In this document: piece by piece, positions 1 through 32,000 of the stretch | How positions within the stretch are numbered: the first letter of the stretch is position 1 | Layout: the number at the start of each line of letters is the position of its first letter | Assembly: GCA_965228485.1 (NCBI GenBank) | Contig: OZ245819.1 | Location: 630,001 to 662,000, forward strand | Source: Candidatus Saccharimonadota bacterium | GTDB lineage: Bacteria; Patescibacteriota; Gracilibacteria; UBA4473 | DNA length: 32,000 nucleotides | Reading direction: 5' to 3' | Position numbers and translations under genes: made by a program | Notes under the pieces: model-generated | What the model was told of the DNA's origin: nothing | What the model saw: only the letters and a program-made list of their open reading frames with translations | Databases searched by the model: none

Positions 1-1
1 A

Positions 2-328
2 ATTGGTGGGGCGGTAATGAGTGCCAGTGTGGAAGATGGTCAAGAAGGACTAGGATTGATGTTTAGAAAAATGGGACGAGAAAAGTTCCAGATTTTACTC
101 AGAAACCTTTCTTTCCCAAGAATGGGAAGACTGCTTCAGCCAAAAGAAGAAGAGGGGCTTCAGGCTATAAAAAACCAATTTGGAAGCATTGATATTATTT
201 TCGAAAAACTGGGACTCCTTCGTGAAGACGGCCAAGCCGCTCCCGAAAATGTCGATGCCCGTACATCTGAACAATTTTTCAATATTCTTACCAGCGCAGC
301 CGTTGGAAACTTCAAGTCTCTTGAGTAA
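2..328 (+). CDS. 3' end of a hypothetical protein (5' part outside window); paralog of the C-terminal domain of the next gene
   Basis: Frame is open from base 2 to TAA at 326-328. Its last ~85 aa (..RNLSFPRMGRLLQPKEEEGLQAIKNQFG..FFNILTSAAVGNFKSLE) align by eye with the C-terminus of the 877-aa protein (..RNLLAPNRGRTLQPKEIEGIQSIENRYG..FFATLIAAANGNFERFE). Confidence 0.6.
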   Translation: MGGAVMSASVEDGQEGLGLMFRKMGREKFQILLRNLSFPRMGRLLQPKEEEGLQAIKNQFGSIDIIFEKLGLLREDGQAAPENVDARTSEQFFNILTSAAVGNFKSLE

Positions 329-342
329 TAAGACAGAAGCAT

Positions 343-371
343 TTCAAAAAAACATTAATCTGTGGTATAAT
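343..371 (+). promoter_or_regulatory. sigma70-type promoter candidate with extended -10 (TTCAAA-N17-TATAAT, TG at -14/-15)
   Basis: TTCAAA at 343-348, TGGTATAAT at 363-371, 22 nt upstream of the ATG at 394. Motif match only. Confidence 0.45.
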
Positions 372-393
372 GGAGAGATTTTTTTGAGGAACA

Positions 394-3027
394 ATGCAAA
401 AGTGGTGGCAGTTTCCCAACTCTGAAATCCGATCAAAATTTTGTTTTGAAGTCGGAGGTGGCCCTGGATCTCATACAGATTCTGGGGCAGAAACTGTTAG
501 AGCTACAAGTAATGATGCAAAAACTGAAACCACGGAGGATATCGCGGGTATATTTGACCGAATTTCTGGCGCGCTAAAACCAGAAGAAATGAGCGAAGAA
601 ACCAAAGATAAATTGGCTGAAAATAAAACTTACTTTCAATCTAAAGAATCCGAAATACAACAGGAAATTGATAAAAACAATCAACAAATTTCGACTTATC
701 AAGAAGAAGTAGAAACTCTTCAAACAGAAAAACAAAGTCTAGAAGAAACCAATGATGCAGATGCTGAATCAAATATCATTCTTGGACTCATGCCAAATAG
801 TCATGAAGAGTTTATGAATTTTGTGAAAACAAATCGCCCTTCTTCTGATGAAATCCGAAACTATCTACAAAGTGATGCTCTAGAAGATGTAAGCGATGAA
901 CAGATTCAAGCCGTACTACCACTAGCAAGCCAAATGGTTACCAAACTTAATAAGATTGATGAAATTACGAAACAGATCAAAGAAAAAAAAGCTGAAATAG
1001 CAAAATTAGAAGCTATTAACCAAAAAAAACAAGAAGAGAAAAAAGCGAATTTAGAAACCGCCACTACATCGTTTCAGAGAATTGTAGAGGCAAATATAAA
1101 ACCTGATGCTGAGGATTTAGATGGTAAAAGTGCTGAAGAATTAGAAGATCTTCAACGAAACAGAACTCAGGCTATTTGGGCAGTACATAATCGTATTGCT
1201 GAGTCTATCAGATCAGGAGAACTCCCAGAACCAACCCAGCAAACTCTCATTAGTAATTTAAAGAAACTAGAACATTCAGAAGTTACAACCCAAGAGGAGG
1301 CTCTTACCATGATTTTAGCTGGAGTTGAAGGGGTTACCGCTGAAGAATTAAAAGCCTCTCCATACTTTGCTGATATACAAACAAAGCTAAATCTCATGGG
1401 AGAACGAAGCACTGTCAGAACAGAGAGTGATACACGTCCAGAGGAAACCACTACTGACACAGAAACCGAAGATCCACTGAAAGGTCATGAAACTTTCGGC
1501 CCAGACATGGAAGGTTTTTATCAAGAAAAAGCTGTAGAAAAAACTGGCGAAATTTGGGATGCTCACAATGAAATTGCAGAAATGATACGTGAGACGGAAT
1601 TATCTCCAGAGGCTCAACAAAAAATTATTGCGAATATCAAAAAACTCGAATACTACCCAGGGGCTACAGAAGAAGAATTTATCGCTATTGTACTTGCGGG
1701 AGTCGAGGGGGTAACCGCCGAAGAATTAAAGGCTTCTCCTTATTTTGCCAGACTTCAAGAAAAATTAACGCTTATAAAACAACGAAATGATATCCAAGTC
1801 AAAATGACCGAAGTTCAAAAGGCAAAGGTCCTTAGAAATATAAGTAATCTCGTCGAGATTTTTGTTACTAACGATGAGTTCTTTGCTGGCAATATTGCTC
1901 CTGAAACAAGGGCAAAGCTTAATGCCTTAAAACAACAAATTGATAGTGGTGCAGAAATTGATTTTCAAGAAGCTTCTACACTTATTACTCAGGTTATCAA
2001 TGAAGTTTCAACCTCCACATTTGATTATGATAGCTATAATCAGGGACTTTCTGAAAGAGATCCAATTGAATTTGATAGACAAAAAAAAGAAATTCTCGAC
2101 AGACTTGGTATCTATAGAGACGATTTTAATACCTATCATGCCTTTCAAGCAGCAGCTCGTCGTCGTGCAGCGGAAGCGGAAGCCACTCGTAAAGCTTTTG
2201 AAGCGGAAATTGGAAGTATGGTTGAAAATCCAGAAAAATTTGCTGCAGCTCAAGCTATTGCGGCCACAAAAGCTTTCCGTGAAACAGGGACTATAAGCGC
2301 TCCATTAGCGGAATTTATCACTAATCCTGATACTGATTTTAGTTCAGAAAACGTTCAAAGAATTGTAAACTTAATGAATAGTGAAGCCTATCTAAACGCT
2401 TCTCCCGAACAACAAGCAGAACTCTTTTTGAAGAGCGTTGACATGCCATCAGGCTATCCAAGAGACAGAGAACAAGGTGAGCTTACTCCTGATACCAGTA
2501 GTTTTATTAATGCCCTTCCACAGGGAGTTGAAAATCCACAAGTACTGGCCAATGGAAATATTGCTTACACCGCCGGCGGAGTTGATATTGAAGTCGATAT
2601 TAGAGCCAACAAAATGTTCCCAAGAAGTGCTGATGGACGAGCCCAAGAATGGCTATCCATGAGCGCGAATCCAATAAATACCCCTGCAATTCAATTCTTT
2701 AGTGCTGCCATGGAGGCGAGCATTGCTGATAAAGAAGATGGATTCGCTGCCATGGTCCGAAGTGGAGGTGTCTGGAAAAATGAAATTTTCTGGAGAAATC
2801 TTCTCGCTCCCAACAGAGGACGGACACTACAACCAAAAGAGATTGAAGGGATTCAAAGCATCGAAAATCGATATGGAACGAAAGCTTTATTCACAGAATT
2901 TAACTTAATAGATGAAAGTGGAAACCTGCTCCCAGGAAATGTTCCACAAGTCCGACAAGACTTTTTTGCCACCCTCATTGCGGCTGCCAACGGCAATTTT
3001 GAACGGTTTGAAAATAAAGACAATTAG
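394..3027 (+). CDS. large hypothetical protein, Glu/Lys-rich coiled-coil regions, two internal 75-aa repeats, C-terminal domain shared with upstream gene
   Basis: Uninterrupted 877-codon ORF. Internal repeat (AIWAVHNRIAESIR..ILAGVEGVTAEELKASPYFADIQ vs EIWDAHNEIAEMIR..VLAGVEGVTAEELKASPYFARLQ). No signal peptide or recognisable catalytic motif. Confidence 0.75.
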   Translation: MQKWWQFPNSEIRSKFCFEVGGGPGSHTDSGAETVRATSNDAKTETTEDIAGIFDRISGALKPEEMSEETKDKLAENKTYFQSKESEIQQEIDKNNQQISTYQEEVETLQTEKQSLEETNDADAESNIILGLMPNSHEEFMNFVKTNRPSSDEIRNYLQSDALEDVSDEQIQAVLPLASQMVTKLNKIDEITKQIKEKKAEIAKLEAINQKKQEEKKANLETATTSFQRIVEANIKPDAEDLDGKSAEELEDLQRNRTQAIWAVHNRIAESIRSGELPEPTQQTLISNLKKLEHSEVTTQEEALTMILAGVEGVTAEELKASPYFADIQTKLNLMGERSTVRTESDTRPEETTTDTETEDPLKGHETFGPDMEGFYQEKAVEKTGEIWDAHNEIAEMIRETELSPEAQQKIIANIKKLEYYPGATEEEFIAIVLAGVEGVTAEELKASPYFARLQEKLTLIKQRNDIQVKMTEVQKAKVLRNISNLVEIFVTNDEFFAGNIAPETRAKLNALKQQIDSGAEIDFQEASTLITQVINEVSTSTFDYDSYNQGLSERDPIEFDRQKKEILDRLGIYRDDFNTYHAFQAAARRRAAEAEATRKAFEAEIGSMVENPEKFAAAQAIAATKAFRETGTISAPLAEFITNPDTDFSSENVQRIVNLMNSEAYLNASPEQQAELFLKSVDMPSGYPRDREQGELTPDTSSFINALPQGVENPQVLANGNIAYTAGGVDIEVDIRANKMFPRSADGRAQEWLSMSANPINTPAIQFFSAAMEASIADKEDGFAAMVRSGGVWKNEIFWRNLLAPNRGRTLQPKEIEGIQSIENRYGTKALFTEFNLIDESGNLLPGNVPQVRQDFFATLIAAANGNFERFENKDN
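1171..1395 (+). repeat. internal coding repeat, copy 1 (75 codons)
   Basis: Protein and DNA similarity to 1549-1773, e.g. gctggagttgaaggggttaccgctgaagaattaaaagcctctcc vs gcgggagtcgagggggtaaccgccgaagaattaaaggcttctcc. Confidence 0.8.
1549..1773 (+). repeat. internal coding repeat, copy 2 (75 codons)
   Basis: See copy 1. Same frame, 378 nt downstream. Confidence 0.8.
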
Positions 3028-3050
3028 CACTCTCTTGACTCTGGTGCTAT
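3024..3050 (+). promoter_or_regulatory. CIRCE-like inverted repeat (possible HrcA operator) upstream of dnaJ
   Basis: TTAGCACTC-N9-TGGTGCTAT. The left half equals the CIRCE consensus TTAGCACTC; the right half matches GAGTGCTAA at 6/9 with the core GTGCTA intact. A TTGACT hexamer (3035-3040) lies in the spacer and TAGCAT (3057-3062) follows 16 nt later. Confidence 0.35.
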
Positions 3051-3071
3051 CATGATTAGCATTTTGGCACT

Positions 3072-4148
3072 ATGTCAAAAGACTACTACAACATTTTGGG
3101 AATCGACAAATCTGCTTCAAAAGCTGATATTAAAAAAGCCTTTCGAGCAAAAGCTAAAGAACATCATCCAGACAAGGGTGGTGATGAAGCTAAATTCAAA
3201 GAAATTAATGAAGCCTATGAGGTACTCTCTGATGATCAGAAAAAAACTCAGTATGACCAATTTGGTTCAGTAGGCGGCCAAGGCTTTGGTGGCGGTGGTT
3301 TTGACTTTTCAGGATTCCAAGGACAAAGTGGAAACTTTGATTTTGGTGGGGGGAACTTTGGAGGATTTGAAGATATCTTCTCAAGCTTCTTTGGAGGACA
3401 AGCTCAATCAAATACGCAGCAAAAAAGCAGCTATCAACGAGGATCTGATCTTGAAGTAGAAATCGAACTTACTTTTGAAGAAGCCCTTAAAGGAACTACA
3501 AAAAGCATCCCCGCTCGACGATATATTAGATGTGAAAAATGTGATGCAAAAGGAGGTAGTGGGCAGAAAAAATGTGAAACCTGTAATGGTTCTGGACGAA
3601 TGACCAAACAATTCCAAACTCCATTTGGCACGGTTCAACAGCAAACTACTTGTGGAACTTGTCATGGGAGTGGTAAGGTCTTTGAAAAAATCTGCAATAA
3701 ATGCCATGGAGAGGGACGTTATGAACATAAAGAAAAAATAGAGATTAATGTTCCCGCTGGTCTCGATAATAACACCACTCTAAAAATGAGAGGTGATGGT
3801 GATGCCGGAAAAAATGGTGGTAGTAATGGAGATCTTTACGTTCATCTAAAAGTAAAACCATCAAAGGTTTTCCAAAGGCAGAAACTGGATCTTATTACTG
3901 AATTAGAAATTCCAATTTTTGAGGCTATATCTGGAACCACAAAAACCATTAGTACTTTTTGGGACAAAGTTGATTTAGAGATTCCAGAAAAAACTGCACA
4001 TGGAACACGGCTTACTATTGAAGGACAGGGAGTAAAAAGAGATGGGCAAGTAGGTGATCATATTGTGATCATTAAACACCTCATGCCTAAGAAGATTTCA
4101 AAAAAACTTCAAAGCCTGCTAGAAGAGTCTCAAAAAGAAGGGTTCTAA
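3072..4148 (+). CDS. dnaJ: molecular chaperone DnaJ (type I Hsp40)
   Basis: J-domain with HPD (KEHHPDKGG), a Gly/Phe-rich linker (GGQGFGGGGFDFSGFQG), four CxxCxGxG zinc-finger motifs (CEKCDAKG, CETCNGSG, CGTCHGSG, CNKCHGEG) and a C-terminal substrate-binding domain. Confidence 0.95.
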   Translation: MSKDYYNILGIDKSASKADIKKAFRAKAKEHHPDKGGDEAKFKEINEAYEVLSDDQKKTQYDQFGSVGGQGFGGGGFDFSGFQGQSGNFDFGGGNFGGFEDIFSSFFGGQAQSNTQQKSSYQRGSDLEVEIELTFEEALKGTTKSIPARRYIRCEKCDAKGGSGQKKCETCNGSGRMTKQFQTPFGTVQQQTTCGTCHGSGKVFEKICNKCHGEGRYEHKEKIEINVPAGLDNNTTLKMRGDGDAGKNGGSNGDLYVHLKVKPSKVFQRQKLDLITELEIPIFEAISGTTKTISTFWDKVDLEIPEKTAHGTRLTIEGQGVKRDGQVGDHIVIIKHLMPKKISKKLQSLLEESQKEGF

Positions 4149-4170
4149 AGAATTCATTCATGTTAATACA

Positions 4171-4197
4171 AAAACCTAGGCAGAAACCTAGGTTTTT
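4171..4197. terminator. bidirectional hairpin terminator between convergent dnaJ and pth-side transcription units
   Basis: AAAACCTAGG-cagaaa-CCTAGGTTTT, a perfect 10-bp stem flanked by an A-run and T-run. The stem is only moderately GC-rich. Confidence 0.55.
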
Positions 4198-4230
4198 AAA
4201 TTAATCTCTTTTTTTAAAAAAACTTACAAA

Positions 4231-4374
4231 TTAGCAGTTAAGCCCTTTTGCTCGTAGTTCTTCTCGTCGAGCTCGAGCTTTTTCTTTGTTAGCTCTCTTT
4301 GAAAGTGTAGACTTTCGACGTCGCTCATTGATTTGATGTCCTCCGTGTTGTTTACAAGAACTTCGATTAGTCAT
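4231..4374 (-). CDS. 47-aa highly basic small protein (hypothetical, ribosomal-protein-like composition)
   Basis: Hand translation of the minus strand gives MTNRSSCKQHGGHQINERRRKSTLSKRANKEKARARREELRAKGLNC*. It lies directly downstream of pth on the same strand. It is not in the ORF track (<60 aa). I could not recognise a family. Confidence 0.35.
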   Translation of the reverse strand: MTNRSSCKQHGGHQINERRRKSTLSKRANKEKARARREELRAKGLNC

Positions 4375-4445
4375 AGTAAAAAATTTAAATTTTCTTCGCA
4401 CGCCAACTTAATGGCTTAACAGAGTTTGTCAAAGTTTTTCACTAT

Positions 4446-4976
4446 TTACCAACGATCCAACATCTTTTTTAGACCTAAATCAAAAATTTCAGGTAATTTT
4501 TCAAATTCATCGGGAGTAAAACGTGAGACAACAAAGTCTTCTGTTCGAAAATAGGAACGCTTATCGTTACTAATACCAAATTTAAGGCGTGGAAATTGAT
4601 CGGTTCCTAGTGTCTGAATAATACTTTCAATACCTTTTTGCCCTCCGCTTGAACCTTTTTCTCTAAAACGATGAGCTTCAAAATCCTGATCTAAGTCATC
4701 ACTAATAACCCAAATATCATCTAGTTCGATTTTATAAAATCTCTGAATTTTTCCTACAGCATCTCCACTTGCATTCATAAAAGTATGAGGTTTGCAGAGA
4801 ATGGTCTTTAGTCCTTTTATTTCTCCATAAGAGCACTCTGCATAAAATTTATTTTCTTTTTTCCAGTCAGGGAAATTATATTTTTTTGCTAAAACATCTA
4901 TGGCCAAGAAACCCATATTATGACGGGTTTTCTCGTACTTTGGAGGATAATTCCCAAGGCCAACAATAAGTCTCAT
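4446..4976 (-). CDS. pth: peptidyl-tRNA hydrolase
   Basis: MRLIVGLGNYPPKYEKTRHNMGF.. is the canonical Pth N-terminus (GLGNPG..Y..TRHN.G). I start at the MRLIVGLGN methionine (4976) rather than the track start (5012). Confidence 0.9.
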   Translation of the reverse strand: MRLIVGLGNYPPKYEKTRHNMGFLAIDVLAKKYNFPDWKKENKFYAECSYGEIKGLKTILCKPHTFMNASGDAVGKIQRFYKIELDDIWVISDDLDQDFEAHRFREKGSSGGQKGIESIIQTLGTDQFPRLKFGISNDKRSYFRTEDFVVSRFTPDEFEKLPEIFDLGLKKMLDRW

Positions 4977-5037
4977 CAGAAACAGTTTACTAAATAAAAT
5001 TTCAAAAATCATATATAAAAACTAGAATCCCACACAG

Positions 5038-5439
5038 ATGAACAAAAACAAGCCAGAAATATATTCATCCAAAAGCGTCATACTAATGGTGGTGCTTTTT
5101 TTTATTTTATTCTGGCTACTCTACTCTATTGGAAGCTTTTTGCACGAATCTCAGAAAATTAGTAAAGAAATCGAAGAAATCAGACAAACCAATCATAAAC
5201 TTTCCAAAGAAATACAAGCGAAAGAACGTTATTTAGAATATTTAAAAACCCCTCAAAGAATTGAGAAAGAAGCTAAAATGCAAATGGGAAAAAAACTTCC
5301 TGGAGAAAAAGTCATTGTCCTCGTTGAAGAGGAAATTGAAATCCTCCCAACCGAAGCCAAAAGAGAGGCTCGAGAAAAAATTTTAGAAGTCCCAAATTGG
5401 CAAAAATGGTATTGGATTTTCTTTGGAGAAAAAATCTAA
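5038..5439 (+). CDS. septum formation initiator (FtsB/DivIC-like) membrane protein
   Basis: Single N-terminal TM (VILMVVLFFILFWLLYSIG), then a coiled coil and the ..IEKEAKMQMGKKLPGEKVIV.. motif typical of FtsB/DivIC (ARE.LG...PGE). Confidence 0.7.
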   Translation: MNKNKPEIYSSKSVILMVVLFFILFWLLYSIGSFLHESQKISKEIEEIRQTNHKLSKEIQAKERYLEYLKTPQRIEKEAKMQMGKKLPGEKVIVLVEEEIEILPTEAKREAREKILEVPNWQKWYWIFFGEKI

Positions 5440-7076
5440 ATACGCTGCAAAGCTATCAACTGATTACCCGCTGCCACCGCATAAAATAGACCCGTTTTTT
5501 CACTTTTGATAACTTTTGTAACCGTTCTTTCTGGAAGCATAATTCCTCCAATCATTTTATGGGTTTTTCCGTCTATCTCTCGGATGCAACCATCATTTGA
5601 ACCAAAGAAAATATTTCCTTCAATTTCATTCGGATTCGACATCACTCTTCCAAGGGTATTGATTTTATTTACGATCTCATTTTTCTTGAGATCATAAATA
5701 TAAAGATATTTATCAGTAGAACCCAGGTAGATAAAATCTCCAACGAGTAAAGGTGTACCATAAATTACGTTCTCAGCTTTGAATCGAAAGGTCTCTTTTC
5801 CTGTATCAATATCGACACCATAACAATGCCAGTCATGACTCCCAATAATGACCTGGTTACGTTTTAGATCAAAAACAGGCGCGGCTTTCATTGGACCTTC
5901 GGTCTCGAAGCTCCATTTAACATTCCCTGTTTCCGCATCAAATAAATAGAAATCTGAATCATTGGTTCCAATAGCTACCAGCTTCTTTTCTGGACAATAA
6001 GCTGGTGTACCATGCAGGTACTCACGAACCGTATACTCCCATCGACGAGCTCCACTTTCAAGATCAAGAGCGACAATTGAACCTTTATTCATAAAGGCAT
6101 TGTGTTCCAATCCAATAAAAACTAATCCTAAGTCTTCTGCAATCGCTGGAGAAGAACCAACATATTCCGCTCCATCATAACGCCATACAACTTCTCCATC
6201 ATGTCGATCTAAGGCGTAAACAGTCCCATCATAAGACCCAAAAATAACCATATCTTTATATATCTGTGGACACGAAAAAATCCCCTTCAGAGAACGACCT
6301 GTTGGGAAACTCCAAACCGCCTCTCCTGTTTTTTGATCTACTGCATAAAACATACCACTATCGGTTCCATAAAATAGACTTTTATCGTCCATACATGGCG
6401 TTGATTTTGGAACGATATAAACATAGTTTGGATCTGGCGGTTCAAACGTCCAAGCCACAGAAAAAGTATTTTCCTCTGGATATACAGAACCTCCACCTCC
6501 TCCGAGAGAAAGACTAAAATCTGAAAGTCCAAATATTGAAGTAATGGACAAACCTTTATCCGCAAATTTTTTATGAGTTTTCTCTTTTTCAAAATCAACA
6601 AATACAAATACATCACGTGTTTTTGCGCCTTCTTGTTCCAGAGCCACTTCGACACGCTTAAAGGATTTTCCAGAGTTAATAAGGTCATCCACAATTACAA
6701 TAGGATCATCATTTAAATTTCCTTCTATCTGACGACATAACCCACTCTTTTTTCGAGATTTTCGTACGATAAACCCATTCACTTCAAGTCCTCGTTGTTT
6801 TCCTTTCATCAGTAATGCCGCAATCAAGGGAATAGATCCCACTTCCAGCCCTCCAATCTGAAAAGGCCATTTATCTTCCATTTTTTCCCAAAATACTTCT
6901 GCGGCAAGGTCGAGTTGATCAGACTTTAAAAAAAGTCGTCGCATATCAAACAACCAATTGCTTTTTGTCCCGCGTCCTCCCCTAATTATATCTTCGCAAG
7001 TATCGGCATAGCAGATAACTTCATCTTTTATTATTTCGAATAGTTCATTTTCTTTTGGGCTTTTGTTTGGATTCAT
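5436..7076 (-). CDS. fusion protein: type I phosphoribosyltransferase (OPRT-like) domain + PQQ-like beta-propeller repeat domain
   Basis: PRPP-binding loop PIVIVDDLINSGKS preceded by VRKSRKKSG. A GGGGGS linker follows, then 7-8 repeats of the hhAhDxxTGxxhW type (FYAVDQKTGEAVWSF, VYALDRHDGEVVWRY, IVALDLESGARRWEY, FYLFDAETGNVKWSF ..). Start taken at MNPNK (7076). Confidence 0.8.
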   Translation of the reverse strand: MNPNKSPKENELFEIIKDEVICYADTCEDIIRGGRGTKSNWLFDMRRLFLKSDQLDLAAEVFWEKMEDKWPFQIGGLEVGSIPLIAALLMKGKQRGLEVNGFIVRKSRKKSGLCRQIEGNLNDDPIVIVDDLINSGKSFKRVEVALEQEGAKTRDVFVFVDFEKEKTHKKFADKGLSITSIFGLSDFSLSLGGGGGSVYPEENTFSVAWTFEPPDPNYVYIVPKSTPCMDDKSLFYGTDSGMFYAVDQKTGEAVWSFPTGRSLKGIFSCPQIYKDMVIFGSYDGTVYALDRHDGEVVWRYDGAEYVGSSPAIAEDLGLVFIGLEHNAFMNKGSIVALDLESGARRWEYTVREYLHGTPAYCPEKKLVAIGTNDSDFYLFDAETGNVKWSFETEGPMKAAPVFDLKRNQVIIGSHDWHCYGVDIDTGKETFRFKAENVIYGTPLLVGDFIYLGSTDKYLYIYDLKKNEIVNKINTLGRVMSNPNEIEGNIFFGSNDGCIREIDGKTHKMIGGIMLPERTVTKVIKSEKTGLFYAVAAGNQLIALQRI

Positions 7077-7263
7077 TTTTATCAAAAAAATAAGGTGTGA
7101 CGATATAATAAAAAAACACACTCAACAAAACAACTAAGAATAATCCAGACCAAAAAAAGTGAATAAGAGGAAGATAGGGCAACATCCACGACTGCAAAGG
7201 GTAAAGCCCTGGAGCCTGAGAAACATCTTGTGTTACGATTTCAGAAAATATTTCTGGTGTCAT
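7045..7263 (-). CDS. 72-aa single-TM protein, partner of HTTM-like gene (paralog of 25486-25650)
   Basis: Starts 1 nt after the HTTM-like stop. ..APGLYPLQSWMLPYLPLIHFFWSGLFLVVLLSVFFYYIVTPYFFD.. aligns by eye with the micro-ORF downstream of the second HTTM-like gene (..SIGLWPIQKFLVQYWEVIYVLWWSLFFATACGVIYFFIIRPYLQD). Confidence 0.6.
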   Translation of the reverse strand: MTPEIFSEIVTQDVSQAPGLYPLQSWMLPYLPLIHFFWSGLFLVVLLSVFFYYIVTPYFFDKNESKQKPKRK

Positions 7264-7264
7264 A

Positions 7265-8536
7265 TTAGTAGTAATAGTTAGGCAAAGGATATCCGACTTT
7301 CACCGCTCCTTCTTCGGGAAGCTTTATCCATAAGTTTCTTCTAAAAGGCCTATATTCTAAATCACAAGCATTTTCCTCATCAACAATCCGATAAAAAGAA
7401 TGCCCATTTATTGAATGATCTAACGCCCACTCTATACGATCAACTCCCGACTTTTCGCAGTATTTTTTCTTAATTGAAAACCAATAACGATACGGTGCAC
7501 AGCGAAAACGCGCATTCTGTGTCATCACCGTATTTTCAAAAGGCTCTTCCCCATTTTTGTATACTTTAATGTGTGAAATACATTGGTGATTCGCTTCAAA
7601 CATATAAAGTCCATAATAGTTTCCTTCTAGAGTCATTTTTTCATCTCCTGGAATAAAATGGGAAACGGCCTGCCCGAATCCAAGCAGCGCTACCAGCATC
7701 CATCCACCTAGAGTACTCCAGCCTTTTGGGGTTTCTGTATACTGATACCACGGTCCAAATAAAATTAGCAAGACAGGCATAACCGTCGCTGGATAAAAGT
7801 AGTGCACTAAAATGCCTGAATAAAGATGAAACACCACATAAAAAACAAAGGCTATTTTTTGCCAAATTCCAGACCTCCACATAAGAGCCCAAGCGCCAAG
7901 CATCTCCATCCCAATGACTAAATTTGTCCAGATAGGAGTAGACCAGTCTGGGAACACAGGTAACCCAGTACTCATACTGCTAAAGTAGGTCCCCAGAGTC
8001 CAACCTTCGTGTATCTTCACCGCTGTGGACAAGAAGTAAAACCATACCAGCATAAACTTCAGAAAGAAAATTTTATGCGGCAAAAACAGCAACACAAAAG
8101 TAAACAACAAATGATAATAATCATAATTTCCCGTATTTGCCATAGACAAAAAGCCAACCAAAAATAGTTTCCAGAACCATAACAAAGACATTAAAAAGTG
8201 AGCCAAGACCCATCTTTTTAGAACTATTGAATGAATTACAATGATCATCACGGCGAATAGCGCCATATACCAAATAGACTGAGAATAACCATTAGGCAAT
8301 CCCACAAGAAAGGCCGCATCTCCACAATTTTGCCAGTGAGGCCAGCAGAGATGATCTCCCATTTCTACAGCTGTTTTTGAATGCTGAAACACTCCTATAG
8401 AATGATCAAAGCTATTAAAAAACGTAAACAACATCGCTCCAAAAATCCAAACCAACAAAATATTGTTTTTAATTTCGTGAAGCGAGAAAAATTTTTCGTA
8501 ATTCTTAACGAAATTTTCAAAGTTAAAAATTTTCAT
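7265..8536 (-). CDS. HTTM / vitamin K-dependent gamma-carboxylase-like polytopic membrane protein, copy 1
   Basis: Paralog of 25656-26918. Landmarks are LCWPHWQNC, NYDYYHLLFTFVLLFLP, AVKIHEGWTLGTYF (K-x4-W-x2-G, as around the catalytic Lys of VKGC, recalled from memory), FHLYSGILV..LILFGPW, and a C-terminal domain with 4 conserved Cys. Start moved to MKIFNFENF (8536) by comparison with the paralog; this also removes the overlap with 8600-9100. Confidence 0.65.
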   Translation of the reverse strand: MKIFNFENFVKNYEKFFSLHEIKNNILLVWIFGAMLFTFFNSFDHSIGVFQHSKTAVEMGDHLCWPHWQNCGDAAFLVGLPNGYSQSIWYMALFAVMIIVIHSIVLKRWVLAHFLMSLLWFWKLFLVGFLSMANTGNYDYYHLLFTFVLLFLPHKIFFLKFMLVWFYFLSTAVKIHEGWTLGTYFSSMSTGLPVFPDWSTPIWTNLVIGMEMLGAWALMWRSGIWQKIAFVFYVVFHLYSGILVHYFYPATVMPVLLILFGPWYQYTETPKGWSTLGGWMLVALLGFGQAVSHFIPGDEKMTLEGNYYGLYMFEANHQCISHIKVYKNGEEPFENTVMTQNARFRCAPYRYWFSIKKKYCEKSGVDRIEWALDHSINGHSFYRIVDEENACDLEYRPFRRNLWIKLPEEGAVKVGYPLPNYYY

Positions 8537-8599
8537 GTACGATTTAAGAGTAAGGGTTTTAAATAAAAAGCCCAAAAAATTTCGGACGCTACTAATAGA

Positions 8600-9100
8600 A
8601 TGAACCACACCGACAAAACCATCCTCTACCTTGCGGCTATTAAAAAGCTCAATCAAGATTCTGAACTAATGGCTCGACAGAAGCATATTATTAAAGAGTT
8701 AAATATTTCTCCTTCAACCTGCTCTGAGGCTATGTCCAAACTTATTCGAAAACAATTAGTTAGAGAGGATAACAGTCGGGTAATGCACCTTACTTCTGTA
8801 GGAAAAGACCTCCTTACAAATGCGGAACAAAACCATTCGATTTTTCGATACTTTTTTCGTGAAGTACTAAACCAGTGCTGTGAAGATGCAGAAAACCAAG
8901 CATTAAAAATCGAACCTCACCTAAGCCTAGAAACTAATTTAGAAATGTGTCGATTTGTAAACTTTCTCAAAACTCTCGAAGGAAAAAAGGTAGACTTTTG
9001 GAAAGAATGGAACGACTTTTTATTAGATCCCGAGACTGATCCTATATGTCAAAAATGTGCCTATAAAAAAACCTGTCTAAAAAGAAGAGCCGCTTCTTAG
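8600..9100 (+). CDS. DtxR/MntR-family metal-dependent transcriptional regulator (HTH + dimerisation domain, Cys-rich tail)
   Basis: ILYLAAIKKL..ARQKHIIKELNISPSTCSEAMSKLIRKQLVRED..HLTSVGKDLL..NHSIFRYFFREVL follows the DtxR pattern (YLE.IY.L..V..IA..L.VS..SV..M...L...GLV......V.LT..G......RH..LE.FL...L). The Cys/Glu/His cluster QCCEDAE..KIEPH sits where the DtxR metal ligands lie. Confidence 0.7.
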   Translation: MNHTDKTILYLAAIKKLNQDSELMARQKHIIKELNISPSTCSEAMSKLIRKQLVREDNSRVMHLTSVGKDLLTNAEQNHSIFRYFFREVLNQCCEDAENQALKIEPHLSLETNLEMCRFVNFLKTLEGKKVDFWKEWNDFLLDPETDPICQKCAYKKTCLKRRAAS

Positions 9101-9140
9101 TTTTTCGGGGAGCCGATACGTGGATTTCAAAGTAAAAACC

Positions 9141-9149
9141 TGATATAAT
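9141..9149 (+). promoter_or_regulatory. extended -10 promoter element candidate upstream of ldh
   Basis: TGATATAAT (TGnTATAAT), 39 nt upstream of the ldh ATG. There is no good -35. Confidence 0.35.
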
Positions 9150-9188
9150 GAGGGTGTATTAGTCGTTGAAATATACTCACAAAATAAA

Positions 9189-10100
9189 ATGAATAAAAAA
9201 ATCGCCGTAATTGGAGCTGGAAATGTTGGAGCTCATATTATTAGTTATGGAATTGCTCGTAACGTAGCGGCTGAATTCTTGCTCGTAGATATGAATGAAG
9301 AGCTGGAGAAAGCTCAAGTCTTAGATCTAAAAGACAGTCTTCTTTTTTCAGAAAAAACACGAGTTAGCGGGGTCAATTTTGGCGACAAAAAACTCCAAGA
9401 GGCCGACATCTTTGTTATTACGGCAGGAGCTAAACAACGCCCAGGAGAAAATCGCTGCCAATTACTTGGACGAAATTTATCCATCCTGCAAAATATTGCC
9501 AAAAGCCTTGGAAAGATAAAGCCTGAGGCTATTGTGCTCTTGGTTACCAACCCTGTAGATATTCTTACTCATTTTGCCGCCCAAGTATTCGATCTTCCAA
9601 CAAATCAAATTCTAGGAACGGGAACATTGCTTGATTCGGCGCGATTAAGATGGAGGTTGTCTGAAAAAAACGAAATCAATGTCAAAAACATGCATGGATA
9701 CATCTTAGGTGAACATGGAGACAGTGAATTTGCCGCTTGGTCTACCGTAAGTCCGAGAATGGTACAATTAAACGAAGCTGAACAAACCGAAATAGAAACT
9801 GAAGTTCGAAAAGCGGCCTATACTATTATCGAAGGAAAAGGAGCTACTTACTTCGGAATTGGAGCCGCCACCATTAAGCTTACAGAAGCAATTTTGCACA
9901 ATACTCAGGAAATACTACCCGTATCAGCAAATCTCGATGGACAATATGGACTGAAAAGTGTCGCTATCGGTGTTCCGTGTATTATTGGTTCACAAGGAGT
10001 TCATAAAATTGTTGAACTAAAACTCCCCGAACAAGAAACCCAAAAACTTCATCAATCTGCTGAAAAATTAAAGTCATTATACAACGAATGCGAACTTTAG
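9189..10100 (+). CDS. ldh: L-lactate dehydrogenase
   Basis: Rossmann motif IAVIGAGNVGA; substrate loop ITAGAKQRPGENR with Gln at the LDH/MDH discriminating position; LVTNPVDILT; LDSARLR; catalytic GEHGDSEF. Confidence 0.9.
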   Translation: MNKKIAVIGAGNVGAHIISYGIARNVAAEFLLVDMNEELEKAQVLDLKDSLLFSEKTRVSGVNFGDKKLQEADIFVITAGAKQRPGENRCQLLGRNLSILQNIAKSLGKIKPEAIVLLVTNPVDILTHFAAQVFDLPTNQILGTGTLLDSARLRWRLSEKNEINVKNMHGYILGEHGDSEFAAWSTVSPRMVQLNEAEQTEIETEVRKAAYTIIEGKGATYFGIGAATIKLTEAILHNTQEILPVSANLDGQYGLKSVAIGVPCIIGSQGVHKIVELKLPEQETQKLHQSAEKLKSLYNECEL

Positions 10101-10168
10101 TTTTCGTTTTATGCAAAACAAAATTTGACAGTTCATTAAAAATAAACCAAAATTCTGATGAAGCTTAA

Positions 10169-10199
10169 CTGATGATCTTATTTGATCATCGGTTTTTTT
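10169..10199 (+). terminator. rho-independent terminator downstream of ldh
   Basis: CTGATGATC-ttattt-GATCATCGG, a 9-bp stem with one G-U pair, followed by TTTTTTT (10193-10199). Confidence 0.7.
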
Positions 10200-10214
10200 A
10201 GAGAAAAAAAATTC

Positions 10215-11504
10215 ATGCAAAGTCAATTACAAGCCGCCATCAATCAACTTTGTGCCGAGAAGAATCTGGACAAAGAAATCGTAATCGAAGCCATCGAAAA
10301 GGCTATCGCTCTTGCCTACAAAAAAGATTTCGGATCTCCTCGACAACAGATTAAAGTTGTTTTAGGAGACGACATCACTCAAATGCGAATTTTTGAGGAA
10401 AGAGAAGTGGTTAAAAAAGTAGAAGATCATGATTTAGACATCACGGAAAAAGATGCCAAAATCATTCGTCCAGATGCTACAATTGGAGACATTGTTTTTG
10501 TACCTGTAGAACTTCACGAAAACTTTGGAAGAATTGCCGCTCAAGCAGCAAAACAAGTGATTTCTCAGAAACTTAATGAAGCCGAACGAGAAATGCTCTT
10601 CAAAAAATTTAAAGATCGAGAAGGAGAGCTGTTGACCGCACGAATTCAAAAATCTGATCATGATGCGGCTCTTATTGAAATTGAAGGTGTAGCAACGGTC
10701 CTTTACCGAAAACATCAAATTCCAGGAGAAAAATACTTCACAGGACAACGAATTAAAGTTCTATTAGAAAGAGTTGAACTGACTTCAAAAGGGCCTCAAT
10801 TAAGAATTACTCGATCAAGCAATGATTTTATCATCGCTCTTTTCGAACAAGAGATTCCAGAAATGAGAGAAGGTCTCGTTTACGTTGCAAAAATTGCACG
10901 AGAACCAGGAGTTCGATGTAAGCTGGCTGTAGCCTCTGAAGATTCTTCTATTGATCCTGTAGGAGCCTTTGTCGGGCAGAAAGGATCTAGAATTAATGCC
11001 GTGATGGAAGAAGTAGGAGACGAAAGACTCGATGTTATCCAGCACTACGACGATCCAAAGAAAATGCTATTAGCAGCTCTTAGCCCAGCTAAAATTGCTA
11101 AACTTGAATTCTTCACAGGAGATAATGGTGAAGATCGAGTTAAAATCTTCGTGAGAGAAGAAGAACGAGCTATTACTATTGGTAAAAAAGGGCAAAATGT
11201 AAGACTTGCTGGTCACCTCATTGAGATGCAGGTTGATGTCATCACTTACGACGGACCTATAGAAGAAGAAATTGAAGCTGACAACAAGCCAACCGAAAAA
11301 GTGAAGAAAGAAGTTTCTGAAAAAGTTACCATTGATCACCTAGAAGGGGTAGATACTGAAGTTATTGACATGCTTAAAGAGCTGGGTCTTTCGCAAATTA
11401 AACAATTTGAAGGACTTAAAGCTGAAGAGTTGGCTGAGATTGGAATTACCCTAGACCAAGCCAAATCAGTAATCAAAGCTGTAGAAAAATACCTAAAAGG
11501 TTAA
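10215..11504 (+). CDS. nusA: transcription termination/antitermination factor NusA
   Basis: The N-terminal region MQSQLQAAINQLCAEKNLDKEIVIEAIEKAIALAYKK matches the NusA N-terminal domain. An S1-like region (GELLTARIQK..) and KH motifs (GQKGSRINAV, GKKGQNVRLA) follow. Start set at ATG 10215, because the TTG-started extension overlaps the ldh terminator. Confidence 0.9.
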   Translation: MQSQLQAAINQLCAEKNLDKEIVIEAIEKAIALAYKKDFGSPRQQIKVVLGDDITQMRIFEEREVVKKVEDHDLDITEKDAKIIRPDATIGDIVFVPVELHENFGRIAAQAAKQVISQKLNEAEREMLFKKFKDREGELLTARIQKSDHDAALIEIEGVATVLYRKHQIPGEKYFTGQRIKVLLERVELTSKGPQLRITRSSNDFIIALFEQEIPEMREGLVYVAKIAREPGVRCKLAVASEDSSIDPVGAFVGQKGSRINAVMEEVGDERLDVIQHYDDPKKMLLAALSPAKIAKLEFFTGDNGEDRVKIFVREEERAITIGKKGQNVRLAGHLIEMQVDVITYDGPIEEEIEADNKPTEKVKKEVSEKVTIDHLEGVDTEVIDMLKELGLSQIKQFEGLKAEELAEIGITLDQAKSVIKAVEKYLKG

Positions 11505-11569
11505 TAAATTTGGCTTTTGATTCTATCTAAACTATCATTGGAAAAGTTCACTAACGTCTATTTACTAAG

Positions 11570-11827
11570 ATGAAAAACTTTTTCCAAATATTACCAGTGA
11601 TGATTATCACGAATATTCTGATATTCATCATCTACATGTTTCTAATCCAATTTATGGCAGGGTTTGTTATTGGGTTTTCTATGGCTCTCACAGGCAATGA
11701 AGAAGCGGCCATTATGGAATTAATCGACAAGATCAACATGGGACTAGTTCTTGCTAGCTTAGTTATTCCTGCTGGTTTAGCCGCAGCACCTCAAACACGA
11801 AGCAAGTTTTATATTACTCGAGGTTAA
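11570..11827 (+). CDS. 85-aa hypothetical membrane protein (two predicted TM helices)
   Basis: The ORF fills the gap between nusA and the convergent gene. Hydrophobic segments ILPVMIITNILIFIIYMFLIQFMAGFVIGF and MGLVLASLVIPAGLAAA. No homology recognised. Confidence 0.45.
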   Translation: MKNFFQILPVMIITNILIFIIYMFLIQFMAGFVIGFSMALTGNEEAAIMELIDKINMGLVLASLVIPAGLAAAPQTRSKFYITRG

Positions 11828-11832
11828 CCTCT

Positions 11833-12744
11833 CTAATAGCGCTTACAAACAATTATTCGATCTACCGGTTGGTCATGAGACTCGACCGGTATTTCTTTTT
11901 CTGTAGCAAATTTGGGAATTATCACAACCCTCTGTACTGATGAAGAAAGTTTCGATACAAAACGATCGTAAAAACCTCCTCCTTTTCCAAGCCGTTGAAA
12001 ATTTTCATCTACACCTACCGCTGGCAAAAACAAAATAGAAGAGTCTCCTGGAATTTCTGATTCCCCCTCTTTTGGAGGTTCTAATATTCCAAAAGCGCCC
12101 TGAACTAAATCATCATAGGAATCTACCGAATAAAATTCTAAATCATTCTGATTTACACGAGGGAAAAAATAGGTCTTATCTGAAAATTGCTGCATCAATC
12201 TTGGTACAAAAAGGATTTCTCTTTGTATCTGTGGTGCATATACAAAAATTTTCTTCGCCTCTAGAAAGGCCGACAATGTTGATAAATGCTCCAAAGCTTC
12301 TTCTGCCAAATGTTGTCGAGTACTGAGGGAAAGTTTTTCCCATTCAGATTCTATTTCTGCTCGAAGAAAGAACTTTTTGGCTCGAATAACATCTTCCTCT
12401 ATTTGAGTAAAAAGTTGGTCGCCGTTTTGAAATTTTCGTACTGATCTTACAAACTTGAGAACCTCAATCGTTATTTTTTCTCCATAAATATCCTGATTAA
12501 AATCAAGTATATGAACTTCTGCAGAGAAATCACCCCCAAAAGTTTTTCTTTTCCCAAAGTGAAGAATCCCACACCTTTTAGTAAGAGGTTTCAAAGGCCA
12601 ATAAACATAAACGAGATACACCCCCTCCTCTAGCGCAGGTAATTCTTCCAATAAAAGATTCGCTGTAGCAACTCCAAACCTTGAACCAATATTTACCCCT
12701 TGAATCACACTTCCTTTGAGTTCCATGGCTTCTATTTTAGACAC
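11833..12744 (-). CDS. fusion protein: riboflavin kinase domain + 5-formyltetrahydrofolate cyclo-ligase domain
   Basis: The N-terminal ~125 aa match the RibF C-terminal kinase domain (GSVIQGVNIGSRFGVATANL, GVYLV, EVHILDFNQDIYGEKITIEVLKFVRSVRKF). The C-terminus carries the MTHFS signature (LFLPAVGVDENFQRLGKGGGFYDRF). Confidence 0.8.
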   Translation of the reverse strand: MSKIEAMELKGSVIQGVNIGSRFGVATANLLLEELPALEEGVYLVYVYWPLKPLTKRCGILHFGKRKTFGGDFSAEVHILDFNQDIYGEKITIEVLKFVRSVRKFQNGDQLFTQIEEDVIRAKKFFLRAEIESEWEKLSLSTRQHLAEEALEHLSTLSAFLEAKKIFVYAPQIQREILFVPRLMQQFSDKTYFFPRVNQNDLEFYSVDSYDDLVQGAFGILEPPKEGESEIPGDSSILFLPAVGVDENFQRLGKGGGFYDRFVSKLSSSVQRVVIIPKFATEKEIPVESHDQPVDRIIVCKRY

Positions 12745-12767
12745 AGAGTGAAAGCTGTCACGAGCAA

Positions 12768-14156
12768 TTAGACTACTTTTAGTCGATTTAGACCTTCTAC
12801 TTTTGTTTTTTCTAGTTCAGGCAATTCACCACTAAAGACATATCCCTGTTGTTTCTTTAGTCCCACTTTGACTTCTCTCCCTTTTAAAGGTCTCCCTGCA
12901 AGGAACCAAACCTCAAAAAACTCCCGACTTCTCCCTGAATTTCGATAAAGGCCATTTTCAGCTGGCTCACTTTTTTCCACTAATACCTCGATAGTTTTAC
13001 CTACATATTTGGAACGATGAGCGAAGGCCGTTTCTTTAATGATATTATCAAAACGATGAAATCGATCTTTCTTTAGTTCCATATCAATAAATTCAGATTC
13101 CATACGGCTCGCAGGAGTATTTTTCCGTGGACTGTAAATAGCTGTATAAGAAAAATCAAATCTCATCTCTCTCGCAAAATCACAAAGTGCTTCAAACTGT
13201 GCTTCGGTTTCTCCAGGAAAACCAACAATAATATCGGTTGCCAGAGTCGTATCAGGCATTCTATCACGAATTTTCTGTATAGTATCCTTATACTTTTCAA
13301 CAGTATAATTACGATTCATTGCCCTCAAAGTCTCATTTGAACCATGTTGTACTGGTAAATGAATGTAAGGACACCTTGTACGCATCGTCGCCAAAGCTTC
13401 AATAACATCATCCGTAAAATCTTGAGGATGGGCCGAGGTAAACCGAACTCTCGATAACCCTTTTTCATGCAATTTGTCAATAGCAAGCAATAATTCGGCA
13501 AAACATTTGGGCCCTTTCTCTCCATCACGATAAGAATTTACGTTTTGGCCCAAAAGAGTAATTTCAATAGCACCAGCTTCGACGTGCTGCCGACACTCTT
13601 CTAAAACATCCTGCATCGGTCGAGAAATCTCTCTCCCTCTGGTATAAGGGACTATGCAAAACGTACAAAATTTATCGCATCCCTGCATAATGGGAACAAA
13701 AACCTGCGATTTATTTTCGACCTTCGGTACAATATTAAAGTAATTTTCAATCGATCCATTACCAAATTTTTCCACAAATTCTGAAAAATCATGATCGGGA
13801 AAATGTCGTTCTAATAATTTAGGAATTCTCGCTGTATCTTCAATTCTAAAAACAATATCAATAGGGTCGTATTTTAGAAGTTCATCTTTTGAAGAAATTT
13901 TATCTCCTGTCTGACGAACCATGCACCCCGTTACCGCTACTTTAAGATTTTTGTGAGCTCGTTTTTGATTTACGATAAATCCATAGGCTTTGTCTTCTGA
14001 TTTTTGACGAACTGAACAGGTATTAATAATCATCAAATCAGCTGTTTCTTCATTCTCAGAACGACGAAATCCAGACTGCTCTAAAACCTTTGCTACTCGC
14101 TCTGAATCTGAATGATTCATTTGGCAACCGAAGGTTTTTATAAAGTACTGCTTCAT
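12768..14156 (-). CDS. miaB: tRNA-2-methylthio-N6-dimethylallyladenosine synthase (radical SAM methylthiotransferase)
   Basis: N-terminal MTTase Cys motif (IKTFGCQMNHSDSE, INTCSVR, VTGC), radical-SAM CxxxCxxC (GCDKFCTFCIVPYTRGRE) and a C-terminal TRAM-like domain. Confidence 0.9.
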   Translation of the reverse strand: MKQYFIKTFGCQMNHSDSERVAKVLEQSGFRRSENEETADLMIINTCSVRQKSEDKAYGFIVNQKRAHKNLKVAVTGCMVRQTGDKISSKDELLKYDPIDIVFRIEDTARIPKLLERHFPDHDFSEFVEKFGNGSIENYFNIVPKVENKSQVFVPIMQGCDKFCTFCIVPYTRGREISRPMQDVLEECRQHVEAGAIEITLLGQNVNSYRDGEKGPKCFAELLLAIDKLHEKGLSRVRFTSAHPQDFTDDVIEALATMRTRCPYIHLPVQHGSNETLRAMNRNYTVEKYKDTIQKIRDRMPDTTLATDIIVGFPGETEAQFEALCDFAREMRFDFSYTAIYSPRKNTPASRMESEFIDMELKKDRFHRFDNIIKETAFAHRSKYVGKTIEVLVEKSEPAENGLYRNSGRSREFFEVWFLAGRPLKGREVKVGLKKQQGYVFSGELPELEKTKVEGLNRLKVV

Positions 14157-14175
14157 AACTTTCTGTTTTTATTTA

Positions 14176-14184
14176 TTTATACCA
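14176..14184 (-). promoter_or_regulatory. extended -10 candidate for miaB
   Basis: The minus strand reads TGGTATAAA about 20 nt upstream of the miaB ATG. Motif only. Confidence 0.3.
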
Positions 14185-14195
14185 AAAAGGCAAAT

Positions 14196-14225
14196 TTGCG
14201 ATCTCACCTCTTATCGTCCTATAAT
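14196..14225 (+). promoter_or_regulatory. sigma70-type promoter candidate (TTGCGA-N18-TATAAT)
   Basis: Hexamers at 14196-14201 and 14220-14225 in the 275-bp intergenic region, back-to-back with the miaB promoter candidate. An ATG lies 6 nt after the -10. Confidence 0.35.
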
Positions 14226-14431
14226 TGCGTAATGGAGGGTTGTGAATATCCTGAATATCCAATAATTGAAACAGTCGAAAGAAAAAGCGATTGGTCAAGA
14301 GACTGTGAGTTATTTTTTCTACAAAAAGAATAAATCGTTTTCTCTAGTAGAATATCACTAATTGAAAGTCGCGGTTGACTTTATTTAAAAATATCCTTAA
14401 AAAACAAAAAACTTAAAACAATCTCCTTAAT

Positions 14432-15799
14432 ATGGCCGATAGAGAATCAGAACCTCCTAGCACTGAAATACATCAATATGCTGCCATATTCGATGATATT
14501 ATGCAGAAGCTTCTGAGCAAAGGGCTTATTTCTGATATTAAAGTGACATCATATTCCAAAAATCCAGAGGGAATCCCATTACAGTACGACCCAGAAATTA
14601 GAGCCGAAATTATTACAGCTCTTAAAAGAGAATTTTCGCCAGAAATTGAATCTTTTTGTGCAAACTTTGATCTAGATATGGAAACTTTTGAACAAATTTT
14701 ATTAAAAGCTGTTGAAAAAAATGATATATCCAATGAAGAACAAATTGCTCTGGCTGCAGGCGGCGATGAATGCTTAGAAAAACTCTACACCCTTGTTCCG
14801 AATCAGCAATTAATTGAAGGCTCAGATGGTGGTTTTAGTGATATTATTTCAAATGTTTGGAGTTCTGTTCTTATGTTTATTACCAGTGAAGTTGAATTTT
14901 CTAACCTACCAGAAAATCTAATAGCATTAAGAATAAAAATTATCCAACTGAGAGCCCTTCTTAATCAAGTTGGCACTCTCGCTGATGAAGATTCTCTTAA
15001 AAATTTCGTAGGACAGGTTTTATCTCTTCGTGAAGAAATAAATAATATTCCTCAGCTTTCTCGACGTTTGGGACATGATACACGTTCACTTGCTGATCCT
15101 GTAACAGCTCTCAACATGCTTACAGAACTAGATGCTGAGATAATTTCAAATCTAGAAAGTTCAAATTTTGAAAGAGATCTTGCCTTGGGAGAAATTGGAT
15201 TAAGGGCCTTCTTAGATGTTTGTGAAAGCTTCTTACCAAATCCAACGGCAAGAAATTATTCTGTTGAATATGTTTTAGAGCAAATTAAAGGCTTCTTGGC
15301 ACTGATCAAGACTTCCTCTCGAGAATGTGAGTATGAAATTGAGACTGTAGAAGGAACTCAACGTGCTCTTGATGATTTTGGAGATATTCGTGTTTCTACT
15401 CATATGCCAACGTTAACAAATACGATGCTTAACGTAATGAAGAATGCCCGGGATCGAGGCGATGCAAATAGAGTAACTATATCGCTCACAATTGATAAGG
15501 CCTCTCATGAATTGAAAATCAAATGCTTGGATAATGGAAAAGGATTTTCCCAAGAAGCACTCCAAGTCTCTGCACAAGGAAATCAAAAACTGGCCTTTCG
15601 ACCTAAGTTTTCAACACATACAAAGGGAAGTGGACAAGGTTTAGCCAATCTTGATAAGATTTTTAGTAGTCTCGGGAACAAAATTGATATTGGCAATCAC
15701 AAGGAAGGCGGATATGTCATTATTACTCTGCCGATAAAATCAAACCGCTCACTCGTTAGAGAGATTTCTGAAAAAATCGCTGCTAAAGTAAGTTCTTAG
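14432..15799 (+). CDS. soluble histidine kinase-like protein (DHp H-box + HATPase_c), no TM segments, no adjacent response regulator
   Basis: H-box-like LGHDTRSLADPVTAL; N-box NVMKNARDRG; G1 LDNGKGF; G2 GSGQGLANLDKIF. The N-terminal ~210 aa are unassigned. Confidence 0.75.
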   Translation: MADRESEPPSTEIHQYAAIFDDIMQKLLSKGLISDIKVTSYSKNPEGIPLQYDPEIRAEIITALKREFSPEIESFCANFDLDMETFEQILLKAVEKNDISNEEQIALAAGGDECLEKLYTLVPNQQLIEGSDGGFSDIISNVWSSVLMFITSEVEFSNLPENLIALRIKIIQLRALLNQVGTLADEDSLKNFVGQVLSLREEINNIPQLSRRLGHDTRSLADPVTALNMLTELDAEIISNLESSNFERDLALGEIGLRAFLDVCESFLPNPTARNYSVEYVLEQIKGFLALIKTSSRECEYEIETVEGTQRALDDFGDIRVSTHMPTLTNTMLNVMKNARDRGDANRVTISLTIDKASHELKIKCLDNGKGFSQEALQVSAQGNQKLAFRPKFSTHTKGSGQGLANLDKIFSSLGNKIDIGNHKEGGYVIITLPIKSNRSLVREISEKIAAKVSS

Positions 15800-16731
15800 A
15801 AATAAAGCTGACTTACACTTTTCTGCTCAATGACATTTGTAATCACCCCAGACAATAAATCTGACATAGAAATAGCGGTGAAATTTTTTGGTTTGTTTTC
15901 AACAGGAAGCGAGTCTGTACACACAATTTCAGCAAAATTAGCATTATTTAATCGCTCAATTGCTGGCCCTGAAAAGATTGGATGAGTTGCACAAAGATAA
16001 ACTTCATCACTACTTCCCCCTCCCATAAGAGCTTCTTTAGCGGCACAAACAGAGCCTGCGGTATCAATCATATCATCCACAAGAATTGGAATCTTTCCTT
16101 TAACATCTCCGATTACATGACCCACTTCAGCCTGATTATGACCTGGTCGTTGTTTGTGTAAAATCGCTAATCCAACACCCAGTTCATCTGCAAATTTTTT
16201 GGCGGTTTTAGCTCCTCCTGCATCAGGAGAGACAACGATCGCATTCTCTAGGTTCTTGGATTTAAAATAGTCTACAAAAAGCCTTCGAGGATTCAGATTA
16301 TCTACTGGGACATCAAAGAAACCTTGAGTTTGATCTGAGTGTAGATGAAGCGTAATCACATGATCAGCACCAGATTTCACAATCAAATCAGCAAATAATT
16401 TTGCAGAAATTCCTTCTCTAGCATCATGAATTTTATCCTGCCGAGAGTAGGCAAAATAAGGCATGATAACGTGAATTCGATTGGCAAAGCTTTGTCTGGC
16501 AACATCGATCATTAGAAAAAGCTCCATAAGATCATCATTCATAGAGCCTGTTCGACAAGTCTGAATAATAAAGACATCCTGTCCACGAAAACTCTCTTCA
16601 TACTTGATGTAGGTTTCACCGCAGGCAAAACGTGTAATCTTTATTGGAGAAAGTTCCGTTCCCAAAGCTTTGGCAATCTTTTCTGAAAGCTCTGGATGAC
16701 TGGAGCCGGCAAATATTTTGAAAGGAATCAT
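15796..16731 (-). CDS. prs: ribose-phosphate pyrophosphokinase (PRPP synthetase)
   Basis: IFAGSSHPELSEKIAKALG, YFAYSRQDK, TLHLHSDQTQGFFDVPVDNL, VSPDAGGAKTAKKFA and PILVDDMIDTAGS are the canonical Prs motifs. Confidence 0.92.
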   Translation of the reverse strand: MIPFKIFAGSSHPELSEKIAKALGTELSPIKITRFACGETYIKYEESFRGQDVFIIQTCRTGSMNDDLMELFLMIDVARQSFANRIHVIMPYFAYSRQDKIHDAREGISAKLFADLIVKSGADHVITLHLHSDQTQGFFDVPVDNLNPRRLFVDYFKSKNLENAIVVSPDAGGAKTAKKFADELGVGLAILHKQRPGHNQAEVGHVIGDVKGKIPILVDDMIDTAGSVCAAKEALMGGGSSDEVYLCATHPIFSGPAIERLNNANFAEIVCTDSLPVENKPKNFTAISMSDLLSGVITNVIEQKSVSQLYF

Positions 16732-16786
16732 CGTGATCGCACTTTGCCAAAATTTGATCTTTTTGTAAAATCGTAAAGATTAATTC

Positions 16787-17590
16787 ATGCCAAAATTTTC
16801 TATCATCACTATTAATTATGGGCACTCTGAAAAGATTGCTGCCCTCTGGGAGTCTCTTCAAAAGAAATCCCCTAAGGATGATTTTGAATTTATCGCTGTT
16901 GATAATGCTTCCCCAAAAGATGATGGTGAAGCCCTTAAGTCACTATTACGAGACCAGCCTAATGCTCATACAATTCTTCTTAACAAGAATCTTGGATTTG
17001 GTGGAGGATACGGAGAAGGGATTAAGTTCGCTTCAGGTGAGTATGTGGGGATTATAAATCCGGATATTGAAGTTAAGGAAAATTGTTTAGAGGAATTGGT
17101 TAAAGCTCTGGAAGATAATTCTGATGCAGCTATAACCGTTCCGATACTCGAAAACCCAGATGGAACACTACAACAAAACGCTCGAAAATTTCCAAGCCTA
17201 AAGGTTATGTTTGGTCGACGTTTGTCATTCAAATTTAAAAAGGCTTATGATACCGATCCTGTTTGGTACGAAAGCAAAGACCCCGTTGCTATTGATTGGG
17301 CACAAGGAAGTTTTTTATTTATGAAAAGAGATTTTTTTGAACACAAACTTAAAGGTTTTGATTCTCGTTTTTTTCTTTTTCTAGAAGATACTGATCTTTG
17401 TAGACGAACCTGGATCATGGGAAAAAAAGTACTCTTAGTCCCAACGGCACGAGCTACACACGGAATTGAGAGATTGTCTGGAAATGACTTTTGGCATGCT
17501 GTAAGGAAAAAAACATTCTGGATTCATGTAATGTCAGCCGCCAAGTATTTTCTAAAATACGCTTTCAAAAAAAAGCCTAAGGTTTCATAA
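16787..17590 (+). CDS. family 2 glycosyltransferase
   Basis: FSIITINYG.., VDNASPKDDG, NLGFGGGYGEG and FLEDTDLCRR (DxD-type plus the ED..L motif of GT2 rhamnosyl/glucosyl transferases). Confidence 0.85.
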   Translation: MPKFSIITINYGHSEKIAALWESLQKKSPKDDFEFIAVDNASPKDDGEALKSLLRDQPNAHTILLNKNLGFGGGYGEGIKFASGEYVGIINPDIEVKENCLEELVKALEDNSDAAITVPILENPDGTLQQNARKFPSLKVMFGRRLSFKFKKAYDTDPVWYESKDPVAIDWAQGSFLFMKRDFFEHKLKGFDSRFFLFLEDTDLCRRTWIMGKKVLLVPTARATHGIERLSGNDFWHAVRKKTFWIHVMSAAKYFLKYAFKKKPKVS

Positions 17591-17591
17591 C

Positions 17592-18464
17592 ATGGCTATC
17601 ATTGATACTCACAACCACTTGTACTTTGGTCATTTTCAAAAAGACTCTAACACTTTTGTAGATCAGGCCAAAAAAGCCGGAATTACCCGACAAATACTGA
17701 TTGGAGTTGATGAAATCTCCAATTTAGCCGCTATCAATCTCAACCGAACGTTTCCAAATACTTTTAACACCGTTATCGGTCTACATCCCTGTGATGTTGA
17801 TAAGGTAGGCATTAAAGATCCTGAATGGCACAACTATAAAAATTTAGAAAACTACGAACTTCAATATAGAAATTTAGACCAATTTTTTCAGGGACTAGAG
17901 TCTCTTTATTTAGAAAATAAAGATATTGTTGTTGGGTTTGGGGAAACAGGGTTTGATCAGTTCCATATACAAAGTGAAAAACTCTTAGAAACTCAGATTG
18001 AATCTTTCTACCGACACTTAGAACTTTGTAAAAAATATAAAAAGACACTCGTAATTCATAGCCGGAGCACCACTGAAGTCGGCATTAAACTGCTCAATGA
18101 AAACAAAAAACACTTAGCAAACTTCCCCGTTGTTTGGCACTGCTTTTCTGATGATGCTCAGACCGCTCAAATTTTAACTTCTATGGGGGTTTTTCTAGGC
18201 ATAGGCGGTGTTGCTACTTATCCTAAGTCAACCACCCTCAGGGAGGCAATATTACAAACCCCCATTGAGTTTTTGATTACTGAAACCGACAGTCCCTTTC
18301 TTACCCCTCATAAAGCTCGTAAATCTGGGGCGAAAGTTAACCAGCCAAGTTTTTTACCAGAAATCATCCAAGCAATCGCCGAGATAAAAGGCCTAGAATA
18401 TACTCAATGCGAGGACAAACTCTACAAAAATGGGCTGAGGTCTTTCGATTTGACCGAAGGCTAA
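17592..18464 (+). CDS. tatD: TatD-family metal-dependent hydrolase/DNase
   Basis: IIDTHNHL, GFGETGFD, LVIHSRS, WHCFS and ETDSPFLTP are the TatD signature metal-ligand motifs. The start lies 1 nt after the GT2 stop. Confidence 0.85.
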   Translation: MAIIDTHNHLYFGHFQKDSNTFVDQAKKAGITRQILIGVDEISNLAAINLNRTFPNTFNTVIGLHPCDVDKVGIKDPEWHNYKNLENYELQYRNLDQFFQGLESLYLENKDIVVGFGETGFDQFHIQSEKLLETQIESFYRHLELCKKYKKTLVIHSRSTTEVGIKLLNENKKHLANFPVVWHCFSDDAQTAQILTSMGVFLGIGGVATYPKSTTLREAILQTPIEFLITETDSPFLTPHKARKSGAKVNQPSFLPEIIQAIAEIKGLEYTQCEDKLYKNGLRSFDLTEG

Positions 18465-18495
18465 AAAATCATACAATCGCCAGGCTTTTTTTAGT

Positions 18496-18572
18496 GGCTA
18501 TGTAGCTCAGCTGGTTAGAGCGTCGGATTCATAACCCGGAGGTCGGCGGTTCAAGTCCGCCCTTAGCCACCA
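18496..18572 (+). tRNA. tRNA with anticodon CAU (elongator Met or lysidine-modified Ile2; not initiator-like), CCA encoded
   Basis: Hand-folded cloverleaf: acceptor GGCTATG/CTTAGCC (one T-T mismatch), D arm GCTC-AGCTGGTTA-GAGC, anticodon loop TTCATAA, T arm GGCGG-TTCAAGT-CCGCC, discriminator A, CCA. G1-C72 is paired and there is no 3xG-C anticodon stem, so it is not tRNA-fMet. Confidence 0.9.
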
Positions 18573-18587
18573 CTTACGATAATATTT

Positions 18588-18621
18588 AAAAAAAGCCGAG
18601 ACTTGAGTCTCGGCTTTTTTT
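18588..18621. terminator. bidirectional rho-independent terminator shared by the tRNA (+) and the giant gene (-)
   Basis: AAAAAAA-GCCGAGAC-ttga-GTCTCGGC-TTTTTTT, a perfect 8-bp GC-rich stem with 7-nt A and T runs on either side. Confidence 0.8.
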
Positions 18622-18627
18622 CTTAGT

Positions 18628-21600
18628 TTATTGAAATGAAGCATTACCACTCGTCTCAAATCCAGGAGGTGGATCGTATGAAATTCGCTGATCAATTCTC
18701 ATAACAAATGAGTGTTTATTTGGATAACATGATCCTTCTAAATCTGTACATCGAGCTGCATTCAAATGGGTACCTCCTCCATTGAAGATAGGACTGTAAC
18801 GTCGAATATGATGTAGATCATATTTTTGCGCCACTGGGATACTCACAGATCTTCCCCATGGGTCTTGAGCATCTGGAAGCAGTTGAGCGCCTCCAAGGGT
18901 ATTTCGGGTTAATAATGCTCCAGTCTGAATCAATTGATTATTAAGATTCCCATTAATACTATCTCGGTCAAAATTCTCGCTAAATTGAGGATTATTTCTG
19001 CTTTCAGTTGTTGTCAGTGAACCATCTGCGAAAACCACCGCTGAGAAGAATTTTACATCTTTGTGGACAAAAATATTCCCTGTAGAGTTATAAGTCCCAG
19101 CAGACGGAGCACTTGGATCTGTATTAATAATCATAATTCCAAGAATATCATCTAGTCCTTGGTATCTTGTATCCCCGGCAATAAGAACATTTCCATCTTC
19201 AACAATGATAGTATGTTTCCCTCCGTTGATAATTTCTGGAACAACTTCAGTGGCTCCATTTCCAATTCTTACAATTCCACCTCGAACGTAAGTTACTCCT
19301 CCATCTTGAAGATTACTAAGATCAAGATCGAGAATACTTGAATTCTCTTGCGGTGCCAGCCCCCGAGTAAGCTCAAAGGCATTTCTTGTGGCTTCCTCGC
19401 GGATATCGATCTGAGTATTCCCTCCGAGGAACTGAGCCTGATCTCCAAGATCGGTGTCATCAGAGCTTATATAGATGAAGTCTTCGTCTTCAACCAATAC
19501 TCCCCCTTCGATATCAGCTCCTGCTGTTACGTAATCAAACTCAACACAACTACCAGGAGCTACAACATCACAAAGACATTCCTCTGGAGTCATTCCTTGA
19601 CAAGGAGGGATTGGTGGTGATGGACAAGTTCCTAAAATTTCACAAGGTCGTGGTGGTTCTGGAGTACAAAGACTTGGGAAGAGATCACATGGATCCGCTT
19701 CAGTACAAGTCTCTCCCGGCGGACAAGAAGGAGAACAGCCTCCTCCTACACACCCTGTTGGACAACTCCCTGGAACCGCACAAGCTGGACAAAGTTCAGG
19801 GAAAATACAAATATCCCCTGCCATTAATCCGAGATTATTTCCTGCGTAAACAAGATCCTCTCCATCTAGTCGGTATTTAATTTTAGAGGTAAATCCAGCC
19901 GCTAAGTTGGCTTGCCCTCCTGTTGGTCGAATATGGGTACAGACTAATTTTTCCGAATTCCAGTCTGAGATACCTGTAAATGGCACATTTCGACCATCTA
20001 CTGGAGTGGCTAAATCTTCATTATAGGTTTCCACATTTTCATCAATATGGGCCTTAATATTCACATCATAATTTACTGGAAGATCCTTTCCTGAATTTGT
20101 AGTTGTGGTGTAGGCATACAGACACTCTTCGGTATCAACTCCTACTTCCCATGGGGTAGAAGGCGGTTGATTATTTGGCCTATCACTTAAGAACAAAGAC
20201 ACCCAAGGATTAAAAAGGATTGGGACATCCATAGTAAAACTCTGACGAGTCCCTTGAACCACTCCTCGATTACTTACCATAGGGGAAGAGAGTTGTAGCG
20301 GCAGAGTCTTTGTAATTGGACTCATGAGTGCTGCACCGTTAATTCCTTCAATTACATTCACTGTTGGAAGAATCTCTCGTACATTAATTACTCGTGCACC
20401 ACTTGCTGGCGAAGACCAGTTAAGTTTATGCTTACCATCTTCTTTAGAGCCGCCTTGTAAACGCACTCCATTAAGATAATTATTCCCCATTTCAGTCACC
20501 ACATCATATGACCCTTCCGTATCCTGAGTTTGAGCAAAAGCGGTCATTGAAGAATTCTGAGCAATAACATTTTCAAAACGATCCTGAGTGATAAAACTCA
20601 CTTGACAAGCATCAGCAAGATTCGCGTATAAATCTCCATTTGTACAATTGTGATTCAAAGAAGATTCTGTTTGTGTTTTATCAGCTTCCGCAGGATAAAT
20701 CCGAATGTAAGCGGTTTGAATAGGATTGATTCGATTGTAGGCATTATCATAAATACGCACGGTAATTTTGTAGTTTCCTACTTGAGAGAAAATTGAGTGA
20801 TCTTCTCCATCAAACTTATATTGATTCACATTCCACTCAAAGCTATCTCCTCCCACAGGAGCCATAGTTGAATCTATGTAAGACTGTACAGGCCCACCTC
20901 CCAGACGTTCTATTTCTACATGAGATATTCCTAAATCCTCTAGGTCAGCGTTATTAAGTGCGGCAGCTTCCAAAGCTGCAATTTCATCTTGCAATGTACT
21001 AATCTGGCTATTTACATCCGTCAGTTGAGTATTGATATGGAACTGGGTAGCTCGATTATCTTGGATGGCTGTATTGTAGCTGGCATCCTGAGCAAGACTG
21101 TCAGCAATAATAGTTTCTCGACGACTCGTTCGGGAATCAATGTCATTAGTTGCATAGTCATCATAAACCGCTACCGCTTCACCAAAAACACCTGCTGGAT
21201 CTGTATCTCCATCAACCGTTGCAATGGCCTGACTCATTTGCGTCGCTCGACTAATTAATCCATTTATTTCTCCATAATCAAAAAATGGATCTAGGTACGG
21301 TGGCGGATCAACCGGTGGCGTTCCTAATGGTGGTGGATCAATTATAGAGTATCCTTGTAAGTCAGAAAGCGTCTGAGACACTCGACTGTTAAACTGATTA
21401 ATCCGAGTAACAGCCGTATTAATATGGCTTTCATGAGAACCCACCGCCGTAGGTGATAAGTCATGAATAAGGTCTGCAATATCGGTTGTAACCGTAAACC
21501 CAAGTTCCAAATCATCAATATTATTTCTTAAGCTTGGATCAAGTAGTGCAGTCTTATAAGGAACATAGAAATCGTTGTAACGATCATTAATAATCGTATC

Positions 21601-23079
21601 CATTTCGTCTACACTTTCTTCCCAATTCGGAATATAAAATGAATAATCTTCTACCTTACGAGCATTCCATTCATCTGAATAATTTCTGAGTGTATTATCA
21701 TCTGTCGTTGTACTGTCTTGTGGTGGGAGATTTGGAAAGTCAAAAACTCCTAATAGACTGTTGGTTTCCGCCATAGCAGTGTTTTTTCGAGTCTCAATAA
21801 AGTTCATATCAAAAGCTCCCAATTGGCTTCGAATAGAGCCTATACCACCAACACTATCAAATTTACTATCATTAATCTCAGAAACCACATCATTAAAGGT
21901 ATTTCTACTAATATTACGTGAAGCCAAATTTGCCGCTCTTGTTTCTAAATCGTCTAAATCTTGGATGATGTAAGAACTCGGGGCAGTAATATTTTCACTT
22001 ACCTTTTTCCAAAGATTCAAATTAAGGGTCATATTTGCTTTTACATAGTAGTTGGCAAGACGATTACCAATATCAAGAACCTCTTGAGCTAGTTGTTGAT
22101 CAAGGTTTTCTTGCAACTGATCCCGACGCTGCATCAACTGAAGTAGTTGACTTCTTTTCTGGCTAATTTCTTCACTCTCTACTACCTGATTCCAGTTAAG
22201 CCCAGACTCACAAGAATTACTTCCTCCTGGTCGATCTTCTACATCGATAAGCAAGAATAACGCCCCATCATCAGCTTTGAAACGACGAGGATTCCCTGCA
22301 GTCCCTTTTGACTCTGGTGGCATTCTCAATCCACGATGCTCAATCTGCATAACCCCATTAATCCGGGGAGCACCACGATCAATTAAGGCTGGAGGCGTTG
22401 TACAGTTTCTTGGCCCATTCCCTACTCGATCGTACATCGGAAAAGTTAATCGGTCTCCACATTTTGTAACCCTCTGCTTTGTATTATTCGCCTGACATCC
22501 TGCAGCATTTCTATCCTGAACGTTTCCCTGAATTGTAATTTGGTCACGACAAACCCCAAACCCATCTTTAAGAGTATTGGTTGTATAATTATATCGATCG
22601 TCAGCATAAAATTCGATTGAATCAGAGGCCCAAACACCATTAAGCCCTGTCGGCCATTCGTTAATTCCCGCACCAGTGTTTACAATTGGACACCGTGGTC
22701 GTGTTCTATCATAACGAATTGTCGCCGAAGCGGCTTCATTGACATTTTGACCAAAGTTATTGATAGTCGTTCTTCGAAAAACAACATTCCAGGTTCCTTC
22801 TGGTTTTTGCCCATTAGCATTAAGAGCTGGACTCTCAACAAAAGTCCACTGACCAACAGTCTGACTTCGGATAGGACCAACGGTTGTTACATCATTATTG
22901 GGAGCAGCACCAGATCGAACTTGAGCATTGATATTAAAATTCTGATTCTGTCCATTAATGGTACTATAAGTAGAATTACCATTCACTGGAGATACTTGAG
23001 CCAACAAGAACTCTGCTGAAGGCGAAGTTAATAGAAAAGATAAAACTAATAACGAAGCAAAAAATTTAGGTTTGTTCAT
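18628..23079 (-). CDS. giant secreted protein (1483 aa), Sec signal peptide, coiled-coil region, Cys/Pro-rich module; function unknown
   Basis: Uninterrupted 1483-codon ORF. Signal peptide MNKPKFFASLLVLSFLLTSPSAEFLLAQ. No C-terminal TM. The N-terminus is paralogous to the ORF at 31686. The start lies 10 nt after the stop of the 645-aa gene. Confidence 0.85.
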   Translation of the reverse strand: MNKPKFFASLLVLSFLLTSPSAEFLLAQVSPVNGNSTYSTINGQNQNFNINAQVRSGAAPNNDVTTVGPIRSQTVGQWTFVESPALNANGQKPEGTWNVVFRRTTINNFGQNVNEAASATIRYDRTRPRCPIVNTGAGINEWPTGLNGVWASDSIEFYADDRYNYTTNTLKDGFGVCRDQITIQGNVQDRNAAGCQANNTKQRVTKCGDRLTFPMYDRVGNGPRNCTTPPALIDRGAPRINGVMQIEHRGLRMPPESKGTAGNPRRFKADDGALFLLIDVEDRPGGSNSCESGLNWNQVVESEEISQKRSQLLQLMQRRDQLQENLDQQLAQEVLDIGNRLANYYVKANMTLNLNLWKKVSENITAPSSYIIQDLDDLETRAANLASRNISRNTFNDVVSEINDSKFDSVGGIGSIRSQLGAFDMNFIETRKNTAMAETNSLLGVFDFPNLPPQDSTTTDDNTLRNYSDEWNARKVEDYSFYIPNWEESVDEMDTIINDRYNDFYVPYKTALLDPSLRNNIDDLELGFTVTTDIADLIHDLSPTAVGSHESHINTAVTRINQFNSRVSQTLSDLQGYSIIDPPPLGTPPVDPPPYLDPFFDYGEINGLISRATQMSQAIATVDGDTDPAGVFGEAVAVYDDYATNDIDSRTSRRETIIADSLAQDASYNTAIQDNRATQFHINTQLTDVNSQISTLQDEIAALEAAALNNADLEDLGISHVEIERLGGGPVQSYIDSTMAPVGGDSFEWNVNQYKFDGEDHSIFSQVGNYKITVRIYDNAYNRINPIQTAYIRIYPAEADKTQTESSLNHNCTNGDLYANLADACQVSFITQDRFENVIAQNSSMTAFAQTQDTEGSYDVVTEMGNNYLNGVRLQGGSKEDGKHKLNWSSPASGARVINVREILPTVNVIEGINGAALMSPITKTLPLQLSSPMVSNRGVVQGTRQSFTMDVPILFNPWVSLFLSDRPNNQPPSTPWEVGVDTEECLYAYTTTTNSGKDLPVNYDVNIKAHIDENVETYNEDLATPVDGRNVPFTGISDWNSEKLVCTHIRPTGGQANLAAGFTSKIKYRLDGEDLVYAGNNLGLMAGDICIFPELCPACAVPGSCPTGCVGGGCSPSCPPGETCTEADPCDLFPSLCTPEPPRPCEILGTCPSPPIPPCQGMTPEECLCDVVAPGSCVEFDYVTAGADIEGGVLVEDEDFIYISSDDTDLGDQAQFLGGNTQIDIREEATRNAFELTRGLAPQENSSILDLDLSNLQDGGVTYVRGGIVRIGNGATEVVPEIINGGKHTIIVEDGNVLIAGDTRYQGLDDILGIMIINTDPSAPSAGTYNSTGNIFVHKDVKFFSAVVFADGSLTTTESRNNPQFSENFDRDSINGNLNNQLIQTGALLTRNTLGGAQLLPDAQDPWGRSVSIPVAQKYDLHHIRRYSPIFNGGGTHLNAARCTDLEGSCYPNKHSFVMRIDQRISYDPPPGFETSGNASFQ

Positions 23080-23089
23080 TCTCTAAATA

Positions 23090-25027
23090 TTATTTTCTAT
23101 AAAGTTTAATAGCACTCCAAACAAGAGACACCCCTACCATAAATAGGAATACTCCAACAAGCTTGAACCATAGTGGGTCTCTATTTTTCTGAGGTTCTAC
23201 AACCTCTGGCATCTCAGGTTCTTCATTTTTGGTTACTACTTCCTCTTCACCCTTATCTTTAAGTGTATTCACCAAATCATCAGACAAGGATTCTAATGCA
23301 CTTTCTGGCAAAACAGTATTTATCCCTTTCGCACTTATGTAATCTTGAAATTCATCAAACAAGATTCTTCGAGCACTATCATACTCTTCTTCGGTGATTC
23401 GACCATGAAGCTTCTTATTTTCAATATCAGCAAAATCCATCTTAAAGGTCTTGAATTGTTGTTCAAAAGCCTGAACTGTCGAGATTTTAGCCGCAAATTC
23501 TTTCTCTATATCTGTAATTTTTGAATACAATTCCTGGATGATAAGTGCATCTTCTTCAGCATCGATTTGTGCCTGAATTTCTGCAATTAAAGCATCTCGC
23601 TCATCAATCAAGGCTTGAATTTCATCATTCACATAACTTGTTTGAGAAATTTTTCGAAGACGAGCATCCATAATTGGAATCACTGCTCCTCCAAATTCCA
23701 TATCTTTATATTCAAGTGTTGATACATCTAGATTTGCAAGATCATCCGCCTGATCAACAATATGTTCTACATTCTCAAGTCTCTTTTGATAATCGATTGG
23801 ATATTCCATATATCTTCGATAGAAGGCATTTGACTCATCCTCTAGATCGAGGTTTTCGAAACCTCCATAATATCGACCGTAATTAGGAACTAAGGCAGCT
23901 CGAATCATATTCTGAACTGATTCATCTTCAATAGATTCGACCTTTTGAATAAGATCTAAAGGCACTCCATCATAAAGAGCTAGACCATCTCCAGAACCTC
24001 CAATAATCCCAAAATCTGTTTCATCGGATAATTGCTCATAAAGCTCCTGACGCATATTCGTAAAACTCTTATTTAGGTTTGCAGGATCAGTCATAAAATT
24101 ACGAGTATATTGAGCAATTTCAAAATCATTTAAGAAGCTATTTCCACTGTCATAACTTAAAAGGATTTGATTATAAACTAAAAGGACTGGACGCGTTCCG
24201 TCCTCATTTCTTTCTCGAGATAAAAAAGTATCACGCAATGTCGATCTCAAAAATTTATGATCATTTTTATCCTCGATGGTTTTATATTTAGCATCAGAAG
24301 CTTGCACATCGGTTCTCCAAAACAAATCTCGACTTACCTCTGTTTCGTCTTCACTAAAAGATTTCAGCACATATTGCTCCCCAGGAGTAAAAGTAAAGAC
24401 TCCACAACTCAAAAGATCTCCTCCGAAATCTTCCGATAAATGCTGAACAAAGACAATAAATTCTCGCATATCTCTATAAGGGTTTCCACCTGGAAAGTCC
24501 CTATTTGAAGCAGGATTTGGGTCTCTTGATCTCGGTGGATACTCAAAGGCATTTTGTCGTCCAAAAGTAACATAACGAGTATCAGTATAGTATCCGTTTA
24601 TAATTTCTTCTTCGCCATCATCATCTACATCACCAATTGAAGTCTCAACATCATCTTGGTAGGTAAGGATTCCTGACAAATTACGATTTGATTTTGCTGG
24701 CGTCAACTCGTAAGTGTAAACAGGCGAAACATTAAATAATTGATGAGGATAAAATTGAATATCATCCTGCAACATCGGAACAGGCACTTCGAAAGCCTTT
24801 ACAAAATCATCGTAAGTCGCAATTGAAAATTCTCCTGATTCAAGAGTTTCTCCCTCAGGGCCATTAATTTTTCTTACACTAGAAAAATCTAGATTAGCAA
24901 AAACTGCATCTGTTTTCATTTCTTCCTGCAAATTCATCAAGCAAGCTTGTTCAGGGGTAGTTTCCCGAGCTTGAGCCGTCACAAAAAGTAATGGCAATAA
25001 CCCCACCGCTAAACACAATCTATTCAT
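23090..25027 (-). CDS. 645-aa surface protein: signal peptide, DxDxDG-type loop, coiled coil, C-terminal TM anchor; paralog of 29611-31674
   Basis: Signal peptide MNRLCLAVGLLPLLFVTAQA; SIGDVDDDGEEEIINGYYTDTRYVTFG; heptad-like region IQALIDERDALIAEIQAQIDAEEDAL; C-terminal LWFKLVGVFLFMVGVSLVWSAIKLYRK. Collinear similarity to the 687-aa protein along its whole length. Confidence 0.85.
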   Translation of the reverse strand: MNRLCLAVGLLPLLFVTAQARETTPEQACLMNLQEEMKTDAVFANLDFSSVRKINGPEGETLESGEFSIATYDDFVKAFEVPVPMLQDDIQFYPHQLFNVSPVYTYELTPAKSNRNLSGILTYQDDVETSIGDVDDDGEEEIINGYYTDTRYVTFGRQNAFEYPPRSRDPNPASNRDFPGGNPYRDMREFIVFVQHLSEDFGGDLLSCGVFTFTPGEQYVLKSFSEDETEVSRDLFWRTDVQASDAKYKTIEDKNDHKFLRSTLRDTFLSRERNEDGTRPVLLVYNQILLSYDSGNSFLNDFEIAQYTRNFMTDPANLNKSFTNMRQELYEQLSDETDFGIIGGSGDGLALYDGVPLDLIQKVESIEDESVQNMIRAALVPNYGRYYGGFENLDLEDESNAFYRRYMEYPIDYQKRLENVEHIVDQADDLANLDVSTLEYKDMEFGGAVIPIMDARLRKISQTSYVNDEIQALIDERDALIAEIQAQIDAEEDALIIQELYSKITDIEKEFAAKISTVQAFEQQFKTFKMDFADIENKKLHGRITEEEYDSARRILFDEFQDYISAKGINTVLPESALESLSDDLVNTLKDKGEEEVVTKNEEPEMPEVVEPQKNRDPLWFKLVGVFLFMVGVSLVWSAIKLYRK

Positions 25028-25051
25028 TTTTATTTTTTAAGTTTTAATTAC

Positions 25052-25078
25052 AAAAAAAAGGCGCACTAGGCGCCTTTT
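25052..25078 (-). terminator. intrinsic terminator/attenuator between the 97-aa gene and the 645-aa gene
   Basis: The minus-strand transcript reads AAAAGGCGCC-uagu-GCGCCUUUUUUUU: a GC-rich stem GGCGC/GCGCC extended by A-U pairs, then an 8-U run. It sits 13 nt after the stop at 25091 and 25 nt before the ATG at 25027. Confidence 0.6.
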
Positions 25079-25090
25079 ATTAGATGATTC

Positions 25091-25384
25091 CTAGTTTCCT
25101 CCATCATCATCCCCATCATCCCCATCATCGTCTCCATTATCATTGTCAACCGATCGAAATTGGAATGTCTGGCCTGGGTCGCTGATGTTATAGGTCTGCT
25201 TTCCTGGACCAGCCCAACCATCAGGTGTATCTGTTGGGACTTGAATCTCTAAAGCTTTCGCTACTTGAGATGGCACCATGCACCCTGAACCACTTCCACA
25301 AAGCCAAAAATCGATGGCTAGGTAAAACAGCCCAACAGACGCACAGATAAGACCTGCGGCAAAGAATTGTTCTTTTCTACTCAT
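25091..25384 (-). CDS. 97-aa membrane-anchored small protein with Cys triad and poly-Asp/Gly C-terminal tail; paralog of 29296-29571
   Basis: MSRKEQFFAAGLICASVGLFYLAIDFWLCGSGSGC..DNDNGDDDGDDGDDDGGN. It shares an identical 12-residue core, CASVGLFYLAID, with the 91-aa paralog, plus conserved Cys spacing (C-x14-C-x5-C). Confidence 0.75.
   Translation of the reverse strand: MSRKEQFFAAGLICASVGLFYLAIDFWLCGSGSGCMVPSQVAKALEIQVPTDTPDGWAGPGKQTYNISDPGQTFQFRSVDNDNGDDDGDDGDDDGGN
25094..25147 (-). repeat. GAT/GGN trinucleotide-rich simple tract encoding the Asp/Gly tail
   Basis: The plus strand reads ..tcctccatcatcatccccatcatccccatcatcgtctccattatcattgtc.., including a tandem ATCATCCCC x2. Confidence 0.7.
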
Positions 25385-25407
25385 TTTTTAAGCGCTTAAT
25401 TTTCACA

Positions 25408-25437
25408 ATTCTAGCCTGTATAGCAATATCTAGTAAA
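25408..25437 (-). promoter_or_regulatory. promoter candidate for the 97-aa gene (TTTACT-N18-TAGAAT on minus strand)
   Basis: The -10 CTAGAAT lies 23 nt upstream of the ATG. The paralogous gene has the same CTAGAAT 26 nt upstream of its ATG. Confidence 0.3.
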
Positions 25438-25485
25438 GCTGTTTTATTTGCCTCACTTCTCTTTGTGTTATGAAGATACAATTAT

Positions 25486-25650
25486 TTAATCTTGCAAATA
25501 GGGACGAATGATAAAAAAATAAATAACACCGCAAGCCGTGGCAAAAAATAAACTCCACCATAGCACATAGATCACTTCCCAGTACTGTACGAGAAATTTT
25601 TGTATTGGCCATAGCCCAATAGATGGTTCATCAAATATTATAGATTTCAT
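25486..25650 (-). CDS. 54-aa single-TM micro-protein, partner of HTTM-like gene (not in supplied ORF track)
   Basis: Hand translation gives MKSIIFDEPSIGLWPIQKFLVQYWEVIYVLWWSLFFATACGVIYFFIIRPYLQD*. It starts 5 nt after the HTTM-like stop (25656) and is homologous by eye to the 72-aa ORF in the same position after the other HTTM-like gene. Confidence 0.6.
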   Translation of the reverse strand: MKSIIFDEPSIGLWPIQKFLVQYWEVIYVLWWSLFFATACGVIYFFIIRPYLQD

Positions 25651-25655
25651 TGAAA

Positions 25656-26918
25656 CTAGTGATAATAATTTTTAACAGGATACCCTATGATTTTGGCTTC
25701 ATCAGGGAACTTGATCCATTCGTTATGCTTCCAAGCACTGTATTCCAAATTACAGGCATTAGATTCGTCAATTAAACGATAAAAAGGCCCTCCATTGATC
25801 GAGTGATCAAACGTCCACTCAATCCTATCGATTGTGTTATTAACACGACACCTTTCACGCTGCTGATACCAATATTTATAAGGATCACAGCGATGACGAG
25901 CTAATCGTCGTTGTTTCACTTTTTCTCGGACCTCTCCATCGGTGTAATAAATTTTAGCCTTCGAAACACATTGATGATTTGCCTCAAACATATAAAGACC
26001 AAAATAATTTCCTTCAAGTGTAAACTTCTCATCCCCTGGGATAAAATGAGACCAAGATTGCCCTAAACACATAACACAAACCACAATCCAACCTGGAAGT
26101 GTCGACCAACCTTTTGGAATTTTTTTATACTCAAACCAAGGCCCAAAGAGTATTAATAACATTGGTAATACAGTGGTTGGATATCGATATTCAACTAGTA
26201 CCCCCGAATACAAATGAAAAGCTACAAAGAATAAGAAAACTATTCTTTGAATATACGTATTCTTGTGGAATAAAAACCAAGCCGCAACCACTTCCATAAA
26301 CATAACAAGATTTGTCCAAACTGGAATCGACCAATCAGGGAAGATTGGCAAACCTGTATGCATAGCTGAAAAATATGTACCCAAAATCCAGGTTTCGTGG
26401 ATTTTTACGGCCACAGAGAGGAAGTAGAATAAAACTAAATAAAATCGTAAAAAGAAAAGTTTCTGTGGAAGCACAAGTAATGCAAGTCCAAAAATTACTA
26501 CATAGTATTCATAATTACCGATATGACTGAAGGAAATAAACGTCATCAATGCTTTAAATACCCAGAGTAACAACGTCAAAAAATGAGCCTCCCCCCATTT
26601 CCCAAGGGACATACAATAAATTATAAGAGCCATAACAGCCCACACTCCCATAAAAAACATTGTTTGGGTATAACCAAAAGGAAGTGCGGATAAAAAAGCT
26701 AAATCCGAACAGTTTTGAAAATATGGCCAACATAAACTCGCTCCTCTTGCAACGGAATCAACGGTGAACTCACTATTCCCGATCCATTTATTAAATGTTA
26801 AGAACAATCCCAGCAAAAAAGCACCAAAAGCCCATTTAAGGATTCTATCGTTTTCTATTTCTTCAACAGAGAAAAACTTTTTGTAGACCGCAAATATTCT
26901 TGAATTTATATTTTTCAT
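25656..26918 (-). CDS. HTTM / vitamin K-dependent gamma-carboxylase-like polytopic membrane protein, copy 2
   Basis: Same landmarks as copy 1: LCWPYFQNC, NYEYYVVIFGLALLVLP, AVKIHETWILGTYF, FHLYSGVLV..LILFGPW, EANHQC..RHRC..C..NAC. Confidence 0.65.
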   Translation of the reverse strand: MKNINSRIFAVYKKFFSVEEIENDRILKWAFGAFLLGLFLTFNKWIGNSEFTVDSVARGASLCWPYFQNCSDLAFLSALPFGYTQTMFFMGVWAVMALIIYCMSLGKWGEAHFLTLLLWVFKALMTFISFSHIGNYEYYVVIFGLALLVLPQKLFFLRFYLVLFYFLSVAVKIHETWILGTYFSAMHTGLPIFPDWSIPVWTNLVMFMEVVAAWFLFHKNTYIQRIVFLFFVAFHLYSGVLVEYRYPTTVLPMLLILFGPWFEYKKIPKGWSTLPGWIVVCVMCLGQSWSHFIPGDEKFTLEGNYFGLYMFEANHQCVSKAKIYYTDGEVREKVKQRRLARHRCDPYKYWYQQRERCRVNNTIDRIEWTFDHSINGGPFYRLIDESNACNLEYSAWKHNEWIKFPDEAKIIGYPVKNYYH

Positions 26919-27024
26919 ATTACTAAAACTTGCCGCATTCTAAACGATTTAAAATAATAACACCAACCAACTTCCCTAGGCCGAACTTGTAAATTTAAAA
27001 TAAATTTGAAAGAATTTAGCCACA

Positions 27025-28041
27025 ATGATTGAAGCTATAAAAAAACATCCGATATACCAAAAATTTTTTGAAATCAACCCCCAAATATTGCAAACCTTTG
27101 TTATTGGAAATCTGTTGATTATTGGCGGAAAATATTTTGGATTTGTTGATATTAGCTGGTTAAATATAGCGATTGTTATCGGTTTGTGCGTCGTTGTAGA
27201 TTACGCTTTTCGATGTGTTCAAAACAAAGAAACAAAATTTCCGCACTCTGCCGTTAACTCTGCTATAGGGCTCTGTCTATTCCTTAGAACTACAAGTATC
27301 CCTATTTATGTGTTTGCCGCCGTACTTGCGATCCTCTCAAAACACTTCATTCAGATAAAAGGAAATCATTTTTTCAATCCATCTTATACAGCCATCTTTG
27401 CCAGCATTATGATGTTTCCGATTGTAGCTTATGTAAACCCCCTCCAATGGCAAACTGGAAGCTGGACTGCTGTGGGAATCATTGCACTCCTTGGAAGTCT
27501 TGTGATGCTAAGAGTTGGAACTTTTGCCATCGTAACAGGATACTTTGTAACGTTCTATGCCTGGATCAAACTTTTTACCAGTCATTCATGGGACGATATC
27601 AAAATTCTATTCTTTTCGGGAAGCTTTTTTATTTTAGTTTTTCACGGACTCACAGATCCTGCCATTATTCCAAAAAGAAAATTACATCGACTTCTTTATG
27701 TAACTCAAATCTCAACATTGTTTTTCGTCTATCGCTTATTTATAAATGAAAATTACAGCTTTTTCCTTGCCTACTTTACGGTGAACTTCCTAGAAATGTT
27801 TTTCTGGAAACTTGAAAACTATGAGTCAAAAATTGGAAACTGGAGAACTATTACCCAAGGTGCCGTAACACTAATCTTTTTTGGATTAATGGTTAACAGT
27901 AGCTATAACCACACTCAAAAATACAATGGAGTTTGGCCTGAGCTACTTACAAATCGATGTATTCAGCCTATCTGTGACTCAAGAGAAGCTAGAGACAATC
28001 TAGACCTCCTCACACCATTTTTTCTTTTTGAAAAAGACTAA
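27025..28041 (+). CDS. polytopic membrane protein, tentatively NQR2/RnfD/RnfE-superfamily-like, copy A
   Basis: About 8-10 hydrophobic helices. Motifs KHFIQIKGNHFFNPSYTA and FHGLTDPAIIPK resemble the RnfD/NqrB FNPA and TDPxT.P motifs (from memory). Paralog of 28038-29045. Confidence 0.5.
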   Translation: MIEAIKKHPIYQKFFEINPQILQTFVIGNLLIIGGKYFGFVDISWLNIAIVIGLCVVVDYAFRCVQNKETKFPHSAVNSAIGLCLFLRTTSIPIYVFAAVLAILSKHFIQIKGNHFFNPSYTAIFASIMMFPIVAYVNPLQWQTGSWTAVGIIALLGSLVMLRVGTFAIVTGYFVTFYAWIKLFTSHSWDDIKILFFSGSFFILVFHGLTDPAIIPKRKLHRLLYVTQISTLFFVYRLFINENYSFFLAYFTVNFLEMFFWKLENYESKIGNWRTITQGAVTLIFFGLMVNSSYNHTQKYNGVWPELLTNRCIQPICDSREARDNLDLLTPFFLFEKD

Positions 28042-29045
28042 ATATCAGGTTCCCACTGACAAACCAATTCTAAACACCGGTTCGTTAAAATCTCTGGCCA
28101 GATGTGGTCATGTTTTAGGTAGTAATTAATACTTAATCCGGCCATAGCCACAAAAATAACAACCGTGGTTAGAGACTGCCAAAAAGTACGAGCATTAAAC
28201 TTCATAAATTGACGAGACTCAAGATGCCAAAATGGAATTTCCAAAACGGTTACAATAACATACCCGATAAGAATCGAATAATTTTCGTTCAAAAACAATC
28301 GACAAATAAAGAAAAGCATCGAAGCCTGAACTACGTACATCAATCTGTGAAGTCGTTTTTTTGGTAAAATCGCTGGATCGGTTAACCCAAAAAAGGCCAC
28401 AATAAAGAAACTTCCGGTTAAAAATAGAACCTGCAAATCACCAAAGGTATAAGTCGTAAAGAGATTAAGCCACAGGAAGAAAGTTAAAAAGTAAGTAAGC
28501 ACAACATCAAACAGCCCAACACGCATCATTACAATACTTCCAACCGCCGCAATAACTGCTAATATCCAAAGCCCTCCCCCACTCCATTGAACTGGATTGG
28601 TATAAGCCACAATTGGAAACATAGCCCAACAAACTAAAACAGCTGTGTATGAAGGGTTAAGAAAATGCCTTCCTTTTATACGAACTAGATGTTTCGTTAG
28701 AATAGCAACAATAGCGGCAAACACATATATAGGGAGGACGGCCGTTCTCAAAAAGAAACAAATTCCAATTCCAGAGTTAATGGCTGAAAGTGGAATTATT
28801 TTTTTGTTATAGAAAAAGTAGTGACACAAAAAATCAAAAATCGTAATAGAGGCAAACACCGCCAACATATCTATCCAACGAATCTCTACAAAACCCAGGA
28901 ATTTACCTCCAAACAATAACAAGAAGCCAATTGCAAAGTTTTGAAAAAATTGAGGATGAATTTTTCCTAGCTGCTCAAAAAACATCGGCTTACAAACATA
29001 GTCCCGAGTGTCAGGAAAGTAACCAGCAATCTTTTTAAGCGACAT
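28038..29045 (-). CDS. polytopic membrane protein, tentatively NQR2/RnfD/RnfE-superfamily-like, copy B
   Basis: KHLVRIKGRHFLNPSYTA, FFGLTDPAILPK and a C-terminal WPEILTNRCLELVC (copy A: WPELLTNRCIQPIC). Convergent with copy A; the stop codons overlap within CTAA at 28038-28041. Confidence 0.5.
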   Translation of the reverse strand: MSLKKIAGYFPDTRDYVCKPMFFEQLGKIHPQFFQNFAIGFLLLFGGKFLGFVEIRWIDMLAVFASITIFDFLCHYFFYNKKIIPLSAINSGIGICFFLRTAVLPIYVFAAIVAILTKHLVRIKGRHFLNPSYTAVLVCWAMFPIVAYTNPVQWSGGGLWILAVIAAVGSIVMMRVGLFDVVLTYFLTFFLWLNLFTTYTFGDLQVLFLTGSFFIVAFFGLTDPAILPKKRLHRLMYVVQASMLFFICRLFLNENYSILIGYVIVTVLEIPFWHLESRQFMKFNARTFWQSLTTVVIFVAMAGLSINYYLKHDHIWPEILTNRCLELVCQWEPDI

Positions 29046-29239
29046 GGTAATAATAAAATTAATAAATTGGTAGATAGGATTTTAACAAGCAAAGCCAGGG
29101 TGACCAAATTTTTCTCCATACCGAAAAAGCATTCCCTATTTACAATATTATTTTTCAGTTTTTTGTAATTAGATAGAAGGAATAAACTAGACCTAAAAAA
29201 TAACTCCTACACAAAACAACTTTATTGCAATAGTATTTT

Positions 29240-29269
29240 TTTCAGTTTTAGACTCCATTAACCTAGAAT
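29240..29269 (+). promoter_or_regulatory. promoter candidate for the 91-aa gene (TTTCAG-N18-TAGAAT)
   Basis: CTAGAAT at 29263-29269, 26 nt upstream of the ATG at 29296. This mirrors the left-arm candidate. Confidence 0.3.
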
Positions 29270-29295
29270 CTGGAGAGATTTAATTAATATAAAAA

Positions 29296-29571
29296 ATGAG
29301 TCAACGAGAAAAAGTTGTCGGAGTAGGGTTTCTTTGTGCGTCTGTTGGTTTATTCTACCTAGCCATTGATTTATGGGTTTGTGGAAGCGATACAGTCTGC
29401 CAAAAAGAACACCACATCGCAAAAGCCATTACCATCGATTACGAAACTGAGGCCGATGATTGGTCTGGTCGTAATAAACCAAATTTTTACGTCAACTCTC
29501 CTGGGTTGAATGTATCCTTCCCTCCCCCACCATCAACTGGAGATGGTGATGGCGGCGGCGATGGTCACTAG
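29296..29571 (+). CDS. 91-aa membrane-anchored small protein with Cys triad, Pro tract and Gly/Asp tail; paralog of 25091-25384
   Basis: MSQREKVVGVGFLCASVGLFYLAIDLWVCGSDTVC..PPPPSTGDGDGGGDGH. Confidence 0.75.
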   Translation: MSQREKVVGVGFLCASVGLFYLAIDLWVCGSDTVCQKEHHIAKAITIDYETEADDWSGRNKPNFYVNSPGLNVSFPPPPSTGDGDGGGDGH

Positions 29572-29610
29572 TCCTTTAGCATATATTGTCCCTTAAAAAC
29601 CAATCATACC

Positions 29611-31674
29611 ATGATAAGAAATAATACAGCCTCACTTTTGTTAGCCTCTTTTTTGTTTACCAATCTAACCCCCGTAGCTTCTGCGGCTCGAGGTGGTGGA
29701 GGAAGTCCCGAAAATAAATGTATTCAGAATATTATTGAAGCGGCTGGTAGTCATACTGCTTTTTCAGATATTGATTTCTCAGCACTCGTAAAAACCAACG
29801 GTCCAGATGGATCAAAAGTTTCTTCTAAACCTTTCTCGGTAACCGATCATAATGAGTTTCTGGAAATCGCAGATACTCCAGTACCTTTAATCGATGACGA
29901 TCTATCTTATTTCCCAGATGAACTCGAGAAAGTTTCTCCTAATTACGTTGTTACGGAAGGAGTTCACAAATCTAATCGAAATAATGGTGCCTACTTGTTA
30001 TACAGCGATGGAACTTCAACCAGCATTGGAGATATTGATGGAGATGGAGAAGATGAAACTATTGATGGTTACTACGTAGACTCTCGATATGTTACCTTCG
30101 GAGATCAAAGTGATCTAGAGTTCTCTTTTCCAACACGAGATCCAAACCCAGATGATGATAGAGAATTTCCTATGGGGTCTCCATTAAAGGATATGCGTCA
30201 ATATTTATTCTTTACTCATCACCTAGCTTCTAAGTACGGGGGGAAATTTATGAGTTGTGGTTTGGTAAAAGTAAGTCCAACCGACGACTATGCACTTAAA
30301 TCTTATGCTGGAGAAAAATCAATTCGATGGACTTATTATGGTTTCCCTCGACCTCAACAAACAAATGTTAGAACTAATGTTAAAAATCGAGGAGGAGATA
30401 AATTCCGAATCGGAGATATTCGATTTATTGTCTCTGCAAAAGAAGTCGACACCGCCAATGGTGGATATCAATTCGATAATGAACTTCTAAAATACAATGT
30501 TCTTATTTCTGCTTATGACAATAGAAGTAACTTCATGAATGAATTCAAGACACTCAAAATTTTTGAGGAAAACATGAATGACACCACTAACGCCACAAGT
30601 TCTTTTGTTGAATCACGACTCAGTTTCTACCGAGCTCTTATCGATAAACTAAATCTTGGGATTCTAGGAAATCTTGAACTAGATGATGGGCTTGAAGAAG
30701 ATTCTGTAAGTTCAATTGATCCAACACAGCTATATGCAAGTGTATTAGATGCTGGAGGATCAGACACCACTAAATCAGGCGGGCTATCAATCATGCCTGG
30801 AGTAAGCTTAGAAACTTATGAGAAAGTGGAATCAATTGAAGACGAAACGACAAAAAACATGCTTCGATCCGCCCTGATTCCAGATTATGGAGGAATGATT
30901 GCCGATTTTACAGAGAAGCCTGCATCAGAAATGAATGATTTTGAAAAAGCTTATAACGAATATCCTCTAACATACGAAGAACGAGTAGAAAATGTTGAAT
31001 ACATTTTGGAAAATAGTGGTGGAGAAATCGAAAATCTAACACCAGAAAACTTTGAATATAAGGACATGGTTTTCGGGGAAGCGGTTATTCCAGTGACAGA
31101 CAAAAGAATCAGAGACATCGTTTCACAAAGCTATCTAGACAACGAAATGGCCGAGTTAGAAGCTAAAAAACAAGCTGAATTAGACAAAGTTGTGGTGACT
31201 GATGATATGAGTATCACAGATCAACAGGCTGCATACCGAGCTCAAGATGAAATTGAAAGGAGATACGAAGGAGAGTTGTCAAAACTGATGACTTTTGAAG
31301 GAGAGCTTGCAAACTTCAAAGTAAAATTTGCTGACGTAGAAAATCAATTTGAACACGGTCGTATTACCGAAAGCGAATATGAAACTAAAAGAAAGGCTCT
31401 ACTTAATGACTTTAATAACACCGTCAAAACTGGACAACTAGCTGATAGTGTTTCTAGCGATAGACTAAAAGCTCTGTCTCAATCACTTACGAATCGTGTT
31501 AATAGTGTTCAAGAAAATCAATCAACGAGCACTGATGAAACTTCTTCAGGTAAAAAAGGATACAGTACTCAAACACTTATTGTTAAAGGGTCGGCTGTAG
31601 CTCTATTTATAATCGCAATAGGACTAGCTTTATTGGCTATACGAAAAATTAAAAAAAACAGTAACACAAAATAA
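29611..31674 (+). CDS. 687-aa surface protein: signal peptide, DxDxDG-type loop, coiled coil, C-terminal TM anchor; paralog of 23090-25027
   Basis: Signal peptide MIRNNTASLLLASFLFTNLTPVASA; SIGDIDGDGEDETIDGYYVDSRYVTFG; FKVKFADVENQFEHGRITESEYE (left copy: FKMDFADIENKKLHGRITEEEYD); C-terminal TM AVALFIIAIGLALLAIRKIKKN. Confidence 0.85.
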   Translation: MIRNNTASLLLASFLFTNLTPVASAARGGGGSPENKCIQNIIEAAGSHTAFSDIDFSALVKTNGPDGSKVSSKPFSVTDHNEFLEIADTPVPLIDDDLSYFPDELEKVSPNYVVTEGVHKSNRNNGAYLLYSDGTSTSIGDIDGDGEDETIDGYYVDSRYVTFGDQSDLEFSFPTRDPNPDDDREFPMGSPLKDMRQYLFFTHHLASKYGGKFMSCGLVKVSPTDDYALKSYAGEKSIRWTYYGFPRPQQTNVRTNVKNRGGDKFRIGDIRFIVSAKEVDTANGGYQFDNELLKYNVLISAYDNRSNFMNEFKTLKIFEENMNDTTNATSSFVESRLSFYRALIDKLNLGILGNLELDDGLEEDSVSSIDPTQLYASVLDAGGSDTTKSGGLSIMPGVSLETYEKVESIEDETTKNMLRSALIPDYGGMIADFTEKPASEMNDFEKAYNEYPLTYEERVENVEYILENSGGEIENLTPENFEYKDMVFGEAVIPVTDKRIRDIVSQSYLDNEMAELEAKKQAELDKVVVTDDMSITDQQAAYRAQDEIERRYEGELSKLMTFEGELANFKVKFADVENQFEHGRITESEYETKRKALLNDFNNTVKTGQLADSVSSDRLKALSQSLTNRVNSVQENQSTSTDETSSGKKGYSTQTLIVKGSAVALFIIAIGLALLAIRKIKKNSNTK

Positions 31675-31685
31675 AAAAAATAATT

Positions 31686-32000
31686 ATGCATAAACACACA
31701 CAAAAGTTCATTGCTCTAGGCTATATCGCCATAAGTTTAGCGAGCTATGGTTCTGTGCAGGCACAATCTTTTAATTTCAGACTATCTGGAAACGTTCAGT
31801 ATAATGGAAGTCCTGCAGTAAATAGAAATTATAATGCCTCAGCAGAGCGTGGGCAGTACTTAAATAATAATCTCAACTCCATTGCCCCAACCGTAAGGAG
31901 TAATGCCATTGGTGGTAACGGAGGATTATCTACTCCAAGCCTAGCTCTTTCTGGAGCAAAGAAAGAAGGGAGAATTCCTGTTCAATTTAGCCGACAAATT
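31686..32000 (+). CDS. 5' part of a second giant secreted protein (continues beyond window; not in supplied ORF track)
   Basis: The ATG at 31686 lies 11 nt after the 687-aa stop, and the frame is open for 105 codons to the window edge. Hand translation gives MHKHTQKFIALGYIAISLASYGSVQAQSFNF.., a signal peptide. ..IAPTVRSNAIGGNGGLSTPSLALSGAKKEGRIPVQFSRQ aligns by eye with ..VGPIRSQTVGQWTFVESPALNANGQKPEGTWNVVFRRT of the 1483-aa protein. Confidence 0.7.
   Translation, partial: MHKHTQKFIALGYIAISLASYGSVQAQSFNFRLSGNVQYNGSPAVNRNYNASAERGQYLNNNLNSIAPTVRSNAIGGNGGLSTPSLALSGAKKEGRIPVQFSRQI

What the first reader, a model, noticed from the sequence alone, without database searches (positions are those of the whole stretch)
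18628..32000. Mirror-image pair of paralogous surface-protein cassettes around a membrane-enzyme core: candidate uncharacterised envelope system
Almost every gene in this 13.4-kb block has a paralog in the window. Left arm, all on the minus strand and reading outward from the centre: HTTM-like (25656-26918), 54-aa TM micro-ORF (25486-25650), 97-aa anchored acidic-tail protein (25091-25384), 645-aa signal-peptide/C-terminal-anchor protein (23090-25027), 1483-aa secreted giant (18628-23079). Right arm, on the plus strand and reading outward: 91-aa (29296-29571), 687-aa (29611-31674), and a giant paralog from 31686 that runs off the window. At the centre, two paralogous polytopic membrane proteins converge and share overlapping stop codons (28038-28041). 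The order small->anchor->giant and the 10- vs 11-nt anchor-giant spacers are the same in both arms. Sequence similarity, however, survives mainly at protein level, so this is an old duplication retained as a unit rather than a recent repeat. I know of no characterised system with this combination: an HTTM/VKGC-like enzyme, a stand-alone RnfD-like protein, a tiny TM partner, an acidic-tailed anchor, a coiled-coil anchor and a giant exoprotein. A plausible reading is a membrane-anchored surface fibril or adhesin (anchor plus giant) whose assembly or modification depends on the membrane enzymes. That reading is inference.
Basis: partly seen in the sequence, partly recalled or inferred. Interest (0 to 1): 0.85.

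Follow-up and report, generated by a model that had tools for sequence, protein, structure and literature searches.

The report
Duplicated CPR surface-protein cassette plus carboxylase-like enzyme
This stretch of an uncultured Patescibacteria (CPR) genome carries two mirror-image copies of a conserved, uncharacterised four-gene cell-surface cassette, and one copy sits next to a spare copy of a separate, widespread membrane enzyme that has the fold of the human vitamin K-dependent carboxylase.

Summary
In detail: every ORF is at the stated coordinates. Paralogy is strong for the anchors (2e-126), small proteins (2e-23) and polytopic proteins (2e-111), and weak for the truncated right-hand giant (1e-7).

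The six-family "system" splits into two modules.

**Module B (rare).** An RnfD-like polytopic protein lacking RnfD's central ~80-residue segment is transcribed divergently from small TM protein → tail-anchored 530-750-aa protein → 1250->3250-aa secreted giant. It recurs in all 11 distinct cassettes found (at least 9 genomes or contigs). Nine of them have no 420-aa gene inside. The anchor fold has no PDB or viral match, and the giant has no Pfam match.

**Module A (widespread).** This is the 420-aa "HTTM-like" protein plus the micro-ORF.
- The 420-aa protein has no Pfam hit, but its model matches only human GGCX (E 8e-7).
- The GGCX Lys218/Trp223 motif is invariant; His160 is replaced.
- Its usual partners are the micro-ORF, a PQQ-type β-propeller, and in Paceibacteria small proteins with Asp/Gly-rich tails.
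- The full module lies at 5436-8656. The copy at 25486-26918 is an extra one, inserted ahead of the left small gene.

**Interpretation (inference).** The cassette is probably a membrane-anchored surface fibril or adhesin. The enzyme may modify the acidic-tailed small protein.

The parts
18628..23079 (-). Left giant (1483 aa). It has a signal peptide and no membrane anchor. Its most conserved part is the C-terminal ~300 aa.
   Evidence: ORF. Orthologs: 37% in L004; 26% over the N-terminal ~1100 aa and 44% over the C-terminal domain in L005. No Pfam, NCBIfam, PHROG or PADLOC hit. The C-terminal domain profile A6 has no Pfam or PDB hit.
23090..25027 (-). Left anchor (645 aa): signal peptide, β-rich N-domain, helical domain, long helical hairpin or coiled coil, and a C-terminal TM helix.
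   Evidence: AF2 model has pLDDT 84 and pTM 0.74. No significant fold match in PDB (best E 0.057, TM ≤0.11) or BFVD. The family has only 57 representative clusters among 1.84 billion proteins.
25056..25078 (-). Intrinsic-terminator-like hairpin between the left small gene and the left anchor gene.
   Evidence: Nine-pair stem with 5 G-C pairs, followed by T8. This is a consensus match only.
25091..25384 (-). Left small protein (97 aa): N-terminal TM helix, C-x5-C motif, WAGP motif, and an Asp-rich tail ending ...DDGDDDGGN.
   Evidence: It lies in the slot 'enzyme → micro-ORF → acidic-tail protein' seen in Paceibacteria.
25486..25650 (-). Micro-ORF (54 aa, single TM helix), the conserved partner of the 420-aa enzyme.
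   Evidence: A comparable TM ORF of 55-90 aa with the motif ...Q..L.P....WW follows about 50 of 87 copies of the enzyme gene. It is 48% identical to the one in L004.
25656..26918 (-). 420-aa polytopic enzyme with the vitamin K-dependent carboxylase (GGCX) fold. This is the extra paralog.
   Evidence: AF2 model has pLDDT 85 and pTM 0.86. Foldseek against PDB: the top 14 hits are all GGCX, E down to 7.8e-7 and TMq 0.54-0.59, and the next hit has E 0.56. Invariant K172/W177/G180 align with GGCX K218/W223/G226.
27025..28041 (+). Polytopic protein A (338 aa), RnfD/NqrB-like, without RnfD's central ~80-residue segment.
   Evidence: PF03116 at 29.5 bits (cut-off 27.7). Profile A5 against RnfD 8ahx_D gives E 7.3e-13 and aligns RnfD residues 28-137 and 219-336 only. 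Invariant motifs are KHFFNPS, QW, TDP and LTNRC..C.
28038..29045 (-). Polytopic protein B (335 aa), paralog of A, divergent from the right-hand cassette.
   Evidence: 47% identity, E 2e-111. The stop codons overlap.
29296..29571 (+). Right small protein (91 aa). Its tail ends ...GDGDGGGDGH.
   Evidence: A C-terminal His is present in 10 of 11 cassette small proteins.
29611..31674 (+). Right anchor (687 aa).
   Evidence: It is 38% identical to the L004 anchor.
31686..32000 (+). Start of the right giant (105 codons visible, with a signal peptide).
   Evidence: E 1e-7 to the left giant's N-terminus.
7265..8656 (-). Second GGCX-fold paralog (463-aa ORF; the true start is probably downstream). It belongs to the canonical copy of module A.
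   Evidence: 54% identity to the 420-aa protein, E 1e-165. Homology begins near residue 47-53.
7045..7263 (-). Micro-ORF (72 aa) of the canonical module.
   Evidence: Contains the family motif ...PLQSWMLPY....FW and a TM helix.
5436..7121 (-). PQQ/BamB-type β-propeller protein (561 aa), the usual neighbour of the GGCX-fold enzyme.
   Evidence: Pfam PQQ_2 and Beta-prop_ACSF4. A homolog lies within 10 kb of the enzyme gene in 49 of the 83 fetched loci that contain it.
18496..18621 (+). tRNA-Met (CAT) followed by a bidirectional terminator; this marks the left boundary of the block.

Best explanation
The block holds two separable gene modules in a Gracilibacteria/Altimarinota-type Patescibacteria chromosome.

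**Module B (shown).**
- It is a lineage-restricted four-gene cassette, present here as an old inverted duplication.
- Its parts are: (1) a stand-alone RnfD-like polytopic membrane protein that lacks the central ~80-residue segment of RnfD, transcribed divergently from (2) a ~90-aa N-terminally anchored protein with a Gly/Asp-rich tail that usually ends in His, (3) a Sec-exported, C-terminally tail-anchored ~650-aa protein with a long helical stalk, and (4) a Sec-exported giant of 1250 to more than 3250 aa with no anchor of its own.

**Module A (shown).**
- It is a widespread unit: a divergent membrane enzyme with the fold of vitamin K-dependent γ-carboxylase, a ~55-aa single-TM partner, usually a PQQ-type β-propeller, and often a small acidic-tailed membrane protein.
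- The complete module A lies at 5436-8656.
- A spare enzyme + micro-ORF copy was inserted between polytopic gene A and the left small gene.
- A terminator-like hairpin lies just after that small gene, so these three may form one transcription unit.

**Mechanism (inferred).**
- The giant is exported and held on the cell surface by the tail-anchored protein. Its conserved C-terminal domain docks there and its variable body projects outward.
- The RnfD-like protein and the small protein form the membrane base.
- The apparatus serves attachment to a host or surface, in keeping with the episymbiotic lifestyle of these bacteria.
- The GGCX-fold enzyme keeps the Lys/Trp base motif. It may oxidise a quinol to modify (possibly carboxylate) acidic residues in the small proteins' tails, in cis here and in trans where it is encoded elsewhere.
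For: **Cassette conservation**
- Polytopic | small-anchor-giant is present in every locus with enough flank: the window twice, L004, L005, L006, L086, L087, L088, L089 (= L097), L092-94 and L095.
- That makes 11 distinct cassettes at 24-52% protein identity.
- L086 shares the flanking housekeeping genes with the window (TatD, GT2, PRPP synthase, MiaB, NusA), which points to vertical inheritance.

**Surface topology**
- The giant and the anchor have signal peptides. The anchor has a C-terminal TM helix and helices 467-586.
- The giant's C-terminus is its most conserved part (44% against 26% elsewhere).

**RnfD homology without the central segment**
-.

**Module A**
- GGCX fold.
- K172/W177 match GGCX K218/W223. 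The roles of those residues are taken from PMC12647623.
- Micro-ORF after about 50 of 87 enzyme copies.
- β-propeller in 49 of the 83 fetched loci that contain the enzyme.
- Acidic-tailed TM proteins: 20 within 3 kb of module A genes and 0 in the 531 kb further away, p = 4e-7.
- Terminator-like hairpin after the left small gene.

**Precedents from the literature**
- Bacterial HTTM proteins that need a separate TM-helix partner to complete a GGCX-like assembly (bioRxiv 10.64898/2026.08.19.745780).
- A bacterial GGCX orthologue, MloH, that carboxylates an aspartyl residue (same preprint, and PMC12647623).
Against: - No direct evidence shows that the anchor binds the giant, that any of these proteins is surface-exposed, or that the enzyme acts on the small protein.
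- The Paceibacterial acidic-tail proteins and the cassette small proteins share architecture but have no detectable sequence similarity.
- Nine of 11 cassettes have no enzyme gene inside them.
- GGCX His160, which binds the Glu substrate, is Tyr or Phe in this family. Only the Lys218 segment aligns robustly by sequence.
- From general knowledge, CPR bacteria usually lack quinone biosynthesis. A vitamin K-type cofactor would therefore have to be scavenged, or the chemistry differs.
- The role of an RnfD-like protein without the segment that carries the flavin is unknown.
Confidence: 0.55

Rival explanations
1. One reading: all six families form one obligate envelope system, in which the GGCX-like enzyme and the RnfD-like protein jointly assemble or modify the anchor-giant fibril.
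For: - The enzyme + micro-ORF sit inside the left arm of the window.
- In the Altimarinota relative L004, three enzyme paralogs flank the cassette.
- The left small gene appears co-transcribed with the enzyme.
Against: - Cassettes in L086, L087, L088, L089, L092-95 and the window's right arm have no enzyme gene inside them.
- The enzyme family is far more widespread than the cassette: more than 536 hits, covering many CPR classes and proteobacterial and Bdellovibrio-like MAGs. The anchor family has 57 representative clusters and the polytopic family 11 hits.
- The enzyme has its own conserved partners.
Confidence: 0.2
2. The cassette is a host-interaction or uptake device in which the RnfD-like protein is the working part. 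RnfD/NqrB-type folds form ion or small-molecule conduits. On this reading, the giant and anchor only position a channel at the contact site with a host cell.
For: - The RnfD-like gene is the best conserved cassette member (40-52% identity) and is invariably linked.
- The conserved NPS and TDP motifs of the RnfD family are retained.
- A distant stand-alone RnfD-like protein also pairs with a predicted exported protein of the DUF2330 family.
Against: No transport evidence exists, and no partner subunits or energising components are encoded nearby. Assigning the conserved motifs to a conduit rests on recalled knowledge of Nqr/Rnf structures and was not tested here.
Confidence: 0.15
3. The arrangement is a fortuitous cluster of lineage-specific hypothetical genes and gene duplicates, with no shared function.
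For: None of the proteins has a characterised homolog. The cassette is rare.
Against: - Gene order and orientation are conserved across 11 cassettes at 24-52% protein identity, including in loci that read better under genetic code 25.
- Genes are tightly spaced, at 10-63 nt.
- Both duplicated arms have stayed intact despite near-complete loss of DNA similarity.
Confidence: 0.05

Closest known systems
Vitamin K-dependent γ-glutamyl carboxylase (human GGCX), the bacterial HTTM-domain proteins, and MloH
   Same: - The whole-protein fold matches: TM core plus extracytoplasmic β-domain, Foldseek probability 1.0, about 440-480 aligned columns.
- The K-x4-W-x2-G motif is invariant and corresponds to GGCX Lys218 (general base), Trp223 and Gly226. 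Asn159 is also conserved (residue roles from PMC12647623).
- The separate single-TM partner recalls the HTTM + DUF5819 pairs.
   Different: - No Pfam HTTM or VKG_Carbox hit in any of 35 members, and no sequence-level PDB hit.
- His160 is replaced by Tyr or Phe.
- The protein is 420 aa against 758 aa for GGCX.
- The partner is a ~55-aa micro-protein, not DUF5819.
- The genomic company (β-propeller, Asp/Gly-tailed proteins) is new.
- The cofactor and substrate are unknown.
RnfD / NqrB subunits of the Rnf and Na+-NQR complexes
   Same: There is significant profile homology over both halves of the membrane domain (E 7e-13 to 8ahx_D), and the FNP(A/S) and TDP motifs are conserved.
   Different: - It stands alone. 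No RnfA, B, C, E or G genes are in the window or in any related locus.
- RnfD residues ~138-218 have no counterpart. From recalled knowledge, that region holds the covalent-FMN threonine.
- It has an extra conserved C-terminal LTNRC..C tail.
Giant surface adhesins held by a dedicated membrane anchor (for example, the giant surface proteins reported in other episymbiotic CPR bacteria and DPANN archaea)
   Same: A Sec-exported giant protein is encoded immediately after a membrane-anchored partner in a host-dependent lineage. It has a variable body and a conserved terminal domain.
   Different: - No shared domains were found with Pfam, NCBIfam, PHROGs or PADLOC.
- No sortase-type, S-layer-homology or pilin signatures were seen.
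- The anchor fold has no match in PDB or BFVD.
- The comparison with other giant proteins rests on general knowledge, not on a test here.

Membership tests
VKGC / HTTM superfamily (GGCX-like) | Match to the curated sequence profiles (Pfam HTTM/VKG_Carbox; VKGC lumenal domain) | tested here: not met
   The window protein has no hit at E ≤ 0.1. None of 35 family members hits HTTM, and one member hits PF22777 (VKGC_lumenal_dom) at E 0.087. A profile search against PDB sequences gives no hit.
VKGC / HTTM superfamily (GGCX-like) | GGCX three-dimensional fold | tested here: met
   The model has pLDDT 85 and pTM 0.86. The 14 hits with E ≤ 1e-4 are all GGCX chains, at probability 1.0 and TMq 0.54-0.59. 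The next hit has E 0.56.
VKGC / HTTM superfamily (GGCX-like) | General base Lys218 stacked on Trp223 | tested here: met
   hmmsearch and hmmalign place K172, W177 and G180 (35 of 35 invariant) on K218, W223 and G226. The local score is weak (conditional E 0.002), but the match is collinear with the fold match.
VKGC / HTTM superfamily (GGCX-like) | Glu-substrate-binding residues Asn159, His160 and Tyr395 | tested here: inconclusive
   N135 aligns with Asn159 and is invariant. The His160 position is Tyr (31 members) or Phe (4). A G-L-Y motif (Y309) may correspond to Tyr395, but this was matched by eye only.
VKGC / HTTM superfamily (GGCX-like) | Vitamin K hydroquinone-dependent carboxylation activity | not testable with these tools
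   This needs biochemistry. The organism's quinone supply cannot be judged from 32 kb.
Rnf / Na+-NQR complex, subunit D/B | Sequence homology to PF03116 and to solved RnfD | tested here: met
   Polytopic A scores 29.5 bits (cut-off 27.7) and B scores 23.5 bits. Profile A5 against 8ahx_D gives E 7.3e-13.
Rnf / Na+-NQR complex, subunit D/B | Loop carrying the threonine that binds FMN covalently | tested here: not met
   The alignment jumps from RnfD residue 137 to 219, while the query profile advances only about 14 positions. That the FMN-Thr lies in this segment is recalled knowledge.
Rnf / Na+-NQR complex, subunit D/B | Co-encoded partner subunits (RnfA/B/C/E/G or NqrA/C-F) | tested here: not met
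   None is present in the window or among the called genes of L086-L089.
Mycoplasma MG_279/MG_280 two-TM family (TIGR04527) | Profile score above the curated cut-off | tested here: not met
   18.9 bits against a cut-off of 125, covering only the coiled-coil/TM tail of the right anchor.
Sortase-, exosortase- or pilin-type surface display | A conserved sorting motif before the C-terminal TM helix, or a prepilin leader | tested here: not met
   By inspection of the sequences, the two anchors share no motif ahead of the TM helix (…NRDPLWFKLVG… against …YSTQTLIVKGS…). The small proteins have no G/FTLxE leader. No related Pfam hits were found.
Phage or anti-phage defence element | Match to PHROGs, PADLOC or viral structures | tested here: not met
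   No PHROG hit, no PADLOC hit for cassette proteins, and no BFVD fold match for the anchor.

The most novel reading that the evidence does not exclude
The GGCX-fold enzyme, its micro-protein partner and the β-propeller form a bacterial post-translational carboxylation (or related quinol-driven modification) system. It acts on the Asp/Gly-rich tails of small membrane-anchored proteins. In Gracilibacteria-type CPR bacteria the modified tail, for example as a Ca2+-binding Gla-like element, is built into a previously unknown RnfD-like/anchor/giant surface apparatus used to attach to host cells. Because these bacteria are not expected to make quinones, the cofactor would be taken from the host, tying surface assembly to host contact.
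Probability: 0.15. Interest if true: 0.9.

Novelty: categorically new. Interest (0 to 1): 0.72.

Why it matters
CPR/Patescibacteria make up a large share of bacterial diversity and live attached to other cells, yet apart from type IV pili little is known about the molecules that mediate contact.

This work yields two concrete, testable candidates:
- **A conserved four-gene surface cassette.** Its anchor has no known fold, and its membrane component is an RnfD relative lacking the segment that carries the flavin in RnfD.
- **A large, unannotated clade of vitamin K-carboxylase-fold enzymes.** It retains the catalytic Lys/Trp motif and occurs in CPR bacteria and in MAGs labelled as predatory or host-dependent lineages. 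Candidate substrates are encoded next to it.

If the enzyme does modify ribosomally made proteins, that would extend a modification so far known on ribosomally made proteins only from animal GGCX to bacteria. It would also raise the question of where quinone-poor symbionts obtain the cofactor.

The result also shows that fold searches can recover enzyme families that no sequence profile currently detects.

Full report

Yes.

The paralog pairs hold up under BLASTP:
- Anchors of 645 and 687 aa: 33% identity, E 2e-126.
- Small proteins of 97 and 91 aa: 43%, E 2e-23.
- Polytopic proteins of 338 and 335 aa: 47%, E 2e-111.
- The right-hand giant is cut off after 105 codons. It matches the left giant only weakly: 32% over 73 aa, E 1e-7.

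The junction details also hold. The convergent polytopic genes overlap by their stop codons at 28038-28041, and the anchor-giant spacers are 10 and 11 nt.

At DNA level only short patches of 66-78% identity remain, all in inverted orientation. The duplication is therefore old.

**2. Where is this?**

The upstream genes are ordinary bacterial housekeeping genes: DnaJ, Pth, NusA, MDH, MiaB, PRPP synthase and TatD.

The closest relatives of the block's proteins come from MAGs labelled Candidatus Altimarinota, Gracilibacteria, Kaiserbacteria, Paceibacterota and similar names, all Patescibacteria/CPR.

**3. The six families split into two modules.**

I collected the genomic context of homologs in several ways: 79 loci for the 420-aa family from GTDB genomes, and look-ups and a metagenome scan for the anchor and polytopic families.

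*Module B.*
- Every anchor or polytopic locus with enough flanking DNA has the same unit. The polytopic gene is adjacent, usually divergent, and is followed by a small gene (82-126 aa), an anchor (534-749 aa, split into two genes in L086 and L087) and a giant (1252 to more than 3259 aa).
- After removing duplicate recoveries (L007 = L004, L097 = L089, L092-94), there are 11 distinct cassettes: two in the window, plus L004, L005, L006, L086, L087, L088, L089, L092 and L095.
- Nine of them have no 420-aa gene inside.
- L086 is syntenic with the window. Its single cassette abuts TatD-GT2-PRPP synthase-MiaB…NusA, and a 420-aa gene + 60-aa ORF + β-propeller lie about 9 kb away.
- The families are rare. 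The anchor has 57 representative clusters among 1.84 billion proteins, and the polytopic protein has 11 hits.
- Several loci align better under genetic code 25, so the cassette reaches into UGA-recoded Gracilibacteria.

*Module A.*
- The 420-aa family is large, with more than 536 hits at about 50% identity.
- It also occurs in MAGs labelled Micavibrio, Rickettsiales, Caenarcanales and Pseudobdellovibrionaceae. MAG labels can be wrong.
- A single-TM ORF of 55-90 aa with a shared motif follows about 50 of 87 gene copies.
- A PQQ/BamB-type β-propeller lies within 10 kb in 49 of the 83 fetched loci that contain the enzyme, usually adjacent.
- Small proteins with an N-terminal TM helix, an xHA-D-V/A-P motif and an Asp/Gly(-Cys)-rich tail also accompany it. 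All 20 such ORFs lie within 3 kb of a module A gene. None lies in the remaining 531 kb of the same loci (binomial p = 4e-7).
- The window contains a complete module A at 5436-8656: a paralog with 54% identity and E 1e-165, a 72-aa micro-ORF and the propeller.
- The copy inside the finding (25486-26918) is therefore an extra enzyme + micro-ORF pair, lying between polytopic gene A and the left small gene.
- A strong terminator-like hairpin follows that small gene. Enzyme, micro-ORF and small gene may thus form one transcription unit, in the same order as in Paceibacteria.
- The only other cassette with enzyme genes next to it is L004, where three paralogs flank it.

**4. What are the parts?**

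*420-aa protein.*
- It has no Pfam, NCBIfam or PDB sequence hit, even with a 35-member profile.
- Its AF2 model is confident (pLDDT 85, pTM 0.86).
- The model matches only human vitamin K-dependent γ-carboxylase: 14 chains, E down to 7.8e-7, probability 1.0, TMq 0.54-0.59. The next hit has E 0.56.
- I checked my remembered GGCX sequence against the PDB chains; 580 of 581 positions agree. I then aligned it to the family profile.
- The invariant K172-x4-W177-x2-G180 falls on GGCX K218, W223 and G226. N135 falls on N159. His160 corresponds to Tyr or Phe.
[quoted passage not shown] Asn159, His160 and Tyr395 hold the substrate Glu. The bacterial orthologue MloH carboxylates an aspartyl residue.
- A 2026 preprint predicts that bacterial HTTM proteins pair with a separate protein whose TM helix replaces a GGCX helix. 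This is a precedent for the micro-ORF partner.
- I conclude that this is a divergent, unannotated clade of the GGCX superfamily. It probably keeps the quinol-activating half-reaction but has a different substrate site.

*Polytopic proteins.*
- They are true RnfD/NqrB homologs: PF03116, and a family profile against A. vinelandii RnfD at E 7e-13.
- RnfD residues ~138-218 have no counterpart. From my own knowledge, that segment carries the covalently flavinylated threonine.
- No other Rnf or Nqr subunit is encoded nearby.
- A redox role through FMN is therefore unlikely. A scaffold or conduit role is possible.

*Anchor.*
- The confident model (pLDDT 84) shows a signal peptide, a β-rich domain, a helical domain, long helices at 467-586 and a C-terminal TM helix.
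- It has no significant match in PDB or BFVD.

*Giant.*
- It has a signal peptide and no anchor of its own.
- The most conserved region is the C-terminal ~300 aa (44% against L005, compared with 26% elsewhere).
- That domain has no Pfam or PDB match.

*Small proteins.*
- They have a TM helix, a C-x5-6-C motif, a W(S/A)G(P/R) motif and a Gly/Asp-rich tail.
- Ten of 11 end in His. The exception is the window's left copy, the one behind the enzyme, which ends …DDGDDDGGN.

**5. How it most likely works.**

*Shown.* There is a conserved four-gene cassette whose products are all membrane or exported proteins. There is also a separate, widespread GGCX-fold module whose spare copy was joined to one cassette arm.

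*Inferred.*
- The giant is exported by Sec and retained by the tail-anchored protein. Its conserved C-terminal domain is the docking end and its variable body the outward-facing end.
- The RnfD-like and small proteins form the membrane base.
- The apparatus mediates attachment in these host-dependent bacteria.
- The link between the two modules is probably the small acidic-tailed protein, as substrate or partner of the enzyme.
- This link is the weakest step. It rests on position, architecture and analogy, not on homology.

**6. Comparison with known systems, and novelty.**

- The enzyme resembles GGCX/HTTM proteins in fold and in the base motif. It fails the sequence-profile test and lacks His160.
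- The polytopic protein is an RnfD homolog that fails two defining features of Rnf/Nqr membership.
- The cassette meets none of the tested signatures of sortase, pilin, S-layer, mycoplasma, phage or defence systems.
- I found no publication describing either module. The searched library is incomplete.
- I rate the cassette as lying outside known kinds of system. The caveat is that 'giant adhesin plus anchor' is a familiar general idea.

**7. Verdict.**

It is a real, conserved and novel envelope locus, but it consists of two modules rather than one six-part system.
- Interest is 0.72.

Noticed in passing
window 5436-8656 (minus strand): This is a complete second copy of the enzyme module: a 463-aa GGCX-fold paralog (7265-8656), a 72-aa single-TM micro-ORF (7045-7263) and a PQQ/BamB-type β-propeller (5436-7121). 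The TTG start at 8656 overlaps the DtxR-like gene at 8600-9100, and homology begins only near residue 47-53, so the real start is probably downstream.
   Followed up: yes
L001, L010, L013-L015, L019-L021, L026, L032, L035, L038, L039, L041-L043, L049, L059, L061, L083: These loci carry small proteins of 67-120 aa with an N-terminal TM helix, an 'xHA-D-V/A-P' motif and an Asp/Gly(/Cys/Ser)-rich tail. They lie within 3 kb of the GGCX-fold gene or the propeller gene (20 near, 0 far; p = 4e-7). They are candidate substrates or partners of the enzyme.
   Followed up: partly
L033, L034, L044-L047, L053-L058, L065, L068, L072, L083-L085: The GGCX-fold family also occurs in MAGs labelled Micavibrio, Rickettsiales, Caenarcanales, Rhodospirillaceae and Pseudobdellovibrionaceae, which are predatory or host-dependent lineages. 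There it has no propeller neighbour. In Micavibrio-type contigs it lies between rpsL-rpsG-fusA-tuf and rpoC. MAG labels were not verified.
   Followed up: partly
window, all 26 main ORFs; L006, L079, L082, L090: TGA ends only 1 of 26 genes in the window (the 72-aa micro-ORF), and no long ORF is interrupted by it. Four related loci align better under genetic code 25, which suggests that relatives reassign UGA.
   Followed up: partly
window 18496-18621: A tRNA-Met (CAT) is followed by a 15-pair bidirectional terminator, exactly at the left edge of the block, between TatD and the 3' end of the giant gene.
   Followed up: yes
L086 6815-9571; L087 6927-9531: In these two cassettes the anchor is split into two genes. 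The second (316-319 aa) corresponds to residues ~350-680 of the window's anchors, so the protein consists of two separable halves.
   Followed up: yes
window 25091-25384 and 29296-29571; small genes in L004, L005, L006, L086-L089, L092, L095: Ten of 11 cassette small proteins end in His (…DGH, …GEH, …RSH). The copy next to the enzyme ends in …GGN, as does an 82-aa protein downstream of the enzyme gene in L037. The meaning of the conserved C-terminal His is unknown.
   Followed up: partly
L098 1208-3501: A distant stand-alone RnfD-like protein (279 aa, PF03116) is followed directly by a DUF2330 protein. Flavin-loop-less or stand-alone RnfD relatives may pair with exported proteins in other bacteria too.
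   Followed up: no
window 11833-12744 (minus strand): A single ORF fuses a riboflavin kinase domain to a 5-formyltetrahydrofolate cyclo-ligase domain. The same fusion is present in L086.
   Followed up: no
window 394-3027 (plus strand); window 5436-7121: An 877-aa ORF has no Pfam hit at all. The β-propeller protein has a weak phosphoribosyltransferase-like stretch (residues ~131-195) ahead of the propeller.
   Followed up: no
L029 583-1341; L008 23-436; L086; L095: Relatives show both orientations of the cassette relative to the TatD housekeeping block: polytopic side in L086, L095 and L008, and giant 3' side in L029. It remains unresolved which arm of the window's inverted duplication is ancestral.
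   Followed up: partly

Follow-up and report, generated by a model that had tools for sequence, protein, structure and literature searches.

The window, which is the whole 32,000-nucleotide stretch of DNA analyzed here, raises the question of what two proteins of fewer than 100 residues do at the head of two sets of surface-protein genes and why a short membrane segment has stayed nearly fixed in both. Small protein A (25091 to 25384, minus strand, 97 aa) and small protein B (29296 to 29571, plus strand, 91 aa; P0004 in the profile search) are paralogs, identical at 33 of 76 positions (43%; pairwise BLASTP, E = 2e-23). As the first-pass annotation had claimed, they share 12 consecutive identical residues, CASVGLFYLAID, at residues 14 to 25 of both proteins, and the DNA encoding this block is identical at 31 of 36 nucleotides, with five differences in four codons that are all synonymous. 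By our own arithmetic, such a run against a 43% identity background has a probability of 0.43^12, or ∼4e-5 per start position, and is thus unlikely by chance.

An 11-residue core, AS[VI]GLFYLAID, also occurs at three loci from other samples (L001, L002, and L003), where the genes carry 4 to 9 synonymous differences per 33 nt within it. Because these orthologs keep the peptide and their synonymous sites are randomized, we rejected recent gene conversion as the source of the block shared by A and B and conclude that purifying selection acts at the protein level. Comparison of small A with its orthologs gave dN/dS values of 0.06 to 0.10 with dS saturated; together with the synonymous-only differences in the core, these values support the strong purifying selection that had been proposed for the hydrophobic segment. 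Small B resembles L003 and the type found at L005 to L008 more closely than small A does, and the two arms of this genome are an old duplication. Between the arms, the ectodomains and anchor proteins would have changed in parallel, with almost no change in the membrane core.

When 1.84 billion representative proteins were searched exhaustively with a profile, 11 clusters matched, all of 85 to 103 aa, and the addition of locus-derived members gave 20 distinct small proteins, confirming that homologs exist in related genomes. All known members come from one narrow group of uncultured bacteria with small genomes. The sole match from a GTDB genome scan with the small-protein alignment (L004) lies on a high-GC contig inside overlapping long ORFs and was set aside as chance. 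The small proteins have no relative in Pfam, NCBIfam, or the PDB: 14 members gave no Pfam match at E ≤ 10, and a designed coiled coil was the sole match of the family profile among PDB chains. Weak matches to DMAP_binding, MG_279/280, and VSG in the library scans of the cassette proteins were rejected as coiled-coil or compositional. No gene in the window ends in TGA, and a recoding of TGA in the window was considered and rejected; close relatives stop at TGA and have none in frame, and the standard code therefore gives a correct reading of the window. L014 alone is recoded (UGA = Gly). Peribacteria were considered as the source of the window and rejected because of GC content (58.5% against 38%).

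In small A, a short basic N terminus precedes a transmembrane (TM) helix at about residues 7 to 28, within which Asp25 lies. The remainder comprises the C29-x5-C35 loop, a W57-A-G motif, an ectodomain for which beta strands are weakly predicted, and the tail DNDNGDDDGDDGDDDGGN. Small B has the same TM core and ends in PPPPSTGDGDGGGDGH, with a C-terminal His. Conserved across the family are the outer half of the TM helix, the juxtamembrane Cys pair, a W-S-G motif containing the near-invariant Trp, and the C-terminal His, the last in 14 of 20 members. Several features first remarked on in A and B are present in both copies as described but are not universal. The Cys triad C-x14-C-x5-C (C14, C29, and C35) reduces family-wide to the C29/C35 pair (18/20; P0007 has no Cys), and C14 is found only in the closest relatives. 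An Asp or Glu in the helix occurs in 14 of the 20 proteins, and the acidic Asp/Gly tail has the same frequency as the terminal His.

The AF2 model of small A contains a helix at residues 3 to 31 (pLDDT, 70 to 83) and three weak strands; its mean pLDDT of 56.7 makes the ectodomain a low-confidence model, and the tail is predicted to be disordered. Hydropathy agrees with the earlier description of small, N-terminally anchored proteins: all 15 members tested have one hydrophobic peak (Kyte-Doolittle, 1.8 to 2.25; 1.91 over 19 residues in small A) and a positively charged N-terminal flank. One alternative, unlikely in our view but not negligible, is that this helix is a cleavable Sec signal peptide and that the product is a secreted ∼60-residue peptide with a disulfide loop and a Pro/Asp/Gly-rich tail, which would bind or cap the giant surface protein or act as a soluble factor. 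The n-h-c layout, the small residues after the helix (W-x-C-G-S/A), a conserved A-x-A ∼12 residues further on, and the predicted Sec export of the neighboring anchor and giant proteins are all consistent with cleavage. However, cleavable Sec signal peptides have an h-region of ∼7 to 15 residues, a small-x-small site, and poor conservation, and signal peptides usually evolve fastest. The hydrophobic stretch here is ∼22 residues, a membrane-spanning length, and is the best-conserved portion of the protein, near-identical between A and B (43% elsewhere) and among the dS-saturated orthologs. Cleavage would also place an Asp at position -1 in P0006. Even so, a signal peptidase could conceivably act near C-G-S/A.

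A profile of the TM segment alone found one gene per locus at 45 to 74 bits, with the other ORFs at ≤9 bits (∼3,500 six-frame ORFs). This specificity for one family argues against Sec cleavage and led us to reject the core as a generic signal peptide. The lipobox of bacterial lipoproteins, L-[AS]-[GA]-C at the end of a short signal peptide, is absent at both candidate cysteines, with G-L-I or G-F-L preceding C14 and F-W-L or L-W-V preceding C29. Based on its length and conservation, we favor a signal anchor and infer that the helix is retained in the membrane rather than cleaved.

The small gene is the first in each arm, in agreement with the first-pass annotation. In arm A, it is followed by an anchor or stalk gene (23090 to 25027, minus strand, 645 aa) and a giant secreted protein (18628 to 23079, minus strand, 1483 aa), and in arm B by a second anchor (29611 to 31674, plus strand, 687 aa) and a giant gene of which only the start, with its signal peptide, lies in the window (31686 to 32000, plus strand; the ORF continues past the window end). 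Anchor A has a signal peptide, a globular N-terminal domain, a coiled coil, and a C-terminal TM helix with a Lys-rich end. It is 33% identical to anchor B, and the TM segments of the two are poorly conserved. Giant A carries a signal peptide and a Cys/Pro-rich segment, has no Pfam domain, and is 36% identical over its full length to the giant protein of L005. Searches of Pfam and NCBIfam with the anchors and giants, relatives included, gave nothing meaningful. A Lys at the outer helix end is present in all anchors, the helices themselves being poorly conserved. A salt bridge between this Lys and the small-protein Asp was considered and rejected, as the L005 anchor keeps the Lys and its small protein lacks the Asp.

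The order small protein, C-tail-anchored stalk, giant exoprotein was found in 13 of 13 cassettes, a count that includes cassettes retrieved through neighboring genes as well as through the small gene. At L009 to L011, which were found through the anchor alignment, a family member lies immediately upstream of the anchor in every case, and the small gene is likewise upstream of the anchor in L001, L002, and L005 to L008. Among six loci found through the RnfD-like protein described below, five carry the small gene (L013 to L017) and one does not (L012). All four genes are codirectional in L014, in the order RnfD-like, small, anchor, giant. Most loci represent one syntenic neighborhood in fairly close relatives (PRPP synthase, 75 to 82% identical), so the conservation of gene order partly reflects shared ancestry. 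The L015 cassette sits in a different genomic neighborhood, indicating that the cassette travels as a unit. An unlisted one-helix ORF of 54 aa (MKSIIFDEPSIGLWPIQKF...; 25486 to 25650, minus strand), between small A and a 420-aa gene, is kept in L002 (61% identity) and L001 (53%), and a weakly similar 72-aa ORF occupies its position in L005. In the literature searched, we found no description of the cassette and likewise none of RnfD homologs in Patescibacteria.

Directly after the small A stop codon and before anchor A is a GC-rich hairpin followed by a T8 run (25056 to 25078, minus strand), which from its sequence resembles an intrinsic terminator. The stem (GGCGCC/GCGCC) and T-run are identical in L001 and L002, and the loop varies. 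Promoter-like sites, all of them consensus matches only, occur upstream of small A (TTTACT-18-TAGAAT; 25408 to 25437, minus strand), ahead of small B (a TAGAAT box at ∼29262 to 29267), and upstream of the small gene in L009 to L017 (TTTACA-N17/18-TAGAAT/TAAAAT).

Between the arms lie two genes for RnfD/NqrB-fold proteins: protein 1 (27025 to 28041, plus strand, 338 aa), divergent from the arm A operon, and protein 2 (28038 to 29045, minus strand, 335 aa), divergent from small B. The two are 47% identical and share long, conserved motifs in their membrane parts; they score 29.5 bits (protein 1; cutoff, 27.7) and 23.5 bits (its paralog) against PF03116. The AF2 model of protein 2 (pLDDT, 80.3; pTM, 0.80) matches RnfD (8rbq_D, 9eri_D, and 8ahx_D) and NqrB (7xk3_B) with TM-scores of 0.46 to 0.59. 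In a profile alignment to 9eri_D, the FNP[AS] and TDP motifs align with RnfD, and the >30-residue RnfD stretch containing ...tdtvttatpl..., from the extracytosolic loop whose Thr carries covalent FMN, has no counterpart in this family; the loop between helices 5 and 6 of the RnfD-like model is ∼15 residues. The RnfD-like label given at first pass is therefore correct at the level of fold, but the flavin attachment loop is missing. Protein 2 also has an extra eleventh helix and an LTNRC-x4-C tail, and a C-x4-C tail is present in eight of nine RnfD-like proteins. Since the termini of RnfD are cytoplasmic (PMC9588780), the extra helix should place this tail outside.

A flavin-less RnfD/NqrB-fold gene lies beside the small gene in 10 of 13 cassettes. 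L005 has the trio but lacks an RnfD-like gene within 10 kb, and L012 has a 50%-identical RnfD-like gene without the trio, so the association is frequent and not obligatory. In L012 and L014, the RnfD-like gene has flanking thioredoxin-fold genes.

Taking these observations together, we tentatively favor, at a little short of an even chance, the reading that the small proteins are membrane-embedded, signal-anchored subunits of a lineage-specific cell surface complex, docked through the helix and probably onto the RnfD-like protein. Each would be bitopic, with the N terminus in and the C terminus out, and its partners in the complex would be the stalk and giant proteins encoded after it. The outer-leaflet half of the helix, S16-x-G-L-F-x-L-A-I-D/E-x-W-x-C-G, may pack on a membrane partner that is similarly conserved. 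The RnfD-like protein is the best candidate, because the A and B helices are near-identical and the RnfD-like paralogs are conserved, whereas the anchor TM segments are not well conserved. This choice also takes two-subunit Nqr/Rnf-like modules as a model: there, an extracytosolic NqrC/RnfG-like protein with an N-terminal anchor is predicted to rest directly on a nonflavinylated NqrB/RnfD-like subunit (PMC10979944). The Cys pair of the small protein and the C-x4-C tail of the RnfD-like protein would also share one side of the membrane, and both are missing in L014, a single locus. C29 and C35 would close a juxtamembrane disulfide loop, and the short beta-strand ectodomain, with the Trp of W-S-G, may touch the stalk or giant protein at its base. 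Beyond it, a Pro-rich segment, a variable spacer of Asp and Gly, and the C-terminal His would point outward, where they may bind a divalent cation or a partner pocket.

The Cys pair could instead be a redox-active dithiol that takes part in a thiol-disulfide relay, or in a shared metal site, with the C-x4-C tail of the RnfD-like protein, in the service of the Cys-rich stalk and giant proteins. The frequencies of the two motifs in their families, the predicted position of both outside the membrane, the flanking thioredoxin-fold genes noted above, and the conserved or abundant Cys of the anchors and giants are consistent with such a relay. In L014, a single locus, the RnfD-like protein lacks the C-x4-C tail and the small protein lacks the Cys pair. 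However, this co-loss is one event, a C-x5-C at the membrane surface could equally well be a structural disulfide, and L005 keeps the Cys pair without an adjoining RnfD-like gene. Moreover, the RnfD-like protein has no flavin site to feed electrons and no attached cytoplasmic redox domain. We consider a relay distinctly improbable.

In its pumps, NqrB/RnfD is the subunit that conducts Na+ (PMC9588780). It is conceivable, though it would surprise us, that the flavin-less RnfD-like protein is a repurposed ion-conducting subunit with the small protein as its obligate single-helix partner, the two together forming a "stator" or gate through which ion flow or the state of the membrane would be coupled to the giant stalk-and-canopy complex at the surface. 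If true, this would be an analogue of ExbBD-TonB or MotAB derived from a respiratory pump subunit in bacteria without a respiratory chain.

The first-pass annotation had offered, as speculation, a calcium theme. Spelled out, the small proteins would be substrates or scaffolds modified by an HTTM/vitamin K carboxylase-like enzyme and the RnfD-like enzymes to give a calcium-binding surface component. The supposed carboxylase-like enzyme is the 420-aa polytopic membrane protein upstream of small A (25656 to 26918, minus strand), which has a Cys-rich C-terminal part and a paralog at 7265 to 8656. The HTTM-like label is not supported: the protein has no Pfam HTTM match even at E ≤ 10, and phmmer against all PDB chains gave only a chance match (E = 1.1). 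Nor is its linkage, since arm A, L001, and L002 are the only places where its gene is found directly upstream of the small gene; its second paralog in the window is unlinked, and its homologs in L005 and L006 are not beside the small gene. The acidic Asp/Gly tails in 14 of 20 members, DxDxDG-type strings in 7 of 20, and DxDxDG-like loops in both window anchors fit the calcium proposal, as do the Calx-beta matches in the giant homologs of L016 and L017 and a weak one in L013. However, the tails consist of Asp, Gly, and Asn, with no Glu to carboxylate, whereas Gla-type substrates carry a Glu cluster next to a recognition propeptide, and six members lack an acidic tail. A calcium-binding D-x-D-x-D-G motif belongs in a structured loop with additional ligands; the DxDxDG strings here sit in low-complexity D/G runs that are predicted to be disordered, which makes them uninformative. 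The anchor loop is not conserved in L007, and similar D/G runs in the L013 anchor and the L005 giant suggest a compositional habit of these exoproteins. Some of the calcium theme therefore holds at the level of the cassette, but it is weak for the small proteins, which are most likely not calcium-binding carboxylase substrates; modification into a calcium-binding component seems to us highly improbable.

Class III signals consist of a short basic leader that ends in Gly, after which the hydrophobic helix has Phe or Met as residue +1 and Glu as residue +5. That the small protein is a pilin-like major subunit polymerizing through its helix is scarcely credible: the conserved hydrophobic N terminus and variable C-terminal part do fit the pilin pattern, and the terminator after small A suggests expression above the downstream genes, but the class III signal (G|F-x-x-x-E) is absent from MSRKEQFFAAGLICASVG... 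and from 19 relatives (no Gly-1, Phe+1, or Glu+5), no locus has a prepilin peptidase, assembly ATPase, or platform gene, and the ectodomain is only ∼45 residues before a disordered tail.

The preferred reading, a signal-anchored subunit of a surface complex, bears on the envelope and host attachment machinery of Peregrinibacteria/Gracilibacteria-type ultrasmall bacteria. Giant Cys-rich surface proteins have been noted in such bacteria, with their anchoring and assembly not stated (PMC4736985, PMC8080830). The newly defined cassette is compact and recurrent, with four genes encoding an RnfD-like protein, a small anchored protein, a tail-anchored stalk, and a giant exoprotein, and it survives rapid sequence divergence, duplication within a genome, and even a change of genetic code. 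One of its products is an NqrB/RnfD-fold protein that has lost the flavin site and is associated with genes for surface proteins rather than with redox partners. Metaproteomics, cryo-ET, and heterologous reconstitution gain well-defined targets from it. If the small protein is a membrane adaptor, it provides a handle on how a near-minimal cell holds a surface protein of 1,500 to nearly 3,000 residues. This is also a reminder that the strongest constraint in a locus can fall on an ORF of <100 aa at the start of an operon.

Among known systems, the Gla-domain substrates of the HTTM family resemble the small proteins only superficially, as acidic exported peptides near a polytopic membrane protein; the neighbor here lacks HTTM similarity, the tails have Asp without Glu, and the linkage is not conserved. 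Like type IV pilins and pseudopilins, the small proteins are short and combine a conserved hydrophobic helix at the N terminus with a variable, disulfide-containing C-terminal part, but they have no class III leader, Glu5, assembly genes, or pilin head fold. ExbD, TolR, MotB, and TonB are N-in/C-out single-pass proteins with a conserved TM helix that carries an acidic or polar residue, and they work with an ion-conducting polytopic partner; TonB also carries a Pro-rich spacer. The predicted topology of the small proteins, their conserved helix, and their Pro-rich spacer are similar. Unlike in those systems, the Asp/Glu lies at the outer rather than the cytoplasmic end of the helix (residue 25 of ∼7 to 28; 14/20 members), Pfam gave no match to the ExbD, TonB, or MotB families, and the RnfD-like partner has a different fold from ExbB, TolQ, and MotA.

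In the S-layer of Sulfolobales, SlaB is a coiled-coil stalk of ∼450 to 700 aa with a C-terminal TM helix, encoded beside the secreted canopy SlaA of ∼1,400 aa or more, which forms a 2-D lattice that the membrane stalk supports. Only in domain architecture do the anchor and giant proteins of the window resemble this system. They differ in having a bacterial host and no sequence relationship to solved S-layer proteins, and SlaA/SlaB have neither a third small TM subunit nor an RnfD-like partner. The last comparison is with the NqrC/RnfG-like subunits of two-subunit Nqr/Rnf-like modules (Meheust et al. 2021, described in PMC10979944). The small proteins differ in lacking an FMN_bind domain (Pfam, 14 members, E ≤ 10) and the S/T-G-A-S/T flavinylation motif (the residue after W-S-G is P, R, S, K, or E), and their ectodomain is ∼60 residues rather than ∼180. 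The RnfD-like partner has no NAD-binding domain, and the pair is linked to genes for giant surface proteins, not to redox partners. The likenesses are a single N-terminal TM helix with a predicted extracytosolic body and, in the cassettes where the two genes adjoin, a neighboring NqrB/RnfD-fold protein without its own flavinylation Thr. The order in L014, RnfD-like and then small, is also that of rnfD-rnfG and nqrB-nqrC.

The locus is a mirrored duplication, with arm A on the minus strand and arm B on the plus strand. Each arm is headed by a small single-helix protein, small A (25091-25384, minus strand; 97 aa, MSRKEQFFAAGLICASVGLFYLAIDFWLCGSGSGC...DNDNGDDDGDDGDDDGGN) or small B (29296-29571, plus strand; 91 aa). 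Next come a C-tail-anchored coiled-coil stalk protein, here the anchor (23090-25027, minus strand; 29611-31674, plus strand), and a giant secreted protein (18628-23079, minus strand; 31686 onward, plus strand, with only its 5' part in the window). At the locus centre, two genes for RnfD/NqrB-fold membrane proteins (RnfD-like; 27025-28041, plus strand, and 28038-29045, minus strand) converge with a 4-nt overlap. The two arms share 43% identity in their small proteins (E = 2e-23), 33% in their anchors, and 47% in their RnfD-like proteins.

Sequence comparisons indicate that the small genes are real genes under selection. As the first-pass annotation had claimed, the paralogs share an identical core, CASVGLFYLAID, at residues 14-25 of both; of the 36 nt encoding it, 5 differ, spread over 4 codons and all silent. 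Such conservation is well beyond chance. When 5.8 billion proteins were searched with a word index, small A had two orthologues, at 83% and 69% identity, both ahead of an anchor homologue, with dN/dS values of 0.06-0.10 at saturated synonymous sites. An 11-residue core, AS[VI]GLFYLAID, is retained in five genes that differ there at 4-9 of 33 nt, always silently, so conservation acts on the peptide. This silent divergence excludes recent gene conversion between the arms as the cause of the core identity.

The small family is tiny: searching 1.84 billion representative proteins exhaustively with an HMMER profile gave only 11 clusters, each of 85-103 aa; counting genes read from the loci as well brings it to 20 distinct members. 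None has a meaningful match in Pfam, NCBIfam, or PDB chains. We searched ~3,500 six-frame ORFs of the loci with a profile of the N-terminal 36 columns, which gave a single match in each locus, and two in the window, with scores of 45-74 bits; no other ORF exceeded 9 bits. The core is thus not a generic signal peptide common to neighboring secreted proteins, and of the findings that the annotation had named as fatal to its proposal, neither absent homologs in related genomes (paired there with absent expression evidence) nor such a generic core was borne out. We conclude that the small proteins are an undescribed orphan family. As bitopic accessory subunits of a membrane or surface complex they would be of a familiar kind; the setting, with a flavin-less RnfD-fold partner and stalk and giant surface proteins, is unfamiliar. 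A literature search found no paper describing the cassette (small, anchor, and giant, often with RnfD-like alongside).

Most members begin with a basic N-terminus of 4-6 residues, followed by one hydrophobic helix of ~22 residues with a variable inner half and a nearly fixed outer half (S16, G18, L19, F20, L22, A23, I24, D/E25, and W27), in line with the anchored protein and constrained helix first proposed. Directly after the helix comes a C29-G-x4-C35 loop in 18 of 20 members, then an A-x-A-I-x-I/V strand, W-S-G with a near-invariant Trp, P-N-F-x-I, another strand, and often PPP(P). The previously described Cys triad is a pair in most of the family, since only the four closest sequences have its first Cys. 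Tails vary, with His (14/20), Asn (4), or Cys (2) as the last residue. A helix Asp/Glu and an acidic tail each occur in 14/20 members, both in 13 and neither in 5, and with sequences that are not independent their tendency to co-occur is only a hint. Long Asp or Gly/Asp low-complexity runs such as GGGDDDDDDDDDDDDDDDDF and GGGDGGDGGGGGGGDG were also seen within the giant of relative L005 (12359-16870) and the first anchor part of L013 (7927-9531), so the tails look like a general habit of cassette exoproteins. An AF2 model from a 14-sequence alignment (mean pLDDT, 56.7) places a helix at residues 3-31 (pLDDT 70-83), along with three weakly defined strands, and leaves the tail disordered. In the alignment, positions 17, 21, and 28 appear to vary among mostly fixed residues 16-30, suggesting a helix buried round most of its circumference at outer-leaflet level. 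We read it as a retained signal anchor, because its length and, above all, its conservation argue against a signal peptide; a cleaved secreted peptide, in which the hydrophobic segment would serve as that signal, is unlikely.

Genomic context is the strongest evidence. Loci fetched by anchor alignment, a retrieval unbiased with respect to the small gene, carried a family member directly upstream of the anchor in all cases (L009 and L010/L011). Five of six loci fetched via the RnfD-like protein have its gene adjoining small, anchor, and giant (L013-L017); in the sixth, L012, it stands alone beside thioredoxin. The 1.33-Mb genome of L005, whose small protein is the most diverged, has the trio with no RnfD-like gene within 10 kb. 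Among 13 distinct small-then-anchor cassettes, RnfD-like is adjacent in 10, absent in 1, and beyond judgment on short contigs in 2. The L015 cassette lies in an unrelated neighborhood, which argues that the cassette moves as a unit. Several relatives split the anchor into two genes (L009, 9968-13013; L013, 6927-9531; L016, 4934-7419; L017, 4799-7519; also L010/L011), the first encoding the N-terminal globular part and the second (~286-317 aa) having its own signal peptide, a conserved YKD-x-x-FGEAVIP, a coiled coil, and a TM anchor. Their giants are near or >2,700 aa. Beyond Calx-beta matches in the giants of L016 and L017, and a weak one in L013, anchors and giants have no Pfam domains.

The RnfD-like label was borne out: a model of the 335-aa protein (pLDDT 80.3; pTM 0.80) best matched RnfD (8rbq_D, 9eri_D, and 8ahx_D) and NqrB (7xk3_B), and one paralog passed the Pfam PF03116 threshold. 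In a profile alignment to A. woodii RnfD, the FNP[AS] and TDP motifs align, and the insertion of >30 residues with the FMN-Thr (...tdtvttatpl...) is missing from the family. This very narrow family (10 proteins in 5.8 billion) adds an eleventh helix and, at its end, a conserved LTNRC-x4-C tail. Since RnfD has both termini in the cytoplasm (PMC9588780), the extra helix should put this tail outside, where the Cys pair of the small protein is also expected. A thiol-disulfide or metal partnership between them, with which the joint loss of tail and Cys pair in L014 would agree as a single case, is nonetheless improbable. Thioredoxin-fold genes (Thioredoxin; AhpC-TSA) adjoin the RnfD-like gene in its two most divergent contexts, L012 (11197-11514), which lacks the trio, and L014 (2820-3059). 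We give still less credence to an ion-coupled transducer.

Small A is directly preceded by a gene for a 420-aa polytopic, Cys-rich protein (25656-26918, minus strand), an arrangement found only in arm A, L001, and L002. The annotation had called it HTTM-like and tentatively proposed a carboxylase substrate or calcium scaffold. No threshold gave an HTTM signal for the protein, its sequence matches nothing in the PDB, and the acidic tail is present in only 14/20 small proteins; this interpretation is unsupported and very unlikely. A 463-aa paralog lies 17 kb away (7265-8656, minus strand). Both match the same L005 and L006 genes and neither has a Pfam or PDB sequence match, so this genome carries duplicates of a second orphan membrane family. 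A DtxR-like 166-aa protein (8600-9100, plus strand), with sub-threshold matches to both iron-dependent-repressor domains, overlaps the 5' end of the opposite-strand 463-aa ORF by 57 nt, whose TTG start may be misplaced. The 420-aa gene is followed by an unlisted 54-aa one-helix ORF (25486-25650, minus strand; MKSIIFDEPSIGLWPIQKFLVQYWEVIYVLWWSLFFATACGVIYFFIIRPYLQD), kept in L001 and L002 (53-61% identity); a weakly similar 72-aa ORF likewise follows the 420-aa homologue in L005. The 60-aa ORF listed at 25430-25612 was probably called in the wrong frame. Elsewhere, an 877-aa ORF beside dnaJ (394-3027, plus strand) is a large orphan with no Pfam family above noise.

The cassette spans a genetic-code boundary. 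In L014, where RnfD-like, small, anchor, and giant are co-directional in that order, 109 in-frame TGA among 3,037 codons fall where relatives carry Gly or small residues, so UGA is apparently read as Gly; its 107-aa small protein retains the N-terminal helix, Trp, and terminal His. This recoding extends to Absconditabacteria. It is reported for Gracilibacteria (PMC11452946), and phylogenies place these bacteria with Peregrinibacteria (PMC8080830). None of the 24 main window ORFs ends in TGA (14 TAA, 10 TAG) or contains it in frame, though out-of-frame TGA is frequent (157 and 515 occurrences), and TGA stops are rare in L005 (1/16), L015 (1/11), and L016 (3/11); the window genome may be depleted in UGA.

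GC content is 38%, the contig bearing the window measures 1.295 Mb (1.326 Mb in a relative), and no Shine-Dalgarno-like sequences precede window genes. Taken with UGA recoding in one cassette-bearing relative, these traits most likely place the organism in the candidate phyla radiation (CPR) clade of Gracilibacteria and Peregrinibacteria; Peribacteria, at 58.5% GC, are rejected. A GGCGCC-loop-GCGCC hairpin with T7-8 lies directly 3' of small-A-type genes (window 25056-25078, minus strand; L001, 530-556; L002, 718-744), its stem identical in three genomes and its loop varied despite saturated synonymous sites in the adjoining coding sequence. No such hairpin follows small B or occurs in the remaining loci, which have only 7-39 nt between small and anchor. 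This suggests partial termination yielding an excess of small protein over anchor in the arm-A lineage. A conserved palindrome-like GCAATTG(C/T) sits directly upstream of a promoter-like TTTACA-N17/18-TA(G/A)AAT in L009, L010/L011, L013, L016, and L017, ~60-90 nt upstream of the small gene in the divergent RnfD-like/small intergenic region; in the arm-A lineage its place is taken by GCAAAT(T/A)AAA-N-CTTTACT. An operator or activator site common to these loci is one possible role.

Since duplication within one genome, the small-protein helix has stayed almost identical and the RnfD-like proteins have kept long membrane motifs, whereas the anchor TM segments have drifted. This favours the RnfD-like protein, or another copy of the small protein, over the anchor helix as the partner of the helix. 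In every cassette the small gene precedes stalk and giant in the same apparent transcription unit, which points to a structural or assembly subunit at the base of a surface complex, our leading if tentative reading, held at a little under even odds. That the helix would dock specifically onto the RnfD-like protein is distinctly more doubtful. A pilin-like polymer, which the single conserved helix might recall, is scarcely credible, and the remaining probability belongs to an explanation not yet imagined. The small proteins offer a testable handle on CPR envelope biology.

Among known systems, two-subunit Nqr/Rnf-like modules have an N-terminally anchored NqrC/RnfG-like protein predicted directly on an NqrB/RnfD-like protein without the flavinylation Thr (PMC10979944). 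In the cassette no recognisable cofactor site survives in either partner, and the parallel therefore does not imply a redox role. For the rest of the cassette, the architecture of a tail-anchored stalk with a giant exoprotein resembles SlaB/SlaA.

What the first reader, a model, noticed from the sequence alone, without database searches (positions are those of the whole stretch)
25656..26918. Two HTTM / vitamin-K-carboxylase-like membrane proteins that keep the catalytic-lysine context
The proteins at 25656-26918 and 7265-8536 are clear paralogs; about half of the positions are identical by eye. They share five landmarks, in order. (1) A Cys pair in the first predicted external loop (LCWPYFQNC / LCWPHWQNC). 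(2) NYEYYVVIFGLALLVLP / NYDYYHLLFTFVLLFLP. (3) An invariant AVKIHE(T/G)W(I/T)LGTYF. (4) FHLYSG(V/I)LV...LILFGPW. (5) A ~110-aa C-terminal soluble domain with four conserved Cys. As I recall it, human gamma-glutamyl carboxylase has NHSYLY..LL, then the catalytic Lys218 in KKLDADWVEGYS, then YFHCMN. The K-x4-W-x2-G spacing is identical here. Bacterial HTTM proteins are poorly understood; SdpB in Bacillus toxin maturation is one of the few examples. Here the genes sit next to secreted or anchored proteins that could be substrates.
Basis: partly seen in the sequence, partly recalled or inferred. Interest (0 to 1): 0.7.

Follow-up and report, generated by a model that had tools for sequence, protein, structure and literature searches.

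The report
Divergent vitamin K carboxylase-like membrane enzymes
Two paralogous membrane proteins of a candidate-phyla-radiation bacterium are very distant, unannotated relatives of the human vitamin K-dependent carboxylase that keep its quinol-activating lysine site but not its glutamate site, and their conserved gene neighbours suggest they modify small anchored peptides with Asp/Gly-rich tails.

Summary
ORFs 25656-26918(-) and 7265-8536(-) are 54% identical paralogs with all five landmarks. An AlphaFold model (pLDDT 89) matches only human GGCX in the PDB (15 chains, E down to 4e-7; next hit E~1). A 114-sequence family profile aligns to a GGCX profile over 321 columns (HHalign 94%, E 1.3e-7).

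By that alignment K172/W177/G180 = K218/W223/G226, H235 = H287, E209 = D263 and C63/C357 = the C99-C450 disulfide. The C-terminal domain corresponds to luminal subdomain PBD-1. The Glu-binding His160 is Tyr/Phe family-wide, and the second propeptide-binding lobe is missing.

In 79 related genomic loci (Patescibacteria; also Micavibrio- and Bdellovibrio-like MAGs) the gene is almost always paired or fused with a small one-helix protein. Frequent neighbours are a PRTase-beta-propeller protein, YcaO plus a SagB-like dehydrogenase, and anchored peptides with Asp/Gly(/Cys) tails. One such peptide (25091-25384) lies just downstream on the same strand.

Best reading: a quinol-dependent peptide-modifying enzyme at the outer membrane face, possibly an Asp carboxylase. 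The homology is solid; the function is inferred.

The parts
25656..26918 (-). GGCX-like membrane protein, copy 1 (420 aa): nine predicted TM helices plus a C-terminal beta-rich domain that corresponds to GGCX luminal subdomain PBD-1. Key residues: K172, W177, G180, E209, H235, C63, C70, C317, C344, C357, C389.
   Evidence: ORF. AF2 model pLDDT 89.4, pTM 0.89. Foldseek hits only GGCX. hhalign to GGCX Prob 94%, E 1.3e-7. Residue conservation.
25486..25650 (-). smTM partner of copy 1: 54-aa single-helix membrane protein that starts 6 nt after the GGCX-like stop codon (MKSIIFDEPSIGLWPIQKFLVQYWEVIYVLWWSLFFATACGVIYFFIIRPYLQD).
   Evidence: Read from the sequence and found by the downstream-ORF scan. 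The family HMM finds a homologue downstream in 52, fused in 10 and upstream in 7 of 83 family genes. The fused form models as a confident 10th TM helix.
25091..25384 (-). p97: small N-terminally anchored protein with the C-terminal tail DNDNGDDDGDDGDDDGGN. It lies downstream of copy 1 and smTM on the same strand and is a candidate substrate.
   Evidence: ORF. It has the highest Asp density of any ORF in the window. It is the only window ORF that meets the anchor + D/G-tail rule. Peptides of the same architecture occur in 32 of 80 related loci. The link is by architecture only: the DGpep HMM did not hit p97.
25056..25078 (-). Terminator-like hairpin (9 pairs, 5 G-C, T-run) just after the p97 stop. 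It would close a GGCX-like / smTM / p97 transcription unit.
   Evidence: Consensus scan; sequence read.
7265..8536 (-). GGCX-like membrane protein, copy 2 (423 aa). It keeps every motif of copy 1.
7045..7263 (-). smTM partner of copy 2: 72 aa, one TM helix, basic C-terminal tail. It starts 2 nt after the copy 2 stop codon.
5436..7121 (-). Phosphoribosyltransferase-like domain fused to a PQQ-like beta-propeller (561 aa), directly downstream of copy 2 and its smTM. It is the second most conserved neighbour of the family.
   Evidence: Pfam Beta-prop_ACSF4 2.3e-47, PQQ_2 1.8e-31, Pribosyltran 3e-4. A homologue lies within 10 kb in 49 of 80 loci, median distance about 0.
29296..29571 (+). Paralog of p97 (91 aa): N-terminal anchor and the tail STGDGDGGGDGH.
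   Evidence: phmmer E 7.5e-21 to p97; translation.
27025..28041 (+). RnfD/NqrB-like membrane protein. It is a lineage-specific neighbour, not conserved across the family.
   Evidence: Pfam NQR2_RnfD_RnfE 6.4e-7. Homologues lie near the family gene only in L005 and L006.
28038..29045 (-). Second RnfD/NqrB-like paralog, convergent with the first and overlapping it by 4 nt.
18628..25027 (-). p645 (23090-25027; signal sequence plus C-terminal anchor) and p1483 (18628-23079; large secreted protein). They are syntenic only in the closest relative.
   Evidence: Neither has a credible Pfam match: p1483 has none and p645 only a sub-threshold DUF4533 hit.

Best explanation
SHOWN. Both genes encode members of an unannotated, highly divergent branch of the vitamin K-dependent gamma-carboxylase (VKGC/HTTM) superfamily. 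Each has a nine-helix membrane domain followed by one extracytoplasmic domain that corresponds to GGCX luminal subdomain PBD-1. A separately encoded single-helix partner (smTM) is fused to the C-terminus in some members, where it forms a 10th TM helix.

SHOWN BY ALIGNMENT. The quinol-deprotonation site of GGCX is kept: K172 = K218, stacking W177 = W223, G180 = G226, E209 = D263, H235 = H287. The disulfide that ties loop 1 to the outer domain is kept (C63-C357 = C99-C450). The glutamate-holding His160 is replaced by Tyr/Phe. The second propeptide-binding lobe (PBD-2) and the C-terminal domain are absent.

INFERRED. The enzyme binds a membrane quinol, probably a menaquinol taken from the host. 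The invariant Lys deprotonates it so that it reacts with O2 to make a strong base at the outer face of the membrane. That base abstracts a C-H proton from a peptide substrate that is not a Glu-rich Gla domain.

MOST SPECULATIVE STEP. The substrate is the Asp/Gly-rich C-terminal tail of small membrane-anchored proteins encoded alongside: p97 at 25091-25384, and 'DGpep' genes in other Patescibacteria. The chemistry would be carboxylation of Asp, as in the bacterial relative MloH, giving a polyanionic metal-binding tail. In many Patescibacteria the gene lies directly downstream of YcaO and a SagB-like dehydrogenase, so there it would be one step of a TOMM-like peptide-maturation pathway. The window's organism has a reduced version without YcaO/SagB in the 32 kb seen.
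For: Homology
- AF2 models of the window protein (pLDDT 89.4) and of a 39%-identical fused member (pLDDT 92.4) match only GGCX chains in the PDB: 15 hits each, E 4e-7 to 4e-5, prob 1.0. The next non-GGCX hit has E about 1.
- hhalign of the 114-sequence family profile against 21 vertebrate GGCX sequences gives Prob 94.1%, E 1.3e-7 over 321 collinear columns (residues 74-405 against GGCX 105-505).

Active site
- The alignments place K172/W177/G180/E209/H235 on K218/W223/G226/D263/H287.
- The roles of those GGCX residues are taken from PMC13187478 and PMC12647623.
- They are conserved in 104-109 of 114 representatives; position 209 is E in 84 and Q in 23.
- Topology agrees: the Lys sits at the outer end of TM5, ahead of a short cap, and the His sits in TM7.

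Disulfide
- C63 aligns with C99 and C357 with C450.

Partner
- smTM is adjacent or fused in 69 of 83 genes.
- The fused tail is modelled with pLDDT 83-98.

Context
- The recurring order is DsbA / rhodanese-like / c388 / DGpep, divergent from YcaO / SagB / GGCX-like / smTM / PRT-beta-propeller.
- Pfam confirms YcaO at 7.5e-50.

Substrate hint
- DGpep tails average 5.7 Asp, 10.2 Gly and 0.23 Glu in their last 30 residues.
- Cys in the tail tracks the presence of YcaO in the locus (21/23 against 5/16, Fisher p 1.4e-4), whereas Asp and Gly are always there.
- p97 lies downstream of copy 1 and smTM, and a terminator-like hairpin follows only after p97.

Precedent
- MloH, a bacterial VKDC relative, alpha-carboxylates Asp.
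Against: - No biochemical data exist. All residue equivalences come from profile alignments, because the tools return no structural superposition. The two hhalign runs disagree locally around GGCX 287-300 and 391-404.
- His160, needed to couple epoxidation to carboxylation in GGCX, is absent. N159 and Y395 equivalents are poorly conserved. Carboxylation itself is therefore doubtful.
- Patescibacteria generally lack quinone biosynthesis and many are anaerobes (background knowledge). No quinone gene is in the window, and a VKOR-like gene was seen in only one related locus.
- p97 is linked to the DGpep class by architecture only; the DGpep HMM does not hit it.
- Enrichment of D/G-tail ORFs near the gene is weak against the local background, and no genome-wide background was available.
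- The Cys/YcaO correlation is not corrected for phylogeny.
- Alphaproteobacterial and Bdellovibrio-like members lack the YcaO and DGpep neighbours.
- YcaO and SagB act in the cytoplasm, while the GGCX-like site should face outward. A shared substrate would have to be modified in two compartments.
Confidence: 0.55

Rival explanations
1. Thiol-disulfide or quinone redox enzyme. The protein would use its quinone site and the conserved loop-1 Cys pair (C63-x6-C70) to oxidise or reduce exported partners, working as a DsbB/VKOR-like module for DsbA-like or DCC-like proteins rather than modifying a peptide C-H bond.
For: - DsbA-like thioredoxins occur in 11 of 80 loci, DCC1-like thiol-disulfide oxidoreductases in 10 of 80, and rhodanese-like genes in 10 of 80.
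- HTTM-DCC1 fusion proteins exist in other bacteria.
- C63 and C70 are conserved in 109 and 110 of 114 representatives.
- Cys-rich exported proteins (c411, and the GGCX-like outer domain itself) are encoded alongside.
Against: - C63 aligns with GGCX C99, a structural disulfide partner of C450 (= C357) and not a redox-active Cys.
- The DsbA and DCC1 genes are in a minority of loci, and none is in the window.
- The residues kept most strictly are the Lys/Trp/His of the quinol-deprotonation site, which VKOR- or DsbB-type chemistry does not need.
Confidence: 0.15
2. Non-enzymatic role. The protein would be a GGCX-fold membrane scaffold or chaperone that, with smTM, anchors, exports or assembles the neighbouring surface proteins. 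The conserved Lys/Trp/His would be structural or lipid-binding.
For: - Most bacterial HTTM proteins have no demonstrated chemistry. The linaridin HTTM protein, for example, is described as having an 'unclear mechanism'.
- The Glu site and the PBD-2 lobe are lost.
- The host lineage is not expected to make quinones (background knowledge).
- The window copy lies beside large surface proteins.
Against: Conservation of a charged Lys inside the membrane-proximal pocket, together with W177, G180, H235 and E/Q209, in 104-109 of 114 representatives no more than 50% identical to each other, is typical of an active site. The same residues are catalytic in GGCX.
Confidence: 0.15
3. A true gamma-glutamyl carboxylase that makes Gla in the adjacent large secreted or anchored proteins (p645, p1483).
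For: GGCX fold and the Lys218 context are present. p645 and p1483 are exported and sit next to copy 1, both in the window and in its closest relative.
Against: - His160 is never His in the 114 representatives examined, and N159/Y395 equivalents are variable.
- The PBD-2 lobe that helps bind the propeptide in GGCX is missing.
- p645 and p1483 homologues accompany the gene only in L005, with weak p1483 fragments in three other loci, so they are not conserved partners.
- The conserved neighbouring peptides contain almost no Glu (0.23 per 30 residues).
Confidence: 0.07
4. The resemblance to GGCX is convergent or an artefact of comparing polytopic membrane proteins, and the family is unrelated.
For: Pfam, NCBIfam and a PDB sequence-profile search find nothing. 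The shallow-profile hhalign gave only Prob 1.9%. TM-scores are moderate (0.5-0.6, rmsd about 7 A).
Against: - Two independent models hit exclusively GGCX among 350,542 chains, with a gap of five to six orders of magnitude in E-value to the next hit.
- The deeper profile gives E 1.3e-7.
- The match is collinear through both the membrane domain and the soluble domain.
- It lines up the catalytic motif with identical spacing and both Cys of the GGCX disulfide.
Confidence: 0.02

Closest known systems
[quoted passage not shown]
   Same: Nine-TM domain followed by an outward-facing beta-rich domain. It is the only fold match in the PDB and gives a significant profile-profile alignment. Shared features are the K-x4-W-x2-G motif at the outer end of TM5, the His in TM7, an acidic residue at the D263 position, and the disulfide from loop 1 to the outer domain.
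   Different: About 14-15% identity, and no Pfam hit. The protein has 420 aa against 758. It has only the PBD-1 part of the luminal domain, with no PBD-2 and no C-terminal domain. His160 is Tyr/Phe, N159 and Y395 are not conserved, and K217 is Val. There are extra conserved Cys (C70, C317, C344, C389). A separate or fused 10th TM helix is present. The hosts are bacteria thought to lack quinone synthesis.
MloH, the VKDC-related enzyme of malonomycin biosynthesis (Streptomyces)
   Same: A bacterial member of the same superfamily that acts on Asp rather than Glu: it alpha-carboxylates an aspartyl residue. It is described as an HTTM region fused to an outer domain. It is a precedent for the Asp-directed chemistry proposed here.
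   Different: Its substrate is a polyketide-nonribosomal peptide intermediate, not a ribosomal protein tail, and it comes from an actinomycete that makes its own menaquinone.
Other bacterial HTTM proteins: SdpB (Bacillus), linaridin CrdG-type proteins, HTTM-DCC1 (YuxK-type) fusions with a DUF5819 partner
   Same: They are membrane HTTM-type proteins encoded in peptide-maturation or thiol-redox contexts. The DUF5819 case shows an HTTM protein completed by a separately encoded partner that has one TM helix. That parallels smTM and the DCC1-like neighbours seen here.
   Different: Those proteins are recognised by the HTTM/VKG_Carbox models; this family is not. Here the outer domain is fused and GGCX-like, and the partner is a 55-72 aa helix with no DUF5819 domain. 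The role of SdpB is cited from background knowledge only.
Thiazole/oxazole-modified microcin (TOMM) clusters such as microcin B17
   Same: In 24-26 of 80 related loci, YcaO and a SagB-type FMN dehydrogenase directly precede the gene. Divergently encoded small peptides there carry Gly/Ser/Cys-rich tails.
   Different: No GGCX-like enzyme is known in TOMM pathways (background knowledge). The peptides are membrane-anchored and always Asp-rich. The window itself holds no YcaO or SagB.

Membership tests
VKGC/HTTM superfamily (Pfam PF05090 VKG_Carbox, SMART HTTM) | Match to the curated family HMM above its gathering score | tested here: not met
   No hit for either window protein even at E<=10 (Pfam, NCBIfam). 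0 of 40 family members hit PF05090.
VKGC/HTTM superfamily | Significant profile-level sequence homology to bona fide GGCX | tested here: met
   hhalign of A3 (114 sequences) against A2 (21 GGCX): Prob 94.1%, E 1.3e-7, 321 columns. Weaker with the shallow profile.
VKGC/HTTM superfamily | GGCX fold: nine-TM bundle plus outward-facing domain | tested here: met
   Foldseek against the PDB: the top 15 hits are all GGCX, E 3.9e-7 to 3.8e-5, TM-score (query-normalised) 0.51-0.59. Repeated with a second member.
VKGC/HTTM superfamily | Catalytic base Lys218 with stacking Trp223 | tested here: met
   K172 and W177 align with K218 and W223 in both hhalign runs. Conserved in 109 and 107 of 114. This rests on sequence alignment; no 3D superposition was possible.
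VKGC/HTTM superfamily | Quinone C1-oxygen ligands His287 / Asn290 / Ser300 | tested here: inconclusive
   H235 = H287 in both alignments, conserved in 109 of 114. The N290 and S300 equivalents differ between the two alignments, with S238 or a gap at N290.
Gamma-glutamyl carboxylases proper (GGCX orthologues) | His160, with Asn159 and Tyr395, holding the Glu carboxylate and coupling epoxidation to carboxylation | tested here: not met
   The position aligned with H160 is Y136 here and is Phe in 64 and Tyr in 41 of 113 sequences, never His. N135 is kept in 65 of 114. The Y395 equivalent is variable. Residue roles.
Gamma-glutamyl carboxylases proper | Propeptide-binding luminal lobes PBD-1 + PBD-2 and the C-terminal domain | tested here: not met
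   The protein ends about 15 residues after the stretch aligned to GGCX 405-505. PBD-2 spans D508-V604 in GGCX.
Gamma-glutamyl carboxylases proper | Cys99-Cys450 disulfide between the TM1-2 loop and the luminal domain | tested here: met
   C63 aligns with C99 and C357 with C450. Conserved in 109 and 113 of 114. Disulfide geometry could not be checked.
Gamma-glutamyl carboxylases proper | Vitamin K hydroquinone- and O2-dependent epoxidase/carboxylase activity | not testable with these tools
   Needs biochemistry.
Pfam PF22777 VKGC_lumenal_dom | Match to the family HMM | tested here: not met
   Only 1 of 40 members, at E 0.087. hhalign nevertheless aligns residues about 295-405 to GGCX 386-505.
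TOMM / azol(in)e RiPP gene cluster | YcaO cyclodehydratase, SagB-type dehydrogenase and a Cys/Ser/Thr-rich precursor in one locus | tested here: not met
   Neither HMM hits anything in the 32-kb window. Both are present next to the family gene in 24-26 of 80 related loci. The tails of the window's peptides contain no Cys.
MloH-type Asp carboxylases | Sequence relationship closer to MloH than to other HTTM proteins; Asp substrate | not tested
Its function is cited.

The most novel reading that the evidence does not exclude
A previously unrecognised surface-peptide maturation pathway of ultra-small episymbiotic (CPR) bacteria and some predatory bacteria. A vitamin K-carboxylase-like enzyme with a split 10th helix would use host-derived quinol and O2 to carboxylate Asp residues in poly(Asp/Gly) tails of membrane-anchored ribosomal peptides. 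In many lineages this would run alongside YcaO/SagB azole formation on the same tails. The products would be polyanionic metal- or host-binding appendages. It would be the first ribosomal-peptide substrate for a bacterial VKDC relative, and evidence that CPR bacteria use quinones.
Probability: 0.15. Interest if true: 0.85.

Novelty: new variant of a known kind. Interest (0 to 1): 0.62.

Why it matters
Outside animals, vitamin K-dependent carboxylase chemistry has been demonstrated in very few cases. Most bacterial HTTM proteins have no known function.

This family has about 700 clusters at 50% identity and its members are labelled 'hypothetical' wherever a source names them. It is invisible to Pfam and NCBIfam, yet it retains the quinol-activating site of GGCX and has shed the Glu and propeptide machinery. 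It is therefore a natural minimal version of the enzyme.

It occurs in organisms believed to have no quinones of their own. A working quinol site there would imply that the cofactor is taken from the host.

The conserved gene set gives concrete candidate substrates and a partner subunit, so the function can be tested directly. That set comprises the one-helix partner, a PRTase-beta-propeller protein, YcaO/SagB and anchored Asp/Gly/Cys-tailed peptides. It also adds an unexpected enzyme class to YcaO-type gene clusters, which have so far only been flagged in CPR genomes by automated tools.

Tried and rejected
- Pfam and NCBIfam scans of both proteins found no relevant hit.
- A family profile searched against PDB sequences gave 0 hits.
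- hhalign with the shallow 40-sequence profile was not significant, against a single GGCX sequence or the GGCX profile (E about 0.03). The 114-sequence profile was needed.
- An HMMER profile search of 1.84 billion representatives found only 701 clusters. It did not reach the large HTTM family, so it gave no bridge sequences.
- The window's own protein is not on record in the contig index. The alignment-based locus search failed with A3 and worked with A1.
- RnfD/NqrB-like neighbours as functional partners: rejected. They occur only in the window, L005 and L006.
- VKOR as a partner: rejected. It was seen in one locus only.
- p645 and p1483 as conserved substrates: rejected. Full-length homologues occur only in the closest relative.
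- Alternative genetic code 25, considered because the nearest relative is labelled Altimarinota/GN02: rejected. All genes read intact with table 11, and the single TGA is a real stop.
- A composition-only test for enrichment of D/G-tail ORFs near the gene was weak: 64% against 46% within 3 kb.
- Literature searches found no description of this family or this cluster.
Full report
OBSERVATION. One is 25656-26918(-), 420 aa. The other is 7265-8536(-), 423 aa from the ATG; the mechanical ORF extends to a TTG at 8656. They are 54% identical over 411 residues (E 8e-166). Every landmark motif is present in both. I recalled the human GGCX sequence and confirmed it as 100% identical to PDB chain 13ib_A.

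IS IT A GGCX/HTTM RELATIVE? Pfam and NCBIfam give no HTTM/VKG_Carbox hit even at E<=10. Of 40 family members, none hits PF05090, and one touches VKGC_lumenal_dom at E 0.087. A family profile finds nothing among PDB sequences. All 536 homologues found carry no Pfam domain and are labelled hypothetical wherever a source names them; the named ones come from Patescibacteria.

Structure settles the question. An AlphaFold2 model built on 40 homologues is confident (pLDDT 89.4, pTM 0.89). It shows nine long helices followed by a beta-rich domain. Foldseek against 350,542 PDB chains returns 15 hits with E<=1e-3, and all are human GGCX (E 3.9e-7 to 3.8e-5, prob 1.0, TM-score 0.51-0.59). The 16th hit has E about 1. 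A second member, only 39% identical, gives the same exclusive result.

At the sequence level a shallow profile was not enough. A profile of 114 representatives no more than 50% identical to each other aligns to a 21-species GGCX profile with Prob 94.1% and E 1.3e-7. The alignment covers 321 collinear columns, residues 74-405 against GGCX 105-505. Homology spans the membrane domain and the first luminal subdomain.

RESIDUE MAPPING (from alignment, not from a 3D superposition, which the tools do not return).
- W177 = W223, which stacks on that Lys.
- G180 = G226.
- E209 = D263, next to the Lys.
- H235 = H287, which coordinates the water and Asn at the quinone C1 oxygen.
- Residue roles are from PMC13187478 and PMC12647623.

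These positions are kept in 104-109 of 114 representatives; position 209 is E in 84 and Q in 23. Model topology agrees: the Lys is at the outer end of TM5 before a short cap, and the His is in TM7.

C63 aligns with C99 and C357 with C450. In GGCX that disulfide links the TM1-2 loop to helix H1 of PBD-1. The C-terminal domain with four Cys is the homologue of PBD-1 (GGCX S405-V489).

Three things are missing:
- His160, which holds the Glu carboxylate and couples epoxidation to carboxylation. It is Tyr here and Phe/Tyr across the 114 representatives examined, never His.
- Conserved equivalents of N159 and Y395.
- PBD-2 and the C-terminal domain. The protein ends shortly after PBD-1.

GENOMIC CONTEXT. 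I fetched 79 loci from species-representative genomes, plus four from metagenome contigs. I clustered all neighbouring ORFs.

1. A 55-72 aa one-helix protein (smTM) is the most conserved neighbour. It has an L-x-G-N-x-P...Q segment, a TM helix and a basic tail.
   - It follows the gene within a few nucleotides in 52 of 83 genes, is fused to its C-terminus in 10, and lies just upstream in 7.
   - Both window copies have one: 25486-25650 and 7045-7263.
   - The fused form models with pLDDT 83-98 for the tail and a helix at 461-488. smTM is therefore best read as an integral 10th TM helix and subunit.
2. A phosphoribosyltransferase-like domain fused to a PQQ-type beta-propeller occurs in 49 of 80 loci, usually adjacent. 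In the window it is 5436-7121.
3. YcaO (26 of 80; Pfam E 7.5e-50) and a SagB-like nitroreductase-family protein (24 of 80) lie directly upstream on the same strand.
4. Small N-terminally anchored peptides ('DGpep') occur in 32 of 80 loci. They have an AHAD(A/V)P motif and a Gly/Asp(/Cys/Ser)-rich tail. An unannotated anchored protein (c388) always follows them, often with DsbA-like and rhodanese-like genes.
5. The recurrent map is: rhodanese-like, DsbA, c388, DGpep on one strand; YcaO, SagB, GGCX-like, smTM, PRT-propeller on the other.
6. DCC1-like oxidoreductases (10 of 80) and a Cys/His-rich anchored protein (c411, 22 of 80) also recur.

DGpep tails average 5.7 Asp, 10.2 Gly and 0.23 Glu in their last 30 residues. 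Cys in the tail goes with YcaO in the locus (21/23 against 5/16, Fisher p 1.4e-4, not corrected for phylogeny). Asp and Gly are constant.

THE WINDOW'S VERSION. Copy 2 has the common core: GGCX-like, smTM, PRT-propeller. Copy 1 is followed by smTM and then by p97 (25091-25384). p97 is an anchored 97-aa protein ending in DNDNGDDDGDDGDDDGGN. A good terminator-like hairpin comes only after p97 (25078-25056).

A p97 paralog ending in GDGDGGGDGH lies at 29296-29571. Neither tail has Cys, and no YcaO or SagB is in the window. That fits the correlation above.

p97 matches the DGpep class by architecture only, not by HMM. The RnfD/NqrB-like genes next to copy 1, and the large proteins p645 and p1483, accompany the gene only in the closest relative, an Altimarinota MAG with 58% identity. 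They are not general partners.

MECHANISM. Shown: superfamily membership, retention of the Lys/Trp/His quinol site, loss of the Glu site and of PBD-2, an obligatory one-helix partner, and a conserved peptide-maturation-like neighbourhood.

Inferred: the enzyme binds a quinol and uses the Lys to start its reaction with O2. The strong base that results acts on a peptide at the outer face of the membrane.

Most speculative: the substrates are the Asp/Gly tails and the reaction is Asp carboxylation. The precedent is MloH, a bacterial VKDC relative that alpha-carboxylates Asp.

Counter-arguments: no His160; no known quinone source in Patescibacteria (background knowledge); only one VKOR-like neighbour; weak local enrichment statistics for D/G-tail ORFs; and the different compartments in which YcaO/SagB and a GGCX-like site would act.

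Rivals: a DsbB/VKOR-like thiol-redox role; a non-catalytic scaffold; true Glu carboxylation of the large neighbours; no homology at all. I rate these 0.15, 0.15, 0.07 and 0.02.

COMPARISON AND NOVELTY. The family belongs to the VKGC/HTTM superfamily by fold and by profile homology. It fails the curated HMMs and fails two features that define carboxylases proper, His160 and PBD-2. I therefore do not file it as a GGCX orthologue.

The closest functional analogues are MloH and the poorly understood bacterial HTTM proteins: SdpB, linaridin CrdG, and HTTM-DCC1 fusions with a DUF5819 partner.

New here are the minimal architecture with a split 10th helix, the taxonomic range, and the linkage to YcaO/SagB and Asp/Gly-tailed anchored peptides. 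The range covers Patescibacteria plus MAGs labelled Micavibrio, Rickettsiales and Pseudobdellovibrionaceae. I found no paper that describes the family or the cluster.

Verdict: a real feature and a new variant of a known kind. Homology is near certain; function is inferred. Interest 0.62.

Noticed in passing
window 29296-29571(+), 29611-31674(+), 31686-32000(+) versus 25091-25384(-), 23090-25027(-), 18628-23079(-): The three-gene module p97 / p645 / p1483 (small anchored D/G-tail peptide, ~650-aa anchored protein, ~1480-aa secreted protein) is present twice in inverted orientation. The two copies flank the GGCX-like gene, smTM and the two RnfD-like genes (phmmer E 7.5e-21, about 1e-113 and 7e-4).
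   Followed up: partly
window 27025-28041(+) and 28038-29045(-): Two paralogous stand-alone RnfD/NqrB-like membrane proteins (Pfam NQR2_RnfD_RnfE 6.4e-7 and 4.1e-5), convergent and overlapping by 4 nt. No other Rnf/Nqr subunit is in the window. Homologues lie near the GGCX-like gene only in L005 and L006. Their function without the rest of the complex is unexplained.
   Followed up: partly
L005-L083 (record titles); P0393: Besides Patescibacteria, the family occurs in MAGs labelled Micavibrio, Micavibrionaceae, Rickettsiales, Alphaproteobacteria, Pseudobdellovibrionaceae and Bdellovibrionales. These are mostly epibiotic predators or obligate associates. In them the YcaO and DGpep neighbours are absent, and where smTM is found it usually lies upstream rather than downstream.
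   Followed up: partly
related loci, e.g. L049 611-8670, L056 4926-11934, L048 6271-13219: A recurrent Patescibacteria cluster: rhodanese-like, DsbA-like, c388 and DGpep, divergent from YcaO, SagB-like, GGCX-like, smTM and PRT-beta-propeller. Two recurrent anchored families have no Pfam match: c388, and c411, which is Cys/His-rich with repeated C..G.FHG(V/L)G-like motifs.
   Followed up: partly
DGpep ORFs in 32 loci, e.g. L048 7403-7666(-): The anchored peptides share a conserved (V)AHAD(A/V)P motif about 20 residues after the TM helix and ahead of the variable Gly/Asp/Cys tail. It could be a recognition or cleavage site. The window's p97 proteins lack this exact motif.
   Followed up: no
window 11833-12744(-): A single ORF combines a riboflavin kinase domain (3.7e-28) with a 5-formyltetrahydrofolate cyclo-ligase domain (1.3e-27), an unusual fusion.
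   Followed up: no
window 8600-9100(+): A DtxR-type iron-dependent repressor-like protein is encoded divergently from GGCX-like copy 2. Its start overlaps the mechanical TTG extension of that ORF.
   Followed up: no
window 17-328(+) and 394-3027(+): A 103-aa ORF is related (E 5e-17) to part of the following 877-aa protein. Neither has a significant Pfam match.
   Followed up: no
window, 26 ORFs: Stop codon usage is TAA 15, TAG 10, TGA 1 at 38% GC. The only TGA stop is that of smTM 7045-7263. Table 11 reads all genes intact, even though the nearest relative is labelled Altimarinota (GN02).
   Followed up: yes
L005 599-1849(-) and 1-599(-); L037, L038, L044, L058: Several genomes carry tandem or multiple copies of the GGCX-like gene. 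The Altimarinota relative has at least three or four (L005 x3, L014). The window's two copies (54% identical) derive from an old duplication: copy 1 is closer to the L005 main copy (58%) and shares its synteny.
   Followed up: partly
L027, L029: Contigs labelled 'uncultured Methanosarcinales archaeon' carry typical family genes with smTM and the PRT-propeller. These are probably mis-binned CPR contigs.
   Followed up: no
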